Assembly: GCA_050485545.1 (NCBI GenBank)
Contig: JBJHBP010000002.1
Coordinates: 87,857 to 151,856 of the forward strand
DNA from: Gammaproteobacteria bacterium
GTDB taxonomy: Bacteria; Pseudomonadota; Gammaproteobacteria; Steroidobacterales; Rariloculaceae
Direction: 5' to 3'
DNA length: 64,000 bases
Positions 1-64,000 of the stretch are shown here, piece by piece. The notes beneath the pieces were generated by a model that was not told where the DNA came from, did no database searches, and worked only from the letters and a program-made list of their open reading frames with translations. How positions within the stretch are numbered: position 1 is the first letter of the stretch; each line of letters begins with the position of its first letter. The position numbers and the translations under genes are program-made.

Positions 1-1416
1 GGCGTCGTCAACGTCGTCACGCGCCGGCCCACGGATGGCCTCAGCGGTCGCGTCGGGGTCGAGTCCGGACGGTTCGCGACCCGCAAGCTCGACGCCAGCG
101 TGGCCGGTGCCAGCGAAGCCGGCGACTTCTACCTGTCGGTGACCGATTTCACGACCGACGGTTTCAATGCGCGCACCAGCGACACGGTGCTTCAGGACGA
201 CGATGGCGCCGACAACACCACCGTGCACCTGCGCCTGGGCTGGAACCCGACCGAGCATCTGCGCGTACAGCTGGTCGGGCGCGACATCGATGCGTGGACG
301 ATGTACGACGGCTGCTTCGACTCGGCCACATTCGAAACCGTCCACGACTGTGAGGCGACCACCGAGCAGACCACGTGGCGCGCATCGGCCGAGTTCGGTC
401 GCGGCCCGGTCAGTCATCTGTTCGCCTACAGTCATGTCGATATCGACCGCGACAACTTGACGAGCGGCGTCAGTGCGTTCGCATCCCGCGGTGAAACCGG
501 GCGCCTCGAGTACACCGGCAGCTACTCGCCTGCCGGCGACTGGACGCTGGTGTACGGACTGGATCTGCAGAGCGAACTCATGCACGGCACCGAGCGCAGC
601 GAGCGCGATCAGCGCGGCTACTACGTCGAGTATCAGGGGCGCCTTGGTGACGCCTTTTATCTGTCGATCGGCACCCGTTACGACGACAACGACGATTTCG
701 GAACACATCTCAGTTCCCGCGTCAGCGGCGCGTATGTACAGTCGCTGCGCAGTGGCGACACGCTGAAATACCGGGCCAGCTACGGCACCGGCTTCCGCGC
801 GCCCAGCCTGTATGAAATCACGTTCAATGCCGCCGCCACGTCGCCGCCGGCTTCGGAGGTGACGCTGCAGGAGGAAACCAGTCGCGGCTGGGATGTCGGT
901 GTCGACTACGACACGTTTGGTGGCCTGCACCTGGGCCTTGGCTGGTTCAGCCAGCGGGTCAACGATGAAATCATCTTCGATCCCATCACCTGGACCGGTT
1001 ACCTGCAGCCGGCCGGCCGCAGTGTTTCGGATGGCGCGGAGCTGGTGACGCACGTACCGCTGACCAACCGCTGGGCCTTCATCGGCAACTGGACGTACAA
1101 CGAAACGCGCACCGCCGACGATCAGCCCAGACTGCGCCGACCGCGCAACACCGGCAACGCCGGTGCGCTGTACACCTCGTCGGACACCAGGCTGCGGCTG
1201 GCCGCGAACCTGCGCGTGCTGCGTGGTTCCGTCGACGTCGGCATGGCGCCGCTGGACAACTATCGCGTGTTCGATCTGTCCGCTGCCTACCAGCTGTCGT
1301 CAACGGTCGAGGTGCACGGACGCATCGAGAACATGAGCGACGCGTCGTACATCGAGCTGGACGGCTACAACACGGCCGGGCGTGCCGCCTACGCAGGCGT
1401 CAGGCTGCGATTCTAG
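1..1416 (+). CDS. TonB-dependent outer-membrane receptor, C-terminal barrel part (5' end upstream of window; BtuB-like)
   Basis: Frame 1 is open from base 1 (GVVNVVTRRP...) and continues into ORF 100..1416. It has an alternating beta-strand pattern and ends ...AYAGVRLRF, with the terminal aromatic residue typical of TBDR barrels. Confidence 0.85.
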   Translation, partial: GVVNVVTRRPTDGLSGRVGVESGRFATRKLDASVAGASEAGDFYLSVTDFTTDGFNARTSDTVLQDDDGADNTTVHLRLGWNPTEHLRVQLVGRDIDAWTMYDGCFDSATFETVHDCEATTEQTTWRASAEFGRGPVSHLFAYSHVDIDRDNLTSGVSAFASRGETGRLEYTGSYSPAGDWTLVYGLDLQSELMHGTERSERDQRGYYVEYQGRLGDAFYLSIGTRYDDNDDFGTHLSSRVSGAYVQSLRSGDTLKYRASYGTGFRAPSLYEITFNAAATSPPASEVTLQEETSRGWDVGVDYDTFGGLHLGLGWFSQRVNDEIIFDPITWTGYLQPAGRSVSDGAELVTHVPLTNRWAFIGNWTYNETRTADDQPRLRRPRNTGNAGALYTSSDTRLRLAANLRVLRGSVDVGMAPLDNYRVFDLSAAYQLSSTVEVHGRIENMSDASYIELDGYNTAGRAAYAGVRLRF

Positions 1417-1445
1417 CGGCGGACATCGTTCACAGGAACCAACCC

Positions 1446-1745
1446 ATGAAGAAGGCGCACAGTCGCGACAAGCCACAAGGCCTGAAGAATCCGAACTTCA
1501 ACCGCATCATGCGCGGCCTCGAGGAGGCAACCGCCTATGCGCGCGGGGAAGCGGATCTGAAGCGGTATCGTGTCCACGTTCCAGAGACCGTGGACGTAGC
1601 GGCCGTTCGCGCCGGCCTCGGCTCGGCCGCAGCGCAGTGCCTCGTTCAGACAGTCGTTGTCGATCGGGCCATCGATTCGCGGCACAGTGGCCATGGGATT
1701 AATCCGGGGCGTCCGCGCCCTCCGCATCCTCCACGTCCGGACTGA
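1446..1745 (+). pseudogene. Probable remnant of a short XRE/HTH-type antitoxin gene (only about 60 N-terminal codons look native)
   Basis: MKKAHSRDKPQGLKNPNFNRIMRGLEEATAYARGEADLKRYRVHVPETVDVAAVRAGLG resembles the conserved leader of short HTH antitoxins. The expected HTH segment (..LSQxEFA..WEQGRR..) is absent in all three frames after about 1620. The tail overlaps ORF 1699..2019(-). Confidence 0.3.
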
Positions 1746-2019
1746 CATCGACTTCTTCGGGGTCAGGCGTTGTCTCGTCCGTCACCGCCAGAGACATTTG
1801 CATGATCATATCAGTGACACTGACGAGGCCCAGGTTGCGCAAGTCTTCGGCAGTAATCACCTGTACGGCGTCTGGGCTGCCGAAGTCCTGGAGGCGAGGG
1901 TGCATCATATGCGGAGGATCAACGCATGGATTGCACAGTGATTCCTGAGATTCCTGAGCCGACGCCAATGGTGGGGCCATGATGGCGGCGCATCCCACGA
2001 CCGCATATATCCAGCGCAT
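1699..2019 (-). CDS. Small secreted protein, or a 5' fragment of a TonB-dependent receptor gene
   Basis: Signal peptide MRWIYAVVGCAAIMAPPLASAQ, a plug-like motif VQVITAEDLRNLGLVSVTDMI, then an unrelated acidic tail (DPEEVDVSPDVEDAEGADAPD). At 106 aa it is far too short for a receptor. Confidence 0.35.
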   Translation of the reverse strand: MRWIYAVVGCAAIMAPPLASAQESQESLCNPCVDPPHMMHPRLQDFGSPDAVQVITAEDLRNLGLVSVTDMIMQMSLAVTDETTPDPEEVDVSPDVEDAEGADAPD

Positions 2020-2144
2020 TGGACTCTCCTGTGGCGAGCCGCGACCTGCGCAACCATCCCGTTGCGACAGCGCGTCGGCAGCCTTGACGCATGTGTGGTG
2101 TAGTGCCTGCTTCAGGGTCAGTCTAGCTCATGAAGCCCTCGCTG

Positions 2145-3335
2145 CTACGCAAACCGCACGCTGTAAATCGGCGGAAAGTTGTTGCCCGCGCAGACCCAGC
2201 TTTCGCCGCCATCCTCACTGATATACAGGTTGCCGGTCGTGCTGCCGAAGGCCAGACGTTTGCCGCTGAGGTCGAGCGCATGCCGGTACACGGTGTCGTG
2301 GGCGTTCTCCTGCGGCAGTCCCTCGCGCAGCTGCTCCCAGGTTTCGCCGCCATCCTGCGTGCGGCCGACGAACAGGCCGCCGTCGATGGCCATGCGCTGC
2401 TCATCGGACTTCGCCGGCAGGACCCAGGCCGTCCTGCCGTCGGCTTCGTCCGCGGCCACCGGAAAGCCGAAGTTCACGTCGCTGTCCGGGTTGCTCACCT
2501 TCTTCCACTGCTGCGCACCGTTGCCGCTGTAGAAGATGCCCACATGGTTCTGCTGCCAGACATGGTCCGGCTGCTTCCTGCACAGCGTGATGAAATGCGG
2601 GTCGTGGCCCCATTCGGCTTCAGGGTCCGGCAGGTGCTCATTTGCCATGCCCTTGTTGCGGCCGTGCCAGGTCTGGCCGTCGTCGGTGGTTTCGATCACG
2701 CCGGCGCAGGAGACCGCCACCAGCATGCGCCGGCTGTCGCGCGGATCGACGGCGATGCTGTGTATGCCGGCGGCGAATTCGCCGCTTTCCATCGACGCCG
2801 GCGTGCCGAACCAGTACCGGCTGCCGTCGGTTTCGCCGTTGAACAGGTCGCCGCCGCGGCTTTCGTGGTTCCACAGCGGGCGGTTCAGCTCAAAACTGTC
2901 GCCGCCGTCGTTGCTGGTGAACAGGCCGCCGGGAATCGTGCCGACGTATACGCGCCCCGGCTGATCGGCGCCGCCGAAGCCGATGACCCAGAGCTTGAGC
3001 AGCTTCGCGTCCTTGTAGTTGGGCACCTTCGGCGTGTCGTCCGGCGTGGCTTCACCCTCGGGTGTCGGCACCCAGCCCTCCACGTAGCGCGCGCCCTGCG
3101 GATACTTCACCTGGCCGGAGTCCGCCCAGGTTTTGCCACCATCGGTGGAGCGCGAGAGCTTCGAGCCCCAGTGGCCGTGATCGAGCGCAGCCCACAGCGT
3201 GCCGTCACGCGGATCCGCGCAGGCGTAGCAGACCGGGATCCCGGGATGGGCGATCGGCCGCGGCTGCCAGCCGCCGCTGAGACGGTCGAGTATGATCGCG
3301 CCCTTGCGCGTGCCAAGAATCAACTGGTCGGACAT
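2145..3335 (-). CDS. BNR/Asp-box repeat beta-propeller protein (sialidase-like / Ycf48-like fold), no signal peptide
   Basis: At least five Asp-boxes (STDGGKTW, SNDGGDSF, TTDDGQTW, TQDGGETW, SEDGGESW) at propeller-like spacing. GGAGG RBS in the 11-nt gap after the upstream ThiS-like gene. Confidence 0.8.
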   Translation of the reverse strand: MSDQLILGTRKGAIILDRLSGGWQPRPIAHPGIPVCYACADPRDGTLWAALDHGHWGSKLSRSTDGGKTWADSGQVKYPQGARYVEGWVPTPEGEATPDDTPKVPNYKDAKLLKLWVIGFGGADQPGRVYVGTIPGGLFTSNDGGDSFELNRPLWNHESRGGDLFNGETDGSRYWFGTPASMESGEFAAGIHSIAVDPRDSRRMLVAVSCAGVIETTDDGQTWHGRNKGMANEHLPDPEAEWGHDPHFITLCRKQPDHVWQQNHVGIFYSGNGAQQWKKVSNPDSDVNFGFPVAADEADGRTAWVLPAKSDEQRMAIDGGLFVGRTQDGGETWEQLREGLPQENAHDTVYRHALDLSGKRLAFGSTTGNLYISEDGGESWVCAGNNFPPIYSVRFA

Positions 3336-3346
3336 GGAACCTCCGC

Positions 3347-3625
3347 TTATCCCCCGCTGAGCGCCTGCAGAATGTGAACCCGGCTGCCAGGCCTGATCCT
3401 GTCGGTCAATGCGCGTCGGTCGGCGATCAGCTCGTTGTCGACGAAGATGTTGACGTGCGGGCGCAGGCCTCCCCGCTCGTCACACAGATAGAACGCAATC
3501 CCCGGCGCGATCCTTTCAAGCTCGGCGACCACCTGCGCGGCGTTGCCCGCCTGAACCTCGATCGACATCCCCTCCAGGTGCGGGAAGAAGCGATTCAGAT
3601 GACGTGCCAGTTGCACCTTGACCAT
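3347..3625 (-). CDS. MoaD/ThiS-family ubiquitin-like small protein with C-terminal Gly-Gly
   Basis: 92 aa, beta-grasp-like, ending ...VHILQALSGG directly before the stop. Located 11 nt upstream of the BNR gene. Confidence 0.8.
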   Translation of the reverse strand: MVKVQLARHLNRFFPHLEGMSIEVQAGNAAQVVAELERIAPGIAFYLCDERGGLRPHVNIFVDNELIADRRALTDRIRPGSRVHILQALSGG

Positions 3626-3704
3626 CAGCGGGATGATACACGAGGCGGTGACGATGCCAAGCGTTCAGCCACAGCCACCAAGCGTTCGCGAACCGACGCG
3701 CAGC

Positions 3705-4718
3705 TTACTGCGCCGAGGCCGATGCGCCGGTCACAAGCAACATGCGCGTGCCGCTGTCGAGACGAACATGACGCGAGGCTGAGCTGATCACCGAGCCCTC
3801 GGCGCCACCGGCCGCCATCGAAGCGATCTCCAGGCCCTCCAGGCCAAAGGCGCCACGCGTGCCGGACACGAAGTGCCCCGCCGTATCCAGGCCACCCACG
3901 GCGCCAGCCGGGACATCGAGCGAGCTTGTGACCGTGGCAGCTGCCGACCCGGCTGCAGCAGCGGCCGCACCGCCTGAGCCGGCCGCGCTGCCTGCGACCC
4001 GCCCGCCCGCCTGGGCCGCGCCCTCGGTCGCGCGACCTGCTGTCGACGTCGTGCCGCCTCCGATCGAACCGATCGCGCCACCCACAGCGGTACCGCTGCC
4101 GCCGAGCACGCCACCAGCGGCCGCACCGCCACGCGCCGCCCCGGCTGCGCTGCCACCTGCATCCGCGGAACCGAAGCCGCGGCCACCCGGATCCGCCGAG
4201 GCCGCAGACCGTGCCGCGGCAAGCGCCTGGATCGTGGCGTTCATCGGCACCTCACGGCCGTCACTCAGAACCGCCTTGTCGAATACGATCGCCAGCGCGG
4301 ACTCGCTGCCCGCCCCGGCCGAGCGCGACGCCCGCCGGTACGCCTGGGCAGTCGTGACGCGACCGACCAGCATGGTGCCCCGCTCGATGACAATGCCGCT
4401 CTCGGAACGCATGTCCTCGGCCAGTCTCGCACGCACTTCGTCACCCGGGCGCGCTCGGCGTGCGTCCACGGGCCGCTCGAGGGTCGCATTCATCTCGGTG
4501 CCGCTGGCGAACTGGCCGGATGCGCTCCGCGAGCCGCTGTCGATGCCAGCACCGCCGGAGGCGTCGCTGCGCTGGGAAGCCTGCGCGCCATCGCGCCCGG
4601 CCGAAACCGAAGCTTCGGATCGGGACGAGGCCGAACCCTGCGCGGTGGCGGATTGTTGAGCCAGAGCACCATGGCTGATGGCCAGCGAGGCCGCAATGAT
4701 CACGATTCCTGTCTTCAT
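3705..4718 (-). CDS. Secreted Ala/Gly/Ser-rich low-complexity protein, unknown function
   Basis: Start moved to the internal ATG at 4718 (MKTGIVIIAASLAISHGALAQQ signal peptide). A structured central part (RPGDEVRARLAEDMRSESGIVIERGTMLVGRVT...LAIVFDKAVLSDGREVPMNATIQAL) is followed by a long G/A/S tract. Confidence 0.6.
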   Translation of the reverse strand: MKTGIVIIAASLAISHGALAQQSATAQGSASSRSEASVSAGRDGAQASQRSDASGGAGIDSGSRSASGQFASGTEMNATLERPVDARRARPGDEVRARLAEDMRSESGIVIERGTMLVGRVTTAQAYRRASRSAGAGSESALAIVFDKAVLSDGREVPMNATIQALAAARSAASADPGGRGFGSADAGGSAAGAARGGAAAGGVLGGSGTAVGGAIGSIGGGTTSTAGRATEGAAQAGGRVAGSAAGSGGAAAAAAGSAAATVTSSLDVPAGAVGGLDTAGHFVSGTRGAFGLEGLEIASMAAGGAEGSVISSASRHVRLDSGTRMLLVTGASASAQ

Positions 4719-4871
4719 GGCTGTACATCCTCTATCTGTCAGGCGCACTGCCTGCGCCAGGCGTACGCCAATATGTGCGTACATGCCTATAACGGATGGG
4801 GCAGCCGTTTTGTTCCATGTGCCAGGATCGGGAAATACGAAGGCCGCGTGCCGGAACGCCGCAGCGTCTCA

Positions 4872-4899
4872 TCGACCTTTCGCCACGATCAGCTAGAAT
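4872..4899 (+). promoter_or_regulatory. Candidate sigma70-type promoter for the aldolase gene (TCGACC-16 nt-TAGAAT)
   Basis: TAGAAT at 4894-4899, 35 nt before the GTG start. A weak -35 TCGACC lies 16 nt upstream. Confidence 0.3.
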
Positions 4900-4933
4900 G
4901 GGCCTTCTCCCAACAGAACCCGTGAGGACGACC

Positions 4934-5830
4934 GTGAAAAATTTCGATCAGCAGCTTTCCAAGATCAGGGAAAAGAGCGGTGCGTTCATTGCGGCACTGG
5001 ATCAGAGTGGTGGCAGCACGCCGAAGGCGCTGAAGCTTTATGGCATTGGCGAGGACGCGTACCGCAATGAGGACGAGATGTACGATGTCGTGCACGAGAT
5101 GCGCACGCGCATCGTGACTTCGCCCTCGTTCGACGGCAGGCGCATCCTCGGCTCGATTCTGTTCGAGAACACCATGAATCGTGACGTCGCGGGCAAGCCG
5201 ACGCCGATCTACCTCTGGGAAGACAAGCAGGTCGTCCCGTTCCTGAAGGTGGACAAGGGCCTGGCCGATGTTCATGACGACGTGCAGCTGATGAAGCCGA
5301 TGCCGGACCTGGACACATTGCTCGATCGCGGCATCAGTCGAGGCGTGTTCGGCACCAAGATGCGCTCGGTGATCAAGCGCGCGAACGCCAAGGGCATTGC
5401 CGCGATCGTGCAGCAGCAGTTCGATGCAGGTCGGCAGATTCTTGCAAAGGGTCTGGTGCCGATCATTGAACCGGAAGTCGACATCAAGGCGCCGGACAAG
5501 ACGGAAGCCGAAGACATCCTCAAGGCCGAGATCACCAAGCAGCTGAACGCGCTGTCACCCGACCAGAAGGTCATGCTGAAGCTGACCATTCCGAGCAAGG
5601 ACAATCTGTACGCGGACCTGATGGCGCACCCGAACGTGCTCAAGGTCGTGGCGCTGTCCGGTGGCTATTCGCGCGAGGAAGCCAATGCCCGGCTGGCACG
5701 CAACAACGGCATGGTTGCGAGCTTCTCGCGCGCGCTGGCCGAAGGGCTCACCGCGCAGATGTCCGACGACCAGTTCAACCGCGCACTGGATGCGTCGATA
5801 GAGAGCATCTATCAGGCGTCGAAAACCTGA
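4934..5830 (+). CDS. fda: Fructose-bisphosphate aldolase, class I (Staphylococcus Fda-type)
   Basis: [45 protein letters not shown] and [11 protein letters not shown] are collinear with Fda-type class I aldolases of about 296 aa. GTG start at 4934 is preceded by GAGGA; the longer ORF from 4796 has no homologous N-terminus. Confidence 0.85.
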
Positions 5831-5852
5831 CGCAATCCGGTAAACCGAAAGC

Positions 5853-8726
5853 TCAGCTGCGTCGCCCGGGGTCTGCCAGCACCGCGCCTGGTTCGGTCTC
5901 GGGCAGTACGGTGCGCAGCGCTGCGCCGGTATGTGAATCCTCCACGTCGGCCACCACCTCGGGTGGCCCGCTGGCGATGATCCGCCCACCGCCGGCGCCG
6001 CCTTCGGGGCCCAGATCGACAATCCAGTCGGCGGCCTTGATCACATCCAGATTGTGCTCGATGATCACGATCGTGTTGCCCTGGTCACGCAGCTGATACA
6101 GCACTTCCAGCAGCTGCGCGATGTCGTGGAAATGCAGCCCGGTCGTTGGTTCATCGAGCACATAGAGCGTGGACCCGGTGCTGCGCTTGGACAGCTCCTT
6201 CGCCAGCTTCACGCGCTGCGCTTCGCCGCCCGACAGCGTCGTGGCGTTCTGGCCCAGCCGCACGTAGGTGAGTCCCACCGCGGCCAGTGTGTCGAGCTTG
6301 CGGGCAATCACGGGCACGTTGCGGAAGAATGCCTGGCCTTCCTCGACCGTGAGCGTCAGGATCTCGTGGATGTTCCTGCCCTTGTAGCGGACGTCCAGCG
6401 TCTCGCGGTTGTAGCGCTGCCCGGCGCACACATCGCAGGGCACGTAGATGTCCGGCAGAAAGTGCATCTCCACCTTGATCACGCCGTCACCCTGGCAGGC
6501 TTCGCAGCGACCGCCCTTGACGTTGAAACTGAAGCGGCCGGGCTGGTAGCCGCGTGAACGGGCCTCCTGCGTTGCGGCGAACAGTTCGCGGATCGGCGTG
6601 AACAGACCGGTGTAGGTGGCCGGATTGGAGCGCGGCGTGCGCCCGATCGGCGCCTGGCTGATGTCGATCACACGGTCGATCATTTCGATGCCTTCGAGGC
6701 CGTCGCAGGGCGCGGCCTCGACCGAACTGCCATTGAGCTGCTCGGCGATATGGGCATACAGCGTGTCGTTGATCAGTGTGCTCTTGCCCGAGCCCGATAC
6801 GCCGGTGACGCAGGTGATCAGGCCGAGCGGTATTTCGCAGTCGACGTTCTTCAGATTGTTGCCGCGCGCGCCGCGCACCTTCAGCATGCGCTCGGGATCG
6901 ACCTCATTGCGCAGCGGCGGAAGCGGAATTCGCCGCCGTCCGGACAGGTACTGTCCGGTGAGTGACGCGGGGTTGGCGATGAGCTCGGCGGGCGTGCCTT
7001 CGGCCACCACCCGACCGCCGTGCGCGCCGGCGCCAGGGCCCAGATCCACAACGTGGTCGGCCGCCATGATGGTGTCGCGATCATGCTCGACCACGAGCAC
7101 GGAGTTACCCAGATCGCGCAGCCGGAACAGCGTGGTCAGCAGGCGCTCGTGGTCGCGGTGGTGCAGTCCGATGGACGGTTCATCGAGGATGTACATCACA
7201 CCCACCAGTCCCGAGCCGATCTGGCTGGCGAGGCGGATGCGCTGCGCCTCACCCCCGGAGAGCGTGTCCGCGCTGCGATCCAGCGTCAGATAGCCCAGGC
7301 CCACATCGGCGAGAAAGCGCAGCCGGCTGCCGATTTCCAGCACGATCTTGTCGGCGATTTCGCCGCGCCAGCCGGCCAGTTTCAGGTTTTCGAAGAAACC
7401 CAGGGCGTCGTCCACGCCCAGGCCCGAGATTTCGTGCAGCGGTCGGTCTTCGACGAACACATTGCGCGCGGCGACGTTCAGACGGGTGCCGTTGCAGCTG
7501 CGGCATGGCTGTATGCTCTGGAACTTGCCCAGTTCCTCGCGTACGGCGTTGGATTCGGTTTCCTGCCAGCGCCGCTGCATGTTGGGAATGATGCCCTCGA
7601 ACGGGTGGCGCGACTGGTACTCGCTGCCGCGCGCATTCACATAGCGGAACTCGATGGTTTCGCGTCCGCTGCCCTCCAGTACGATGGCGCGGACCTTCTC
7701 CGGCAGCGAATCGAAGGGCTGCTCGATGTCGAAGTCGTAGTGCGCGGCCAGCGACTGGATCATCTGGAAGTAGTAGGGGTTGCGCCGGTCCCAGCCGCGT
7801 ATCGCGCCGCCGGCCAGCGAAAGCTGCGGATGACGCACGACACGTTCGGCGTCGAAGAAGCGGCGCACACCCAGGCCGTCGCAGTCTGAACAGGCGCCCA
7901 GCGGGTTGTTGAACGAAAACAGCCGCGGCTCCAGTTCCCGCAGGCTGTAACCGCACAGCGCGCAGGCGAACCGGTTCGAGAACACCATGGGTTCGGCGTC
8001 GGTTTCGTCCATGGGCACCACCCAGGCCACGCCGTCGCCCAGCGTCAGAGCGGTGTCGAAGGACTCAGCCAGCCGCAGCGCGATGTCGGGTCGCACGCGG
8101 ATGCGATCGACAATCACCTCGATGCTGTGTTTCTGGCGCGGATTCAGCTTCGGCGGATCGTCCAGCTCCACCGCCTGGCCGTCGATGCGCGCGCGCAGAT
8201 AGCCCTGCGTGCTCAGCGTCTTCAGCAGCTCGACGTGCTCGCCCTTGCGCTCGCGCACCACCGGCGCCAGCAGCATCAGTCGCGCGCCATCGCCGCTGGC
8301 CAGCACCTTGTCCACCATCTGCGACACGTTCTGCGCGTCCAGCGTGGTGCCATGCTCGGGGCAGCGCGGTGTGCCTGCGCGCGCATACAGCAGGCGCAGA
8401 TAGTCGTAGATCTCGGTGACGGTGCCGACGGTGGAGCGCGGATTGTGCGACGTCGATTTCTGCTCGATGGAGATGGCCGGCGACAGGCCCTCGATGTGGT
8501 CGACGTCGGGCTTGTCCATCATCGACAGGAACTGTCGCGCGTAGGCCGACAGCGACTCCACGTAACGGCGCTGGCCTTCGGCATACAGCGTATCGAATGC
8601 CAGCGACGACTTGCCCGAGCCCGAAAGCCCGGTGATGACGACCAGCCGGTCGCGCGGCAGATCAAGGTCCACCCCCTTGAGGTTGTGAGTGCGTGCGCCG
8701 CGTATCTGTATCTGCTTCATGGACAT
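5853..8726 (-). CDS. uvrA: Excinuclease ABC subunit A
   Basis: [66 protein letters not shown], two ABC modules and zinc-finger cysteines. The upstream 127 codons of the ORF (from a TTG at 9107) are a non-homologous extension. Confidence 0.97.
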
Positions 8727-9069
8727 TCGGGATCGAACCTCGAACCTGGGCCTGTCGCCGTGGGAACCGGAGCCTGCGTGGCCGGAGCGGCGCGCAGGCA
8801 ATCGGGTACTATACGCGGCGCAAAATCGTCCGCGCAAAGCCGGGTTGCGCCCTGTTACGGTGCCTCGACGCGCAGAGCGCGGGGCCGGGCCGTTCCGGCC
8901 CGATTGCGCGGTGCCGGTGACGGAGGCGGGCCTGGCTGTCGGCCGCGCCGGATGCGCGCCGTACAGCAATAATTGCGCATTAGAGTCGGATACGTAGCTG
9001 TGCACGACGGGGTCAGCGCGTACAATGGCGCGCAATCCACGAAAACAGCACACCGGTTCAGGAGCTTTC

Positions 9070-9531
9070 ATGTCCAGGGGAATCAACAAGGTCATCCTCG
9101 TCGGCAATCTGGGTGCAGACCCGGAAACCCGCTACATGCCCAGTGGCGGCGCCGTCACGAACATCCGCATTGCCACCAGCGAGAGCTGGAAGGACAAGAA
9201 CACCGGTGATCAGCAGGAACGCACCGAGTGGCATCGCGTGGCGCTGTTCGGCCGTCTGGCCGAGGTTGCGGCCGAGTACCTGCGCAAGGGTTCGCAGGTC
9301 TACATCGAAGGCAAGATCCGCACCCGGAAATGGCAGGACAAGGATGGCGGTGATCGCTATTCCACCGAAATCGTCGCCAATGAGATGCAGATGCTGGGCG
9401 GCCGCGGCGGCGCTGGCGGCGCTGGCGGCGGTAGCGGCAGTGGTGGTGGCGGTTCGGGTTCGCAGGGTTCATCGCAGGCCATGCCCGACGATGGCCCGCC
9501 GGGTGACTTCGACGATGACATTCCGTTCTGA
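9070..9531 (+). CDS. ssb: Single-stranded DNA-binding protein
   Basis: [43 protein letters not shown]...TEWHRV, a Gly-rich linker and the acidic tip [15 protein letters not shown] at 9061. Divergent from uvrA. Confidence 0.97.
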
Positions 9532-9582
9532 GCGATACCTTCGCGGGCATGGAATCCTGATGCCACAGACAGGAGCAGTTAC

Positions 9583-10956
9583 TTGACCCGGCGCGTGTTC
9601 ATCCAGACCTACGGCTGTCAGATGAACGAATACGATTCGCAGAAGATGGTCGATGTGCTGCACGAAGCGTTCGGCACCGCTGGCGCCGAGCGCCCGGAGG
9701 ATGCCGACATCCTGCTGCTGAATACCTGTTCGGTGCGCGAGAAGGCGCAGGAGAAGGTGTTCTCGCTGCTCGGACGCTGGCGCAAGCTGAAGGACGAGCG
9801 TCCACACACCATCATCGGCGTGGGCGGCTGTGTGGCCAGCCAGGAAGGTGAGGCGATTCTCAGGCGCGCGCCGTTCGTCGATGTTGTATTCGGTCCGCAG
9901 ACGCTGCATCGGCTGCCCGCCATGATCGCCGAAGTGCGTCGTGGCCGCCCGGGCGTTGTCGACGTCAGTTTCCCGGAGATCGAGAAGTTCGACCGGATTC
10001 CCGAACCCGAATCGGCTTCATGCAGCGCGTTCCTGTCAGTGATGGAAGGTTGCAGCAAGTACTGCACGTTCTGTGTCGTACCTTATACCCGCGGCGAAGA
10101 GATCAGTCGGCCGTTCGATGACGTGATTGCAGAGGCCGCCAGGCTGTCGGAGCTGGGCGTGAAGGAAATCAACCTGCTCGGCCAGAACGTGAATGCGTAT
10201 CGCGGCCCGACGCATGATGGCGGCACGGCGGATCTGGCCACGCTGATCCATTACGTCGCGGCGATCGACGGCATAGAACGCATCCGGTTCACGACTTCGC
10301 ACCCGGTGGAATTCACCGACGCGCTGGCCGAGGCGTATGCGGAAGTCGACAAGCTCGCCAGCTATCTGCACCTGCCGGTGCAGTCCGGCTCGGATCGCGT
10401 GCTCGGCCTGATGAAGCGCGGTCATACCGCCGACGAGTACGTCGCGAAGATCAACAAAGTGAAGCGGGCGCGGCCCGGCATCGCGCTGTCGTCGGACTTC
10501 ATTGTCGGCTATCCGGGCGAAACGGAAGAAGACTTCGAGGCGACGCTCGAGCTGATCCGCCGGGTGGGCTTTGATCAGTCGTTCAGCTTCATCTACAGCG
10601 CGCGCCCTGGCACGCCGGCCGCCGCACTCGACGATCCGGTGCCGCGCGAGGTCAAGCAGCAGCGGCTCGAACGCCTGCAGGCGCTGGTCAACGAACAGGC
10701 GGCTGCGATCAGCCGCGGCATGGTTGGCCGCGTCGAGCGCGTGCTGGTCGAGCGCGCATCGAAGAAGTCCGCGCGCGAACTGGCCGGCCGCACGGAAAAC
10801 AATCGTTGGGTGAATTTCGCTGGAGAGCCGGCACTGATCGGACACTTCGCCGACGTGATGATCACGGAAGCGATGTCCAACAGCCTGCGTGGCCGTCTGT
10901 ACAGCGCTGCACACGGCGATCCCCACAGCAACAGGGTGCACAAGTCCGTTGCCTGA
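9583..10956 (+). CDS. miaB: tRNA-i6A37 methylthiotransferase
   Basis: [17 protein letters not shown], radical-SAM [15 protein letters not shown] and a TRAM domain. TTG start. Confidence 0.95.
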
Positions 10957-12022
10957 ATCCGCAGCATCACCCGTTGCCACCGCCAACCTCGTACTCGCGC
11001 CGGACGATCACCGCCGGCTTGCGAACCTGTGCGGGCAGTTCGATGAGAATCTCAGGCAGATCGAGGCGCGGCTGGGCATTGAAATCAACAACCGCGGCAA
11101 CCATTTCAGGTTGATCGGTTCAGAGGACGCGACGCGACGCGGCGCGCGAATCCTTCAGGATCTTTTCGCGCGATCGGCCGACGAGGAGCTGGACCGGGAG
11201 ATGGTGCATATGACGCTTGCTGAACACTCCATGCCGGAGGATGAGTCGCACAGTGACGGTGACGATGCCTCGAACCGGCGCCATGACAAGAGCGTCATTC
11301 ATACACGGCGTCGCGATGTGCGCGCACGTGGCGCCAACCAGCTGGCCTATACGGTTGCCATGCGCGAGGCGGACCTGAGCTTCGGCATCGGCCCGGCCGG
11401 TACCGGCAAGACCTATCTGGCGGTGGCCGCTGCAGTGGAGGCGCTCAATGCCGAAGCGGTTCGTCGCATCGTGCTGGTGCGTCCGGCAGTGGAGGCCGGC
11501 GAGCGGCTCGGCTTTCTGCCCGGCGACATGTCACAGAAGGTGGATCCCTACCTGCGGCCTATGTACGACGCGCTGTACGAAATGATCGGCTTCGACCGCG
11601 TCGGTCGCTTGATCGAGCGACACGTGATCGAAGTGGCGCCGCTGGCTTTCATGCGCGGGCGCACGCTGAACGAGTCGTTCGTCATCCTCGACGAGGCGCA
11701 GAATTCCACCGTGGAGCAGATGAAGATGTTCCTGACGCGCATCGGCTTCGGTTCGCGCGCGGTGGTCACCGGCGACATCACTCAGACCGATCTGCCCAAG
11801 GGGCGCGAGTCGGGTCTGAAGCACGCGATGCGGGTGCTCGACGGCGTGGAAGGCATACGCTTCGTGCATTTCAGTGCGCACGACGTGGTGCGCCATCCGC
11901 TGGTGCAGACCATCGTGACGGCTTACGCCCGCGCCGAGCTGCTGGAAGAACAACAGCGCGAGGCCAGGCGACAGCGAGAGGAGCAGGAGCGGCGCGTGGC
12001 CGGCCGCGACAACGATCAGTGA
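10949..12022 (+). CDS. ybeZ: PhoH-like ATPase (YbeZ)
   Basis: Walker [20 protein letters not shown], Walker [10 protein letters not shown] and [11 protein letters not shown]. The start is uncertain: the ORF opens at 10889 inside miaB, and TTG 10949 is the last in-frame start before the conserved N-terminus. Confidence 0.9.
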
Positions 12023-12032
12023 GACCGGATCC

Positions 12033-12602
12033 GTGACAATCCGCCGCAGCAGCCTGTCCGGCGAAGGCGTGAAGCAGGAATCCGCCACGAAGCCCGCACT
12101 GCGGGTGGTTGTGCAGAAGGCCTGTCGGGGCGCGGGCATCCCGGTGGCTGCGCAGATACGCGAATGGGTCGCTTTCGCGCTGTCGGGTGTGCTCACCGGT
12201 GAAGTGACGGTACGCGTCGTCGATGAAGCGGAGTCCGCGGCCTTGAACGGCGACTATCGCGGCCGGCAGGGCCCGACCAATGTGCTGTCGTTCCCGGCGG
12301 ATACGTCGTGGCCGGAACTGTCCGACCAGCCGGCCGGCGACATTGCGGTCTGCGCGCCGGTGCTGGCACGCGAGGCGGCGGAGCAGGGCAAGACGCTGGC
12401 TGAGCACTGGGCGCACATCATGATTCACGGCGCGTTGCATCTGGCCGGCTACGATCATGAGACGGCGGCCGAGGCGACGGTGATGGAGGCGCGCGAGCGG
12501 GAACTGCTTGCCGCGCTGGGGGTTGCCGATCCCTATCGGGAGCGGGCGGCGCCCGATGGTGGCACGATGGCTTGCAAGCCATCACCACGCACTGCAAGAT
12601 AA
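12033..12602 (+). CDS. ybeY: Endoribonuclease YbeY (rRNA maturation)
   Basis: Zinc motif HGALHLAGYDHE plus synteny ybeZ-ybeY-corC-lnt. Confidence 0.9.
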   Translation: MTIRRSSLSGEGVKQESATKPALRVVVQKACRGAGIPVAAQIREWVAFALSGVLTGEVTVRVVDEAESAALNGDYRGRQGPTNVLSFPADTSWPELSDQPAGDIAVCAPVLAREAAEQGKTLAEHWAHIMIHGALHLAGYDHETAAEATVMEARERELLAALGVADPYRERAAPDGGTMACKPSPRTAR

Positions 12603-12621
12603 CACTTTAGAATCTATCGAG

Positions 12622-13527
12622 ATGTCGTCTCAAAACGGTTCCAATTCCGATTCCTCGAGTACATCGAGCTGGTGGTCGCGACTTTTCCAGGGACGCGGCG
12701 ACGAAGCGCGTGAGCGTGAGGAAATCGCAGCCTTTCTCGCCGAGTGTCGTAATCGCGAGCTGATCGGCAGTGACGAGTTCGCCATGCTGCTGGGCGTGCT
12801 CGAGGTGTCCGAGACCCAGGTGCGCGACATCATGATCCCGCGTTCGCACATGGTGGTCGTCGGCCACGACGATCCCCCCGATGTCGTGCTCAAGACGATC
12901 GTCGAATCCGGTCACTCCCGTTTCCCGGTGATCAGTGGCGACCGCGATCAGGTGATCGGCATCCTGCTGGCCAAAGACCTGCTGAAGTTCTTTGCCGCAC
13001 GACTGGCCGCGCCTGAAGCGGCGAACGGCGTCGCGTTCCGCATCGAGGAACTGCTGCGTCCGGCCGCGTTCATTCCCGAGAGCAAGCGGCTCAATACGCT
13101 GCTCACCGAGTTTCGCGAAAGCCACAACCACATGGCGATCATTGTCGACGAGTACGGCGGCGTCTCCGGTCTTGCGACCATCGAGGACGTGCTTGAGCAG
13201 ATCGTCGGCGACATCGACGACGAGCACGATCCGGAAGAGGCCGAACACATTCAGAGCCAGGGTGACAACCGCTATGTGGTGGTGGGCCTCACGCGTATCG
13301 AGGACTTCAACGAATTCTTCGGGTCCGCACTGTCGGACGAGGAATACGACACCATCGGCGGATTGATCATGACCGAGCTCGGCCGCCTGCCGCGACGCGG
13401 TGAGCAGATCAACTTCGAAGGATTCCGCTTCAAAGTGCAGCGCGCCGACCGCCGCCGGGTTCATACGGTGGAGGTGGCACGCGCCGAGGTCACCGACACC
13501 GGAGTCCAGGCACAGCGGGCCGGCTGA
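12622..13527 (+). CDS. corC: CBS-domain HlyC/CorC family Mg/Co efflux-associated protein
   Basis: Tandem CBS domains plus the CorC_HlyC C-terminal domain (RYVVVGLTRIEDFNEFFG...GGLIMTELGRLPRRGE). ATG at 12622. Confidence 0.9.
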   Translation: MSSQNGSNSDSSSTSSWWSRLFQGRGDEAREREEIAAFLAECRNRELIGSDEFAMLLGVLEVSETQVRDIMIPRSHMVVVGHDDPPDVVLKTIVESGHSRFPVISGDRDQVIGILLAKDLLKFFAARLAAPEAANGVAFRIEELLRPAAFIPESKRLNTLLTEFRESHNHMAIIVDEYGGVSGLATIEDVLEQIVGDIDDEHDPEEAEHIQSQGDNRYVVVGLTRIEDFNEFFGSALSDEEYDTIGGLIMTELGRLPRRGEQINFEGFRFKVQRADRRRVHTVEVARAEVTDTGVQAQRAG

Positions 13528-13535
13528 CGGCAGCG

Positions 13536-15083
13536 GTGCGACTGCTGTTCTCATACAAGTCCCTGCTCGCCCTGGCGGCAGGAGCCCTGTTGCCGCTTTC
13601 CTTTGCGCCTTTCGGTCAGTTCTGGCTGGCACCGCTGTGCTATGCGGCGTTGTTCTGGACCTGGCGGGGCGAGACGCCGCGTGCCGCTTTCCGGATCGGC
13701 TATCTGTTCGGATTCGGCTGCTATCTGGCCGGTGTCTACTGGGTTTACGTCAGCATCTACTATTTCGGACAGACGCATATCGCGCTGGCCCTGGTGCTGA
13801 CCGTGGGTATGGTCGCGATTCTGGCGCTGTACCCGGCGGTGACAGGCTATATCGCTGCACGCTGGCTGCGAACCCAGGGGGCACTGGCCTGGCTGGTGTT
13901 GCTGCCGGCACTGTGGGTGTTCGTCGAATGGGTGCGCGGCTGGTTCCTGAGTGGCTTCGGCTGGCTGTCGGCGGGCTACAGCCAGACCGATACGTGGCTG
14001 GCCGGCTATGCGCCGGTGCTGGGCATCCATGGCGTGGGCTGGGCGGTCCTGCTTACGGCCGGTGCGCTGGTCGCGTTGCTGCACGGCCTGGTGGCGGGAT
14101 ATCGTCATAACAGAACCGCCATCGGTGCCGCCGCCGGTGCGCTGATCATGCTCTGGGGACTGGCCTGGTTGGCGGTGGACCATCGCTGGACATCGCCGCG
14201 CGGCCAGCTTGTCAGTGTCGCGCTGCTGCAGGGCGCGGTGCCCCAGGAACTCAAGTGGTTGCCGGAAGAACTCGTCGACACCATGCAGCTCTACTGGCGC
14301 ATGACCGATGCGGTGGCAGGCAGTCAGCTGGTGATATGGCCGGAGGCGGCCATACCGACCCTCTATGAATACGTGCCTGATTACCTGGAAGCCGTACGCC
14401 GTGACGCGAATGCGCAGGGCAGTGAAGTGCTTCTGGGTATACTCAAGGACAACCCGTCGGTCACAGACGCGCCGTCCGACAATTTCCAGAACGTGCTGGT
14501 TGCACTGACCCGGCCTCACCAGATCTATGCCAAGCGGCAGCTCGTGCCTTTCGGTGAGTATTTTCCGGTGCCCGGTTTCGTGCGCAACTGGATGCGGCTG
14601 ATGAGTCTGCCCTACACGGACGCGCTGCCGGGCCCGGCCTCGCCGCCGCCGATGGACATTGCCGGCGAACGCATTGCGGCCATGATCTGCTACGAAGCAC
14701 TGTTCGGTGCCCAGCAGCTGCACTATTTTCCGGATGCCACCCTGATCGTGAACGTCAGCAACGATGCGTGGTTCGGCGACTCCATCGCGCCGCATCAGCA
14801 CCTGCAGATCGCGCGCATGCGGGCCATCGAGGCCGGCCGCTACCTGCTGCGCTCCACCAACACCGGCATCACCGCGGTGATCGATCCGCTGGGGCAGGTG
14901 GTGGCGCGAATTCCGCAGTTCGATCGAGGCACGCTGCGCTATACGGTGCAGGGTTTTACCGGCGCGACGCCGTATGTTCGCTGGGGCAACTGGCCCGTCG
15001 TGCTGCTCACGCTGCTGCTGATCGCCGGATTCCCACTGTGGCCACGCCGGCAGCAACCCACCGAAACGAACAGGAGTGTGTGA
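13536..15083 (+). CDS. lnt: Apolipoprotein N-acyltransferase
   Basis: N-terminal polytopic membrane part plus a C-terminal nitrilase-like domain (VIWPEAA..., ICYEALF). Position after corC. Confidence 0.92.
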   Translation: MRLLFSYKSLLALAAGALLPLSFAPFGQFWLAPLCYAALFWTWRGETPRAAFRIGYLFGFGCYLAGVYWVYVSIYYFGQTHIALALVLTVGMVAILALYPAVTGYIAARWLRTQGALAWLVLLPALWVFVEWVRGWFLSGFGWLSAGYSQTDTWLAGYAPVLGIHGVGWAVLLTAGALVALLHGLVAGYRHNRTAIGAAAGALIMLWGLAWLAVDHRWTSPRGQLVSVALLQGAVPQELKWLPEELVDTMQLYWRMTDAVAGSQLVIWPEAAIPTLYEYVPDYLEAVRRDANAQGSEVLLGILKDNPSVTDAPSDNFQNVLVALTRPHQIYAKRQLVPFGEYFPVPGFVRNWMRLMSLPYTDALPGPASPPPMDIAGERIAAMICYEALFGAQQLHYFPDATLIVNVSNDAWFGDSIAPHQHLQIARMRAIEAGRYLLRSTNTGITAVIDPLGQVVARIPQFDRGTLRYTVQGFTGATPYVRWGNWPVVLLTLLLIAGFPLWPRRQQPTETNRSV

Positions 15084-15505
15084 TGACCGACATACAGCAT
15101 CAGGGCACGTGTCTTTGTGGGGCGGTCACGCTGAGATTCACCGGTCCCGCGGCCGCGGGTGTGTGCCACTGCACCACCTGCCGCAGGTGGTCCGGCGGAC
15201 CGATGATGGCTGTGGAGGCCTCCGGTGAGGTGGCGATAGACGGCGAGGAACATGTAGGCGTGTATGTTTCGTCCGACTGGGCCGAGCGTGGGTTCTGCAC
15301 CCGCTGCGGGACGCACCTGTTCTATCGACTGCGTTCGGGCGACCTGCACGCCGTGCCGGTTGGGCTGCTCCCGGATCGGCCGGACTGGCACTTCGAGCAG
15401 CAGATCTTCATTGATCAGAAGCCGCAGTGGTATGAGTTCGCAAACCAGACTCGCAACCTCACTGGCGAGCAGGTGTTCGCCATGTTCGCGCCGCCAGCGG
15501 ATTAG
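15083..15505 (+). CDS. GFA-family (glutathione-dependent formaldehyde-activating-like) zinc protein
   Basis: CLCGAV...CHCTTCRRWSGGP...CTRCGTHLF cysteine pattern. The ATG overlaps the lnt stop (TGATG). Confidence 0.8.
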   Translation: MTDIQHQGTCLCGAVTLRFTGPAAAGVCHCTTCRRWSGGPMMAVEASGEVAIDGEEHVGVYVSSDWAERGFCTRCGTHLFYRLRSGDLHAVPVGLLPDRPDWHFEQQIFIDQKPQWYEFANQTRNLTGEQVFAMFAPPAD

Positions 15506-15586
15506 AGCCCGGTGACAAACGTGATGCACGCGGGCTTCGCTGTGGCGCGCGCCTTCTCAAGGCGTTTCAGGTCGGCGCACTGACCG

Positions 15587-16420
15587 GTGCTGTCGTATCG
15601 TCACCTGTTTCACGCCGGCAATCACGCCGACGTCTTCAAGCACGTGCTGCTGATGCAGGTGGCACAGCTGCTTGCGCGCAAAGACAAACCGTTCGCCTAT
15701 CTGGAGTCGCACGCCGGCAGCGGCCGTTATGACCTGCGGCACGCGTGGGCACGCAAGAATCGAGAGTATGAAAATGGCGTTGCGCGCATCAGGCAGCGCA
15801 CCGATGCGCCCGCGGCACTCGCGGGCTATCTGCAGGCCGTTCGCGCGCAGAATCCGGATGGCGAACTGCGATGGTACCCGGGCTCGCCATGGCTGGTGCG
15901 GCAGCTGCTGCGGCCCGACGACCGCATGCTGCTCGCCGAGCTGAACGCGGATGACTGTGCGGCGCTGCGCACCGTATTCAAGGGCGACCGACAGGTGCGG
16001 GTGGAGCAGGTCGACGGCTACCAGCTGCTGAAGGCCTCGCTGCCGCCGCCCGAACGACGTGCCCTGATTCTGATCGATTCATCCTTCGATCGCGCCCGCG
16101 AATTCACCCGGCTGGTGGACTCGCTGCGCGAGATGCAGCGTCGCTTCGCCACCGGCGTGACGATGATCTGGTATCCGTTGATGGAGCCGTCGGCGATGCG
16201 ACGATTCGAGCGCGACATCGCGGCGCTGGGCCTGAGCCACATCGCCAAGGCACAGCTGAGCGTGCATGATGAACACATTCCGGGCAGCCTGCGCGGCAGC
16301 GGCATGCTGATCGTAAATCCGCCCTACGGACTGGACACAGCCGTACCGCCGGCGCTCGACTGGTTGTGGCAGGCCCTGTCGCCCGACGGCGGCGGCGCCT
16401 GGGAGTTCAGGGCCGGCTAA
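15587..16420 (+). CDS. rlmJ: 23S rRNA (adenine2030-N6)-methyltransferase
   Basis: MLSYRHLFHAGNHADVFKHVLL...YLESHAGSGRY...LIDSSFD...IVNPPYGL is collinear with E. coli RlmJ. GTG start. Confidence 0.9.
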   Translation: MLSYRHLFHAGNHADVFKHVLLMQVAQLLARKDKPFAYLESHAGSGRYDLRHAWARKNREYENGVARIRQRTDAPAALAGYLQAVRAQNPDGELRWYPGSPWLVRQLLRPDDRMLLAELNADDCAALRTVFKGDRQVRVEQVDGYQLLKASLPPPERRALILIDSSFDRAREFTRLVDSLREMQRRFATGVTMIWYPLMEPSAMRRFERDIAALGLSHIAKAQLSVHDEHIPGSLRGSGMLIVNPPYGLDTAVPPALDWLWQALSPDGGGAWEFRAG

Positions 16421-17781
16421 CCCGGCTGCTTCTGCTGAACGTAGATCGCCCGCTCATGGGAAAAGGCCTTGAAGCCGTAGATGCCGTGGTAGCTGCCCAT
16501 CCCGCTCTGGTTGACGCCGCCGAACGGCAACTGGTTTTCCAGATAGTGGGAAAAGAAGCCGTTGATCGTCACGCCGCCCGATGACGTTCCGCTGAGCACC
16601 TTGTCGATGTTGTTCTGATTGTTGCTGTAGACATAGAGCGCCAGCGGCTTGTCGCGGGACGAGATGAATGCCACGGCGTCGTCGATGCTGTCGTAGGTCA
16701 TGACCGGCACGATGGGCCCGAAGATCTCTTCCTGCATGATCAGCATGTCGGGCGTGACGTTGGTGAGTATTGTCGGATGGATCGTGCGGTCAGCCTCTTC
16801 CAGAATGCCGCCGACAGCGATGCGTGCGCCCTTGGCGATGGCGTCGTCGAACAGCCGCTTGACGCGGGCGAAGTTCTGATCGTTGACGATCTGGGCGATG
16901 TTTTCCTTCTTGATGCTGCCGTCGTCCGTATACAGGTTCAGCTTCACTCGGGACTGGAACGCTTCGACCAGTGCGTCCTTCTGCTGCGCCTTGATGAAGA
17001 CGTAGTCGGGAGAAATGCAGGCCTGCCCGCCATTGAACTGCTTGGCTGCAGCCAGGTCCCCGGCGACTTTCTGCAAGTCCGCATCGTCGTCAACGATGAC
17101 GGGCGACTTGCCGCCCAGCTCCAGCGTGACGGTCGCCAGATGCTTTGCCGCCGCGGCCATGACGATCTTGCCCACCCGCGTGCTGCCGGTAAAAAAGATG
17201 TGGTTGAACGGCAGTTCCAGCAACGCGGTGGCGACATCCACATCGCCTTCGAACAGCGCCACCTCGTTCTCGTCGAATGCCTCCCCGATGATTCGGGCGG
17301 CGATGCTGGCGGTAGCCGGGCACAGGTCGGTGAGCTTGACCATGCAGCAGTTTCCGGCTGCCACCGCTGCCGCGAGCGGGCCCATCACCAGGCCCAGCGG
17401 GAAATTCCACGGGCCCAGTATCAGGCACACTCCGCGCGCCTCGTAGACGATTCTCGCCTTGTCGTCCTTGTTCAGGGACGGGGTGACTTCCACCGGTTTC
17501 ATCCACTCATCGAGGTTGCTGATGTTCCTCTCGATGTTGGCGAGCACGTTCAGCAGTTCCGTCACCCGGATTTCGTTCTCGGGCTTGCGCGTGTCCTTCC
17601 TGACCGCGGCCACGATCTCGTCGCCGTGCGCTTCCACGGCCGATTTCAGCTTCCGCAGTTTTTCCTTGCGCTGTTCGGCGGTGGTCGCCTTCATCGCCCA
17701 CTGATGCGCGCGCTGCAGGGCGAAAACCCGTTCGATTTCGGTGGCTACGCTTTGATCTGGCTGTCTGGCAGGGGTGGACAC
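16417..17781 (-). CDS. NAD(P)-dependent aldehyde dehydrogenase (ALDH3 / coniferyl-aldehyde dehydrogenase-like)
   Basis: ELGGKSPVIV, catalytic FNGGQACISPDY and EEIFGPIVPV. GTG start at 17781 with GGAGGA 7 nt upstream; the 143-codon upstream extension of the ORF is non-homologous. Confidence 0.9.
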   Translation of the reverse strand: MSTPARQPDQSVATEIERVFALQRAHQWAMKATTAEQRKEKLRKLKSAVEAHGDEIVAAVRKDTRKPENEIRVTELLNVLANIERNISNLDEWMKPVEVTPSLNKDDKARIVYEARGVCLILGPWNFPLGLVMGPLAAAVAAGNCCMVKLTDLCPATASIAARIIGEAFDENEVALFEGDVDVATALLELPFNHIFFTGSTRVGKIVMAAAAKHLATVTLELGGKSPVIVDDDADLQKVAGDLAAAKQFNGGQACISPDYVFIKAQQKDALVEAFQSRVKLNLYTDDGSIKKENIAQIVNDQNFARVKRLFDDAIAKGARIAVGGILEEADRTIHPTILTNVTPDMLIMQEEIFGPIVPVMTYDSIDDAVAFISSRDKPLALYVYSNNQNNIDKVLSGTSSGGVTINGFFSHYLENQLPFGGVNQSGMGSYHGIYGFKAFSHERAIYVQQKQPG

Positions 17782-17972
17782 AACATTTCCTCCGGTGCAA
17801 TGAGCGGTACTTTCGGGAGACGGCTGAAGACCCGTGGAGCCATTGTCCGGTCCCCGGCTGCCCAAGCGCCCATCATAACGCCTGAAACCCTTGGCGTAGC
17901 CAAAGCAGACAGCGCCTATGTATGGCGAATGGTGCAATGCACACCATTTGGATTGGATTTCCAGGGCGTTCG

Positions 17973-18557
17973 CTATCGCCCGGCGCGCCCAAGCGCCGTC
18001 ATCGTCTCCAGCCACTTGCGACGGCGTGCATCGCTGGATTCCACCAGGCCGATGACGGTGCTGCGCACCGGCTTGATGCCGACGAAATTCAGGATATTGC
18101 GCTTCAGGCTCTTCAGGCTGTGGGCGCGGTACACCCAGGTGTAGAACGCCGCCGGCATGCCCATGGTGACGACAATGCGCGCCGAACGCCCTTTCAGTGC
18201 CCCGGCCCACAGGCTGCGCTTGTCATCCTTGGGGAACGCGAAGCCCGGGCGCATGACCTGTTCGAGGAATGCCTTCAACAGCGCGGGCATCGCGCCAAGC
18301 CACAGCGGGTACACGATCACCAGGTGATCGGCCCAGAGAATATCCTGCTGCGCCTGCACGATCGCCTCCGGTACCGGTCGGGTGTTCCAGTCATCGCTGC
18401 TGCGCAGCACCGGAAAATCCAGCTCGCCGATCGCTATCGTGCGCACCTGCCGGCCATTGGCCTGCGCACCTTGTGCATAGGCGTCGGCCAGCGCGTGACC
18501 GAAGTGTTCCCGGCTGGCATCCGGGTGTCCCTGAATGATGCAGATACGGTCGGCCAT
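17973..18557 (-). CDS. Flavodoxin-like-fold NAD(P)H dehydrogenase (quinone) family protein
   Basis: MADRICIIQGHPDASREHFGHALADAY...ADHLVIVYPLWLGAMPALLKAFLEQV is typical of the Flavodoxin_2 / NQO-like family. ATG at 18557. Confidence 0.8.
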   Translation of the reverse strand: MADRICIIQGHPDASREHFGHALADAYAQGAQANGRQVRTIAIGELDFPVLRSSDDWNTRPVPEAIVQAQQDILWADHLVIVYPLWLGAMPALLKAFLEQVMRPGFAFPKDDKRSLWAGALKGRSARIVVTMGMPAAFYTWVYRAHSLKSLKRNILNFVGIKPVRSTVIGLVESSDARRRKWLETMTALGRAGR

Positions 18558-18700
18558 CGCGTGTGTTCCATGGGGACGGACGCAAACCGTATCTGTCCGG
18601 CAGCGATGCCGCCATACGGACTTGCCGCAGGCGCTGTTCACGGCAGCGAATTGCGACGCAGGTCGTGGGCGATGTCCGGTCGAAGCCGGAATATCGCGCC

Positions 18701-19060
18701 ATGGAAGAACGCGAGCAATCGATTCGCACGCTGTATGCGGCACTCGCGGGCGGTGCGGCACTGTGGATCGCCACCATGGCCGCGACCGGCCGCAGCGAAG
18801 CGTGGGACTCGCCATGGTACTGGGACGTCACCTACCCGCTGTGTCTTGCGTTGGCCGCGCTGCTGGGATACCTCACGCCGCTGCGACCATGGCGCTGGGG
18901 ATTCGCCGTAGTCATGGTTCAGTTGCCGGTGGTGATGTTCACCAGCGGCAACTCGTGGAATCTGTTGCCGATCGGCATTGCGGTGTTTCTGGTCATCTCG
19001 TTGCCGGCAATTGCCGCAGCGATGGTCGCGGCGCGACTGCGTCGCTGGAGGGATGGGTGA
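18701..19060 (+). CDS. Small integral membrane protein (about 4 TM), unknown function
   Basis: 119 aa with hydrophobic helices (GAALWIATMAA, YPLCLALAALLGYL, FAVVMVQLPVVMF, LLPIGIAVFLVISLPAIAAAMV). The stop overlaps the next start. Confidence 0.5.
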   Translation: MEEREQSIRTLYAALAGGAALWIATMAATGRSEAWDSPWYWDVTYPLCLALAALLGYLTPLRPWRWGFAVVMVQLPVVMFTSGNSWNLLPIGIAVFLVISLPAIAAAMVAARLRRWRDG

Positions 19061-19311
19061 TGGCGCTGTTTCAGGGCCTGTTCTTCTGCGTGATTGGCAT
19101 CGGACTGCTGGCGGTGACGTATCAAAGCCTGGGTCGCGGCTGGCTGCCCTGCGGCCCGAACGGCTTTCGTGGCCGCATCGAAGTGCAGCGGCGCACCCAG
19201 CCGGTCGCCTACTGGGGGCTGCTCGCCGCCTATACGCTGTTCGCACTGTGGGTGCTGCGGTACGGCGTGGGCATCCTGTTCGGCACGGTGGAGCCGCTGC
19301 CGCTGTCGTAG
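19060..19311 (+). CDS. Small integral membrane protein (2 TM), unknown function
   Basis: 83 aa (MALFQGLFFCVIGIGLLAVTY...YWGLLAAYTLFALWVL). TGATG overlap with the preceding ORF. Confidence 0.45.
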   Translation: MALFQGLFFCVIGIGLLAVTYQSLGRGWLPCGPNGFRGRIEVQRRTQPVAYWGLLAAYTLFALWVLRYGVGILFGTVEPLPLS

Positions 19312-19402
19312 CGTCGACGGAATCAAGGCACCGGGACAGGGTGTCCCGCTTGCTCGCTACTCTCGTCAGTTCCCGCCGTCCGCTCACCTTCCCGTAATTG
19401 GG

Positions 19403-19408
19403 TAGAAT
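19403..19408 (+). promoter_or_regulatory. Candidate -10 box TAGAAT upstream of the triple SnoaL gene
   Basis: GGTAGAATGGCC lies 50 nt upstream of the ATG at 19458. No convincing -35 element. Confidence 0.25.
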
Positions 19409-19457
19409 GGCCCCAGACTTGGCCGGTACACGGTCTCATTGCTCCGGGGGCGACATC

Positions 19458-21554
19458 ATGAATTTCTGCATCAAGACCGGTCTGCGTTCTGCTGCCACGC
19501 TGCTACTTGCGTTGACCGCGCTGATGACCGGCCACGTGCTCGCCCAGAGCGATGATGCCGGCAGAATTGCGGCGCTTCAAGCGCGCACCACGGCACTCGC
19601 GGCCGAAGCGCAGCGCATTGAAGACACCATCGCCATCCACAGACTGCAGCGCGCGTACGGTTACTACATCGACAAGGGTTTCTGGGCCGAAGCGGCGGCG
19701 CTGTTTGCCGAAGACGGGACGTTCGAAGTCGGTGTCGACGGGGTCTACCGCGGCAGGGATCGCATCGCGCAGGCGATCGTGCGCTACGGCAAGGGCACCG
19801 AAGGCACCGGCCCGGGACTGCCGTTCGGTCAGCTCAATCAGCGCATGCAGCTGCAGCCGGTGGTGAGCATTGCCGATGACGGCCGCACCGCGCAGGCACG
19901 CTGGCGCGAGTTCGCGCTGCTTGGTGAATATCAGGTGTCCGCGCACTGGGGCGACGCCACGCTGGAGAATGTGTATGTGAAGCAGGATGGCGTCTGGAAG
20001 ATCCAGGCGCTGCGCATGTTCACCAACTTCGTTGCGCCGTACCGGGGCGGCTGGGCGTCTTTGCACACCGTCGATGGCGACTGGCGGACCGATGTCGCCA
20101 GAGACCTGCCACCCGATCAGCCGCCGACACAAACCTACCAGCCGTTCCCGGCGGTGTTCGTCCCGCCGTATCACTATGAGCCCGGCCCGACATCGCTCGC
20201 GCCGGTGCTCACCGCGAATGTCACGCCAGGTTCCGGCGCCATCGGTGCGGTTGAAGCAGCGGCCAATGACGTCGCGGCGCGCCTTGCCGTGCTCGCCTCC
20301 GAACGTGAGATCGAAAATCTTCAGGGTCGCTACGGCTACTACGTCGACAAGGGGCAATGGGACGCGGCCGCCGGCCTGTTCGCCGCCGACGGCACTTACG
20401 AGTTCGGACAAAGCGGCGTCTACGTCGGCCGCGACCGCGTACACGCGGCACTGTCGCTGATGGGCCCGGAAGGCCTGGAACATGGCCAGCTCAACAACTA
20501 TCCGATGCTGCAGCCCATCATCACGGTGGCGCCGGACAATCGCACGGCCACCGCGCGCTGGCGCAGCGACGTGCAGCTCGCGCGCGGCGGAGAAGGCCGC
20601 TGGGGTGCGGGTGTGTACGAGAACGAGTATGTCAATGAAGACGGCGTGTGGCGCATCGCGAAGCTGCATTACTACGTGGTGATGTGGGCGGATTACGATC
20701 AGGGCTGGGTGCAGGGACCGCTGCCGATGGATGGACCGAGCGCCGCGCTGCCGCCGGATGCACCGCCGACCATGGCGTATCAGTCACTACCCAGCGCGGT
20801 TTTCGTGCCTTATCACTTCGAGCATCCGGTGCAGCAGGGCAAGCCTGTGCCGCCCATCGATGTGCCGCAAGGGCAGGGTGGTGCGCTGGCTGCGGTAGCG
20901 GCCGATCTCGCCGACGTCTCCGCGCGCGCATTGCGTCTGGCTGATCTGTCGGCGATCGAGAAGCTGCAGCGCTCCTATGGCTATTACGTGGACCAGGCGC
21001 AATGGCACGATGTGGCCGAGCTGTTCTCCGGCAATGGCACGCTGGAAATCGGCGGGCGCGGCGTCTTTCTCGGCCGCGAGCGGGTGCGCGAGTACATGCT
21101 CACCGCGTTCGGCGAACCGGTGCGCCGCGATGGCCTGATCATCGATCACCAGCAGTTCCAGGGCATCGTCACCGTCAACCCGGACGGGCGCACGGCGTCC
21201 GGCCGCTGGACGGCCTTCGTGATGGGCGCTGGCGGCTGGGGACACTGCTACTACGAAAATGAGTATGTGAAGGTGAACGGCGTGTGGATGATCCGATCGC
21301 TGCGCGGGCCGTTCAACATGTACTCGTCGTACCGTGTCGGCTGGGTGGATGAAACCACGCCCAACACGCGCCCCGAGAGCTTCCTGCCACCACCCGACTT
21401 GCCGCCAACCGAGGTGTACCTGACGTTTCCGAACTACTACGCGCTGCCGTTTCACTATCCGAATCCGGTCACCAACCGCGTGGCGCCGCCGCCGGATCCG
21501 GCGGCCGGTGGCATGGCATTCGGACGGCCCTTGGATGGCGATGGCGGGCGATGA
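19458..21554 (+). CDS. Secreted protein with three tandem SnoaL/NTF2-like modules
   Basis: Signal peptide MNFCIKTGLRSAATLLLALTALMTGHVLAQ. Three collinear units (approx nt 19557-20177, 20238-20819, 20883-21458) each contain LQRxYGYYxDxxxW...LFxxDGTxExG..GVYxGRDR...NEYVxxxGVW and end in LPPDxPPTxxY...P(Y/F)H(Y/F). Confidence 0.75.
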   Translation: MNFCIKTGLRSAATLLLALTALMTGHVLAQSDDAGRIAALQARTTALAAEAQRIEDTIAIHRLQRAYGYYIDKGFWAEAAALFAEDGTFEVGVDGVYRGRDRIAQAIVRYGKGTEGTGPGLPFGQLNQRMQLQPVVSIADDGRTAQARWREFALLGEYQVSAHWGDATLENVYVKQDGVWKIQALRMFTNFVAPYRGGWASLHTVDGDWRTDVARDLPPDQPPTQTYQPFPAVFVPPYHYEPGPTSLAPVLTANVTPGSGAIGAVEAAANDVAARLAVLASEREIENLQGRYGYYVDKGQWDAAAGLFAADGTYEFGQSGVYVGRDRVHAALSLMGPEGLEHGQLNNYPMLQPIITVAPDNRTATARWRSDVQLARGGEGRWGAGVYENEYVNEDGVWRIAKLHYYVVMWADYDQGWVQGPLPMDGPSAALPPDAPPTMAYQSLPSAVFVPYHFEHPVQQGKPVPPIDVPQGQGGALAAVAADLADVSARALRLADLSAIEKLQRSYGYYVDQAQWHDVAELFSGNGTLEIGGRGVFLGRERVREYMLTAFGEPVRRDGLIIDHQQFQGIVTVNPDGRTASGRWTAFVMGAGGWGHCYYENEYVKVNGVWMIRSLRGPFNMYSSYRVGWVDETTPNTRPESFLPPPDLPPTEVYLTFPNYYALPFHYPNPVTNRVAPPPDPAAGGMAFGRPLDGDGGR

Positions 21555-21579
21555 CGGACGAAGACGGCAGAGGGTCCGG

Positions 21580-22149
21580 TCAGCGACGTCGCCAGATGAC
21601 GCCGACGGACCAGTAGTCGGCCCAACCGCCGCTGCTGCCGGCGCCATCGAGTGAGTTGACCAGCCGTCGCGGCAGGACGTCGAAGTCGGCGCGAACGGCC
21701 ACGTTGCCCGAACCGTACTGAATGCCCGCGCCGATGAATGGATCGGCGAAGCTGTCGCGAATCGCCGGTGCATCGACGGGCGAGACGCGGCTCTGCCAGT
21801 AGCTCACGCCGGCGCGACCGAGCACGTCGACACGCCGCAGCGGCCAGCGGTGCGAGACGGCGGTCGTCAGCGCTGACAGGCTGCCGTTGGCCGAAGCAGT
21901 CTGCACACGGGCATCGCCAAACCAGCTCGCCTCGATCGACAGCCGCTCGCGGAGCCGGTAGCCCGCAATGAGTCGGTAGCCGATGTCCGTGCCGGTGACG
22001 CTGGCACCGCCGCCGCTGAGGTCCAGCGCCGCGCGGTGCATACCGACGCCCGCGTAATAGCGGTCGGGCATTTCCGCGGCAAGCGGTGCGGCGGCCGAAA
22101 GGGCGGCCAGCAGGCCGGTGGCAGTGGCAATGCGTGTGATTCGATTCAT
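21580..22149 (-). CDS. Small outer-membrane beta-barrel (porin-family / OmpW-like) protein
   Basis: Signal peptide MNRITRIATATGLLAALSAAAPLAA, an alternating aromatic/Gly beta-strand pattern (YYAGVGMH, IGYRLIAGYRL, IEASWFG, AGIQYGS, VGVIW). Confidence 0.65.
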   Translation of the reverse strand: MNRITRIATATGLLAALSAAAPLAAEMPDRYYAGVGMHRAALDLSGGGASVTGTDIGYRLIAGYRLRERLSIEASWFGDARVQTASANGSLSALTTAVSHRWPLRRVDVLGRAGVSYWQSRVSPVDAPAIRDSFADPFIGAGIQYGSGNVAVRADFDVLPRRLVNSLDGAGSSGGWADYWSVGVIWRRR

Positions 22150-22268
22150 GGGCAGGACATTACCGCTTGCAGTGAAGCTCAACAGTGCCTGCGTCACGCT
22201 GTTGTGAATTGCCGGCCATCATCCGTCGTCCGTCGCCCATCTGATAACCTGGCGGCGGACGTCCGGAA

Positions 22269-22541
22269 GTGCGGGCGGCACATATCCGCCTGGTGGAAAA
22301 GGATGGCCCGGGCACGGTGCGCAATGGTACGGCGCTCACCGGCACTGCGCATTGGCTGTTCGATCGGGGGCTGATCAGTATCGCCGACGACTACACGATT
22401 CTGCTGTCACCGCATGGCGTGCCGGACGACCTGGACAAGCTCATTCGACCCGACCGTCGACTCATCATTCCGGACAAGGCAGCGCGGCGGCCGCATTCGA
22501 CCTACCTGAAGTGGCACGGGGAAAATCAGTTCAAGAGTTGA
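22269..22541 (+). pseudogene. 5'-truncated HNH nuclease gene fragment (HNH_2-like C-terminal third)
   Basis: ...AAHIRLVEKDGPGTVRNGTALTGTAHWLFDRGLISIADDY... carries the AAHI/NG/H..FD core of HNH nucleases. The frame is closed immediately upstream by TGA TAA (22245-22250), and only about 90 codons remain. Confidence 0.6.
22340..22541. repeat. Direct repeat, left copy (HNH 3' end)
   Basis: Aligns without gaps to 25187-25388 at a constant offset of 2847 bp. The first 120 bp are identical and the last 82 bp carry 8 mismatches. Confidence 0.9.
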
Positions 22542-22588
22542 TGCAGCGCCGGGGTCTTCGACCCTGACTGCGGTTGTTGCTGTCGGCG

Positions 22589-23956
22589 TCAAGCCCTGAC
22601 CCTTCGAATGCCGGATCGGCGAGCCGGCCTGACCGCGCACCAGTCCAGTTTCAGTACGCGCCCCCTGGCCGTGAAGCGGCAGATCCCTGCCGCCACCGCG
22701 AAGACGGCCATCATGACGATGTGTGCCGTCTGCAAAGTGGTACCGAGGGCAGCGATCAAGCCGACTGTCAGGAACCACAGAAACGGTAGCGTGAATGACA
22801 ATGTCAACACGGTCTGTCCAAGACATCGCCACCAGATGACGAACATCGCGCTGAACACCATGCCCACAGCGCAGCCGACGCTGTAGGCAACCAGCAGACC
22901 GGCGTCTGTGTTGGACACCCGCCAGGCGACCAATGCGATGCCGGTGGTAATGCACAGGACGAGCAGTGCGTCCCTATATACCTCCCGCTCCAGCGCCCGC
23001 CATAGGGTCCGCCGGTCACCCGGCGACCTCAGCCACAGTGCCCGAAGCCGCGCTGGCCATTCGGCCATCGTCAGCGCCGGAACCAGAGAGCTGAAAAACA
23101 GCCCGCTGATCAGGAACATTGGGACACTTCCGGCTTCACCGAACGGGTGTGACGATCGCGGCATGGAGGCCGTCCAGAGCGCCCACAATGACGGCAGTCC
23201 CACCACGACGAACAGCAGAGGACCCAGGCGCTGCATCCAGCTGTCACCAGCGCCCCGCAGCAGAGTGCTTTCGGGACGGGAGGGCCTGCCCGGCATCCAG
23301 GGCGCAAACAATTCCATACGCCAGGCACTGACGTTTTCCCCGGTCAGATGTTCCATCCGCTGTAGCGCGGTAGGCGGAGCCAGCGTTTGGCGATGGCGAA
23401 CCTGAAGGAAGAACCAGACCCAGCCGAGCAGAGTTGCCGCTGTCGCGGGCCAGCGAAAATCCGTCATTGGCAGCGGCGCGATATCCAGAAACAGGTAACG
23501 CCACACAACGAACAGCACCAGAAGCTGAAACACAAGCCCCATACGGAAGGTACTCAGCCACTGTATGAGCAAGAGTCCCGCACCGGTCATGACGAATATG
23601 CCAAGACCCTCCGTCATCGCGTGGTTCCAGTCCGGGGTGTCGGCAGCTACGACGAAGTACGTGAAGCGAAGTACGGCGGCGATCAGCGGGATCAGGAACA
23701 ACGCACCGACCGCGCACTGACGGAACTGCGGCACCATCGTAAAGCGCGGGTTCGCACACAGCTGGCGAACGACCGCGGCAGACCACAGCGCCGGCCATAT
23801 CAGAAGGATTCCGGCGAAAGCCCACGGAAGCGGTGCCAGACCCATCAGCGCCGGCACCACGCCGATGGCCAGTAACGAAAGTCCTGGAATGGTGAAAAGC
23901 AGAATCCCATAGTGATAGCTGAACAGGAACCAGAGTATGCGCAGCGTGCGTTTCAT
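22589..23956 (-). CDS. Polytopic membrane protein partnered with the ABC ATPase (non-canonical permease candidate)
   Basis: 455 aa from ATG 23956 (MKRTLRILWFLFSYHYGILLFTIPGLSLLAIGVV...), with many hydrophobic helices. ATGA overlap with the ATPase stop. Noticeably lower GC than its surroundings. Confidence 0.75.
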   Translation of the reverse strand: MKRTLRILWFLFSYHYGILLFTIPGLSLLAIGVVPALMGLAPLPWAFAGILLIWPALWSAAVVRQLCANPRFTMVPQFRQCAVGALFLIPLIAAVLRFTYFVVAADTPDWNHAMTEGLGIFVMTGAGLLLIQWLSTFRMGLVFQLLVLFVVWRYLFLDIAPLPMTDFRWPATAATLLGWVWFFLQVRHRQTLAPPTALQRMEHLTGENVSAWRMELFAPWMPGRPSRPESTLLRGAGDSWMQRLGPLLFVVVGLPSLWALWTASMPRSSHPFGEAGSVPMFLISGLFFSSLVPALTMAEWPARLRALWLRSPGDRRTLWRALEREVYRDALLVLCITTGIALVAWRVSNTDAGLLVAYSVGCAVGMVFSAMFVIWWRCLGQTVLTLSFTLPFLWFLTVGLIAALGTTLQTAHIVMMAVFAVAAGICRFTARGRVLKLDWCAVRPARRSGIRRVRA

Positions 23957-24723
23957 CGGTGCAGCTCCAGAAAGATGTCTTCCAGCGACATTCCGGCGGT
24001 GCCGGCAATCAAGCCCGCCGAGCCGGCAGCGGCGGCACTCGCAATCATGGCGCCGGACTCCTTGATCTCGTCCGTTGACTGATCCACGATGAGACGGCCT
24101 TCCTTGAGTATCCATGCCCGGTTCGCGATCCGTTCCAGATCGCCGACGAGGTGCGTGGAAAACAACATTGTCCGATTGCCGGTGGCGGCCATGCTCACCA
24201 GCTCCTGCAGGAATTTACGGCGCGACAACGGGTCCAGCGACGAGACGGGTTCGTCCAGCACCAGAAACTCCGGTTCATGACCGATTGCAGCGAGAATCGA
24301 CAGCTTCTGACGCTGACCAACCGACAGCGTGGACACGCGCGGCTCGAGTGGGATTGACCATTCGCGAACCAGCCGTGCGACCAGGTCATGATTCCATCGT
24401 GGGTAGAACGTGCTGATCAGATTGAGAAACGTTCGTCCGCTCATCACATCGATCAGGTCGTCCTGCTGCGGTACCAGGCCGATGCGGTGCTTGAGTTTCT
24501 CATCCTGCAATGCGCTCGCGTGCTGGCCAAGGACACGCACGCTGCCTGCGTCGGGAATCGCAAAGCCCAGCGCGGTCTCGATCAATGTGGTCTTGCCTGA
24601 GCCATTCAGACCCAGCAGGCCGACCACATCGCCTGCGCGGACTTCTGCACTGATCTCCTTCAGCACCTCCAGATGCCCGAACCGCTTCACGAGGCCACTG
24701 AGTTGCAGAATCACGTCAGCCAT
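23953..24723 (-). CDS. ABC transporter ATP-binding protein
   Basis: Walker A GLNGSGKTT, Q-loop, signature LSVGQRQKL, Walker B FLVLDEP and H-loop STH. The start overlaps the GntR stop by 8 nt. Confidence 0.92.
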   Translation of the reverse strand: MADVILQLSGLVKRFGHLEVLKEISAEVRAGDVVGLLGLNGSGKTTLIETALGFAIPDAGSVRVLGQHASALQDEKLKHRIGLVPQQDDLIDVMSGRTFLNLISTFYPRWNHDLVARLVREWSIPLEPRVSTLSVGQRQKLSILAAIGHEPEFLVLDEPVSSLDPLSRRKFLQELVSMAATGNRTMLFSTHLVGDLERIANRAWILKEGRLIVDQSTDEIKESGAMIASAAAAGSAGLIAGTAGMSLEDIFLELHR

Positions 24724-25096
24724 CTCTCTTCTCCATTGCCTTGCGAACCGCGGCAACGACATCGCTGGTGTTCAGCTGAAGTTGTTCGGCCGCCGTGACG
24801 ATCGGATCGATCAGTTTCTGAAGCCGCGCAAGGCGCGCGGCCTTGGACTCCCTACCGCCAAACGCAGGCGATACTGTCATCGGCCTGCCACGCTGGCGGA
24901 GCAGGATTCCCTCGGCCTCCAGCAGGCTGTATGCCTTGGAAATCGTCATTGCGTTGACTGCGTGCCGCACCGCGACGTCGCGCACCGACGGCAGTTCGTC
25001 GCCGGGCTTCAACTGATCGCTGGCCACCATCCAGCGCACCTGTTCGATGATCTGCCGATAGATCGGGGTGCCGGACTGGGGATTCAGACTGAACAT
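24716..25096 (-). CDS. GntR-family transcriptional regulator, short YtrA-like subtype
   Basis: 126 aa with an N-terminal wHTH (PIYRQIIEQVRWMVASDQLKPGDELPSVRDVAVRHAVNAMTISKAYSLLEAEGIL) and a short helical C-terminus. First gene of the three-gene operon. Confidence 0.88.
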   Translation of the reverse strand: MFSLNPQSGTPIYRQIIEQVRWMVASDQLKPGDELPSVRDVAVRHAVNAMTISKAYSLLEAEGILLRQRGRPMTVSPAFGGRESKAARLARLQKLIDPIVTAAEQLQLNTSDVVAAVRKAMEKRDG

Positions 25097-25117
25097 CAGC
25101 GCCTTAAGCGTATCCAA

Positions 25118-25141
25118 AGTGTATACTAACAATCATACACT
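25118..25141 (-). promoter_or_regulatory. Perfect inverted repeat AGTGTAT-N10-ATACACT; candidate YtrA-type operator / promoter region
   Basis: 7-bp arms at 25118-25124 and 25135-25141, 22 nt upstream of the GntR start. It sits in an AT-rich patch containing a TAGTAT -10-like hexamer on the minus strand. Confidence 0.4.
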
Positions 25142-25186
25142 AATGCACTTCGAAGGTTGCGGCAAGCACGGCCGTGATGGGTGATA

Positions 25187-25388
25187 CGGCACTGCGCATT
25201 GGCTGTTCGATCGGGGGCTGATCAGTATCGCCGACGACTACACGATTCTGCTGTCACCGCATGGCGTGCCGGACGACCTGGACAAGCTCATTCGACCCGA
25301 CCGTCGGCTCATCATTCCGGGCAATGCGGCGCGGCGGCCGCATTCGACCTACCTGAAGTGGCACAGGGAAAATCAGTTCAAGGCGTGA
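25187..25388. repeat. Direct repeat, right copy (HNH 3' end)
   Basis: 194/202 identity to 22340-22541. It ends at the same in-frame TGA. Confidence 0.9.
25188..25388 (+). pseudogene. 3' fragment of an HNH nuclease gene (no start, preceded by in-frame TGA)
   Basis: Encodes GTAHWLFDRGLISIADDYTILLSPHGVPDDLDKLIRPDRRLIIPGNAARRPHSTYLKWHRENQFKA*. An in-frame TGA lies at 25182-25184. Its last 11 nt overlap the vapC 3' end convergently. Confidence 0.55.
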
Positions 25389-25773
25389 CGGCAGCGGCAA
25401 GATCCGTATGAACGAAGTCATCGCCCTTGAAGAGCAGCGGTTCGTTTCTGGATCTTGCAAGCGCATACGCAAAGCAGTCGCCGTAGTTCAGTCCGGCCGG
25501 ATGACGGCCTTTTCCGTATCGACTGTACGCGCGGCGGGCGACATCGGCCTGGGCGCCATCGACGGCTACGATTTCCGCTTCGGCCTTCGCCAGAAACAGG
25601 TCGAGATCGCGCACACCATCGGGGCCATACCGGCACTTGATGACGATCGAGGCCTCGACAAGCGTGGCGGCACAGACGAGGCGCGACTCCGCGGCCTCAA
25701 TAGCTTCGATGAATCGGCGCGATTCGGGTTCGCCAGCAAGAATTGCGAGCAGAGCTGACGTATCGATCACCAT
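25378..25773 (-). CDS. vapC: PIN-domain ribonuclease toxin VapC
   Basis: MVIDTSALLAIL... (Asp4), ...LVEASIV..., ...NYGDCFAYALA.... 131 aa. ATGA overlap with vapB. Confidence 0.92.
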   Translation of the reverse strand: MVIDTSALLAILAGEPESRRFIEAIEAAESRLVCAATLVEASIVIKCRYGPDGVRDLDLFLAKAEAEIVAVDGAQADVARRAYSRYGKGRHPAGLNYGDCFAYALARSRNEPLLFKGDDFVHTDLAAAVTP

Positions 25774-26027
25774 CAGCGAGGCAGGCCGAGTTCGTCATAG
25801 CCGAGGATGTCGTTGGCGCTGCCCGGGTCCAGGACCGAGAGCGCCGCACAGTGTTGTGCGATTTCTTCCAGTTCATCAGCCAGTCGACGGCCGGCGCGCT
25901 CGCGACGAAGCCGGTCGAGACGGTCCCGGAGCGCCTTGGTGACGGCCTCCGTCTTGGTCTCGCCAGTCTCCCGGGCAAGCGCCGCGGCGAGCTTCTCGGT
26001 TTCCGGGTTGCGTATGTTGAGGGCCAT
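25773..26027 (-). CDS. vapB: VapB-family antitoxin
   Basis: MALNIRNPETEKLAAALARETGETKTEAVTKALRDRLDRL... is a typical VapB leader. 84 aa from ATG 26027. Confidence 0.85.
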   Translation of the reverse strand: MALNIRNPETEKLAAALARETGETKTEAVTKALRDRLDRLRRERAGRRLADELEEIAQHCAALSVLDPGSANDILGYDELGLPR

Positions 26028-26035
26028 TGTGTATA

Positions 26036-26057
26036 CGTGTAGCTTGGTTGCTACACG
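26036..26057 (-). promoter_or_regulatory. Perfect inverted repeat CGTGTAGC-N6-GCTACACG; candidate VapBC operator
   Basis: 8-bp arms starting 9 nt upstream of the vapB start codon. Confidence 0.4.
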
Positions 26058-26344
26058 GTAACGTCGGCGCCCGGTGCTGTCAACGACGAAGGTTCCAAGC
26101 CTCTGCCTGCAATACTCGCCTGCATCCGCTACAGCCCGCGATTGCGGTGATGACTCGATAGGGAATCGTGATGGGTCCCCCGCCTGCCGGCACACGATCG
26201 CCCGGAATCGTACTGATGCGCGGGTACGTCCCCGCGAGTTAACCGTGCACAGTGTCGAGATTCGGAGGTTCCGGTTCCATGCGGGAATCGGCTTACTTTT
26301 TTCGGCGCCTTCACTTGCTGGCGTCCGGAGTTATCATCTTGTCC

Positions 26345-26629
26345 ATGCAGGCCGAATCCCTGGAAGTCCTCGAGAAGGCCGACGTGCCCTCCGTGCAGGC
26401 ACGGGCGATTGTGCGAGCCATCGAAATCGAGATTGCGGGGTCGAAAGATACGCTTGCTACCAGGCACGATCTGCTGCAGATGCGGCAGGATTTGCATCAG
26501 GAACTCGGAGAACTGCGCCATGAGCTGCACAAGGAGCTTGGTACGGTACACCAGGCGATGGCGGAGCTGCGCGGCGAGTTTCGCTCCGAGCTTCACGGCA
26601 TGGCGAGCAGCATCACGAGGCAGATGTAA
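26345..26629 (+). CDS. DUF1640-like coiled-coil protein, terminated by an in-frame TAA before its expected membrane anchor
   Basis: MQAESLEVLEKADVPSVQARAIVRAIEIEIAGSKDTLATRHDLLQMRQDL... heptad-rich. The start is taken at the internal ATG 26345. See 26630-26749. Confidence 0.55.
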   Translation: MQAESLEVLEKADVPSVQARAIVRAIEIEIAGSKDTLATRHDLLQMRQDLHQELGELRHELHKELGTVHQAMAELRGEFRSELHGMASSITRQM

Positions 26630-26749
26630 ATGGCCATGCTCGGCCAGATGGCAGTGCTGCTTGGCATCGCGTACTTTTTTGTGACGCAGGTTATCGGCTG
26701 GGTATCCTGCAGCTCTTCATACTCAAAGTACCGGTTTTCGCAATCATGA
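26630..26749 (+). CDS. 39-codon ORF encoding the missing hydrophobic tail of the DUF1640-like protein (same frame, directly after TAA)
   Basis: MAMLGQMAVLLGIAYFFVTQVIGWV... starts at the codon immediately following the TAA at 26627-26629. Confidence 0.35.
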   Translation: MAMLGQMAVLLGIAYFFVTQVIGWVSCSSSYSKYRFSQS

Positions 26750-27930
26750 GCAGTATCGAATCCTCCCCGTGGCCCCTGGCCTATCGGCCGGCCTCTGCCG
26801 ACAGTACTACCGTGGATACCCCCGCGGCTGCACACACGGTCCGCCTGACCACGCTGGCCCGCGCCCTGACCGGCATGCAGAAGGAAGCTGTCGTCAGCTG
26901 CGAACCCGGCGGGCGTCGCTGGCGCATGGTGTCGGATGAAGGTCCCTATCTGAATGGCACGGATCTCGCGCCGTTTCCACTCGCATTCTTCACGGCCGGT
27001 GTGGCCAACGGGTTTCTGGCGGAGATTGCTGCACTGGCGCGGCAACGTCAGATCATGATCAGCCACATCGAGCTGACGGCGGACAGCTTCTATACGATGC
27101 AGGGTTCGGCCGTGCGCGGTGACATGCTCGGTGGTGCGTTGCCAGTGGAGCTGAGTGTGCGCATACAGGCTGACACCGCTGATGCGGAACTCGATTCGCT
27201 GGTTGCCGACGCGGTGGCGCAGTCACCGGTGGAAGCCTTGTTGCGCGCATCGCTGTGCAGTGAGTTCTCACTGGCGCTGAATGGCGACACCGAGGCTGCG
27301 GGGGACGTCACCCACTGGGACTCGCCGCCTGCATTCGATCTGAGCGATGCGGGTTTCAACGTACTGCAACCGGACGGCGATCCGGCGGTCCCGGAAGACC
27401 TGATCACGAAGCTCGGCAGCAGCGAAACGGTTTTCAACGTCGAAGGTGGTGCCGGCAGCAGCCTTGCGGCCGAGCAGAAACGTACGCTGCACATCCGCGG
27501 CATTGCGACGCTGCGTGAGGATGGCTTGAGTGAGACGCGGGTGCAGCTCTACAAGCCGATCGGAAGCAACTTCCGGTTTCTGTGTGAAATCGATGGTGCG
27601 GATCCGGCAGGCGCACGCGCACCATCGCCACTGGTTTATCTGTCGGCGGGGCTGGCATTCTGCTATCTGACCCAGATCGGTCGCTACGTCGCCATACTCA
27701 AGCATCCTCTGCAGCGCTACGCCATCGGTCAGGTGACACGGTTCGGCCGGGCCGGGCACGAAAATGGGCCGGTGGTGGAACCGGTGCGCACGCATGTGGA
27801 CCTGGTGACCAGCGTCGATGCCGACACCGCGCGCCGCATCGTGGTCATGGGTGAGCGTACCTGTTTTCTTCATGCAGCCGCGCGCACCCCCGTTGCGACG
27901 CGCATTGTCGAATCATCCCTGCAGACGTGA
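26746..27930 (+). CDS. Tandem OsmC/Ohr-like domain protein
   Basis: Two OsmC-like cores (SDEGPYLNGTDLAPFPLAFFTAGVANGF and GARAPSPLVYLSAGLAFCYLTQI), each followed by an alpha/beta repeat. 394 aa. Confidence 0.7.
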   Translation: MSSIESSPWPLAYRPASADSTTVDTPAAAHTVRLTTLARALTGMQKEAVVSCEPGGRRWRMVSDEGPYLNGTDLAPFPLAFFTAGVANGFLAEIAALARQRQIMISHIELTADSFYTMQGSAVRGDMLGGALPVELSVRIQADTADAELDSLVADAVAQSPVEALLRASLCSEFSLALNGDTEAAGDVTHWDSPPAFDLSDAGFNVLQPDGDPAVPEDLITKLGSSETVFNVEGGAGSSLAAEQKRTLHIRGIATLREDGLSETRVQLYKPIGSNFRFLCEIDGADPAGARAPSPLVYLSAGLAFCYLTQIGRYVAILKHPLQRYAIGQVTRFGRAGHENGPVVEPVRTHVDLVTSVDADTARRIVVMGERTCFLHAAARTPVATRIVESSLQT

Positions 27931-28065
27931 CGCTGTAGTCGCAACGCAACCCCCAATTGGGAGTTGTGTGTTCTGTTCCGTGTCGCGAGACTCTGATCAA
28001 CGTGCTGCCGATACCAGTACGAGATCGGGATATTCCGGTGAACCAGCCGCAACGGGACAGGATTC

Positions 28066-29775
28066 ATGGCCGACGCATCGCACGCAGATAAGGATATCCA
28101 CTGCACGAATACACGCGTTGTATTGTCCGCGCTGTGTGTGATGACATTCGCAGCGTTGACCGCATGCAGCAGCGGCAGTGGTAGCGGCAGCGGTGTTGGA
28201 GGCACTTCAAGCTTCACCGTCAGCGCCAGCGCCGGTTCCGGTGGCGGCATCAGTCCCGTCACCGCGACCGTGAATCAGGGTTCGACCGCCAGTTTCACGG
28301 TGACGGCAGACGAGGGCCATAGCGTCCAGAATGTCAGTGGCTGCGGCGGTTCGCTGAGCGGCAGTACGTACACGACCGGCGCGATCACCGCCGCGTGTCA
28401 GGTCACCGCCACGTTCCAGGTCAACAGTTACACGGTGACCGCCAGCGCAGGAGATGGCGGAGGAATCGAGCCCACCAATCTGAGCGTCGAGCATGGAGAG
28501 AGTGCCGATTTCACCGTCACCGCCGCGGACGGCTATGCGGTGTCCACTGTCTCGGGCTGCGACGGCTCACTGTCCGGGGATGTTTACACGACCGGCGCGA
28601 TCACAGCCGACTGCAGCATCGAGGCAACCTTCAGCAGTGCGCTCATCGCTCCGGACACCGTGTCGGCCGCGGCAGGCGATAGCAGCGTCACCCTGACGTG
28701 GTCGGAGGTGCCTGCCGCCACGGGTTACACCGTCTACTGGAGTCAGAATCCGGGTATCGACCCGGCGTTTTCGGCGACGTTCGACGACCTGGTTGCCGGG
28801 GTCGACAGTCCCCACGTTGTGTCCGGACTGAGCAATGGCACGGCCTACTACTTCGTCGTTACTGCGACGCTGGATGGCGATGAAAGCGAGGCGAGCGCCG
28901 AGGTGTCGGCCACACCCGCACCGTTCACGACCTGGCGCGGACCTCTCAATGATACCGGCATCACTCTGTGCGGCGACTACGCTTTCGGCGGCACGGAGAT
29001 GCACAACAATGACGTGGATTGCGCGGTGGTCGGCGCATCGGCCACGCACGCCGGTACCGATGCCGATGGCGACGTGGTGCCCGCTGGCCAGGACGCACAC
29101 TTCGGACGCGACGCGACGCCCGATCTTGTGAAAGTCGGCGGCGGCGCGGCCGGGTTCGACTTCTCCAGAGTCTGCAACAGCGGGCAGGTGGCCGGAGCCG
29201 GCAGTTGCCCCGCCGAACCCGAACAGGGCGATGACCTGAATGAATGGGCGTGCACGCTGGATAACCATACCGGGCTGATGTGGGAGACCAAGCGAGTCGT
29301 GTCCATACATCTTCGCAGCTCAGGCGCTGTGTACAGCTGGTACAGCAGCGCCGAACGCAGCGACGGGACGGCCGGTGAGATGAACGATGGCAACGCCGGC
29401 GTGGCGAACGGCGGCAACTGTTTCAACCAGTATCATCCAGACTCCAACCCCGACGGAAACAACTGCGACACCGCCGGCTATGTCGCCGCGATCAACACAA
29501 CCGGACTGTGCGGCGCCACGGACTGGCGCATGCCAACGCGCACTGAGCTGCAGTCCATCGTGAATGCGGGCACGAACGATCCGACAATCGATACCGATTA
29601 CTTCCCGGGCACGGTGTCAGGATGGTTCTGGACGGGAACGCCGCATGCGGCGGCGGGCGATTCGTCGAGCGCCACCGCGGTGAACTTCGATCAGTCTCAC
29701 TGGGCGACGTCGAGCGTTGGTCAAACGCCCAAGTCCAGCCTGATCCGCGTGCGTCTGGTCCGTGCGCATCAATGA
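28066..29775 (+). CDS. Lipoprotein with two divergent InlB-B-repeat-like domains, an FN3 domain and a C-terminal DUF1566 (Lcl C-terminal) domain
   Basis: Lipobox AALTAC followed by an SGSGSG linker. Duplicated units FTVTADEGHSVQNVSGCGGSLSGSTYTTGAITAACQVTATF and FTVTAADGYAVSTVSGCDGSLSGDVYTTGAITADCSIEATF. FN3-like VTLTWSEVPAATGYTVYWS. DUF1566 motif TDWRMPTRTELQSIV. Confidence 0.8.
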   Translation: MADASHADKDIHCTNTRVVLSALCVMTFAALTACSSGSGSGSGVGGTSSFTVSASAGSGGGISPVTATVNQGSTASFTVTADEGHSVQNVSGCGGSLSGSTYTTGAITAACQVTATFQVNSYTVTASAGDGGGIEPTNLSVEHGESADFTVTAADGYAVSTVSGCDGSLSGDVYTTGAITADCSIEATFSSALIAPDTVSAAAGDSSVTLTWSEVPAATGYTVYWSQNPGIDPAFSATFDDLVAGVDSPHVVSGLSNGTAYYFVVTATLDGDESEASAEVSATPAPFTTWRGPLNDTGITLCGDYAFGGTEMHNNDVDCAVVGASATHAGTDADGDVVPAGQDAHFGRDATPDLVKVGGGAAGFDFSRVCNSGQVAGAGSCPAEPEQGDDLNEWACTLDNHTGLMWETKRVVSIHLRSSGAVYSWYSSAERSDGTAGEMNDGNAGVANGGNCFNQYHPDSNPDGNNCDTAGYVAAINTTGLCGATDWRMPTRTELQSIVNAGTNDPTIDTDYFPGTVSGWFWTGTPHAAAGDSSSATAVNFDQSHWATSSVGQTPKSSLIRVRLVRAHQ

Positions 29776-29804
29776 GCAGATCAGTTGACGGAGATGAATC
29801 CATC

Positions 29805-30392
29805 ATGAAGCGATCAATTACAGTTTCACTGCGTCCTCTGCTATGGAGTATCGGCTGCTGCCTGCTGGTGCCGCTGACAGCCCGTGCGGAGGTGGTCTGC
29901 CGCGACATGGTATTCGGTCAGTCCAGCGAACGCCCGCTGATCCGGGCTTCCACGCCATCGTCGGATTTCGTCATTCACGACGATGGTACGGTAACGCATG
30001 TGCCCAGCGGCCTGATGTGGATGCGATGCATAATCGGCCAGACGTTCGAAGACGGCACCTGCACCGGCAGTGGGGACAACGGGAACTGGCTGGCGATGAT
30101 GACAGCCGCGCAGTCCCTGAATCACGGAGGCGGGTTCGCCGGCCACACCGACTGGCGCGTGCCGAACGTGAAGGAGTTGTCCACAATCGTGGAACACCGC
30201 TGCAATTCGTCGCCGAAGGTCAATCAGCTGGTGTTTCCGGGCATCGCCTCGGGTCCGTTGTGGACGTCGTCAGCGTTTTTCGGCGACGACACCAGAGCGA
30301 TCTCCGTCAACTTCCACTCCACCGGCGCCACCGGCAACACACCCAAGGACGCCTTCGGTCCTGGCCTGCGACTCGTACGTGACGCCCCGTGA
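29805..30392 (+). CDS. Secreted DUF1566 (Lcl C-terminal) domain protein
   Basis: Signal peptide MKRSITVSLRPLLWSIGCCLLVPLTARA, GLMWMRC and TDWRVPNVKELSTIV. Confidence 0.75.
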   Translation: MKRSITVSLRPLLWSIGCCLLVPLTARAEVVCRDMVFGQSSERPLIRASTPSSDFVIHDDGTVTHVPSGLMWMRCIIGQTFEDGTCTGSGDNGNWLAMMTAAQSLNHGGGFAGHTDWRVPNVKELSTIVEHRCNSSPKVNQLVFPGIASGPLWTSSAFFGDDTRAISVNFHSTGATGNTPKDAFGPGLRLVRDAP

Positions 30393-30496
30393 CTTCGCAT
30401 GCGTCAGGCTCGCGCCGTGCGTGCCGAATTCGCAATTCATGCCTCAGTTGCATGCGGGCGGTGTTTCCGGGGACCGTACCCTGTACGCGCCGGACA

Positions 30497-31528
30497 TCAT
30501 GAGGCGAGGCCCGGGTGCTCGTAGGCCTGCGGGTAGGGCATCGGCTTGACCGGCCCCAGCGGTACGACACGGTTCCAGGAGCGCCCGAAGTAGCCCTGCC
30601 GGCAGTGGATCAGCGAGCCGCTTTGCGCGACGCCGGGCAACGCGTACACGCGACACAGCCATCGCCACAGATGCGGGTAGTCGAGAATTCTTGCACCGTT
30701 CAGCTTCATGCGCAGGAAATAGACCGGGTCGTGCCGGTACAGGGTCGGGAACAGGCGCAGGTCTGCTTCGGTGAAGTGCGCGCCGGTGAGAAAAGGCCGC
30801 CCATCGGCGAGACGGATCTCAAGCTGTGCCAGCGACTCGAAGTAGGCTTCAAAAGCCGCCGCATAGACGGACTGATCCGACGAAAACCCGGCCTTGTAGG
30901 CGCCGTTGTTGATGGTCGAATAGATCAGTTCGTTCAGCGCGTCGATTTCGGCTCGCAGGTTTTCATCCTCGGGGTAAAGATCGGGCCGTTCTTCGTCCGC
31001 CACGGGGCTGCCAAGCTCGCTGGCGGCGCTGTTCAGCATGCGAATGATTTCGGCGCTTTCATTGTTGACAATGCGGCCGGCGTGCCTGTCATAGAGAACT
31101 GGCAGTGTCTGTTCATCCGACCCTTCGGCGCCGTAGATCTGCCTGACCAGCCGCAGACTGCGACCCGTTCCGGTCTCGACGGTGCATTCTGGCAGCGGCG
31201 CGCCGGTCAGGGATGAGACGCGGCCCGGATTGAATTCCCACAGGTTCGGTCCCTGCGGGTCATCGTCGCCGGTGCGGTTCGGAAAGGCCACATCCATTGT
31301 GATGCTGTCGTGCAGGACGAGCAGATTGCGCGCCAGCGTGGCGCGATGACACCAGGGGCAGTTGAGCGCGACGTAAAGGTGGTAGCGCCCCGGCTCTGCC
31401 GGGAACTCCCGATCACCGATCGCGTGCCGGAAGCCGCTGACGCCGCGCACGAACTCCCCGCGTGCACGACGGGCGGCGGCATCGGTCTGGTCTTCCTGAA
31501 CGGAAGGTTCGCCTTCGGGTCTGGTCAC
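30497..31528 (-). CDS. yqjG: Glutathionyl-hydroquinone reductase (Xi-class GST, YqjG/ECM4-like)
   Basis: GRYHLYVALNCPWCHRATLARNL active-site motif, length 343 aa, C-terminal GST fold. Confidence 0.88.
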   Translation of the reverse strand: MTRPEGEPSVQEDQTDAAARRARGEFVRGVSGFRHAIGDREFPAEPGRYHLYVALNCPWCHRATLARNLLVLHDSITMDVAFPNRTGDDDPQGPNLWEFNPGRVSSLTGAPLPECTVETGTGRSLRLVRQIYGAEGSDEQTLPVLYDRHAGRIVNNESAEIIRMLNSAASELGSPVADEERPDLYPEDENLRAEIDALNELIYSTINNGAYKAGFSSDQSVYAAAFEAYFESLAQLEIRLADGRPFLTGAHFTEADLRLFPTLYRHDPVYFLRMKLNGARILDYPHLWRWLCRVYALPGVAQSGSLIHCRQGYFGRSWNRVVPLGPVKPMPYPQAYEHPGLAS

Positions 31529-31698
31529 CTTGCTCCCTCAACCTCGCAGACACTGATGCAGGACGATCGGCAATGCAAGTGCCTGCTTGCCGCCAGGGAC
31601 GGGTAGGGGCCATTCACGTCCACCGTCTGGTCATGTGACGTCTCATTGTGGTCTTCTGCTGCTATTGTCGATCGAGAATCCCGATACGGAGACCAGCG

Positions 31699-32097
31699 AT
31701 GGCGACGATCAAGGCGAACAACCCATGGACCTGGCAGGACGCGCTGCACTTCGGTCACGGCGTGGAAGCAAGGGGTGCCGCGCGCGTGCTGTTCTGTGCC
31801 GGCCAGACGTCGGTCGGCCCCGACGGCAGGCTGCTGCACTCCGGTGACATGACAGCGCAGCTCGAACGCGCATTCGACAACCTCGAGGCTGTGCTCACGC
31901 ATGCCGGCTTCACGCTCGCGAATGTCGTGCGGCTGAACTACTACGTGACCGACATGGCAGCTTTCGGCAAGGCACGCGGTGTCATTGCCGAACGTCTCGG
32001 CGCCATGGACGTGAAACCGGCCGGCGTGCTGCTGGGCGTCAGCCGGCTGGCTGATCAGGGTGCGCTGGTCGAGATCGAAGCCACCGCCGTGGCGTAA
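31699..32097 (+). CDS. RidA/YjgF-family protein
   Basis: 132 aa with FCAGQTSVGPDG...QLERAFDNLEAVLTHAGFTLANVVRLNYYVTD...LVEIEATAV, typical of the family. Confidence 0.85.
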   Translation: MATIKANNPWTWQDALHFGHGVEARGAARVLFCAGQTSVGPDGRLLHSGDMTAQLERAFDNLEAVLTHAGFTLANVVRLNYYVTDMAAFGKARGVIAERLGAMDVKPAGVLLGVSRLADQGALVEIEATAVA

Positions 32098-32258
32098 GAC
32101 GCGGCCGGCGCCGGCGCTGTCTCCGGAGCCGTTGTATCTCCTCGCCCATCGCGATTCCGGGAAAGTAAGGATCACGCTCCAGTTCAATCTCCGCCGAGAT
32201 GGCTGCGGACTGCGACTGCGACTGCGGATCGACGGTCGCAATGATCACGTCGCTATTA

Positions 32259-32900
32259 TCAGTCTCCCTGGGTGGCGCCTGTTTGCGGCGGCATGAGCGC
32301 GTCGTCGAGCTGGCTGGCGCGCTGGCGGGCGGGGCGGTCGCTGACGCGCGCCCAGTAAGCCTCGAGCTCCGGCCGCTTCTCCATGAGATTGAACTGCAGG
32401 CCCCAGCTGATGTGCGAACCCACATAGACATCAGCCGCGGAGAAGCGCTCGCCGGCCAGATAAGGACCTGCGCTGACGGCGGCGCAGAGAGTGTCCATCA
32501 CGCTTCCGAAGCTGCCGTAGCCGGCCATCGACTGATTGCGCCGATCCAGCTCGACGCCCAACGAACGGTTGGTCATGGCCGCCTCCACCGGGCCGGCGGC
32601 AAAGAACAGCCAGCGATAGTACGCACCGCGCTCGGCCGGCGGAGGTGCGAGACCGGCCTCGGGGAAGGCGTCGGCCAGATAGGCGCAGATGGCGGCGCAC
32701 TCGGTGACCACCTGGTTGCCGTGGCGCAGAGCCGGCACCTTGCCCATCGGATTCACCGCCAGAAACTCGGGTGACTTCATCGCCGGGCCATACTCGATAT
32801 GCTCGATCTTATAGTCCGCACCCACCTCTTCCAGCATCCACCGCGCGATGCGTCCACGCGACATGGGATTGGTGTACAGGACGAGCTCTGCTGATGTCAT
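32259..32900 (-). CDS. Glutathione S-transferase
   Basis: 213 aa from ATG 32900. N-terminal thioredoxin-like part (LYTNPMSRGRIARWMLEE...NPMGKVPAL...VVTECAAICAYL) plus a helical C-domain. The upstream 156 codons of the ORF are a non-homologous extension. Confidence 0.88.
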   Translation of the reverse strand: MTSAELVLYTNPMSRGRIARWMLEEVGADYKIEHIEYGPAMKSPEFLAVNPMGKVPALRHGNQVVTECAAICAYLADAFPEAGLAPPPAERGAYYRWLFFAAGPVEAAMTNRSLGVELDRRNQSMAGYGSFGSVMDTLCAAVSAGPYLAGERFSAADVYVGSHISWGLQFNLMEKRPELEAYWARVSDRPARQRASQLDDALMPPQTGATQGD

Positions 32901-33013
32901 TGGGGGTCTCCTGTGTGCGGGACTCTGCTGAACGCGGATTACGCAACAGACTTTAAGTTGTTTCGGGAAATGTTTCAGCTGAAGCGTCGATGCGCCAGTC
33001 TGGTGCGTCCCAC

Positions 33014-35686
<2,673 letters not shown>

Positions 35687-35781
35687 GAGTCGTCCCTGTG
35701 CCGGATCGCACCGTACTTCCGGTTGCCAATCCCGCATGAATGCTGAATGCTATCCGTGCCCTGATTCCGGGGTGGGTTGCG

Positions 35782-36378
35782 ATGATGTTGATTAACGGGA
35801 ACCGAATCAAGCCGCATCGGCCGGTGGCAGGCCGCGGAGCCGGCTCAGGCCGTCGCCTCGGCCGAGGGCCGCTGGTAGTGCTGGCACTGGCGTTGGGCTC
35901 GCTGGTCGCCGGCTGCGGATTCAGGCTGGAGGGATCGGGTCGTCTGCCCGAAGCCATGGCGCGAACCTATGTGGCAACCGCCGAGCCGCATTCGGCGTTC
36001 TTCGGCAGTCTGCGCGAAAACCTGCGGCTGCGCGGTTCGGAGGTGGTGGAGCAGGCCGGCGAAGCCGGCGCCGTACTCACCATCGTCGAGGACAGCACCG
36101 GCCAGCGTGTGCTGTCGGTATCCTCGCGCAATATTCCGCGTGAGTATGAGATCTATTACATCGTAACGTTCACGCTCAGTGCCGGAGAGCAGCGGCTGAT
36201 CGAGCCGGAGTCGCTGGTGGTAACGCGCAGCTATACCTATGACGAACGCGAAGTGCTGGGCAAGGCCGAGGAAGAACGCACCCTGCGTCGTGCGCTGGCG
36301 GAAGACCTGGCACGCCAGGTGGTGCGGCGCATCGAGGCGCTGGGCGTGCAGGCGGGGCGGGTCGCGCCGCACGGTTGA
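35782..36378 (+). CDS. lptE: LPS-assembly lipoprotein LptE
   Basis: Lipobox LVAGCGFRLEG plus the LptE-like body (YEIYYIVTFTLSAGEQ...). The start is uncertain (ATG 35782 chosen; the ORF opens at 35740). Confidence 0.8.
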   Translation: MMLINGNRIKPHRPVAGRGAGSGRRLGRGPLVVLALALGSLVAGCGFRLEGSGRLPEAMARTYVATAEPHSAFFGSLRENLRLRGSEVVEQAGEAGAVLTIVEDSTGQRVLSVSSRNIPREYEIYYIVTFTLSAGEQRLIEPESLVVTRSYTYDEREVLGKAEEERTLRRALAEDLARQVVRRIEALGVQAGRVAPHG

Positions 36379-36462
36379 CCATGTGCGGATCATCAATGGC
36401 CGCGGTGCAGCCATTGGCGGTCACATGAATCGGCGTCGCGTGGTTCCCCGCCCGGCGTTGCG

Positions 36463-36945
36463 TTACAACTGCGTGGGATTGGGTGCGTCGCCGTACACCG
36501 CCTGCGGATCGAACACCTTCTCGTTCTCGGTGAACTCCAGCTTGATCGGTCCTTCGGTGGTGCCCACCGGCACGCGCCGGTAGAAGCAGGAACGATAGCC
36601 GACGTGGCAGCTCGCACCGCCGGACACGTCCACCCGCAGCCAGACGCAGTCCTGATCGTCGTCGATCAGCAGCTCCCGGACCTTCTGAACGAGGCCGCTG
36701 GTCGCGCCCTTGTGCCACAGCACGCCGCGGCTGCGGCTCCAGTAGTGCGCCTCGCCGGTGGCGATGGATTTTTCCAGCGCTTCGGCGTTCATGTAGCCGT
36801 GCATCAGCAGTTCACCGCTGGTGTAATCGGTGGTTACACAGGGGATCAGGCCGTCGCGGTCGAACTTGGGTGCGAGTTCGCCGCCTTCTTCGACCTGCTC
36901 GATACTGACCCGGTTTGAGAACAGATTGGCCATCGTTTCGTCCAT
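36463..36945 (-). CDS. hisI: Phosphoribosyl-AMP cyclohydrolase (monofunctional HisI)
   Basis: [53 protein letters not shown]...[24 protein letters not shown]. Confidence 0.88.
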
Positions 36946-37107
36946 GACATCGCCGGCAACAGGCCGGGCATTATACGGGGTGCGGGTGATCCGGGTTGTG
37001 CCTGCTATCATTCGCGCGCCAGCCGGACCGTTGTCCGCTGCGGCACCCTCGAGAGATCCGTCCGCGAACTTCTACAACAGCAACTGCATGGTCTGAGCAG
37101 CAACCGC

Positions 37108-38547
37108 ATGGGACTGACGCTTTTCAATTCGCTGACCCGGCGCGAGGAAGCATTCGAGCCGGCCGATCCGCAACGCGTGACCATGTACGTGTGCGGGCCG
37201 ACAGTATACAGCTACGCTCATATCGGCAACGCGCGCCCCGAGGTGGTGTTCGATGTCCTGGCGCGTGTTCTGCGGCGTCGCTGGAATCTCGTACATGTGC
37301 GCAATTTCACCGACGTTGACGACAAGATCAACGCAGCTGCGCGCAAAGAGGGTGTTGCGATCGGGGTCCTCACGGCGCGCTACATAGAGGCGTTTCACGG
37401 CGATATGGCGGCGCTGGGCGTGTCGCCGCCCGACATCGAGCCGCGCGTCACACAGCATATGCCCGACATCGTCGGGTTCATCGCGCGTCTGATCGAGGTC
37501 GGCCACGCCTATGAGGCCGAAGGCCATGTGCTGTTTTCGGTGCCGAGCTTTCCGGACTACGGTCAACTGTCCGGTCGCGCTGTCGAGGACCTGATTGCCG
37601 GCGCGCGGGTGGAAGTGGCTCCGTACAAGCGCGACCCGGCGGATTTCGTGCTGTGGAAGCCCTCCGACGCCGATACCGTGGGCTGGGACAGCCCCTGGGG
37701 CCGCGGCCGCCCCGGCTGGCATATCGAGTGCTCGACGATGATCGAGACGCATCTTGGCGAGACCATCGACATCCACGGTGGCGGCCAGGATCTGGTCTTT
37801 CCGCACCACGAAAACGAGATCGCGCAGAGCAACTGCGCGCATCACGGGCGTCCGTTGTGCCGGTTCTGGGTGCATAACGGCCATGTGCAGATGGCCAGCG
37901 AGAAGATGTCCAAGTCGCTGGGGAACCTGCTGCTGCTCAAGGATCTGCTCGCCACGGCACCGGCCGAAGCGGTGCGGCTGGGACTGCTGACCGCGCATTA
38001 CCGACAGCCGCTGGACTGGAACCCCAGAGTGCTGGAGGAGAGCGTCCAGAAGCTGAGCCGCCTGTACGGCGCGCTGCGCGAAGCCGGCGTGAGCGGATCG
38101 TTCGGGCCCGCCGGGACAGTCGGAACAGGAACAGACGTAGCGGCTGGAGTGCCCGGTGATGTGGCGCCTCCGGCCGCCGTGATCGAGGCCCTTGAAGACG
38201 ACCTCAATACCCCGCGCGCACTGGCCGAGCTGTTCGCAATCGCGCGTGAGGCGAACCGCTGCGACGACGCGGCGCGGCGCCTGGCGCTGGCGCAGTCGCT
38301 GCGCGCCGGGGCGTGGTACCTGGGGCTGCTGGGCCAGGACCCGGTCGCCTGGTTCGAGCGCAGCGGGACGCAAAGCCGGGACGACGCGCCGGATGCAGCC
38401 GCGATACAATCGCTGGTGGAACAGCGCGACGCAATGCGCCGGGAGCGCAATTTCGCCGAGGCCGACCGCATACGCGATGAGCTGGCGGCGGCCGGCATCG
38501 TGATCGAGGACCGTGCGGACGGGTCGCGCTGGCGGAGATCCCATTGA
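37108..38547 (+). CDS. cysS: Cysteinyl-tRNA synthetase
   Basis: [19 protein letters not shown] (HIGH), WHIECS and KMSKSLGN. Confidence 0.97.
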
Positions 38548-38807
38548 CACAGACCGGGCTCACATTGCGAACAGCGCGCCACTGGCCGGCACTGGTGCTG
38601 ATCGGATGCGTGCGCCTGTATCAGCTGACGCTGTCGGCCTGGTTGGGCAGACAGTGCCGCTATCTGCCCACCTGTTCGCAGTATGCGATCGACGCGCTGC
38701 ATACGCATGGCGCGTCGCGCGGCACCTGGCTGGCGATGCGCCGCATAGGCCGCTGTCACCCTTGGGGCAGCTCGGGTTACGACCCGGTCCCGGAGAAGCA
38801 TCGATGA
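38544..38807 (+). CDS. yidD: Membrane protein insertion efficiency factor YidD
   Basis: [58 protein letters not shown]. The TTG start overlaps the cysS stop (TTGA). Confidence 0.88.
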
Positions 38808-39070
38808 CATTCAACACCGCGCTGCTCGACATCGTCTGTTGCCCGGTGACGCATGCGCCGCTGAGCCTGATGAAGACAGCCGACCTGGAGCGTCTGAATC
38901 ACACCATCGGCGAAGGCCGGATCCGGCGACGCGATGACTCACAGGTGGAGGAGCCGCTGGAGCAGGCGTTGATCACGCGTGACGGCAAGCTGGCCTATCC
39001 GATACGTGATGGCATTGCGGTGCTGCTGGAAGACCAGGGCATTCTGCTGTCGCAGATCACCGATCCGTGA
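38804..39070 (+). CDS. Trm112-family (YcaR/UPF0434-like) small protein
   Basis: [14 protein letters not shown]...[16 protein letters not shown], 88 aa. ATGA overlap with yidD. Confidence 0.8.
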
Positions 39071-40101
39071 GGCTGGCCGAACGCAGTCTCGAGCAGGCAT
39101 TGAAGCGGGGCATGGCCCCCGCGTATCTGATCGCCGGCGATGAGCCGCTGCTGGCCAATGAAGCGGCCGATGCGGTGCGCGCCGCTGCGGCAGCGGCCGG
39201 ATTTACCGAGCGGGAAATCCATTTCGCCGAACGCGGATTCCGCTGGGGCACCCTCACGGAAAGCGCCTGCAATCTTTCGCTGTTCGCGACGCGCAGGATC
39301 GTCGAGGTGCGCATGCCCACGCCCAAACCCGGCGATGAAGGTGCGCAGGCACTGCGCACGCTGCTGGAGAATCCCGATCCGGACTGCCTGCTGCTGGTGC
39401 TGATCGGCGCGCGACTGGATGCCAGTGTGGCACGCAGCGTCTGGGTGAAGACTTTCGACAAACACGGCGTCATCGTCGACGCGTGGCCGGTGGATCGGCG
39501 CGATCTGCCCAAGTGGATCGCCACGCGTGCGCGACGCCTGAAACTGAATCTCGCGCCGGCCGCGGCAGAGCTGCTGGCTGATCGCACCGAAGGCAACCTG
39601 CTGGCCGCCGACCAGGAACTGCGCAAGCTCGCACTGACATCGGCCGATGTGCCGATCGATGAAGCGGTGGTCCTCGAAGCGGTGGCCAGCAGCGCACGCT
39701 TCGATGTGTTCCGCTTTACCGACGCCTGGCTGGCCGGTGATGCGCGGCGCACGATTCGCGTTCTGCGCGGCCTGCGCGCGGAGGGCGTCGCTCCGCCGCT
39801 GGTGATGTGGGCCCTGGTGAGGGAACTGGTGCTGGTGACACGGGTAAAGTTTGCGACCGCACAGGGCCGCAGCGCGCAGAGCGCGATGCAGCAGCTGGGT
39901 GTGTGGGAGCGGCGGCGTCCGCTGGTGGGTGCTGCGGTGCAGCGCTACAGCTACCCCGCCCTGAAGGCGCTGATTGCACGGGCGGCGGAAGTGGACCGAC
40001 AGATCAAGAGCAGCAGCAATGTGAATCCGTGGGACGCGCTGTTCGGCCTGCTGCTGGCCGCGCTGCGCACCGGCCGATCGCGCGGCGCGAGGGCCGCCTG
40101 A
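39067..40101 (+). CDS. holA: DNA polymerase III delta subunit
   Basis: PAYLIAGDEPLLANEAADAVR...LSLFATRRIVEVRM...LLAADQELRKLAL, 344 aa. GTGA overlap with the preceding gene. Followed by nadD. Confidence 0.85.
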   Translation: MRLAERSLEQALKRGMAPAYLIAGDEPLLANEAADAVRAAAAAAGFTEREIHFAERGFRWGTLTESACNLSLFATRRIVEVRMPTPKPGDEGAQALRTLLENPDPDCLLLVLIGARLDASVARSVWVKTFDKHGVIVDAWPVDRRDLPKWIATRARRLKLNLAPAAAELLADRTEGNLLAADQELRKLALTSADVPIDEAVVLEAVASSARFDVFRFTDAWLAGDARRTIRVLRGLRAEGVAPPLVMWALVRELVLVTRVKFATAQGRSAQSAMQQLGVWERRRPLVGAAVQRYSYPALKALIARAAEVDRQIKSSSNVNPWDALFGLLLAALRTGRSRGARAA

Positions 40102-40106
40102 AGCGC

Positions 40107-40838
40107 ATGCGTGAATCGCGACCACTGGGTATTTTCGGCGGCACATTCGATCCGGTTCACTACGGGCATCTGCGTTCGGCCTGGGAGCTGCTGGAGATTC
40201 TGGGGCTGGAGCAGGTGTGCTTTATTCCCGCCGGTGAGCCGCCACACCGGCCTGCGCCGCGCACGGCCGCCGCGCTGCGACTGAAAATGGTGCAGGCGGC
40301 CGTCGCGGGCGAGCCGCGCTTCACGGTCGATGACTGCGAGCTGCGACGCACCGGTCCGTCGTACTCGGTGGATACGCTGACCGCACTGCGGGCGCGCCAC
40401 GGTGAGCGCGCCATCTGCCTGCTGCTGGGTATGGATGCGTTTCTCGGATTGCCGGACTGGCATCGCGCGGAGCGTATCCTTGAGCTTGTCCACGTGGTCG
40501 TGGTGCATCGACCAGGCTGGACGCACGGCCGGGCTTCCGTACACGCATCGGTGGCATCGGAGGCATCAGTTGCGCCGGATGTGGCTGCAGCCGAGGATGC
40601 GCAGTGGCCGGCCGCGCTGGTGGCCATGGTCGCCAACCGCCAGGTGTGGTCCGCCGATGCGCTGCGCGCCGCGCCCGCCGGCTGTGTGCTGCTGCAGCCG
40701 GTCACGCAGCTGAGCATTTCGTCCAGCGGTATTCGCGAGCTGGTTGCCGCTGGACGCGACCCGCGTTATCTGGTTCCGGATTGTGTAAGGGAGATGGTGA
40801 TTGAATCCGAGTGTTACACCGAAAAAGCGCGTGAGTAA
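40107..40838 (+). CDS. nadD: Nicotinate-nucleotide adenylyltransferase
   Basis: GIFGGTFDPVHYGHL...SYSVDTL...ISSSGIRE. Confidence 0.92.
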   Translation: MRESRPLGIFGGTFDPVHYGHLRSAWELLEILGLEQVCFIPAGEPPHRPAPRTAAALRLKMVQAAVAGEPRFTVDDCELRRTGPSYSVDTLTALRARHGERAICLLLGMDAFLGLPDWHRAERILELVHVVVVHRPGWTHGRASVHASVASEASVAPDVAAAEDAQWPAALVAMVANRQVWSADALRAAPAGCVLLQPVTQLSISSSGIRELVAAGRDPRYLVPDCVREMVIESECYTEKARE

Positions 40839-41232
40839 GAAGCGCGCCGCTGCCAGACCTGCCAGCAGGGCCGCCGGCGCGGACAGTGCCGATGACGCCG
40901 TGGTCACGCGGGTGCTGGCGGCGCTGGACGATGCCAAGGCGCTGGACGTCAAACGGCTGGATGTCGCTCATCTGACCACCGTGACCGATGTAATGGTGTT
41001 CGCCAGCGGCCGCTCCGACCGGCATGTGCGTGCGATTGCCGACGCGGTGATGGAAGCTCTGAAGCTGGCCGGCCATCCCGCCATAGGCGTGGAGGGCCAG
41101 CAGAGTGGCGAGTGGGTCCTGGTCGACCTGGCCGATGTGATCGTGCACGTGATGCTGCCGCGCGTGCGGGAGTTCTACAACATCGAGAAACTCTGGGACA
41201 TTCCGTTGCGTGAGGGTGGCGATGGCAGCTGA
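40831..41232 (+). CDS. rsfS: Ribosomal silencing factor RsfS (iojap)
   Basis: LDDAKALDVKRLDV...TDVMVFASGRSDRHVRAIADAV...EWVLVDLADVIVHVMLPRVREFYNIEKLW. GTG 40831 is used; the alternative is TTG 40801. Confidence 0.88.
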   Translation: MSKKRAAARPASRAAGADSADDAVVTRVLAALDDAKALDVKRLDVAHLTTVTDVMVFASGRSDRHVRAIADAVMEALKLAGHPAIGVEGQQSGEWVLVDLADVIVHVMLPRVREFYNIEKLWDIPLREGGDGS

Positions 41233-41298
41233 GCACGGCGAGTCATCCGCTGCGCTGTCGGTCATCCTGTCCACCGCGTCGTCGGGCATGGCGGCCGC

Positions 41299-41769
41299 AT
41301 GCGCGTCACGATAGTTGCCGCCAGCAACCGTCAGCCCGACTGGGTGGAGCACGGCTACCGTGAGTATGCGCGCCGTCTGCGCAGCGCGCTGACCCTGGAT
41401 CTGAAGGTCGTGTCGCTGGCCAGGCGCGCGGCGTCCGTGCCCACGGCACGGGTCGTGGCGCTGGAGGGCGAGCGCATGCTGGCGGCGGTGCCACAGGGCG
41501 CGCACCTTGTAACGCTGGACCAGACCGGTGATGCCTGGAGCACCACTGAGCTGGCGCAGCGACTGGAGCAGTGGTTTGTGGCCGCATCGCCGGTGGTGCT
41601 GCTGATCGGCGGACCGGACGGGCTGTCGCCGGACTGCATGGCGAAAGCCCGCGAAAGCTGGGCCCTGTCGCCCTTGACCCTGCCACACGGGCTGGTGCGC
41701 ATCCTGGTCGCCGAAGCCCTCTATCGTGCCCACAGTCTGCGCAGCGGCCATCCCTACCATCGCGCCTGA
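41299..41769 (+). CDS. rlmH: 23S rRNA (pseudouridine1915-N3)-methyltransferase
   Basis: MRVTIVAASNRQPDWVEHGYREYARRL...LLIGGPDGLS...LSPLTLPHGLVRILVAEALYRA, SPOUT fold. Confidence 0.93.
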   Translation: MRVTIVAASNRQPDWVEHGYREYARRLRSALTLDLKVVSLARRAASVPTARVVALEGERMLAAVPQGAHLVTLDQTGDAWSTTELAQRLEQWFVAASPVVLLIGGPDGLSPDCMAKARESWALSPLTLPHGLVRILVAEALYRAHSLRSGHPYHRA

Positions 41770-41826
41770 AGCGCCGCCCGGCCGAGAGGCTAGGCATTGC
41801 CCCAAGACCTTCGTATAGTTTCTTGA

Positions 41827-42441
41827 ATGGGAAAGAATTTCGTATATCTCGCCTCGGCTTCGCCGCGGCGCGCCGCATTGTTGCGTCAGATCGGCATGGA
41901 GTTCGAGGTACGTCCGTCGCAGGTTCCCGAAGTCCAGCGGCCCGACGAGGTGCCTGCGGACTATGTGCTGCGCCTTGCTCGTGACAAGGCTGCCGCCGTG
42001 TGGAACGGTCTGACCCGATCGCATGCGCCCGCCGCGCCGGTGATTGCCGCCGATACCGCCGTTGTGCTGGATGGTCGGGTGCTCGGCAAGCCCGCCGACA
42101 GGGCAGCGGCATTCGATATGCTGGGTGCGCTGTCCGGTCGGGTACACACCGTGCTGACGGCGGTGGCCGTGCACTTCGACACGGTGGCCGAAGGTGCCGT
42201 CAGTCGCAGCGAAGTGACGTTCCGCAGGCTTGGCGAGGATGAGCGGATCGCGTATTGCGCGTCCGACGAACCCTACGACAAGGCCGGCGGCTATGGCATC
42301 CAGGGGCTGGCCGCTGTGTTCGTCCAGCACCTCAGCGGCAGCTACTCGTCCGTGATGGGGCTGCCGCTGTTCGAAACCGCGATGCTGCTGCGACGTTTCG
42401 GCCTGCCCGCCTGGCTCGAAGGCGCGGAGGCCAGTCGTTGA
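41827..42441 (+). CDS. maf: Maf-like nucleoside-triphosphate pyrophosphatase
   Basis: VYLASASPRRAALLRQIG...DKAGGYGIQG. Confidence 0.9.
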   Translation: MGKNFVYLASASPRRAALLRQIGMEFEVRPSQVPEVQRPDEVPADYVLRLARDKAAAVWNGLTRSHAPAAPVIAADTAVVLDGRVLGKPADRAAAFDMLGALSGRVHTVLTAVAVHFDTVAEGAVSRSEVTFRRLGEDERIAYCASDEPYDKAGGYGIQGLAAVFVQHLSGSYSSVMGLPLFETAMLLRRFGLPAWLEGAEASR

Positions 42442-43913
42442 AGGCGGAAATCCTCGTCAACGTGACACCGCGTGAAACCCGCGCCGCCGTCGTTGAGAAC
42501 GGCATGCTGCAGGAGGTGCTGATCGAGCGAGCCAGTCGTCGCGGGCTGATCAGCAATATCTACAAGGGCAGCGTATCGCGCGTGCTGCCGGGTATTCAGG
42601 CGGCATTCGTGGATCTGGGTCTGGAGCGGACCGCCTTCCTGCACTATTCCGATATCGCCCGCGGAACGCATCACCATGGCGGGCAGGATGGCTCGGGCAG
42701 TCAGGATGGCGACATCCGCGACCTGTTGCGCGAGGGCATGGATGTCCTCGTACAGGTGTCGAAAGACCCGCTCGGCAGCAAGGGCGCACGCCTGACCACC
42801 AACATCTCCATTCCTTCCCGCTATCTGGTGCTGCTGCCCGGGGGGGGCGGAACCGGCGTTTCCGCGCGCATCGAGAGCGAGGCCGAGCGGCTGCGGCTTC
42901 GCGAAGTGATGGACTGCGTCGCGGATCCCGCCAGCGGCTATGGCTACATTGTGCGCACGGCAGCCGAGGGCGCGTCACTGGATGCGCTGCGTGCGGACAT
43001 GCTGTTCCTCGATCGGCTCTGGAAGGCGATCCTGCAGACCGCGGCTGACAGTCGGTCCGGACAGCTGGTCCACGAGGATCTGTCGTTGCCGTTGCGGGTG
43101 CTCAGGGATCTGGCCGGCGTCGACGTGGAACGGATACGTGTGGACAGTGCGACGACGTTCGCACGCATGCAGGAGTTCGCCGGCCGCTTCATGCCGCAGA
43201 TGCTCGCGCGGATCAGTCTGTACGAGGAGAATCACCCGATCTTCGACCTCTACGGGGTGGAGGACGAGATCGATCGGGCGCTGCAGCGCAAGGTGCCACT
43301 GAAATCCGGCGGTCACGTGGTGTTTGACCAGACGGAGGCGATGACCACCATCGACGTCAATACCGGCGGTTATGTGGGCCACAGAAACCTCGAGGAAACG
43401 GTGTATCGCACCAATCTGGAGGCGGCGGTGGCGATTGCGCGGCAGCTCAGGCTGCGCAATCTCGGCGGTATAATCATCATCGATTTCATTGACATGGCCG
43501 ATGAAGAGCATCGATTGCAGGTGCAGCAGGCGCTGTCGGCGCGGCTTGCACTGGACCACGCCCGCACCCAGATCATGAATGTGTCGCCGCTGGGGCTGGT
43601 GGAGATGACGCGCAAGCGCAACCGGGAAAGCCTGGAACACGTGCTGTGTCAGGCCTGTCCTACATGCAACAGTCGGGGGTTCGTAAAGACTCCCGAGACG
43701 ATATGCTATGAGATTTTCCGCGAGATACTGCGCCAGCACCGCCAGTTCGATTTCCAGGAACTGCTGGTGCTGGCGAGACCGGAAGTGATCGAGCGTCTGC
43801 TGGACGAGGAGTCCACCGGGATGGCCGAGCTGGAGGAATTCACCCGCAAGCCGATCAGGCTGCAGAGTGAAGCCGCTTATGTGCCCGACCAGTTCGATGT
43901 CGTCCTGATGTAG
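42438..43913 (+). CDS. rng: Ribonuclease G
   Basis: S1 domain (NIYKGSVSRVLPGIQAAFVDLGLERTAFLH) and catalytic region (TTIDVNTG...IIIIDFIDM). The TTG start overlaps the maf stop. Confidence 0.93.
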   Translation: MKAEILVNVTPRETRAAVVENGMLQEVLIERASRRGLISNIYKGSVSRVLPGIQAAFVDLGLERTAFLHYSDIARGTHHHGGQDGSGSQDGDIRDLLREGMDVLVQVSKDPLGSKGARLTTNISIPSRYLVLLPGGGGTGVSARIESEAERLRLREVMDCVADPASGYGYIVRTAAEGASLDALRADMLFLDRLWKAILQTAADSRSGQLVHEDLSLPLRVLRDLAGVDVERIRVDSATTFARMQEFAGRFMPQMLARISLYEENHPIFDLYGVEDEIDRALQRKVPLKSGGHVVFDQTEAMTTIDVNTGGYVGHRNLEETVYRTNLEAAVAIARQLRLRNLGGIIIIDFIDMADEEHRLQVQQALSARLALDHARTQIMNVSPLGLVEMTRKRNRESLEHVLCQACPTCNSRGFVKTPETICYEIFREILRQHRQFDFQELLVLARPEVIERLLDEESTGMAELEEFTRKPIRLQSEAAYVPDQFDVVLM

Positions 43914-44006
43914 CTGTGGGACCGGGAGCCCTACGACAGTCATTCGCAGCCACAGCGTGGCGGGAGCAATCCGCCAGACCCGTTAACCGAACCTGAAGAC
44001 CATGCA

Positions 44007-47000
44007 TTGAACGCGACACGCAGAAAACGCACCTGGCTCGGCGAACTGACGCGCCGCGTGCTTGCCGTTGCCGCGGCACTGGTGATCGTGCTGGCGCTTG
44101 CCATCGGCGGATTTCGCCTGCTCATTGCGCAGCTGCCCGGCTATCAGGCGCAGTTGCAGGCGTGGGTGACGGAGACGCTGGGCCTGGACGTGGACTTTGC
44201 ACGCGTCGATGTGCGCCTGGGGTTGCGCGGCCCGGAACTCACTTTCCATGACGCCAGCATCGGCGGTGCCGGTCAGGGCGACCCTTTCCTCAGCGCACGT
44301 CAGGCACGGGTTCGCATCGATGCCAGGGCGCTGCTGACCGAGCATCGCGTGCGCTTCAGCCAGCTGGTTTTCGACGGCACCCGGCTGGTGCTGGTACGCG
44401 ATGTCGACGGTGAACTCAGTCTGCAGGGTGCGCCGCTGCCTGGCCGCGCGGGCGGCGCCTGGGATCTGGAACTGCCGGCCGAACTGGAGGTTGCGGTGCA
44501 TGACAGCACCGTCGTCTATCTGGACCGCGAGCGCGCCATTACCTGGGAGTTTCACGACCTCAGCGGTTCGCTGACGCACGCCAACGATGTGCTGACGCTG
44601 ACTGCGCAGGCCGCACCGCCCGCGCAGCTCGCAGGATGGTTCGAGTTCTCGTTGCAGGCACAGGCGCCGTCGATGCGTGTCGACGGGCCGGTCATGCTGC
44701 AGTCGCAGGTGCGAGGCCTCAGTCTCGCCGAGCTCGCACGCGCACTGCCGGATCTGGCGGACCTGCCGCAACAGGGCAACGGCGACGTTGCTGTGGAAGT
44801 TCACTGGCACGGCAGCGGATTCGATCAGGTGAATGCAACCATTGCCCTTGTCGATGTGCAATTGGCCGATGTGCAGTCGCTCGAGCGCAGTGATGCGGAC
44901 GCATCACCGCGTTATGAGCAGATCAGGTTCGCCGCCCGCTGGCGCAGCACGGCGGCGGGCTGGCAGATCGCGGTGGATGACGTGGCGCTGGTCCGCAGCG
45001 GTCGCGCGTGGCCGCGCGATGCGCGAACCGAGCTGGCGGTCAGTGGCCACGAAGGCAGTCTGGATGATATTCGACTGACCGCCACGTTCGCGCGCATCGA
45101 CGACCTGCTGCCAATGCTGCCGCAGCGATTCGCCCCGGAGGTCCTGCGCGACTGGATCACCGCCGCACCGCGGGGCGATCTGCGCGACCTCGATGTGTCA
45201 TGGACCAATGTCGGCGGTGACTCCTCGGACTATCGGATTTCGGCGCGCTTCGAACGGCTGGACATCCCGGGATTCGCGCAGTGGCCGGAGGTGCGCCAGC
45301 TCTCCGGTGAATTGCGTGCGGACGCGCGCAGCGGCCGCCTGCAGCTGGACAGCCGCAATGTGGTCGTGGACTGGCCTACGCTGTTCCGCCAGCCGCTGGC
45401 CATCGACACCGTCAGCGGCCTGCTGGTCTGGCGCGAAGGGCGCGACGGTGTAAGGGTGGTCAGCGACAATCTGGAACTCGTCAATGCCCACGCGAATACG
45501 CTGTCCAATCTTGAACTGACATGGCCTCTGGACGGTTCCTCGCCGATTCTGGAACTCGTCACCACGCTCACCGATTCCACGGTTCCGGCCGTCAGGCACT
45601 ATCTGCCCGAAGCAATCATGGCGCCGGGACTGGTCACATGGCTGGACCATGCTCTGGTGGACGGCCGCGTCGTGGCCGCCGACATCACCTTTTTCGGTCC
45701 GTTGCAAGCGTTTCCGTTCGACGATGACGAAGGGCGGTTTCATGCCGTCGCACAGATCGAGGATGGCGTTCTCGCCTATCTGGAAGACTGGCCGGTTGCC
45801 GAGGGTCTTGACGGTACGGTCGAGTTCGTCAACGCGTCGTTCGATGCCCGCGGCCGCGGGCAGGTGCTCGGTCACGCCGGCGACGAAATCCGGGTGCGGA
45901 TCCCGGACATGCGCAGGGCGGTGATCGACGTCGACGCGACCGCCGACGGTCCCCTGCCGGATGTACTGCGCTTTCTGCGCAGCGCACCGCTGATCGCCCG
46001 CCAGCTGGGGCCGGAGTTCGATCGTGTGGTGGTGCTGGACGGCGACAGCCGCGTGGCATTGCAGCTGTCACTGCCGCTCGCTGATCCCTCCAGCTACGAG
46101 CTGCAGGGGTCCGTCGCCATGCTGGGCGGCGATCTCGCAATCAGTGGTGTCGCGGCACACGCCACCGACATCGAAGGCGTGCTGGCATTCAGTAACGACG
46201 CGGTGTTCGGCGATGGCATCAGCGCAATGCTGCTGGACGGTCCGGTGACCGCCAGGGTCGAGTCGGTGTCGCTGCCCGGTTATCGGGCGCGCGTCTCTGT
46301 TGAAGGTGACGTGGACGTGGCGAACGTGCTGAGTCAGTTCGAACTGCCGGGAGAGGGTTTCATCGCCGGCCGCGCACACTGGCAGGGCAGCCTGTTGTTG
46401 CCAGTGCATGCCGGCAACGGTGGTGCGCCGGTGCGGGCGTCGGTGAGTTCGAATCTGTCCGGAGTCGGTTTGCAGCTGCCAGCGCCGTTCGCGAAAGGTC
46501 CGGCGGACGCAGCGGGGATACGTCTGGATATCGTGTTCCCGGACCAGGATCGTATGGAGTTGCGCGGCGACTTCGGCTTCAACCGGCGTTTCGCGCTGGC
46601 CTGGCGCGATGACGGTGACGGCCTGGCGCTGGATCGCGGTACGTTGCGGTTCGGCGGCGCCTGGCCTGAGCTCCCGCAGCGGTCGGGGTTCGTACTTGAT
46701 GGTCAGCTTGGTGAAGTGCGGCTGGATGACTGGCTCGCGCTCGCGCGTGACGAGGGGCTGTCCGTGGCGCACGGCGAACAGCTGCTGGGGATGAATCTGG
46801 ATTTCGTTGAGCTGCATGCATTCGGTCAGTCTCTCGGCTCAGCGACGGTGAGTCTGGCGCGACGCGATGATGCCTGGCAGCTGGACATCGACAGCGATCC
46901 GGTTGCAGGACAGGTGACGCTGACGCGTACGGCGGATGCACGGGCAGATGTGCACGCCGACATGCAGCGCCTGCATCTGAATGTGGACGGTGGTGCCGAT

Positions 47001-47909
47001 CTGATCGGCACCGATCCGCGCACGCTGCCGGGTCTGTCGCTGACCGCCGGGGAGTTCATGCTGGGAGCACGGCACTTTGGTCGCGTGGAAGTGGAAGTCG
47101 TGTCCGAGCCTCTGGGGCTGCGCATGACACGCTTTCGCGGTGACGCGCGCAGTTTCGCCGTGGATGGCAGCGGCAGCTGGTTTCTCGGTTCACAGGGCGC
47201 CGGAACGCAGCTCTCGTTCGCATTGCACTCGTCTGATGTGGCGGCGTCACTGGATGAGCTCGGCTTCGAGCGATTCGCCGAAGGCCAGTCCGGTGACGTC
47301 AGCGCGAGCATCTACTGGCCGGGACCGCCTTCCGGCGACTGGGCGCGACATGTGAACGGTGAACTGTCGATAAGCGTCAACACCGGTAGCCTGGTCGACG
47401 TGCAGCCCGGTGCCGGACGGCTGGTCGGACTGATGAGCATCACTGCGTTACCGCGCCGACTGGCACTGGATTTTCGCGATGTATTCCAGCGGGGTCTGGT
47501 ATTTGATCAGATCAGCGGCGATTTTCAGATCGATGACGGCAATGCCTACACCAGCAACCTGACACTGACCGGACCTGCGGTGGAGATTGGCGTTGCCGGG
47601 CGCACCGGGCTGCGCGATCACGACTATCAGCAAACCGCCACTGTCACCGCTGAACCGGGCAAGGTCCTGCCGACGGTTGGCGGTCTGATCGGCGGCCCCG
47701 GTGTCGGTGCCGCGCTGTTGCTGTTTACGCATATATTTCGGGAACCATTGAAGGGTATCGGCAGGGTGAACTACTGCGTGACCGGCAGCTGGGAAGATCC
47801 GCAGGTGGAGCGTCTGCCTGCTGCTCAGTCGGCTCAGACCACCGCATGCGTGGCGCCGGTGCCGGAAGTGCGGCTTTCCAGTGCCGCCGCAGAGACAGGG
47901 ATGCAATGA
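44007..47909 (+). CDS. yhdP: YhdP-family (AsmA-like) large envelope protein
   Basis: 1300 aa with an N-terminal TM anchor (VLAVAAALVIVLALAIGGF) and a conserved C-terminal block (ALPRRLALDFRDVFQRGLVFDQISGDF...NYCVTGSWEDPQV). Canonical position after rng. Confidence 0.85.
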   Translation: MNATRRKRTWLGELTRRVLAVAAALVIVLALAIGGFRLLIAQLPGYQAQLQAWVTETLGLDVDFARVDVRLGLRGPELTFHDASIGGAGQGDPFLSARQARVRIDARALLTEHRVRFSQLVFDGTRLVLVRDVDGELSLQGAPLPGRAGGAWDLELPAELEVAVHDSTVVYLDRERAITWEFHDLSGSLTHANDVLTLTAQAAPPAQLAGWFEFSLQAQAPSMRVDGPVMLQSQVRGLSLAELARALPDLADLPQQGNGDVAVEVHWHGSGFDQVNATIALVDVQLADVQSLERSDADASPRYEQIRFAARWRSTAAGWQIAVDDVALVRSGRAWPRDARTELAVSGHEGSLDDIRLTATFARIDDLLPMLPQRFAPEVLRDWITAAPRGDLRDLDVSWTNVGGDSSDYRISARFERLDIPGFAQWPEVRQLSGELRADARSGRLQLDSRNVVVDWPTLFRQPLAIDTVSGLLVWREGRDGVRVVSDNLELVNAHANTLSNLELTWPLDGSSPILELVTTLTDSTVPAVRHYLPEAIMAPGLVTWLDHALVDGRVVAADITFFGPLQAFPFDDDEGRFHAVAQIEDGVLAYLEDWPVAEGLDGTVEFVNASFDARGRGQVLGHAGDEIRVRIPDMRRAVIDVDATADGPLPDVLRFLRSAPLIARQLGPEFDRVVVLDGDSRVALQLSLPLADPSSYELQGSVAMLGGDLAISGVAAHATDIEGVLAFSNDAVFGDGISAMLLDGPVTARVESVSLPGYRARVSVEGDVDVANVLSQFELPGEGFIAGRAHWQGSLLLPVHAGNGGAPVRASVSSNLSGVGLQLPAPFAKGPADAAGIRLDIVFPDQDRMELRGDFGFNRRFALAWRDDGDGLALDRGTLRFGGAWPELPQRSGFVLDGQLGEVRLDDWLALARDEGLSVAHGEQLLGMNLDFVELHAFGQSLGSATVSLARRDDAWQLDIDSDPVAGQVTLTRTADARADVHADMQRLHLNVDGGADLIGTDPRTLPGLSLTAGEFMLGARHFGRVEVEVVSEPLGLRMTRFRGDARSFAVDGSGSWFLGSQGAGTQLSFALHSSDVAASLDELGFERFAEGQSGDVSASIYWPGPPSGDWARHVNGELSISVNTGSLVDVQPGAGRLVGLMSITALPRRLALDFRDVFQRGLVFDQISGDFQIDDGNAYTSNLTLTGPAVEIGVAGRTGLRDHDYQQTATVTAEPGKVLPTVGGLIGGPGVGAALLLFTHIFREPLKGIGRVNYCVTGSWEDPQVERLPAAQSAQTTACVAPVPEVRLSSAAAETGMQ

Positions 47910-48727
47910 AAGCAGCAGCAATTCAGATGACGAGTGGCCGCGATGTGGCCCGCAATCTTACCGACGCAGGACGCCTGATCGCATCGGCGGCCGAACAGGG
48001 TGCCGAGCTGGTCGTGTTGCCGGAGAACTTTTCCTTCATGGGCGCGGAGGATGCCGATCGTCTGGCGGTCGCCGAGGAACCGGGTAATGGCAAGGCGCAG
48101 CAGTTTCTTGCCGAGCAGTCCGCACGCCGCAATGTCTGGCTTGTCGGTGGCACGATCCCCGTTCGAGTCGAGAATGACCGGGCCGCGTCGCGATCCATGC
48201 TGTTCAGTCCACGCGGCGAATGCGTTGCGAGATACGACAAGATCCATCTGTTCGATGTCGAGATTCCCGACGATGAAACCGACAATGGCGCAGAGTCGTA
48301 TCGGGAGTCCGCTACCACGGTCCCGGGTTCCGAGGTGGTGGTTGCCGAGTCGGCATTCGGAAGAATCGGTTTGTCGGTGTGCTACGACCTGCGGTTCCCT
48401 GCGCTGTTTCACCGCCTTGGCATGATGGGAATGGATATACTCAGCATGCCGTCCGCTTTCACGGTTCCCACCGGCCAGGTGCACTGGCAGCCACTGCTTC
48501 AGGCCAGGGCAATCGAGTCACTGTGCTACGTGGTCGCCGCCGGCCAGTGGGGCGAACACGCCGGCGGCCGCAGAACCTGGGGCCATTCGACGATCATCAG
48601 CCCATGGGGTGAAGTGATGTCCATGCTCCAGGCCGGCGCCGGTGTCGTGCTCGCGGAGCTGGATATGATCCGGCTCGCCCGCATCCGTCATTCCTTCCCG
48701 GCACTCCGCCATCGCCGCGACCTGTAG
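47906..48727 (+). CDS. Carbon-nitrogen hydrolase (Nit/nitrilase superfamily)
   Basis: LVVLPENF (Glu), KIHLFD (Lys) and [11 protein letters not shown] (Cys) form the catalytic triad. ATGA overlap with yhdP. Confidence 0.88.
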
Positions 48728-48735
48728 GGGCTTCC

Positions 48736-50238
48736 ATGCCAATGAGCACACGGACATCCACCATGACCATCGACACGAACCTGCCCGCAACCGCGGCCGA
48801 GGCACTGTCGCTGGCCGAGCAGCAGGTGCTGGCACCGGCTGAGCTGGACCTGCACGCGCTCGACAAGGCGCTGGGCGCATTGATGTCGCGCCAGCTCGAC
48901 TATGCCGATCTGTATCTGCAGATGACGCGCTATGAAGCGTGGACAGTGGACGACGGCATCGTGCGCGATGGCGTGCACAGCGTGGATCAGGGTGTGGGTG
49001 TGCGTGCCGTCAGTGGTGAGCGCACCGGATTCGCGTATTCCGATCAGCTGGATGTCTCATCGCTGATGGAAGCGGTGGGTGCGGCACGTACGATCGCGCG
49101 CACCCGGGGCGACGGCAGCTATCAGGTGGCGCGCCGCGATGGCGGCCGATCGCTGTATCCGGCGATGGATCCGCTGGGCAGTCTGAGTGACAGCGAGAAG
49201 GTGGAACTGCTGGCCGACCTGGACCGTCGCGCCAGGGCGCTGGATGAACGGGTGGTGCAGGTTACGGGCAGCCTCGCCGGCGTCTATGAGGTGATTCTGG
49301 TGCGCGGATCCGACGGCACGCTGGCTGCCGATGTGCGTCCGCTGGTGCGACTCAACCTGTCCGTGATCATGGAGCGCAATGGCCGACGCGAGCAGGGTTT
49401 CGCCGGCGGCGGTGGCCGTACGGATTTCACGATGTTCACGTCGGCCGACTATCGGGCGGCAATGGCGGCCGAAGCGGTGCGTCAGGCGACGGTGAATATG
49501 GAGGCGATCGCGGCGCCGGCTGGTGTGCTGCCGGTGGTGCTGGGCGCCGGCTGGCCGGGCGTGCTGCTCCACGAAGCGATCGGCCACGGTCTGGAAGGCG
49601 ACTTCAACCGCAAGGGGACTTCGGCGTTCGCCGGTCGCATCGGCGATCGTGTGGCAACCCCGCTGTGCACCGTGGTGGACGACGGTACGCTGCCAGGCCG
49701 TCGCGGTTCACTGAACATCGACGACGAGGGGACGCCGTCGCGCTGCAATACGCTGATCGAGAATGGCGTACTGCGCAGCTACATGCAGGACAAGCTCAAT
49801 GCGCGGCTGATGCGTGTACCGCCCACCGGCAATGCGCGCCGCGAATCCTATGCGCATATGCCGATGCCGCGCATGACCAATACCTACATGCTGCCCGGTC
49901 CCCATGATCCGGAGGAAATCATCGCGTCGGTGTCGCGCGGCATCTACGCACCGAACTTCGGCGGTGGCCAGGTCGACATCACTTCGGGCAAGTTCGTGTT
50001 CTCGGCCAGCGAGGCGTATCTGATCGAGAACGGCCGCAAGGGCGCACCAATCAAGGGCGCAATGCTGATCGGCAATGGGCCGCAGGTGCTGACCATGGTG
50101 TCGATGGTTGGCAACGATCTGGAGCTGGACCCGGGCATCGGCGTGTGCGGCAAGGAGGGGCAGTCCGTCCCCGTGGGCGTCGGTCAGCCGACGCTGAAGG
50201 TGGATTCACTGACGGTGGGCGGCACACAGACCTCCTGA
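48736..50238 (+). CDS. tldD: Metalloprotease TldD
   Basis: [38 protein letters not shown] and [14 protein letters not shown]. Confidence 0.95.
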
Positions 50239-50260
50239 GCCGCGTACCCGCAAGCCAGCT

Positions 50261-50288
50261 GCCCGTGCCGGCTGTCCGTGGCACGGGC
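50261..50288 (+). terminator. GC-rich hairpin downstream of tldD (9-bp stem, 10-nt loop, no U-tract)
   Basis: GCCCGTGCC-ggctgtccgt-GGCACGGGC, 23 nt after the tldD stop. Confidence 0.35.
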
Positions 50289-50383
50289 CTGTGATGTGGT
50301 TCACTGCAATGATCGTGCCGTGAGTCTACATTCCACAGACATCCACTGATCACGGCAGGCATGCGATGCGATATGACGACACG

Positions 50384-50539
50384 ATGACTGACCTGGAGTT
50401 TCGCCCGCCGCTGTCCGGTGCCGATGAGCAGTGGCTTGCCAGCCAGGCCGACATCGAACCGGATCTGAACGTGGACGGGCTGGAACAGAATCCGTTTGCA
50501 CGGCTGCTCGGCCTGCTGCTTGGCCGCCGGCGCAACTAG
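50384..50539 (+). CDS. Possible 51-aa small protein (below the ORF-track cutoff)
   Basis: MTDLEFRPPLSGADEQWLASQADIEPDLNVDGLEQNPFARLLGLLLGRRRN. Third-position G/C is about 78% by hand count, as expected for coding DNA in this genome. No recognisable family. Confidence 0.25.
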   Translation: MTDLEFRPPLSGADEQWLASQADIEPDLNVDGLEQNPFARLLGLLLGRRRN

Positions 50540-50606
50540 CTGCGCGAACCACGCTGCCTGGCCTGATACCGTCCACCTCTGTCACCCGAACCTGTCACCT
50601 GACCTG

Positions 50607-50861
50607 ATGAAGCCCGCAACGAATCCGCGCAGACAGATTCGCGATGCCACGGCGTCGAGCGGAAAGTCGCCCGACGATGACACGCTGATCAGGGGCCTGA
50701 GCCATGAGGACCGCGCGCGCCTGGCCATCGATGCCTGGGAGCCTTCGCTGTTGAAACACATGCTCAGGGCTCGGCACAAGGCGTCAGGTCGGGCCGCCCA
50801 CGAAGCCTCGGATCGGTCGGGTGGCGCGGCGCCGGCACGCCAGGATATCCGTCGACGATAG
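50607..50861 (+). CDS. Possible 84-aa basic protein, unknown function
   Basis: MKPATNPRRQIRD...DDDTLIRGLSHEDRARLAIDAWEPSLLKHMLRARHKA.... Third-position G/C is about 79% by hand count. Its stop is 1 nt from the convergent ExeA-FHA stop. Confidence 0.3.
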   Translation: MKPATNPRRQIRDATASSGKSPDDDTLIRGLSHEDRARLAIDAWEPSLLKHMLRARHKASGRAAHEASDRSGGAAPARQDIRRR

Positions 50862-50862
50862 G

Positions 50863-52254
50863 CTACCTGGCCTGTTTCGCCAGTACACGCCCGGAGGTGG
50901 TATCCCCATCTTCCTCTTGCTGCACTTCTGAATCGTCTTGCGCTTCATCGGCCTCGCGGCCACTGACTGACTCGGCGTCCGTGGAGGCGTCGAGCTTGTG
51001 TTCATCGTCCGTGTGGACGCAGGTCGCACCATGCTCATCCTGCTCTTCGTCCTCGCTCCAGTCGGCCGCCGGAGTGGGCATCTGGTTCAAGAGGCGAAAC
51101 AGCAGTTTGTGTTCACCCAGCTGTATCAGATCGCCGTCCGCGAGTACATGGTTCTTGACCCGGCGCTGACGCACCACGATGCCGTTGGTGCTGTTCAGGT
51201 CTTCAATCACAATCTGGTCGCGATCCGCCGTAATCTGCGCGTGGTGTCGCGATACGAATCTGCTGCGGATCTGGAAGTCGTTCTCGGAGGTGCGTCCGAG
51301 TACGCTGCGACCGAAAGGTACTATGAACTCGGTGACGAACTGATCGCCGAACATGACCTCGAACCGACCGGCAGCAATGGAGGCGCTCTGTTCGTACTGG
51401 CCGGTGGTGTCCAGGTGACGTTCCTTTTCCCGACGCCTTTCGGCGTACTCCGCCCACTGCAGTTCGTCGACGGCGGCATGCACGAGCTCCACATTGATGG
51501 TGTCCCGACCCTCCGCGAACGCACACAGCATGGCTGTGTCGCAGAGAACGTTCGTGAGTCTGGGTACACCGCCGGTATAGCGGAACACCATATCGATGGC
51601 GTCGTCGTCAAAGATGCTTCTTCCCGACGCGCCGGCGATCTCGAGACGGTGGCGGATGTACTCGTGAGTTTCACGCTTCGACAGCGTGCTCAGGTGAAAG
51701 CGCAGGCGCACGCGCTGGGCCAGCTGTTCCAGACGAGGAGAATTCAGTTTGTCGGAAAGCTCCGGCTGGCCGGCGAGAATAATGCGCAGGAGCTTCTCCT
51801 TCTGCGCTTCGATGCCCGACAGCAGCCGCACTTCCTCGAGTACCTTGCGCGACAGGTTCTGTGCCTCATCGACGATCAGCAGAACCTTCTTCTTGTTCGC
51901 ATACTGTTCCACCAGAAAGTCGCGCAGCATGGACAGCAGCTCAATCTTTTTCTGGTGGAACGGCTTGAAACCGAACTCCACCAGCAGCGCCTGGAGAAAC
52001 TCCACCGGCGACAGCTGGGTCTGGCTGATATGCGCCAGGACGATATCGTCGGGTAGCTCGTCGAGAAAGCTCTCGATCAGCGTGGTCTTTCCGGATCCGA
52101 TCTCGCCCGTGACCACCACGAACCCGTCCGCCAGCCATATGGTGGACTCCATATAGGCTTTGGCGCGCGCATGTTGCTTGCTCGCGAAGAGGAACTGCGG
52201 GTCCGGCGTGAGTCGGAACGGTGGTTCGCGTAGCTTGAACAGCTGGCAATACAT
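50863..52254 (-). CDS. ExeA/GspA-like AAA ATPase fused to a C-terminal FHA domain and an acidic tail
   Basis: N-terminus FKLREPPFRLTPDPQFLFASKQHARA...VVVTGEIGSGKTTL (Walker A), LLIVDEAQNL (Walker B), ILAGQPEL. FHA signature LGRTSENDFQIRSRFVSRHHAQI...IEDLNSTNGIVV...LADGDLIQLG (approx nt 51094-51369). The last ~70 aa are D/E-rich. Confidence 0.85.
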   Translation of the reverse strand: MYCQLFKLREPPFRLTPDPQFLFASKQHARAKAYMESTIWLADGFVVVTGEIGSGKTTLIESFLDELPDDIVLAHISQTQLSPVEFLQALLVEFGFKPFHQKKIELLSMLRDFLVEQYANKKKVLLIVDEAQNLSRKVLEEVRLLSGIEAQKEKLLRIILAGQPELSDKLNSPRLEQLAQRVRLRFHLSTLSKRETHEYIRHRLEIAGASGRSIFDDDAIDMVFRYTGGVPRLTNVLCDTAMLCAFAEGRDTINVELVHAAVDELQWAEYAERRREKERHLDTTGQYEQSASIAAGRFEVMFGDQFVTEFIVPFGRSVLGRTSENDFQIRSRFVSRHHAQITADRDQIVIEDLNSTNGIVVRQRRVKNHVLADGDLIQLGEHKLLFRLLNQMPTPAADWSEDEEQDEHGATCVHTDDEHKLDASTDAESVSGREADEAQDDSEVQQEEDGDTTSGRVLAKQAR

Positions 52255-52325
52255 CGGGAAACAGAAAGCTCCGTGTCAGGCTTTCAAAGCCTAATACAAA
52301 CGCACCGGCGATACGAGGGACGGCG

Positions 52326-53423
52326 TCACGGTGTGGGGTCGAGCACCTGTTTCAGCTCGGCAAGCCGCAGCAGCAGCCGCTGCCTATCGCTGTCGACGAT
52401 GGTGCAGTGCCCCACCTTGCGGGCGGCGCGCGCGGATTTGCCGTAGTCGTGAAAGTGCAGACCGGGAATCGCGAGCAGTTGTTGCGCTGGCGGCAGGCTG
52501 CCGATCAGATTGAGCATGGCTGCATGGCCGCGCGGTGCGGTACTGCCCAGCGGCCAGCCCAGCACGGCACGTATGTGATTCTCGAACTGGCTGGTTTCGG
52601 CACCCTCGATGGTCCAGTGACCGCTGTTGTGTACCCGTGGCGCCATCTCGTTCACGAGCAGCCCGCCGTCGGTGTGGAAAAACTCCACCGTCAGCACCCC
52701 GCGGTAGCGGAACCGGTCAGCCACGGCATTGAGCCAGTTCTCGGCCATGGCCTGAAGCTGCGGATCGTCGAAGGGCGCGACTGTCGAGTACAGCTGTCCC
52801 TCGCGGTGTACATTTTCTGCCAGCGGATAGAAGCGCCGTTCATTGTTGGCGCCGTACACGCCGACCAGCGACACTTCGCGGTCGAATCGTATCCAGGCCT
52901 CGGCGATCGCCGGTACGTTGCCCAGCTCGCGCCAGGCGCTCTCCAGTTCAGCTCTGCTGCGCACCAGATGCTGGCCGCGTCCGTCATAGCCCAGACGACG
53001 GGTTTTCAGCACCAGTGGCCAGCCCAGCGTGGCTGCGCGATCGAGGTCTTCGGTGTGGGTGATTGCCACGAAGGGAACAGTGGGGATGGCCAGCGAGGCA
53101 AACAGTTCCTTTTCGGTGAGGCGGTCCTGTGCCGCTGCGATCGCGGCGGCAGGCGGATACAGGTTGACGCGATTCGCGACCGCGTCCAGCACCTCGACCG
53201 GCACATTCTCGATGTCGATGGTCACGACATCCACGGCTTCCGCGAGCCTGAGCATCGCTGCGGCATCGTCGAGGTTCGCTGTCAAGATGCGGCCGATCTG
53301 TCCGCCAGGAGATTTCTCGCCTTGATCCAGGAAGACGATCCGGGCACCCAGCGGATAGGCAGCCAGTGCCATCATGCGGCCCAGCTGCCCGGCGCCGATG
53401 ATGCCTATGGTCGGAGCGTTCAC
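52326..53423 (-). CDS. purK: N5-carboxyaminoimidazole ribonucleotide synthase
   Basis: IGIIGAGQLGRMM, ATP-grasp fold, downstream of purE. Confidence 0.95.
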   Translation of the reverse strand: MNAPTIGIIGAGQLGRMMALAAYPLGARIVFLDQGEKSPGGQIGRILTANLDDAAAMLRLAEAVDVVTIDIENVPVEVLDAVANRVNLYPPAAAIAAAQDRLTEKELFASLAIPTVPFVAITHTEDLDRAATLGWPLVLKTRRLGYDGRGQHLVRSRAELESAWRELGNVPAIAEAWIRFDREVSLVGVYGANNERRFYPLAENVHREGQLYSTVAPFDDPQLQAMAENWLNAVADRFRYRGVLTVEFFHTDGGLLVNEMAPRVHNSGHWTIEGAETSQFENHIRAVLGWPLGSTAPRGHAAMLNLIGSLPPAQQLLAIPGLHFHDYGKSARAARKVGHCTIVDSDRQRLLLRLAELKQVLDPTP

Positions 53424-53462
53424 TGTGGTTGCGCCGGCGTCGTCGATTCAACTATCCGGCAT

Positions 53463-53972
53463 CTATCCGGCATCGCGCGGATCCGGACAGCTCAGCACAT
53501 TGTCGGTCTGGTTCCGCCGGAATGCGGCCAGCGCCGTGGCGATGTCGGGATCCTGATTGGCGAGTATCGCTGCAGCCAGCAGCGCCGCGTTGATTGCACC
53601 GGGTTTGCCGATGGCCAGCGTGGCCACCGGGATGCCGCCGGGCATCTGCACAATGGAGAGCAGTGAGTCCAGTCCACTGAGTGCGCGCGATTCCACCGGT
53701 ACGCCAAGCACTGGAAGATCCGTCTTTGCCGCGGTCATGCCAGGCAGATGCGCCGCGCCGCCGGCACCGGCAATCAGCACCCTGAGTCCGCGTCCGCGTG
53801 CCGCTGCAGCGTATTCGAACAGCAGGTCGGGTGTGCGGTGCGCGGACACAACCCTGACTTCATGCGGCACTGAAAGCGACTCCAGGGTGTCGACTGTGTA
53901 GCGCATCGTAGACCAGTCGGATACCGACCCCATGATGACGCCGACCAGCGGGTTGACCGTCTGCGGTTTCAT
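53463..53972 (-). CDS. purE: N5-carboxyaminoimidazole ribonucleotide mutase
   Basis: [11 protein letters not shown]...RVVSAHRTP...[13 protein letters not shown].... Confidence 0.96.
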
Positions 53973-53991
53973 CGACGCATTGTACAGCAGT

Positions 53992-53997
53992 TAGAAT
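53992..53997 (+). promoter_or_regulatory. Candidate -10 box TAGAAT for pmbA
   Basis: CAGTTAGAATGGCCTTCTC lies 33 nt upstream of the pmbA ATG, in the 57-bp purE/pmbA divergent spacer. Confidence 0.3.
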
Positions 53998-54029
53998 GGC
54001 CTTCTCATCTCGCCGGAATACTTCTCACA

Positions 54030-55361
54030 ATGGATTCAGATGCAGTCCGCCAGTCACTGGAAACGGCCGCGGCCGACGCCGTGGAACGCGCTCGCAAGCT
54101 TGGAGCTGACCAGGCGGAGGCCGGAGCAAGTTTCGATGAAGGCCTGAACGTTACGGTACGCATGGGGGAGCTGGAGTCAGTGGAGCGTCAGCGTGACCGG
54201 AGCCTTGCCGTGACGGTCTACAAGGGTGGTCGCAAGGGATCGGCGAGTACCGCCAGGTTTACCCGCGAGGCAGTGGCCGAGGCGGTGGACAAGGCGCTCA
54301 GCATTGCCAGATTCACCGCGCCCGATCGCCACGCGGGTATCGCCGATGCCGGACTGATGGCCGGCGATGCTCCGGACCTGGATCTCTGCCATCCGTGGCA
54401 GATAGAGGTGGATGAGGCCGCGGAGCTGGCGCGGCGTACCGAGGCGGCGGCCCGCGCGGTGGATGGACGCATCGACAATTCCGAAGGGGCGTCGCTTTCC
54501 ACAGGCAGCAGTCTGCGGATCTATGCGAATTCGCACGGGTTTCTCGGCGGCTATCCCACCAGCAGTCACTCGATCAGCGTCAGTGTCGTGGCGCGCGACG
54601 GCAGTTCTCTGGAGCGCGACTATTGGTACGACGTGGCGCGCTGGGCCGGGGGGCTTGCGTCGCCGGAGCAGATCGGTGAGGAGGCCGGCCGTCGTGCGGT
54701 GAGCAGGCTCGGTGCCCGTCGCCTCAAGACGCGTGTGATGCCGGTGCTGTTCCCTGCGGAGCACGCGCGCGGACTGTTCGGTCATCTGGTGGCAGCCATC
54801 AGCGGCAGCAGCCAGTACCGCAAGGCATCGTTTCTGCTGGGTGCCGCCGGTCAGCAGGTGCTCCCGGATTTCGTCAACATCGATGAGGATCCATTCATCG
54901 CGCGTGCCATGGCCAGCGCGCCCTATGACGCCGAAGGCGTGGGCACGCGACAGCGCGCCCTGGTGAGCAGCGGCGTACTGCAGGGCTATGTGCTGTCCAG
55001 CTACTCGGCACGAAGGCTCGGGCTGAGAACCACCGGCAATGCCGGTGGCATTCACAACCTCACGGTGAACGCTACCGACGACGATCCGCTGCAGCTGATG
55101 GCCGAGCGTGGCGAAGTGTTCGTGATCGGCGAACTGCTGGGGCAGGGTGCAAATACCGTTACCGGTGACTACTCTCGCGGTGCGGCCGGGTTTCTTGTCG
55201 AGTCGGGTGAAGTGCGTTACCCGGTCAGCGAGGTCACCATCGCGGGCAATCTCGGCGAGATGCTGCGCAATATTCGCGCCATCGGATCGGATCGCGATAC
55301 GCGCGGTGCGATTCGCTGCGGTTCGGTGCTGGTCGATGGTCTTACGGTTGCGGGAGAGTAG
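54030..55361 (+). CDS. pmbA: Metalloprotease PmbA (TldE)
   Basis: TldD/PmbA fold with GNAGGIHNLTV and NTVTGDYSRGAAGF. Confidence 0.93.
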   Translation: MDSDAVRQSLETAAADAVERARKLGADQAEAGASFDEGLNVTVRMGELESVERQRDRSLAVTVYKGGRKGSASTARFTREAVAEAVDKALSIARFTAPDRHAGIADAGLMAGDAPDLDLCHPWQIEVDEAAELARRTEAAARAVDGRIDNSEGASLSTGSSLRIYANSHGFLGGYPTSSHSISVSVVARDGSSLERDYWYDVARWAGGLASPEQIGEEAGRRAVSRLGARRLKTRVMPVLFPAEHARGLFGHLVAAISGSSQYRKASFLLGAAGQQVLPDFVNIDEDPFIARAMASAPYDAEGVGTRQRALVSSGVLQGYVLSSYSARRLGLRTTGNAGGIHNLTVNATDDDPLQLMAERGEVFVIGELLGQGANTVTGDYSRGAAGFLVESGEVRYPVSEVTIAGNLGEMLRNIRAIGSDRDTRGAIRCGSVLVDGLTVAGE

Positions 55362-56658
55362 CGTCGTCGACAAGTTCGGCGATGGTCCTGTCGCCGAGCT
55401 CTGCGGCGATCGCCTGATCGATGCGGTCGCTGAGCTGCACAACAAGCGGGCTCCAATGCCTGCCGCGGTAGGAGGCGCTGTCCAGCGCCGTGCTGCGCAC
55501 TGCCGCGAGTACGTCCAGCAGGGTAATGTGGCGCAGATCCCTGCCGGGCAGCAACTGTCCTTCGCGGGAGGTGGTCAGCAGTCCGCGTGATGTCAGCGCG
55601 GCGGTAACCGGTTCCAGTATGTGGCGCGGCACGCCCAGCCTGGGTGCCAGGCTCTCATCGCGCCAGCCATGCCCGCCGTTTCCGAAGTCCTGCGCGACCA
55701 GGAGCATGGTGTTCAGCGCCAGACGTTCGCGCAAGGTATTGGATGCTCGCGGCGTGCGCTGTCCGAAGCGCAGGTAGTCGGGATTCTGCACGTAGAACGC
55801 CAGCTGTGCGCCGGTAAGGAGAATCAGCCACGACAGGTACAACCACAGCATGGCCACGATCACGATCGCAAAACCGGAATAGATGAGCTCGGTGCGCGTC
55901 GCGGTTACAACGAACTGTGCAAACAGGCGTCCGCCGCCGGCCCACAGGATGCCCGCGAGCAGGCCGCCTGCCAGCGCCGCCGGCAGGCGCACGTGTGTGT
56001 TGGGCACCAGCTTGTAGAGGAACGCAAACGCCAGTACCACCAGCCCGTAAGGTACAACTGCGCTCAGCGCTGCCAGCCAGCTGCCGAATGGCTCGCTGGC
56101 GCGCATGGCTTCCATCAGCGCGGTACTGGACACCGCCGCCGTGACGCCCATCGCCACGCTCATCAGCAGTGGCCCGGCAATCATGACCGTGAGGTATTCG
56201 CTGAATCGTCGTGCGAAGCTGCGCGGCCGATCCACCCGCCAGACGAAGTTCAGACTCTCCTCGACCTTCTGTGCCATGGACAGCGCGGTATACAGGAGCA
56301 GTGCCAGACTGACGCTCGCCAGGGCGGTGCCACTGACGTTGTCCACGAAACTCATGACCGTGTCGTTCAGTTCCTCTGCGCGCGGCCCCAGCGGCGCGAG
56401 AAAGTTCAGCAGCATGGGTTCGAGCTGGCGGTGAAAACCCAGGCTCTTCAGCACCGAGAAACTGAAGAACAGCAGTGGCACGATGGCGAGCATGGTCGTA
56501 TAGACCAGGCTCATGGCGCGAAGACTGAGCTCGCCTTGCCTGAGGTCGCGTATCAGAGCGAAGGCAAGGCGGGTTCCGACAGTGGCAACCTGCTCGAACC
56601 GGTTGCGCGGCTCGGAGCGCCACAGCCATCGCAGGAATTTTCGGCGCAGTCGTTCCAT
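55342..56658 (-). CDS. YihY/BrkB-family inner-membrane protein with a C-terminal winged-helix-like extension
   Basis: LRAMSLVYTTMLAIVPLLFFSFSVL... six-TM YihY core (...SWLILLTGAQLAF), then a ~130-aa soluble tail. Convergent 20-nt overlap with pmbA. Confidence 0.85.
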   Translation of the reverse strand: MERLRRKFLRWLWRSEPRNRFEQVATVGTRLAFALIRDLRQGELSLRAMSLVYTTMLAIVPLLFFSFSVLKSLGFHRQLEPMLLNFLAPLGPRAEELNDTVMSFVDNVSGTALASVSLALLLYTALSMAQKVEESLNFVWRVDRPRSFARRFSEYLTVMIAGPLLMSVAMGVTAAVSSTALMEAMRASEPFGSWLAALSAVVPYGLVVLAFAFLYKLVPNTHVRLPAALAGGLLAGILWAGGGRLFAQFVVTATRTELIYSGFAIVIVAMLWLYLSWLILLTGAQLAFYVQNPDYLRFGQRTPRASNTLRERLALNTMLLVAQDFGNGGHGWRDESLAPRLGVPRHILEPVTAALTSRGLLTTSREGQLLPGRDLRHITLLDVLAAVRSTALDSASYRGRHWSPLVVQLSDRIDQAIAAELGDRTIAELVDDATLPQP

Positions 56659-56687
56659 CCGTTGTCGCGACGGCTCGACCGCCGCCG

Positions 56688-57596
56688 CTATGCCGCCGTC
56701 AGTCGGTGCAGTGCTTCGAGATACTTTTCCTGCGTGCGCTCGATGACGACGTCAGGCAGCCGTGGCCCCGGAGGAGATTTGTTCCAGTCCAGGGTCTCCA
56801 GATAGTCGCGCACGTACTGTTTGTCGAAGCTTTTGGGCGAGGCGCCTGGCTCGTAACTGTCAGCCGGCCAGAAGCGCGAGGAATCCGGCGTCAGCAGCTC
56901 GTCGATCAGCTTCAGTTCGCCGTCGTCGGTGCCGAACTCGAATTTGGTGTCGGCGATGATGATGCCGCGTCCGCGCGCATAGTCGTTGGCCTCCCGATAG
57001 ATCTGCAGCGATACCTGTTCTACGTGGTCCGCGAGTTCCCTGCCGATGGAAGCCTTCACAGCGGCCATGGTGATGTTTTCGTCGTGCCCCCCTGGCGGTG
57101 CCTTGGTGCTCGGCGTAAAGATCGGTTCACGCAGCTGTTCGGCAAGCTCGATACCCGGCGGCAACGGCACGCCTGAAACCCGACCCGAGCCGCAGTAATC
57201 CTTCCAGCCGGAACCGATCAGGTAGCCGCGTACCACAGCCTCTATCGGCAGCGGCTGCAGTCGGCGCACCACCACCGCGCGATCACGCACCACTTCGTGG
57301 TCGCGCGCGTCGCTGAGTACGTCTTCGGGCGCGATATCGGTAAGGTGGTTGGGAATGATGTGCGCGAGTCGGTCGAACCAGAATTTCGAGATGGCCGTCA
57401 GCACCTTGCCTTTGCCGGGCACCGGGTCCGGTAGCACCACGTCGAACGCTGATATACGATCGGTCGCGATAATGAGCAGATGGCGCTCATCCACGTGGTA
57501 GATGTCGCGCACCTTCCCGCGGGCGATTCTTTGCAGACTGTGCAGGCTGGTTTCAAAAACAGGTGTTTCTGTGGGCCTTGTCGGAGGCTGAGTCAT
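56688..57596 (-). CDS. purC: Phosphoribosylaminoimidazole-succinocarboxamide synthase (long form)
   Basis: GKVRDIY...[13 protein letters not shown]...DTKFEFG. ATG at 57596. Confidence 0.93.
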
Positions 57597-57693
57597 TGCG
57601 TGAAGGTTAATGTGCGTGAAGGCGGGATGATGACTTGTCGGCTGGCGGCTCGGCAACTCGCCGGCGTGAACCCGATACGGCGCGGAGCTTAGC

Positions 57694-58482
57694 ATGGCCA
57701 TGAGCTGGCTTGGCAAGGCGGTCGGGGGGCTGCTCGGCTTGGCGGCCGGCGGCCCGGTGGGTTCGCTGGTGGGGGTGGTGCTGGGCCATCAGTTCGATCG
57801 TGGTTTCGGCCTGCGCCCCGGCGCGGGTGCCCCTCCGCCAGGCCGGGTACAGAAGCTGTACGCCGAAATCACTTTCGAAGTCATGGGCCATCTGGCAAAG
57901 AGCGATGGACGCGTTTCCGAGGAGGAAGTCAGCGTTGCCCGCCGTGTGATGCACGCGATGCGCCTGGGTCCGGAGGAAGTGCGTGAGGCCATTGTTCACT
58001 TCACGCGTGGCAAGTCCGGCGAATATCCGCTGGCACAGCGTCTGGCTGTGTTCTATCGTGAACTGGAGGAACGTCCCGATCTGATACGCGCCTTTCTGCA
58101 GATTCAGATGCAGGCACTGGTGGCCGCCGGCAACATGGGCAAGGCCAAGCGCGATGCATTATGGAAAGTCGCCAGAGCGCTGCATGTGGGTCGTGTCGAG
58201 CTGGCGCAGATCGAGGCTCTTGCGCGTGCCCAGGAATTCTCGGGTGCCAGGCAGCGCAACACGGGCGAAGATCTGGATCGCGCCTATCAGGTGCTGGGCG
58301 TGGAATCAGCTGCCAGTGACCAGGAGATAAAGACCGCCTACCGTCGGCTGATGAACCAGCATCACCCCGACAAACTGGTCGCCCGTGGGCTGCCCGATTC
58401 CATGGCGGGGGTGGCCGAGCAGAAGACGCACGAGATCCGCGCCGCCTACGAACGCATCAAGTCGCATCGGGCACTCAGGTAA
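57694..58482 (+). CDS. djlA: Co-chaperone DjlA (membrane-anchored J-domain protein)
   Basis: N-terminal Gly-rich TM, TerB-like middle part, and a C-terminal J domain [31 protein letters not shown]. Confidence 0.85.
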
Positions 58483-58530
58483 CCGCGTGCGCCCAACCGC
58501 GTGCGCCCGCCTTGCGGATGCCCGCCACGC

Positions 58531-59214
58531 TTACGCCTGGCGACGCAGCCCTTCCCGACGTGCCTTCGGGGGATCGCGGCGGGCATTGAAGACGACGATG
58601 GTCTTGCCATTGGCGCGCACCAGGCCCTGTTCTTCAAGTACCTTAAGCACGCGACCGGCCATTTCCCGCGAACAGCCGACGAGGCGTGACAGCTCCTGAC
58701 GCGAAACCTTGATCTGCATGCCTTCCGGATGCGTCATCGCGTCCGGTTCCTTGCACAGATCCATGATGGCATGCGCAACGCGACCGGTAACGTCGACGAA
58801 TGCCAGATCGCCGAGCTTGCGGTTGGTGCGGTTCAGTCGCGTGGCCAGCTGGGTTGCCAACTCGAAGATCAGCCCGGGACTCTCCGAAGCGATCTGGCGG
58901 AAACGGGGATAAGTCATTTCCGCAATGTCGCTTTCGGTGCGTGTTCGTACCCAGGCGCTGCGTGTGGGCTGTTCGTAGAAAAGCCCCATCTCGCCAAAGA
59001 ACTGCCCCTTGTTCAGATAGGCAAGCACCATTTCGTTGCCGTCTTCGTCCTCGATCATGACTTCGACCGAGCCGTCGACAATGAAATAGAGCACGTCAGG
59101 CAGGTCGCCGGCGTGGATCATCACGGTCTTGGCCGGAATCGTGCGCACACGACAATAGCTGAGGAATCGATTGATCGCCGGTATGTCGCTCAGTGGTCTC
59201 AGGGTTTCGTCCAT
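58531..59214 (-). CDS. crp: CRP/FNR-family global regulator (CRP/Vfr/Clp-like)
   Basis: cNMP-binding core LNKGQFFGEMGLF and the C-terminal HTH RQELSRLVGCSREMAGRVLKVLEEQGL. Confidence 0.9.
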   Translation of the reverse strand: MDETLRPLSDIPAINRFLSYCRVRTIPAKTVMIHAGDLPDVLYFIVDGSVEVMIEDEDGNEMVLAYLNKGQFFGEMGLFYEQPTRSAWVRTRTESDIAEMTYPRFRQIASESPGLIFELATQLATRLNRTNRKLGDLAFVDVTGRVAHAIMDLCKEPDAMTHPEGMQIKVSRQELSRLVGCSREMAGRVLKVLEEQGLVRANGKTIVVFNARRDPPKARREGLRRQA

Positions 59215-59260
59215 CTTTCGGCACTCCCGCTTGACGTAATGTTGTATTAAATCAAATCGC

Positions 59261-59290
59261 AGCGCCCGGGCAAGTACAATCACGGGCGCT
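59261..59290 (-). terminator. Hairpin between coq7 and crp (8-bp GC stem, weak U-tract)
   Basis: AGCGCCCG-14 nt-CGGGCGCT, 13 nt downstream of the coq7 stop on the minus strand. Confidence 0.35.
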
Positions 59291-59302
59291 TTGTGAATCA
59301 GG

Positions 59303-59941
59303 TCACAGGCGCAGCGCGGCTTTACGCAGTATTTCGCCGCCGGCCCTCATCAGAAGGCTTACCGGCACGGGCAGGTCGGCGCCGCCGGCGAGACGTGCCG
59401 TCGCACCGTGTCGGGCTTCATCGTCGGCCATCTGTTCCAGTATGGCCCGGCTTTTCTGATCCTGTTCGGGTAGTTTTTCCAGGTGGTCGTGCAGATGTGC
59501 TTCGACCTGGCGCTCGGTTTCGGCGACGAATCCGAGGCTGGCCCTGTCGCCGGCCAGTCCGGCCAGCGCACCAAGCGCGATGCTGCCGGTGTACCAGAAC
59601 GGCGTCAGCAGACTGGTACGCCCACCCAGTTCATCGATGCGCCGGGCGCACCATGCAAGGTGGTCGCGTTCCTCAAGCGCTGCTTCCTGGAGCACGGCGC
59701 GCGTGCCGGCTGATCGTGCGGTGAGTGCCTGACCCGTATACAGGGCCTGAGCGGAAACTTCGCCAGCGTGGTTCACGCGCATCAGCGCGGCGCTGAGATC
59801 GCGTTCGGAGGCGGACATGTGGGTATGGGCTCGACCGGCGGAGGGGTCGGGTCGCGCTGCATGCGGCAGCGTCGTGAGTGTTCTCAATGCATCGTCGGCA
59901 ACGGCGAGAAGCAGATCCAGACGATTGAAGTCGCGCATCAT
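59303..59941 (-). CDS. coq7: Demethoxyubiquinone hydroxylase (di-iron Coq7)
   Basis: RVNHAGEVSAQALYTGQ, EERDHLAW, ETERQVEAHL and DDEARH are the di-iron ligand motifs. Confidence 0.9.
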   Translation of the reverse strand: MMRDFNRLDLLLAVADDALRTLTTLPHAARPDPSAGRAHTHMSASERDLSAALMRVNHAGEVSAQALYTGQALTARSAGTRAVLQEAALEERDHLAWCARRIDELGGRTSLLTPFWYTGSIALGALAGLAGDRASLGFVAETERQVEAHLHDHLEKLPEQDQKSRAILEQMADDEARHGATARLAGGADLPVPVSLLMRAGGEILRKAALRL

Positions 59942-60028
59942 GTGTCGATTATACTGCGCGTTCTGCAGGTTAAGGTGGGGAACCAGCAGACTATTTTGCC
60001 GTTTTTCGCCGATTTCGGGAGCTTATGC

Positions 60029-60760
60029 ATGCTCAATCGATCTGTTTCCTTGACCGGACGCCTGGTTGGCCTTGTGCTGGCAGGCCAGTTTCTCGCTGCT
60101 GCAGCCAGCGCACAGGGGGACGAAGACGCGGTGTCGGGCCGTGCAACCCTGGGATTCCTGTCGACCACCGGCAACACTGAGAGCACCAATACCAACGCGC
60201 GGCTGCGTCTGCGCTATGTGCCTAATGAGTGGAGTCACGAGTGGGATCTGTCCGCCGTAGGTGCGACGCGCGGGGAGGAAACCACCACCGAGGCCTACAC
60301 CGGCCGCTATGTGGCGCGCCGCGCCTGGGGGCGCAGCTTCATGTTCGCGGCGCTCGACTGGAACAAGAATCGATTCTCGGCCTACCAGCGGCAGCGCTCC
60401 GAATCGCTCGGCTATGGCCACACGGTGGTTGATACCGAAAATCACGAATTCAGCGCCGAGGCCGGTCTGGGTCGACGCTTCGCGCGCCGAATCGACGGCG
60501 CCACCTCGGAAGAAGCGATTGCCCGTGCGTCGCTCGATTACGACTGGACGCTGAATTCCACCACGTCTTTCGCCCAGGAACTGGTCGTGGAATCCGGTTC
60601 CTCCAATACCCGCACGGAATCCGTCTCGGCGCTGCGCGCCAGGCTGTTCAGGGATATCGCGCTGGTCGTCTCGTACCGCCTGCGGCGGGATACGGACGTG
60701 CCGCCCGGGTCGGTCCGCACGGACACTTTCTCGTCAATTTCGCTGGAATACGCGTTCTGA
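60029..60760 (+). CDS. DUF481 (YdiY-like) outer-membrane beta-barrel protein
   Basis: Signal peptide ...LAAAASAQG, GFLSTTGNTESTN, and the terminal SISLEYAF. Confidence 0.75.
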   Translation: MLNRSVSLTGRLVGLVLAGQFLAAAASAQGDEDAVSGRATLGFLSTTGNTESTNTNARLRLRYVPNEWSHEWDLSAVGATRGEETTTEAYTGRYVARRAWGRSFMFAALDWNKNRFSAYQRQRSESLGYGHTVVDTENHEFSAEAGLGRRFARRIDGATSEEAIARASLDYDWTLNSTTSFAQELVVESGSSNTRTESVSALRARLFRDIALVVSYRLRRDTDVPPGSVRTDTFSSISLEYAF

Positions 60761-60886
60761 ACACGGCCCGACATCGATCAGAGGCAAGAATGGCGGAACT
60801 GCCTGTTGCGCCGGGCAGGCCGCATCAGTAGTATTCCGCCTTTCGCCGGGCCGGTGCGGCCCGGGTAATCAGCAGCAGCCACCACG

Positions 60887-61315
60887 ATGAAAACATATTC
60901 CGCAAAGCCGGAGACCGTCCGGCGTGACTGGTACGTCGTCGATGCCACGGGGCAGACGCTTGGCCGACTGGCGACCGAGATCGCCAGCCGTCTGCGCGGC
61001 AAGCACAAGCCCGTGTACACAGCGCATGTCGATACCGGCGACTATATTGTTGTGATCAATGCGGAAAAGATCCGCGTCACGGGTCGCAAGCTCAAGGACA
61101 AGATGTACCACCATCACACCGGGTACATCGGCAATCTGAAGTCCGAGCCGCTGGAAAACCTGCTGGAGCGCGCTCCGGAGCGGGTGCTGGAGCTGGCTGT
61201 GAAGGGCATGCTGCCCCGCAATCCGCTGGGCCGCCAGATGCTCAGGAAGCTGAAGGTCGTCCGTGGCCCATCCCATTCGCATGAGGCGCAGCAGCCTGCG
61301 CCGCTGTCCTTCTGA
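60887..61315 (+). CDS. rplM: 50S ribosomal protein L13
   Basis: [42 protein letters not shown]. Confidence 0.98.
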
Positions 61316-61332
61316 CCCGGAGTTCCGCTGAT

Positions 61333-61725
61333 ATGGCGACGCTTTCCAACTATGGTACGGGCCGGCGCAAGACCTCGGCCGCTCGTGTCTTTCTGAAGCC
61401 CGGCAGCGGTGAAATCCGCATCAACGGCCGGCTTCTGGATGAGTTCTTTGGTCGCAAGACCGCGCGCATGATTGTGCGTCAGCCGCTGGAAGTGGCTGAA
61501 CTGACCGACCGCTTTGATATTCACGTCACGGTCAGGGGTGGTGGCACCACCGGTCAGGCCGGTGCGATCAGGCACGGGATCACGCGAGCGCTGATGGCCT
61601 ACGACGAAACGCTGCGTCAGCCGCTGCGCCGCGCCGGGTTCGTCACCCGCGACGCACGTGAAGTCGAGCGTAAGAAGGTCGGTCTGCGCAAGGCTCGCAG
61701 GGCCACCCAGTTCTCCAAGCGCTGA
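61333..61725 (+). CDS. rpsI: 30S ribosomal protein S9
   Basis: [15 protein letters not shown]...[25 protein letters not shown]. Confidence 0.98.
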
Positions 61726-61768
61726 TTCGCGTTTCCCGGGCATCCGGGGCAGGATTCGGGCTCTGGAT

Positions 61769-61842
61769 TGGGGGATCGTCTAGAGGCAAGACATCGGACT
61801 CTGACTCCGAGAACCCAGGTTCGAATCCTGGTCCCCCAGCCA
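61769..61842 (+). tRNA. tRNA-Gln (anticodon CUG), CCA encoded
   Basis: Hand-folded cloverleaf: acceptor TGGGGGA/TCCCCCA, D stem GTCT/AGAC, anticodon stem TCGGA/TCCGA with loop CTCTGAC, T arm CCAGG-TTCGAAT-CCTGG, discriminator G plus CCA. Confidence 0.9.
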
Positions 61843-61860
61843 CTCCCGGCCCTGGCCAGC

Positions 61861-62517
61861 CTAATTGATCGTCTTGATTCCGCCGGCTCCTGCGATCAGC
61901 AGCACATCGGCCGGTCGATGGGCGAACAGCCCCACCGTGACCACGCCCGCGATCTGATTGAAGCGGGTCTCCATTTCCAGTGGATTCGCAATCGTCAGAT
62001 TGTGCACGTCCAGAATCTGGTTGCCGTTGTCGGTGACAAACCCGTCGCGCCAGATCGGTTGTCCGCCGGCCTTCACGAACTGGCGCGAGACGTAGGATCG
62101 CGCCATCGGCACGACCTCCACGGGCAGCGGGAATCGACCCAGCATGCCGACAAGCTTCGACTCATCGGCAATGCACACGAATTTTCTGGACGCTGCGGCC
62201 AGCACTTTTTCGCGCGTCAGCGCGCCGCCGCCGCCTTTCACGAGGTGGCGATGTTTGGTCGCTTCATCCGCTCCGTCGATGTACAGATCCAGAGTGCCGA
62301 CTTCGGCAAGCTCGACAACTTCGATACCCGCATCGCGCAAGCGGGCCGTGGACCGTTCGGAACTTGAAACGACGACATCCGGTTTGCGGGGCAATTCCGC
62401 CATGGCGTCGATCAGGAAGTTCACCGTGCTGCCCGTGCCCACGCCCAGCGCCATGCCATCCTGAAGATACTCCAACGCCGCCAACGCGACCTTACGCTTG
62501 AGTTCGTTCTGATTCAT
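61861..62517 (-). CDS. rpiA: Ribose-5-phosphate isomerase A
   Basis: [34 protein letters not shown] and VVTVGLF are collinear with E. coli RpiA from residue 1. Confidence 0.95.
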
Positions 62518-62529
62518 GGTTCACCTGGC

Positions 62530-62561
62530 AAAAAAAAGTGCCCGCTTGGTAGCGGGCACTT
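62530..62561 (-). terminator. Rho-independent terminator of the H1-like gene (10-bp stem, 6-nt loop, about 8 U)
   Basis: The minus strand reads AAGTGCCCGC-taccaa-GCGGGCACTTTTTTTTT. It lies 48 nt downstream of the stop at 62609 and ends 12 nt before the rpiA start codon. Confidence 0.6.
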
Positions 62562-62608
62562 GTTGAGGCATAGAGTCGAAACACGACTCCATTGAGCGGT
62601 CAAACGTG

Positions 62609-62974
62609 TTACCGCTTCTTACGCGCGGTCTTGCGGGCTGCCTTTTTCTTGGTGGCCTTCTTACCGCGAGCCTTGGTTGTCTTTTTCTTGGCTGCCTTTT
62701 TCTTGGCTACCTTCTTTTTAGCGGTCTTTTTCTTGGCGGCTTTTTTCTTAGCAGTTTTCTTTTTCGCAGCCTTTTTCTTCGCTACTTTCTTTTTGGTCTT
62801 TTTCTTGGCTGCCTTTTTCTTTGCTGTCTTCTTCGCCGCCTTCTTCGCTACTCGCTTCTTGGTAGCCTTCTTCTTGGCAGCAGGTTTCTTCGCTACCTTG
62901 CGTCGTACAGACTTACGCTTGGTAGACGCCTTTTTCACAGATGTCTTTTTCTGAGAAGCCGATTCTTGAGCCAT
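62609..62974 (-). CDS. Histone-H1-like Lys/Ala-rich nucleoid-associated protein (AlgP/BpH1-type repeats)
   Basis: 121 aa that is almost entirely K/A/T repeats (AKKKAAKKKTAKKK...). The coding DNA is about 40% GC in a ~66% GC genome. All three plus-strand frames are open across it as an artefact of the repeat. Confidence 0.8.
   Translation of the reverse strand: MAQESASQKKTSVKKASTKRKSVRRKVAKKPAAKKKATKKRVAKKAAKKTAKKKAAKKKTKKKVAKKKAAKKKTAKKKAAKKKTAKKKVAKKKAAKKKTTKARGKKATKKKAARKTARKKR
62640..62900. repeat. Imperfect tandem codon repeats (AAG/AAA-GCN units) inside the H1-like gene
   Basis: Reiterated ctttttcttggc / ttcttcgc units are visible across the interval. Confidence 0.6.
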
Positions 62975-63150
62975 GGGTAGTCTCCGTGTCGGTTAAACGG
63001 CGTTGAGTATATATAAAAGGATCAAAAATTCCAGCGTGTTACCGATTTTTGCGCATCAACACCCAAGCGCATCCGATCGGGAAGTGTGACTCGATACTCA
63101 GTTATGAAAACGAAACGCGTCGTGTCGATGTGTGGGGAGGCAACGCAGCC

Positions 63151-63615
63151 TTACGAAAGTTTGAGGATGAACTGCCAGTGATCGTCGCTCACCGGCATCA
63201 CCGAAAGCCGGTTTCCTCGCCGCAACAACGTCATCCCCGAAAGCCCGCCAGCCGAGTGTTGACGCAGCTCCGGCAGGGTGATGACGCGGTCGAACGCCTT
63301 TTCGAGAGTGATGTCCACCATGTACCAACGCGGGTCGGACGGCTCACTGTCGGGATCGTGGTAGGGACTGTGAGCGTCGAATTGGGTGTGATCGGGATAG
63401 GCAGCACGCGCGATGCGGACGATGCCGGCGATGCCCGGTTGAGGGCAGCTGGAGTGGTAAAAAAAAGCGCGGTCGCCGCGCCGCATTTCGTCCCGAATGA
63501 AGTTGCGCGCCTGATAATTGCGCACGCCATCCCAGCATGTGCGGCGGCCTGGACTGGCGGCCAGGTTCTCGATACTGAAGGCCGAAGGTTCGGATTTGAG
63601 CAGCCAGTAGTTCAT
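63151..63615 (-). CDS. EVE-domain (PUA-like) protein
   Basis: MNYWLLKSEPSAFSIENLAASPGRRTCWDGVRNYQARNFIRDEMRRGDRAFFYHSS.... Confidence 0.85.
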   Translation of the reverse strand: MNYWLLKSEPSAFSIENLAASPGRRTCWDGVRNYQARNFIRDEMRRGDRAFFYHSSCPQPGIAGIVRIARAAYPDHTQFDAHSPYHDPDSEPSDPRWYMVDITLEKAFDRVITLPELRQHSAGGLSGMTLLRRGNRLSVMPVSDDHWQFILKLS

Positions 63616-63651
63616 CGAAACCCTCCCGGGAGTGTTGGTCTGAGGTTTTGG

Positions 63652-64000
63652 CTACGGCGCGGCGTCGGTGGTGAAGCGATACGTCCGCGCTTCGGTGACG
63701 GCGCCTGACAAAGGGATGTCCCAGTTCGAGCGATGCAACGGTCGTGGCATGCACTGGAAGCTGTACGCCACGCCCACCAGTCGCGGCCGCAGCCATGACG
63801 TCCGGTGGCGAAGAAACTCGAACGCCCTGTCGTAGTAACCGCGCCCCACGCCGATGCGCGTACCGTACTCATCGAACGCAACCAGTGGGGCGAGGACCAG
63901 GTCCAGCTGCCGGGCATCGAATGGCTGCGCATTTCGCGGTTCGGATATGCCAAAGAAGTTCGTGTTCAGCCTGGCGCTTCGGTCTATCGGGGCGAAGTGC
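63652..64000 (-). CDS. 5-formyltetrahydrofolate cyclo-ligase, C-terminal part (5' end beyond window)
   Basis: The frame is open from 63999: ...LDLVLAPLVAFDEYGTRIGVGRGYYDRAF...VGVAYSFQ...WDIPLSGAVTE. Confidence 0.85.
   Translation of the reverse strand, partial: HFAPIDRSARLNTNFFGISEPRNAQPFDARQLDLVLAPLVAFDEYGTRIGVGRGYYDRAFEFLRHRTSWLRPRLVGVAYSFQCMPRPLHRSNWDIPLSGAVTEARTYRFTTDAAP

Follow-up and report, generated by a model that had tools for sequence, protein, structure and literature searches.

A regulator-transporter operon between direct repeats of a decayed HNH nuclease gene in an uncultured gammaproteobacterial lineage

Campbell-type integration, by which suicide plasmids and circular fragments enter a chromosome via RecA, leaves the homology segment as direct repeats around the insert; one of these repeats runs on without a break from the upstream portion of the target gene, the other begins abruptly where the insert ends, and the structure is reversible by recombination between the repeats. 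Phage 21 and e14 insert in the icd gene of Escherichia coli and supply a replacement 3' end, the last 150-200 nt or so of the gene being duplicated with a few substitutions around the insert. For the rhs, cdiA and T6SS effector-immunity loci, displacement of the C-terminal or 3' end via homology-facilitated illegitimate recombination was proposed (Kirchberger et al. 2017, PMC5361080, citing Jackson et al. 2009, de Vries & Wackernagel 2002 and Meier & Wackernagel 2003). A new 3' end and its cargo are there anchored in the conserved part of a gene without an integrase, and the old 3' end is moved downstream as an orphan fragment that keeps some of its homology.

Modules made of a YtrA-subfamily GntR repressor and an ABC transporter include ytrABCDEF of Bacillus subtilis and PmtR-PmtABCD of Staphylococcus aureus. 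MbrR-MbrAB of S. salivarius is a module of the same kind (bioRxiv 10.64898/2026.02.18.706565).

We analysed a 64-kb stretch of DNA (the window) in which an operon of this type is bracketed by two fragments of an HNH nuclease gene. The features of the locus, in window coordinates, are as follows.

21926..32287, no strand: strain-variable segment of about 10.7 kb holding the whole structure (comparison with L005 and L006)
22240..22541, plus strand: left HNH pseudogene remnant, codons ~204-302 (partial match to Pfam HNH_2, tblastn, nucleotide alignment)
22340..22541, plus strand: left direct-repeat copy, 202 bp (alignment)
22542..22588, no strand: 47-nt spacer from the HNH stop to the convergent stop of the membrane-protein gene
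22589-23956, minus strand: polytopic membrane protein, 455 aa, with about 10-11 hydrophobic segments (hydropathy scan)
23953-24723, minus strand: ABC transporter ATPase, 256 aa (PF00005, E = 8.5e-24, 85 bits), overlapping the membrane-protein gene by 4 nt
24716-25096, minus strand: YtrA-type GntR regulator, 126 aa (PF00392 over residues 13-75, 54.3 bits), overlapping the ATPase gene by 8 nt
25097..25186, minus strand: predicted promoter/operator region of the operon (inverted repeat and -35-like hexamer)
25187..25388, plus strand: right direct-repeat copy, 202 bp, HNH remnant codons 237-302 (alignment, tblastn)
25378-25773, minus strand: vapC, PIN-domain toxin (PF01850, E = 8.6e-20)
25773..26015, minus strand: vapB-type antitoxin, Rv0623-like (PF07704, E = 3.8e-25)

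The arrangement shares with Campbell-type integration the repeats, the continuity of one of them with the upstream target gene and the abruptness of the other, but it carries no plasmid backbone or replication function, its target is a pseudogene remnant and its repeats are a mosaic of 120 identical nt and a tail with 10% divergence. It resembles the displaced rhs, cdiA and T6SS loci in its new 3' end with cargo and its orphaned old 3' end, although the cargo is a convergent regulator-transporter operon and not a toxin tip with an immunity gene, the gene is non-functional, so that there is no selection for tip switching, and there is a single event and not an array. The duplicated 3' end is also that of e14 and phage 21 in icd; unlike them, the locus has no integrase and no genes of a phage or island, and the pattern does not recur at other HNH loci.

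Direct repeats and HNH gene remnants

Alignment of positions 22340-22541 with positions 25187-25388 showed a gap-free direct repeat at an offset of 2847, with 194 of 202 nucleotides identical, which matches to the base the repeat described in an earlier note on this DNA. A core of 120 nt (22340-22459 on the left, 25187-25306 on the right) is identical, and the remaining tails of 82 nt (variant B-L at 22460-22541, variant B-R at 25307-25388) carry eight mismatches (9.8%), located at positions 22460, 22474, 22478, 22481, 22518 and 22536-22538 of the left copy. The left/right differences are A/G (four times), G/T, G/A, G/C and T/G. Clustering of the mismatches is non-random and moderate, the probability of any clean run of at least 120 nt being 0.005 with eight events and 0.027 if the adjacent mismatch triplet is counted as one event. 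Each copy matches the majority of homologues at some of the variable sites, which points to two diverged alleles and not to one decayed copy. The flanks of the two copies were unrelated by alignment outside the repeat, and a tblastn search of the 64-kb window returned no third copy. The spacer at 22542..22588 has a possible likeness of 6-8 nt (GCAGCG) to the DNA after the right copy, which alone is not significant.

Both copies share the HNH frame and stop at the equivalent TGA, as the earlier note had read them. The abrupt start of the right copy that it described was also confirmed: unrelated promoter DNA and an in-frame TGA come directly before this copy, which overlaps vapC over its last 11 nt. 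The extension of the left copy into HNH sequence was found over a further 100 nt (22240-22339), but what it extends into is a pseudogene already truncated and frameshifted. Homology on this side begins at about 22240, near codon 204 of about 302 (tblastn with full-length relatives and nucleotide alignment), a frameshift lies near 22246-22250 with in-frame stops upstream, and the residual ORF is 90 aa long (22269-22541). The left copy matched only positions 14-65 of the 66 of the HNH_2 profile (PF13391), about 200 N-terminal codons being missing, and the right copy gave no Pfam match. Intact HNH relatives are mostly 290-310 aa long, and a complete HNH_2 domain in a protein of about 300 aa is absent from the window. 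Both copies are dead fragments.

The HNH gene is similar to modification-dependent restriction nucleases (type IV). Its full-length relatives match the PUA/EVE/SRA-HNH type IV enzymes (TagI, PDB 6ghs; an HNH endonuclease, PDB 6yex) in their C-terminal HNH_2 domain and are of similar length (about 300 aa), the similarity to the 6ghs and 6yex chains being weak (E = 2e-4 to 5e-4) and limited to the HNH domain. The HNH_2 domain of the relatives also matches the phosphorothioate-DNA-dependent HNH family NF045808, over the HNH domain only and at 82-85 bits, where the cut-off is 180. In contrast to these enzymes, the window retains no more than the final 99 and 66 codons and thus encodes no such enzyme. 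Identity to metagenomic HNH relatives does not exceed 76%, and vapC adjoins none of them; of 80 metagenomic HNH loci, none had the cassette, vapBC or another HNH fragment (flanks of up to 6 kb on each side).

The regulator-transporter operon and its relatives

Gene calls bore out the earlier claim that a single minus-strand operon, with overlaps of 8 nt and 4 nt and with the coordinates listed above, lies between the repeats. The GntR protein has sub-threshold similarity to the PmtR and Rv1152 models; its very short C-terminal part (about 50 aa), which has no ligand-binding domain, would fit the YtrA subfamily when taken with the ABC operon and the palindromic operator. The NCBIfam models closest to the ATPase are PmtA, DrrA and other exporter ATPases, all under cut-off, and the protein has many relatives of 256 aa with 60-67% identity. 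The 455-aa membrane protein gave no match in Pfam or NCBIfam and belongs to a small uncharacterised family: 72 representatives with E ≤ 1e-3 are 22-44% identical over the matched stretches, 18 representatives with E ≤ 1e-30 are 30-38% identical, and the products of the third gene of related operons are 28-30% identical. The ABC_tran domain and the co-transcribed polytopic protein together identify an ABC transporter, in which the latter, with no ABC-2 family match, is the putative permease.

A perfect inverted repeat (AGTGTAT-N10-ATACACT) was found at 25118-25141, upstream of the GntR gene, where the earlier note had placed a palindromic promoter region, and a -35-like hexamer (TTGCCG) lies about 25 nt from the repeat boundary. 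A sigma-70 consensus scan of the region upstream of the operon returned no site, so the promoter itself is a predicted one. The insert extends from about 25 nt upstream of the -35 region to 47 nt past the stop of the membrane-protein gene, and the operon within it is self-contained, one complete transcription unit.

Relatives of the operon were examined on contigs for three related ATPases, at seven loci (L086-L092). The more distant relatives (ATPase 61-67% identical) keep the order of the GntR, ABC and ~450-aa membrane protein genes and the 8-nt overlap, and at L086-L092 a similar motif (half-site GTGTAT or GTGTCT, followed by AATACAC or AATACAG) lies upstream of the GntR gene with a TTGC(C/G/A) hexamer. 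These operons occupy a different conserved neighbourhood, with DUF2272 and SIMPL genes downstream in most and a sigma-70 gene upstream in some; no HNH gene was present beside them within 6 kb on each side. Searches for the cassette returned no exact copy outside one read set, no plasmid copy, no viral relatives and no donor arrangement in which it stands next to an HNH fragment.

Comparison with YtrA-type modules such as MbrR-MbrAB showed that the operon is alike in its short GntR protein, encoded first and overlapping the ATPase gene, in its palindromic operator at its own promoter and in its exporter-like ATPase. It differs in its host, an uncultured gammaproteobacterial lineage, and in its single 455-aa partner of no described family, and the similarity of its proteins to the NCBIfam models of PmtA and PmtR is far below the cut-offs. 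The operon is most likely an autorepressed exporter or 'extruder' module, with a predicted transporter function. The GntR protein would bind the predicted operator overlapping its own promoter, and the ATPase with its membrane partner would serve to export a membrane-active compound or to sense it.

Genomic setting and composition

The right copy abuts a vapBC type II toxin-antitoxin pair, in which the PIN toxin gene and the antitoxin gene have one base in common at 25773; the gene call on L085 starts vapB 12 nt further upstream, at 26027. The whole structure lies in the strain-variable segment, whose limits were taken from two comparisons, the left from the end of similarity to L005 (21925) and the right from the resumption of synteny with L006 (32288). 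Similarity to L006 ends at 21529, and about 3.2 kb of unrelated DNA lies there before synteny is back. The segment is bounded by a SnoaL-repeat gene (19398-21554) and by genes next to LeuRS (33014-35737). The left flank is common to both of the closest genomes (about 89% and 80% nucleotide identity in this flank) and the right flank is also present in L006. These two genomes have none of the segment, neither the HNH fragments nor the cassette nor vapBC, and an uninterrupted empty site was not found.

Pfam scans of the predicted genes at 15.5-35.7 kb found no integrase, transposase or recombinase, no tRNA was located in this range, which extends about 7-10 kb from the locus, and no Rfam element nearby; over this range the earlier note was right that integrase, transposase and att-like tRNA are absent. 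Its contrast in GC content (47-62% in the membrane-protein gene against about 66% in the flanks) was overstated. The GC content of the cassette is 61.1% and that of the window 64.0%, 60-nt lines of the membrane-protein gene range from 50% to 73% with a mean of 62.3% (SnoaL gene mean 65.2%), and the drop of three points also spans the neighbouring vapBC region. The k-mer comparison that the note had proposed gave no cassette signal, the tetranucleotide usage being typical of the window and its distance from the window background unremarkable. The compositional argument for a foreign origin is weak. The cassette is barely distinct from the right flank in composition, and the whole stretch at positions 22-28 kb could have arrived together.

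Origin of the arrangement

We give about an even chance to an insertion, by which the self-contained operon was put inside or beside an HNH gene that was by then in decay, through recombination anchored on HNH sequence. The direct repeats of the target gene that bracket the insert and the asymmetry of its ends (the left continuing into HNH sequence, the right abrupt and then vapC) count for it. So do the diverged tails beside an identical core, the make-up of the insert as one transcription unit, the other neighbourhood in which the operon relatives live, the 80 HNH loci free of a second fragment, vapBC and cassette within flanks of up to 6 kb, the absence of the segment from the closest genomes, the lack of mobility genes nearby and the recovery of both tail variants from the reads. 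Such an event would push the old HNH 3' end (the right copy, abutting vapC) downstream and would join a new HNH 3' end (the left tail, 10% diverged) to the upstream HNH remnant. The route may have been Campbell-type single-crossover integration of a circularised fragment or, equivalently, 3'-end displacement by homology-facilitated illegitimate recombination. As no dedicated recombinase is present, host RecA-type recombination would have been the agent.

The single-crossover reading of the earlier note is consistent with the topology, but its 'resident gene' is a pseudogene remnant and a plain crossover does not account for the identical core of 120 nt. A plain crossover between diverged alleles would spread the differences over the whole repeat, so that conversion, gap repair or an illegitimate junction is needed. 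The core most probably owes its identity to gap repair or mismatch correction while the event took place, or to gene conversion between the two copies at a later time; the extra conversion or gap-repair step that we assume for it counts against the insertion. At least one further deletion is also needed in view of the truncation and frameshift of the left HNH copy.

A local origin seems unlikely to us. It would require that a segment with the HNH 3' end was duplicated, with rearrangement or deletion afterwards, or that each of two HNH paralogues resident here decayed by deletion; in either case gene conversion would have homogenised the first 120 nt, and the operon would be native. Deletions clearly occurred at the left copy, and the composition of the cassette, near that of the right flank and window-typical in tetranucleotide usage, would suit a native operon. 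However, a local origin takes more steps than an insertion, mutation after a de novo duplication does not yield 0/120 against 8/82 differences, and the right copy starts exactly at the end of the promoter region of the operon. The different conserved neighbourhood of the operon relatives and the absence of the operon from this locus in the two nearest genomes also argue against it.

The topology of the locus is also that of an integrase-mediated island which targeted the HNH 3' end and supplied a replacement, the integrase and the rest being deleted later so that the operon was left between attL-/attR-like repeats. Such an island would explain the 3' end duplicated with a few substitutions, the identical 5' stretch and the displaced fragment at the far end, and the variable segment is rich in accessory genes (vapBC and a defence-gene remnant). 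We consider it improbable, since there is no integrase or recombinase at 15.5-35.7 kb, the insert is trimmed to one transcription unit, the HNH gene is not a recurrent att site (0 of 80 related loci with a second 3' fragment, flanks of up to 6 kb) and the perfect core of 120 nt greatly exceeds the length required of an integrase core.

The arrangement is a single instance, and its phase through the 120-nt core was taken from the submitted assembly. In an independent k=31 assembly of the same reads (SRR31311414), the two 3' tail variants are each found with a unique flank of their own, and a pure assembly duplication is thus unlikely. This k=31 assembly breaks exactly at the repeats (L001 corresponds to window 22488-25216 and L085 to window 25335-26922), and its graph fits the integrated form and a circle with an empty site equally. 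There is accordingly a slim chance that the phase is wrong, the chromosome holding one HNH remnant joined to vapC and the cassette with one repeat being a separate 2847-bp circle or a tandem array, threaded into the assembly via the core. However, a circle of 2.85 kb that lacks any replication gene is not credible as a stable replicon, and ordinary 150-nt reads and read pairs span a 120-nt repeat, which assemblers normally resolve. Even if true, this reading would describe the same element after excision, and the biology would be no different.

The two forms with which the read graph is compatible are exactly the two states of a minimal recombinase-free mobile cassette, in which the 2847-bp unit would combine the complete YtrA-ABC operon with a homology 'address tag' that it carries along, a fragment of about 200 bp from a widespread defence gene. 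We think this very improbable. If it were true, the address tag would let the cassette integrate by host RecA wherever that HNH gene exists and excise as a circle. A diversity-generating retroelement was rejected, as the Pfam scans of 15.5-35.7 kb found no reverse-transcriptase domain and the mismatches are not adenine-specific.

Returning to the insertion as the preferred reading, the 120-nt core should permit rare RecA-dependent deletion of the operon (a loss of 2847 bp) or its tandem amplification, and the locus illustrates genome plasticity neatly, though in an ordinary way.

The duplicated tail of the HNH gene

Comparison of positions 22340-22541 (left copy) with positions 25187-25388 (right copy) showed that they align without gaps at a constant offset of 2847 nt. 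When the copies were compared base by base, the first 120 nt (the core, 22340-22459) contained no mismatch and eight mismatches, at positions 22460, 22474, 22478, 22481, 22518 and 22536-22538, all followed the core, for a total of 194 identities in 202 and a divergence of 9.8% between the tails. A mismatch-free run of at least 120 nt has a probability of 0.005, or 0.027 if the adjacent triplet is counted as one event. At the variable sites, the left and the right copy each matched the majority of the homologues at some positions. Both copies share one HNH frame and end at the equivalent TGA, and the right copy, which has an in-frame TGA just ahead of it, shares its last 11 nt with the 3' end of vapC. 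Alignment, translation and gene coordinates thus agreed with the earlier note on the position, identity and reading frame of the repeat. The features of the structure are as follows.

Genes between and beside the two copies
22589-23956, minus strand, membrane protein of 455 aa with about 10-11 hydrophobic segments
23953-24723, minus strand, ABC ATPase (PF00005)
24716-25096, minus strand, GntR regulator (PF00392)
25378-25773, minus strand, vapC (PIN-domain protein), overlapping the end of the right copy

HNH sequence extends upstream beyond the left copy without a break; the right copy has an abrupt start and passes into the resident flank with vapC. The DNA flanking the repeat on each side is unrelated between the copies, and beyond the HNH stop the copies share only the hexamer GCAGCG, placed after a 1-nt indel and by itself not significant. 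No third copy was detected by tblastn in the 64-kb window, and no Rfam match was obtained in the repeat at E <= 0.1.

Intact HNH relatives are mostly 290-310 aa long (ORFs in 80 metagenomic loci). In tblastn searches with five full-length relatives, only the part of the relatives from about residue 207 onward had a match in the left copy, and only the part from about residue 237 onward in the right copy, each match reaching the C-terminus; no HNH homology was found further upstream in any frame. By nucleotide alignment, the left homology starts near 22240 (L-I-N codons ahead of GGGRPEV), with a small frameshifting indel at about 22246-22250 and in-frame stops directly upstream; the divergent gene for the outer-membrane protein, on the minus strand, starts at 22152, less than 100 nt from this remnant. 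The partial match to the full-length relatives, the frameshifting indel and the upstream stops indicate that both copies are pseudogene fragments, so that the target, which had been read as a resident HNH gene, is a pseudogene. The 90-aa ORF at 22269-22541 is a remnant, and its exact protein had no record in the exact-protein look-up.

The C-terminal half of the full-length HNH family matched NCBIfam NF045808 (phosphorothioated-DNA-binding restriction endonuclease) at 82-85 bits, below the cut-off of 180, and the full-length family gave weak matches to PDB chains 6yex (HNH endonuclease) and 6ghs (TagI); at this level of similarity, intact members resemble modification-dependent HNH restriction enzymes. 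The family's database entries are often truncated, being 115-184 aa long instead of about 300 aa and varied at their N-termini (P0002-P0011, which are Xanthomonas, Lysobacter and metagenomic matches, and loci L117, L118, L157 and L158), and in P0010 a typical HNH N-terminus is fused straight to the C-terminal third. In several lineages the HNH gene seems to decay readily. On a metagenomic scaffold (L002, 6979-9935), a 150-aa HNH fragment adjoins a Y1 (IS200/RAYT-like) transposase gene with a SymE toxin gene nearby, a further neighbourhood of accessory or defence type in which this family occurs.

Exact copies of the membrane protein, of GntR and of VapC occurred only in one Logan read set, SRR31311414, whose k=31 assembly was their source; the exact outer-membrane protein had no record with the two start choices tried. 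Two contigs of this assembly were identical (100%) to window positions 22488-25216 (L001) and 25335-26922 (L085). Each starts exactly 30 nt ahead of a distinguishing position (22518 and 25365, respectively), and L001 ends 30 nt inside the right repeat. These identities and ends show that both tail variants are present in the reads, each on its own unique flank, and the junction of the GntR promoter region with the start of the repeat is real. The k=31 graph, in which the phase across the 120-nt core is ambiguous, is equally compatible with the integrated form and with a second arrangement, in which vapC adjoins the only HNH remnant and the 2847-bp unit forms a separate circle or array. A circle of 2847 bp is implausible as a stable replicon because it has no replication gene, and this second arrangement would represent the same element in its excised state.

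The operon between the copies

Gene coordinates and the PF00392 and PF00005 matches confirmed that exactly one minus-strand GntR/ABC/membrane-protein operon lies between the copies, with overlaps of 8 nt (GntR and ATPase) and 4 nt (ATPase and membrane protein), as described in the earlier note. The ATPase has many relatives of 254-256 aa with 60-67% identity, and three of them (P0024, P0026 and P0077) lie on contigs that provided seven loci (L086-L092) for comparison of the operon context. The three-gene unit was kept at these loci (GntR of 126-133 aa, ATPase, and membrane protein of 449-457 aa, whose gene runs off the contig in L086 and L089), and the 8-nt overlap of GntR and ATPase was common to them. 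Their surroundings were unlike those of the window: DUF2272 and SIMPL genes are located downstream in most and a sigma-70 gene upstream in some, and no HNH gene was present within the 6 kb fetched on each side.

The third genes of these operons were 28-30% identical to the window membrane protein. This protein had no Pfam or NCBIfam model and matched nothing besides itself in a word-indexed search, and an exhaustive HMMER scan gave 72 representatives of its family, all distant. The 455-aa partner defines a small uncharacterised family, and at all loci examined a gene of this family adjoined those of an ABC ATPase and a YtrA-type regulator.

A perfect inverted repeat, AGTGTAT-N10-ATACACT, is located upstream of the GntR gene (25118-25141). 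A motif resembling this one occurs upstream of GntR in the relatives, where the half-sites are GTGTAT/GTGTCT and AATACAC/AATACAG and a TTGC(C/G/A) -35-like hexamer precedes it; the promoter scan gave no sigma-70 consensus promoter. The presence of this operator-like motif in both the window and the relatives indicates that the insert brought its own regulatory region, which stops about 25 nt short of the right repeat. The stop codon of the operon is only 47 nt from the left repeat, and a terminator scan of this spacer found no convincing terminator. The non-repeated DNA enclosed by the two copies, with margins of about 25 nt and 47 nt, corresponds almost exactly to a single transcription unit.

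A short GntR, an operator and an ATPase of exporter-like type give the operon the architecture of YtrA-type modules, of which MbrR-MbrAB is one (bioRxiv 10.64898/2026.02.18.706565); similarity to PmtR/PmtA was sub-threshold. We infer by analogy a function as a YtrA-type transporter module, and the cargo is a new, diverged member of the YtrA-GntR/ABC operons with an uncharacterised membrane partner.

The variable segment and the searches for related arrangements

The genes at 15.5-35.7 kb encode RlmJ, an aldehyde dehydrogenase, a triple SnoaL-domain protein, an outer-membrane beta-barrel protein, the HNH/operon structure, VapBC, a small ORF, a double OsmC protein, two Lcl_C-domain proteins, a GST and LeuRS. 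No integrase or transposase is found among them, the sole tRNA gene of the window is located at 61.7 kb (tRNA-Gln, 61769-61842), and the lack of these elements near the repeats had been correctly noted. No Rfam family matched at 20-28 kb.

The 718-aa protein at 19398-21554 consists of three tandem SnoaL_4 domains with internal DNA repeats 645 nt apart (about 70% identity), and its homologues are widespread in Steroidobacteraceae-like MAGs, often in multiple copies per genome. The 394-aa protein at 26746-27930 has two OsmC-like domains (a fused duplicate), and at 28066-30392 two genes for Lcl C-terminal-domain proteins lie side by side (products of 569 aa, also with an fn3 domain, and of 256 aa); the listed ORFs overlap by about 150 nt, so that the second gene probably starts further downstream.

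Of the two nearest genomes, L005 (about 89% nucleotide identity) was syntenic on the left to position 21925, inside the outer-membrane-protein gene, and then diverged completely, and L006 (about 80%) was syntenic to the SnoaL gene and again from 32288, including LeuRS, with only about 3.2 kb of unrelated DNA in between. These alignments show that the structure sits in a strain-variable segment of about 10.7 kb (21926-32287) between core genes, from the SnoaL-repeat gene to the LeuRS neighbourhood.

The GC content of the cassette is 61.1% and that of the window 64.0%, which places the cassette in the lowest 5% of 2.6-kb windows. The contrast of 47-62% to 66% reported earlier was overstated. The trough extends across vapBC, and into the double OsmC gene, to about 27.7 kb, and the tetranucleotide distance of the cassette is ordinary (28% of windows are more distant). 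Compositional support for an insertion is weak. The lowest GC of the window (about 58-59% in 2.6-kb windows) is at 60200-61400, directly upstream of the sole tRNA gene, and this may be another acquired segment.

The scan of genome contigs with the left-flank SnoaL protein gave 80 loci, the best two of which are without the whole variable segment. The metagenome scan with the HNH fragment gave relatives of at most 76% identity, and none of the 80 metagenomic HNH loci carried vapBC, the cassette or a second HNH fragment in flanks of up to 6 kb on each side. No empty site was found in either set. The donor arrangement was not found in protein, plasmid and viral-contig searches, the plasmid database giving just short, distant HNH or ABC matches and the viral contigs none.

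Proposed routes of insertion

The structure has the anatomy of a Campbell-type or 3'-end-displacement insertion, in which an HNH 3' segment with its cargo would have recombined with resident HNH sequence to leave asymmetric copies. Either a single crossover would have integrated a circular fragment (Campbell type), or a linear fragment would have been anchored by homology at one end and joined illegitimately at the other, as proposed for displaced 3' ends and orphan genes of T6SS effector-immunity and rhs loci (PMC5361080). The divergence of the tails, with each copy sharing the homologue majority at some sites, suggests that two diverged alleles were involved, which argues against one sequence duplicated and then mutated.

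The identity of the core needs an extra step, since a plain reciprocal crossover between alleles divergent throughout leaves differences on both sides of the crossover. Gap repair or mismatch correction could have supplied this step as the DNA integrated, gene conversion could have made the two cores identical at a later time, or a crossover at the boundary of core and tail could have been combined with an illegitimate junction duplicating resident sequence; from one sequence the three cannot be told apart. At least one further deletion would have removed the 5' two-thirds of the left copy. The Campbell-type insertion of the earlier note is upheld in its repeat and asymmetry anatomy, needs a conversion step for the core, and, with neither empty site nor donor found, is plausible but unproven.

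Three other readings were rejected: an integrase-type island (no recombinase among the genes at 15.5-35.7 kb, and reuse of the site at 0 of 80 related HNH loci), a diversity-generating retroelement (mismatches not adenine-specific, no reverse transcriptase) and a polymorphic-toxin orphan tip or toxin-tip array (intervening genes that are not immunity genes, and a full-length family resembling restriction enzymes).

Overall, the structure is a well-preserved, ordinary recombination scar in a variable genome segment. A perfect direct repeat of 120 nt is ample for RecA-dependent recombination, so that rare deletion or amplification of the 2847-bp unit is predicted and the locus is expected to be unstable. 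This biology is expected from known recombination mechanisms, and a new question would arise only if the circle were shown to be excised or the HNH tag to be used repeatedly. If the proposed route is true, the locus would be a clean natural example of the gain of a complete, self-regulated transporter operon by an uncultured gammaproteobacterium through nothing more than its own homologous recombination and a shared stretch of about 200 bp, without mobile-element machinery, and decayed defence genes could act as landing pads in variable genome segments.
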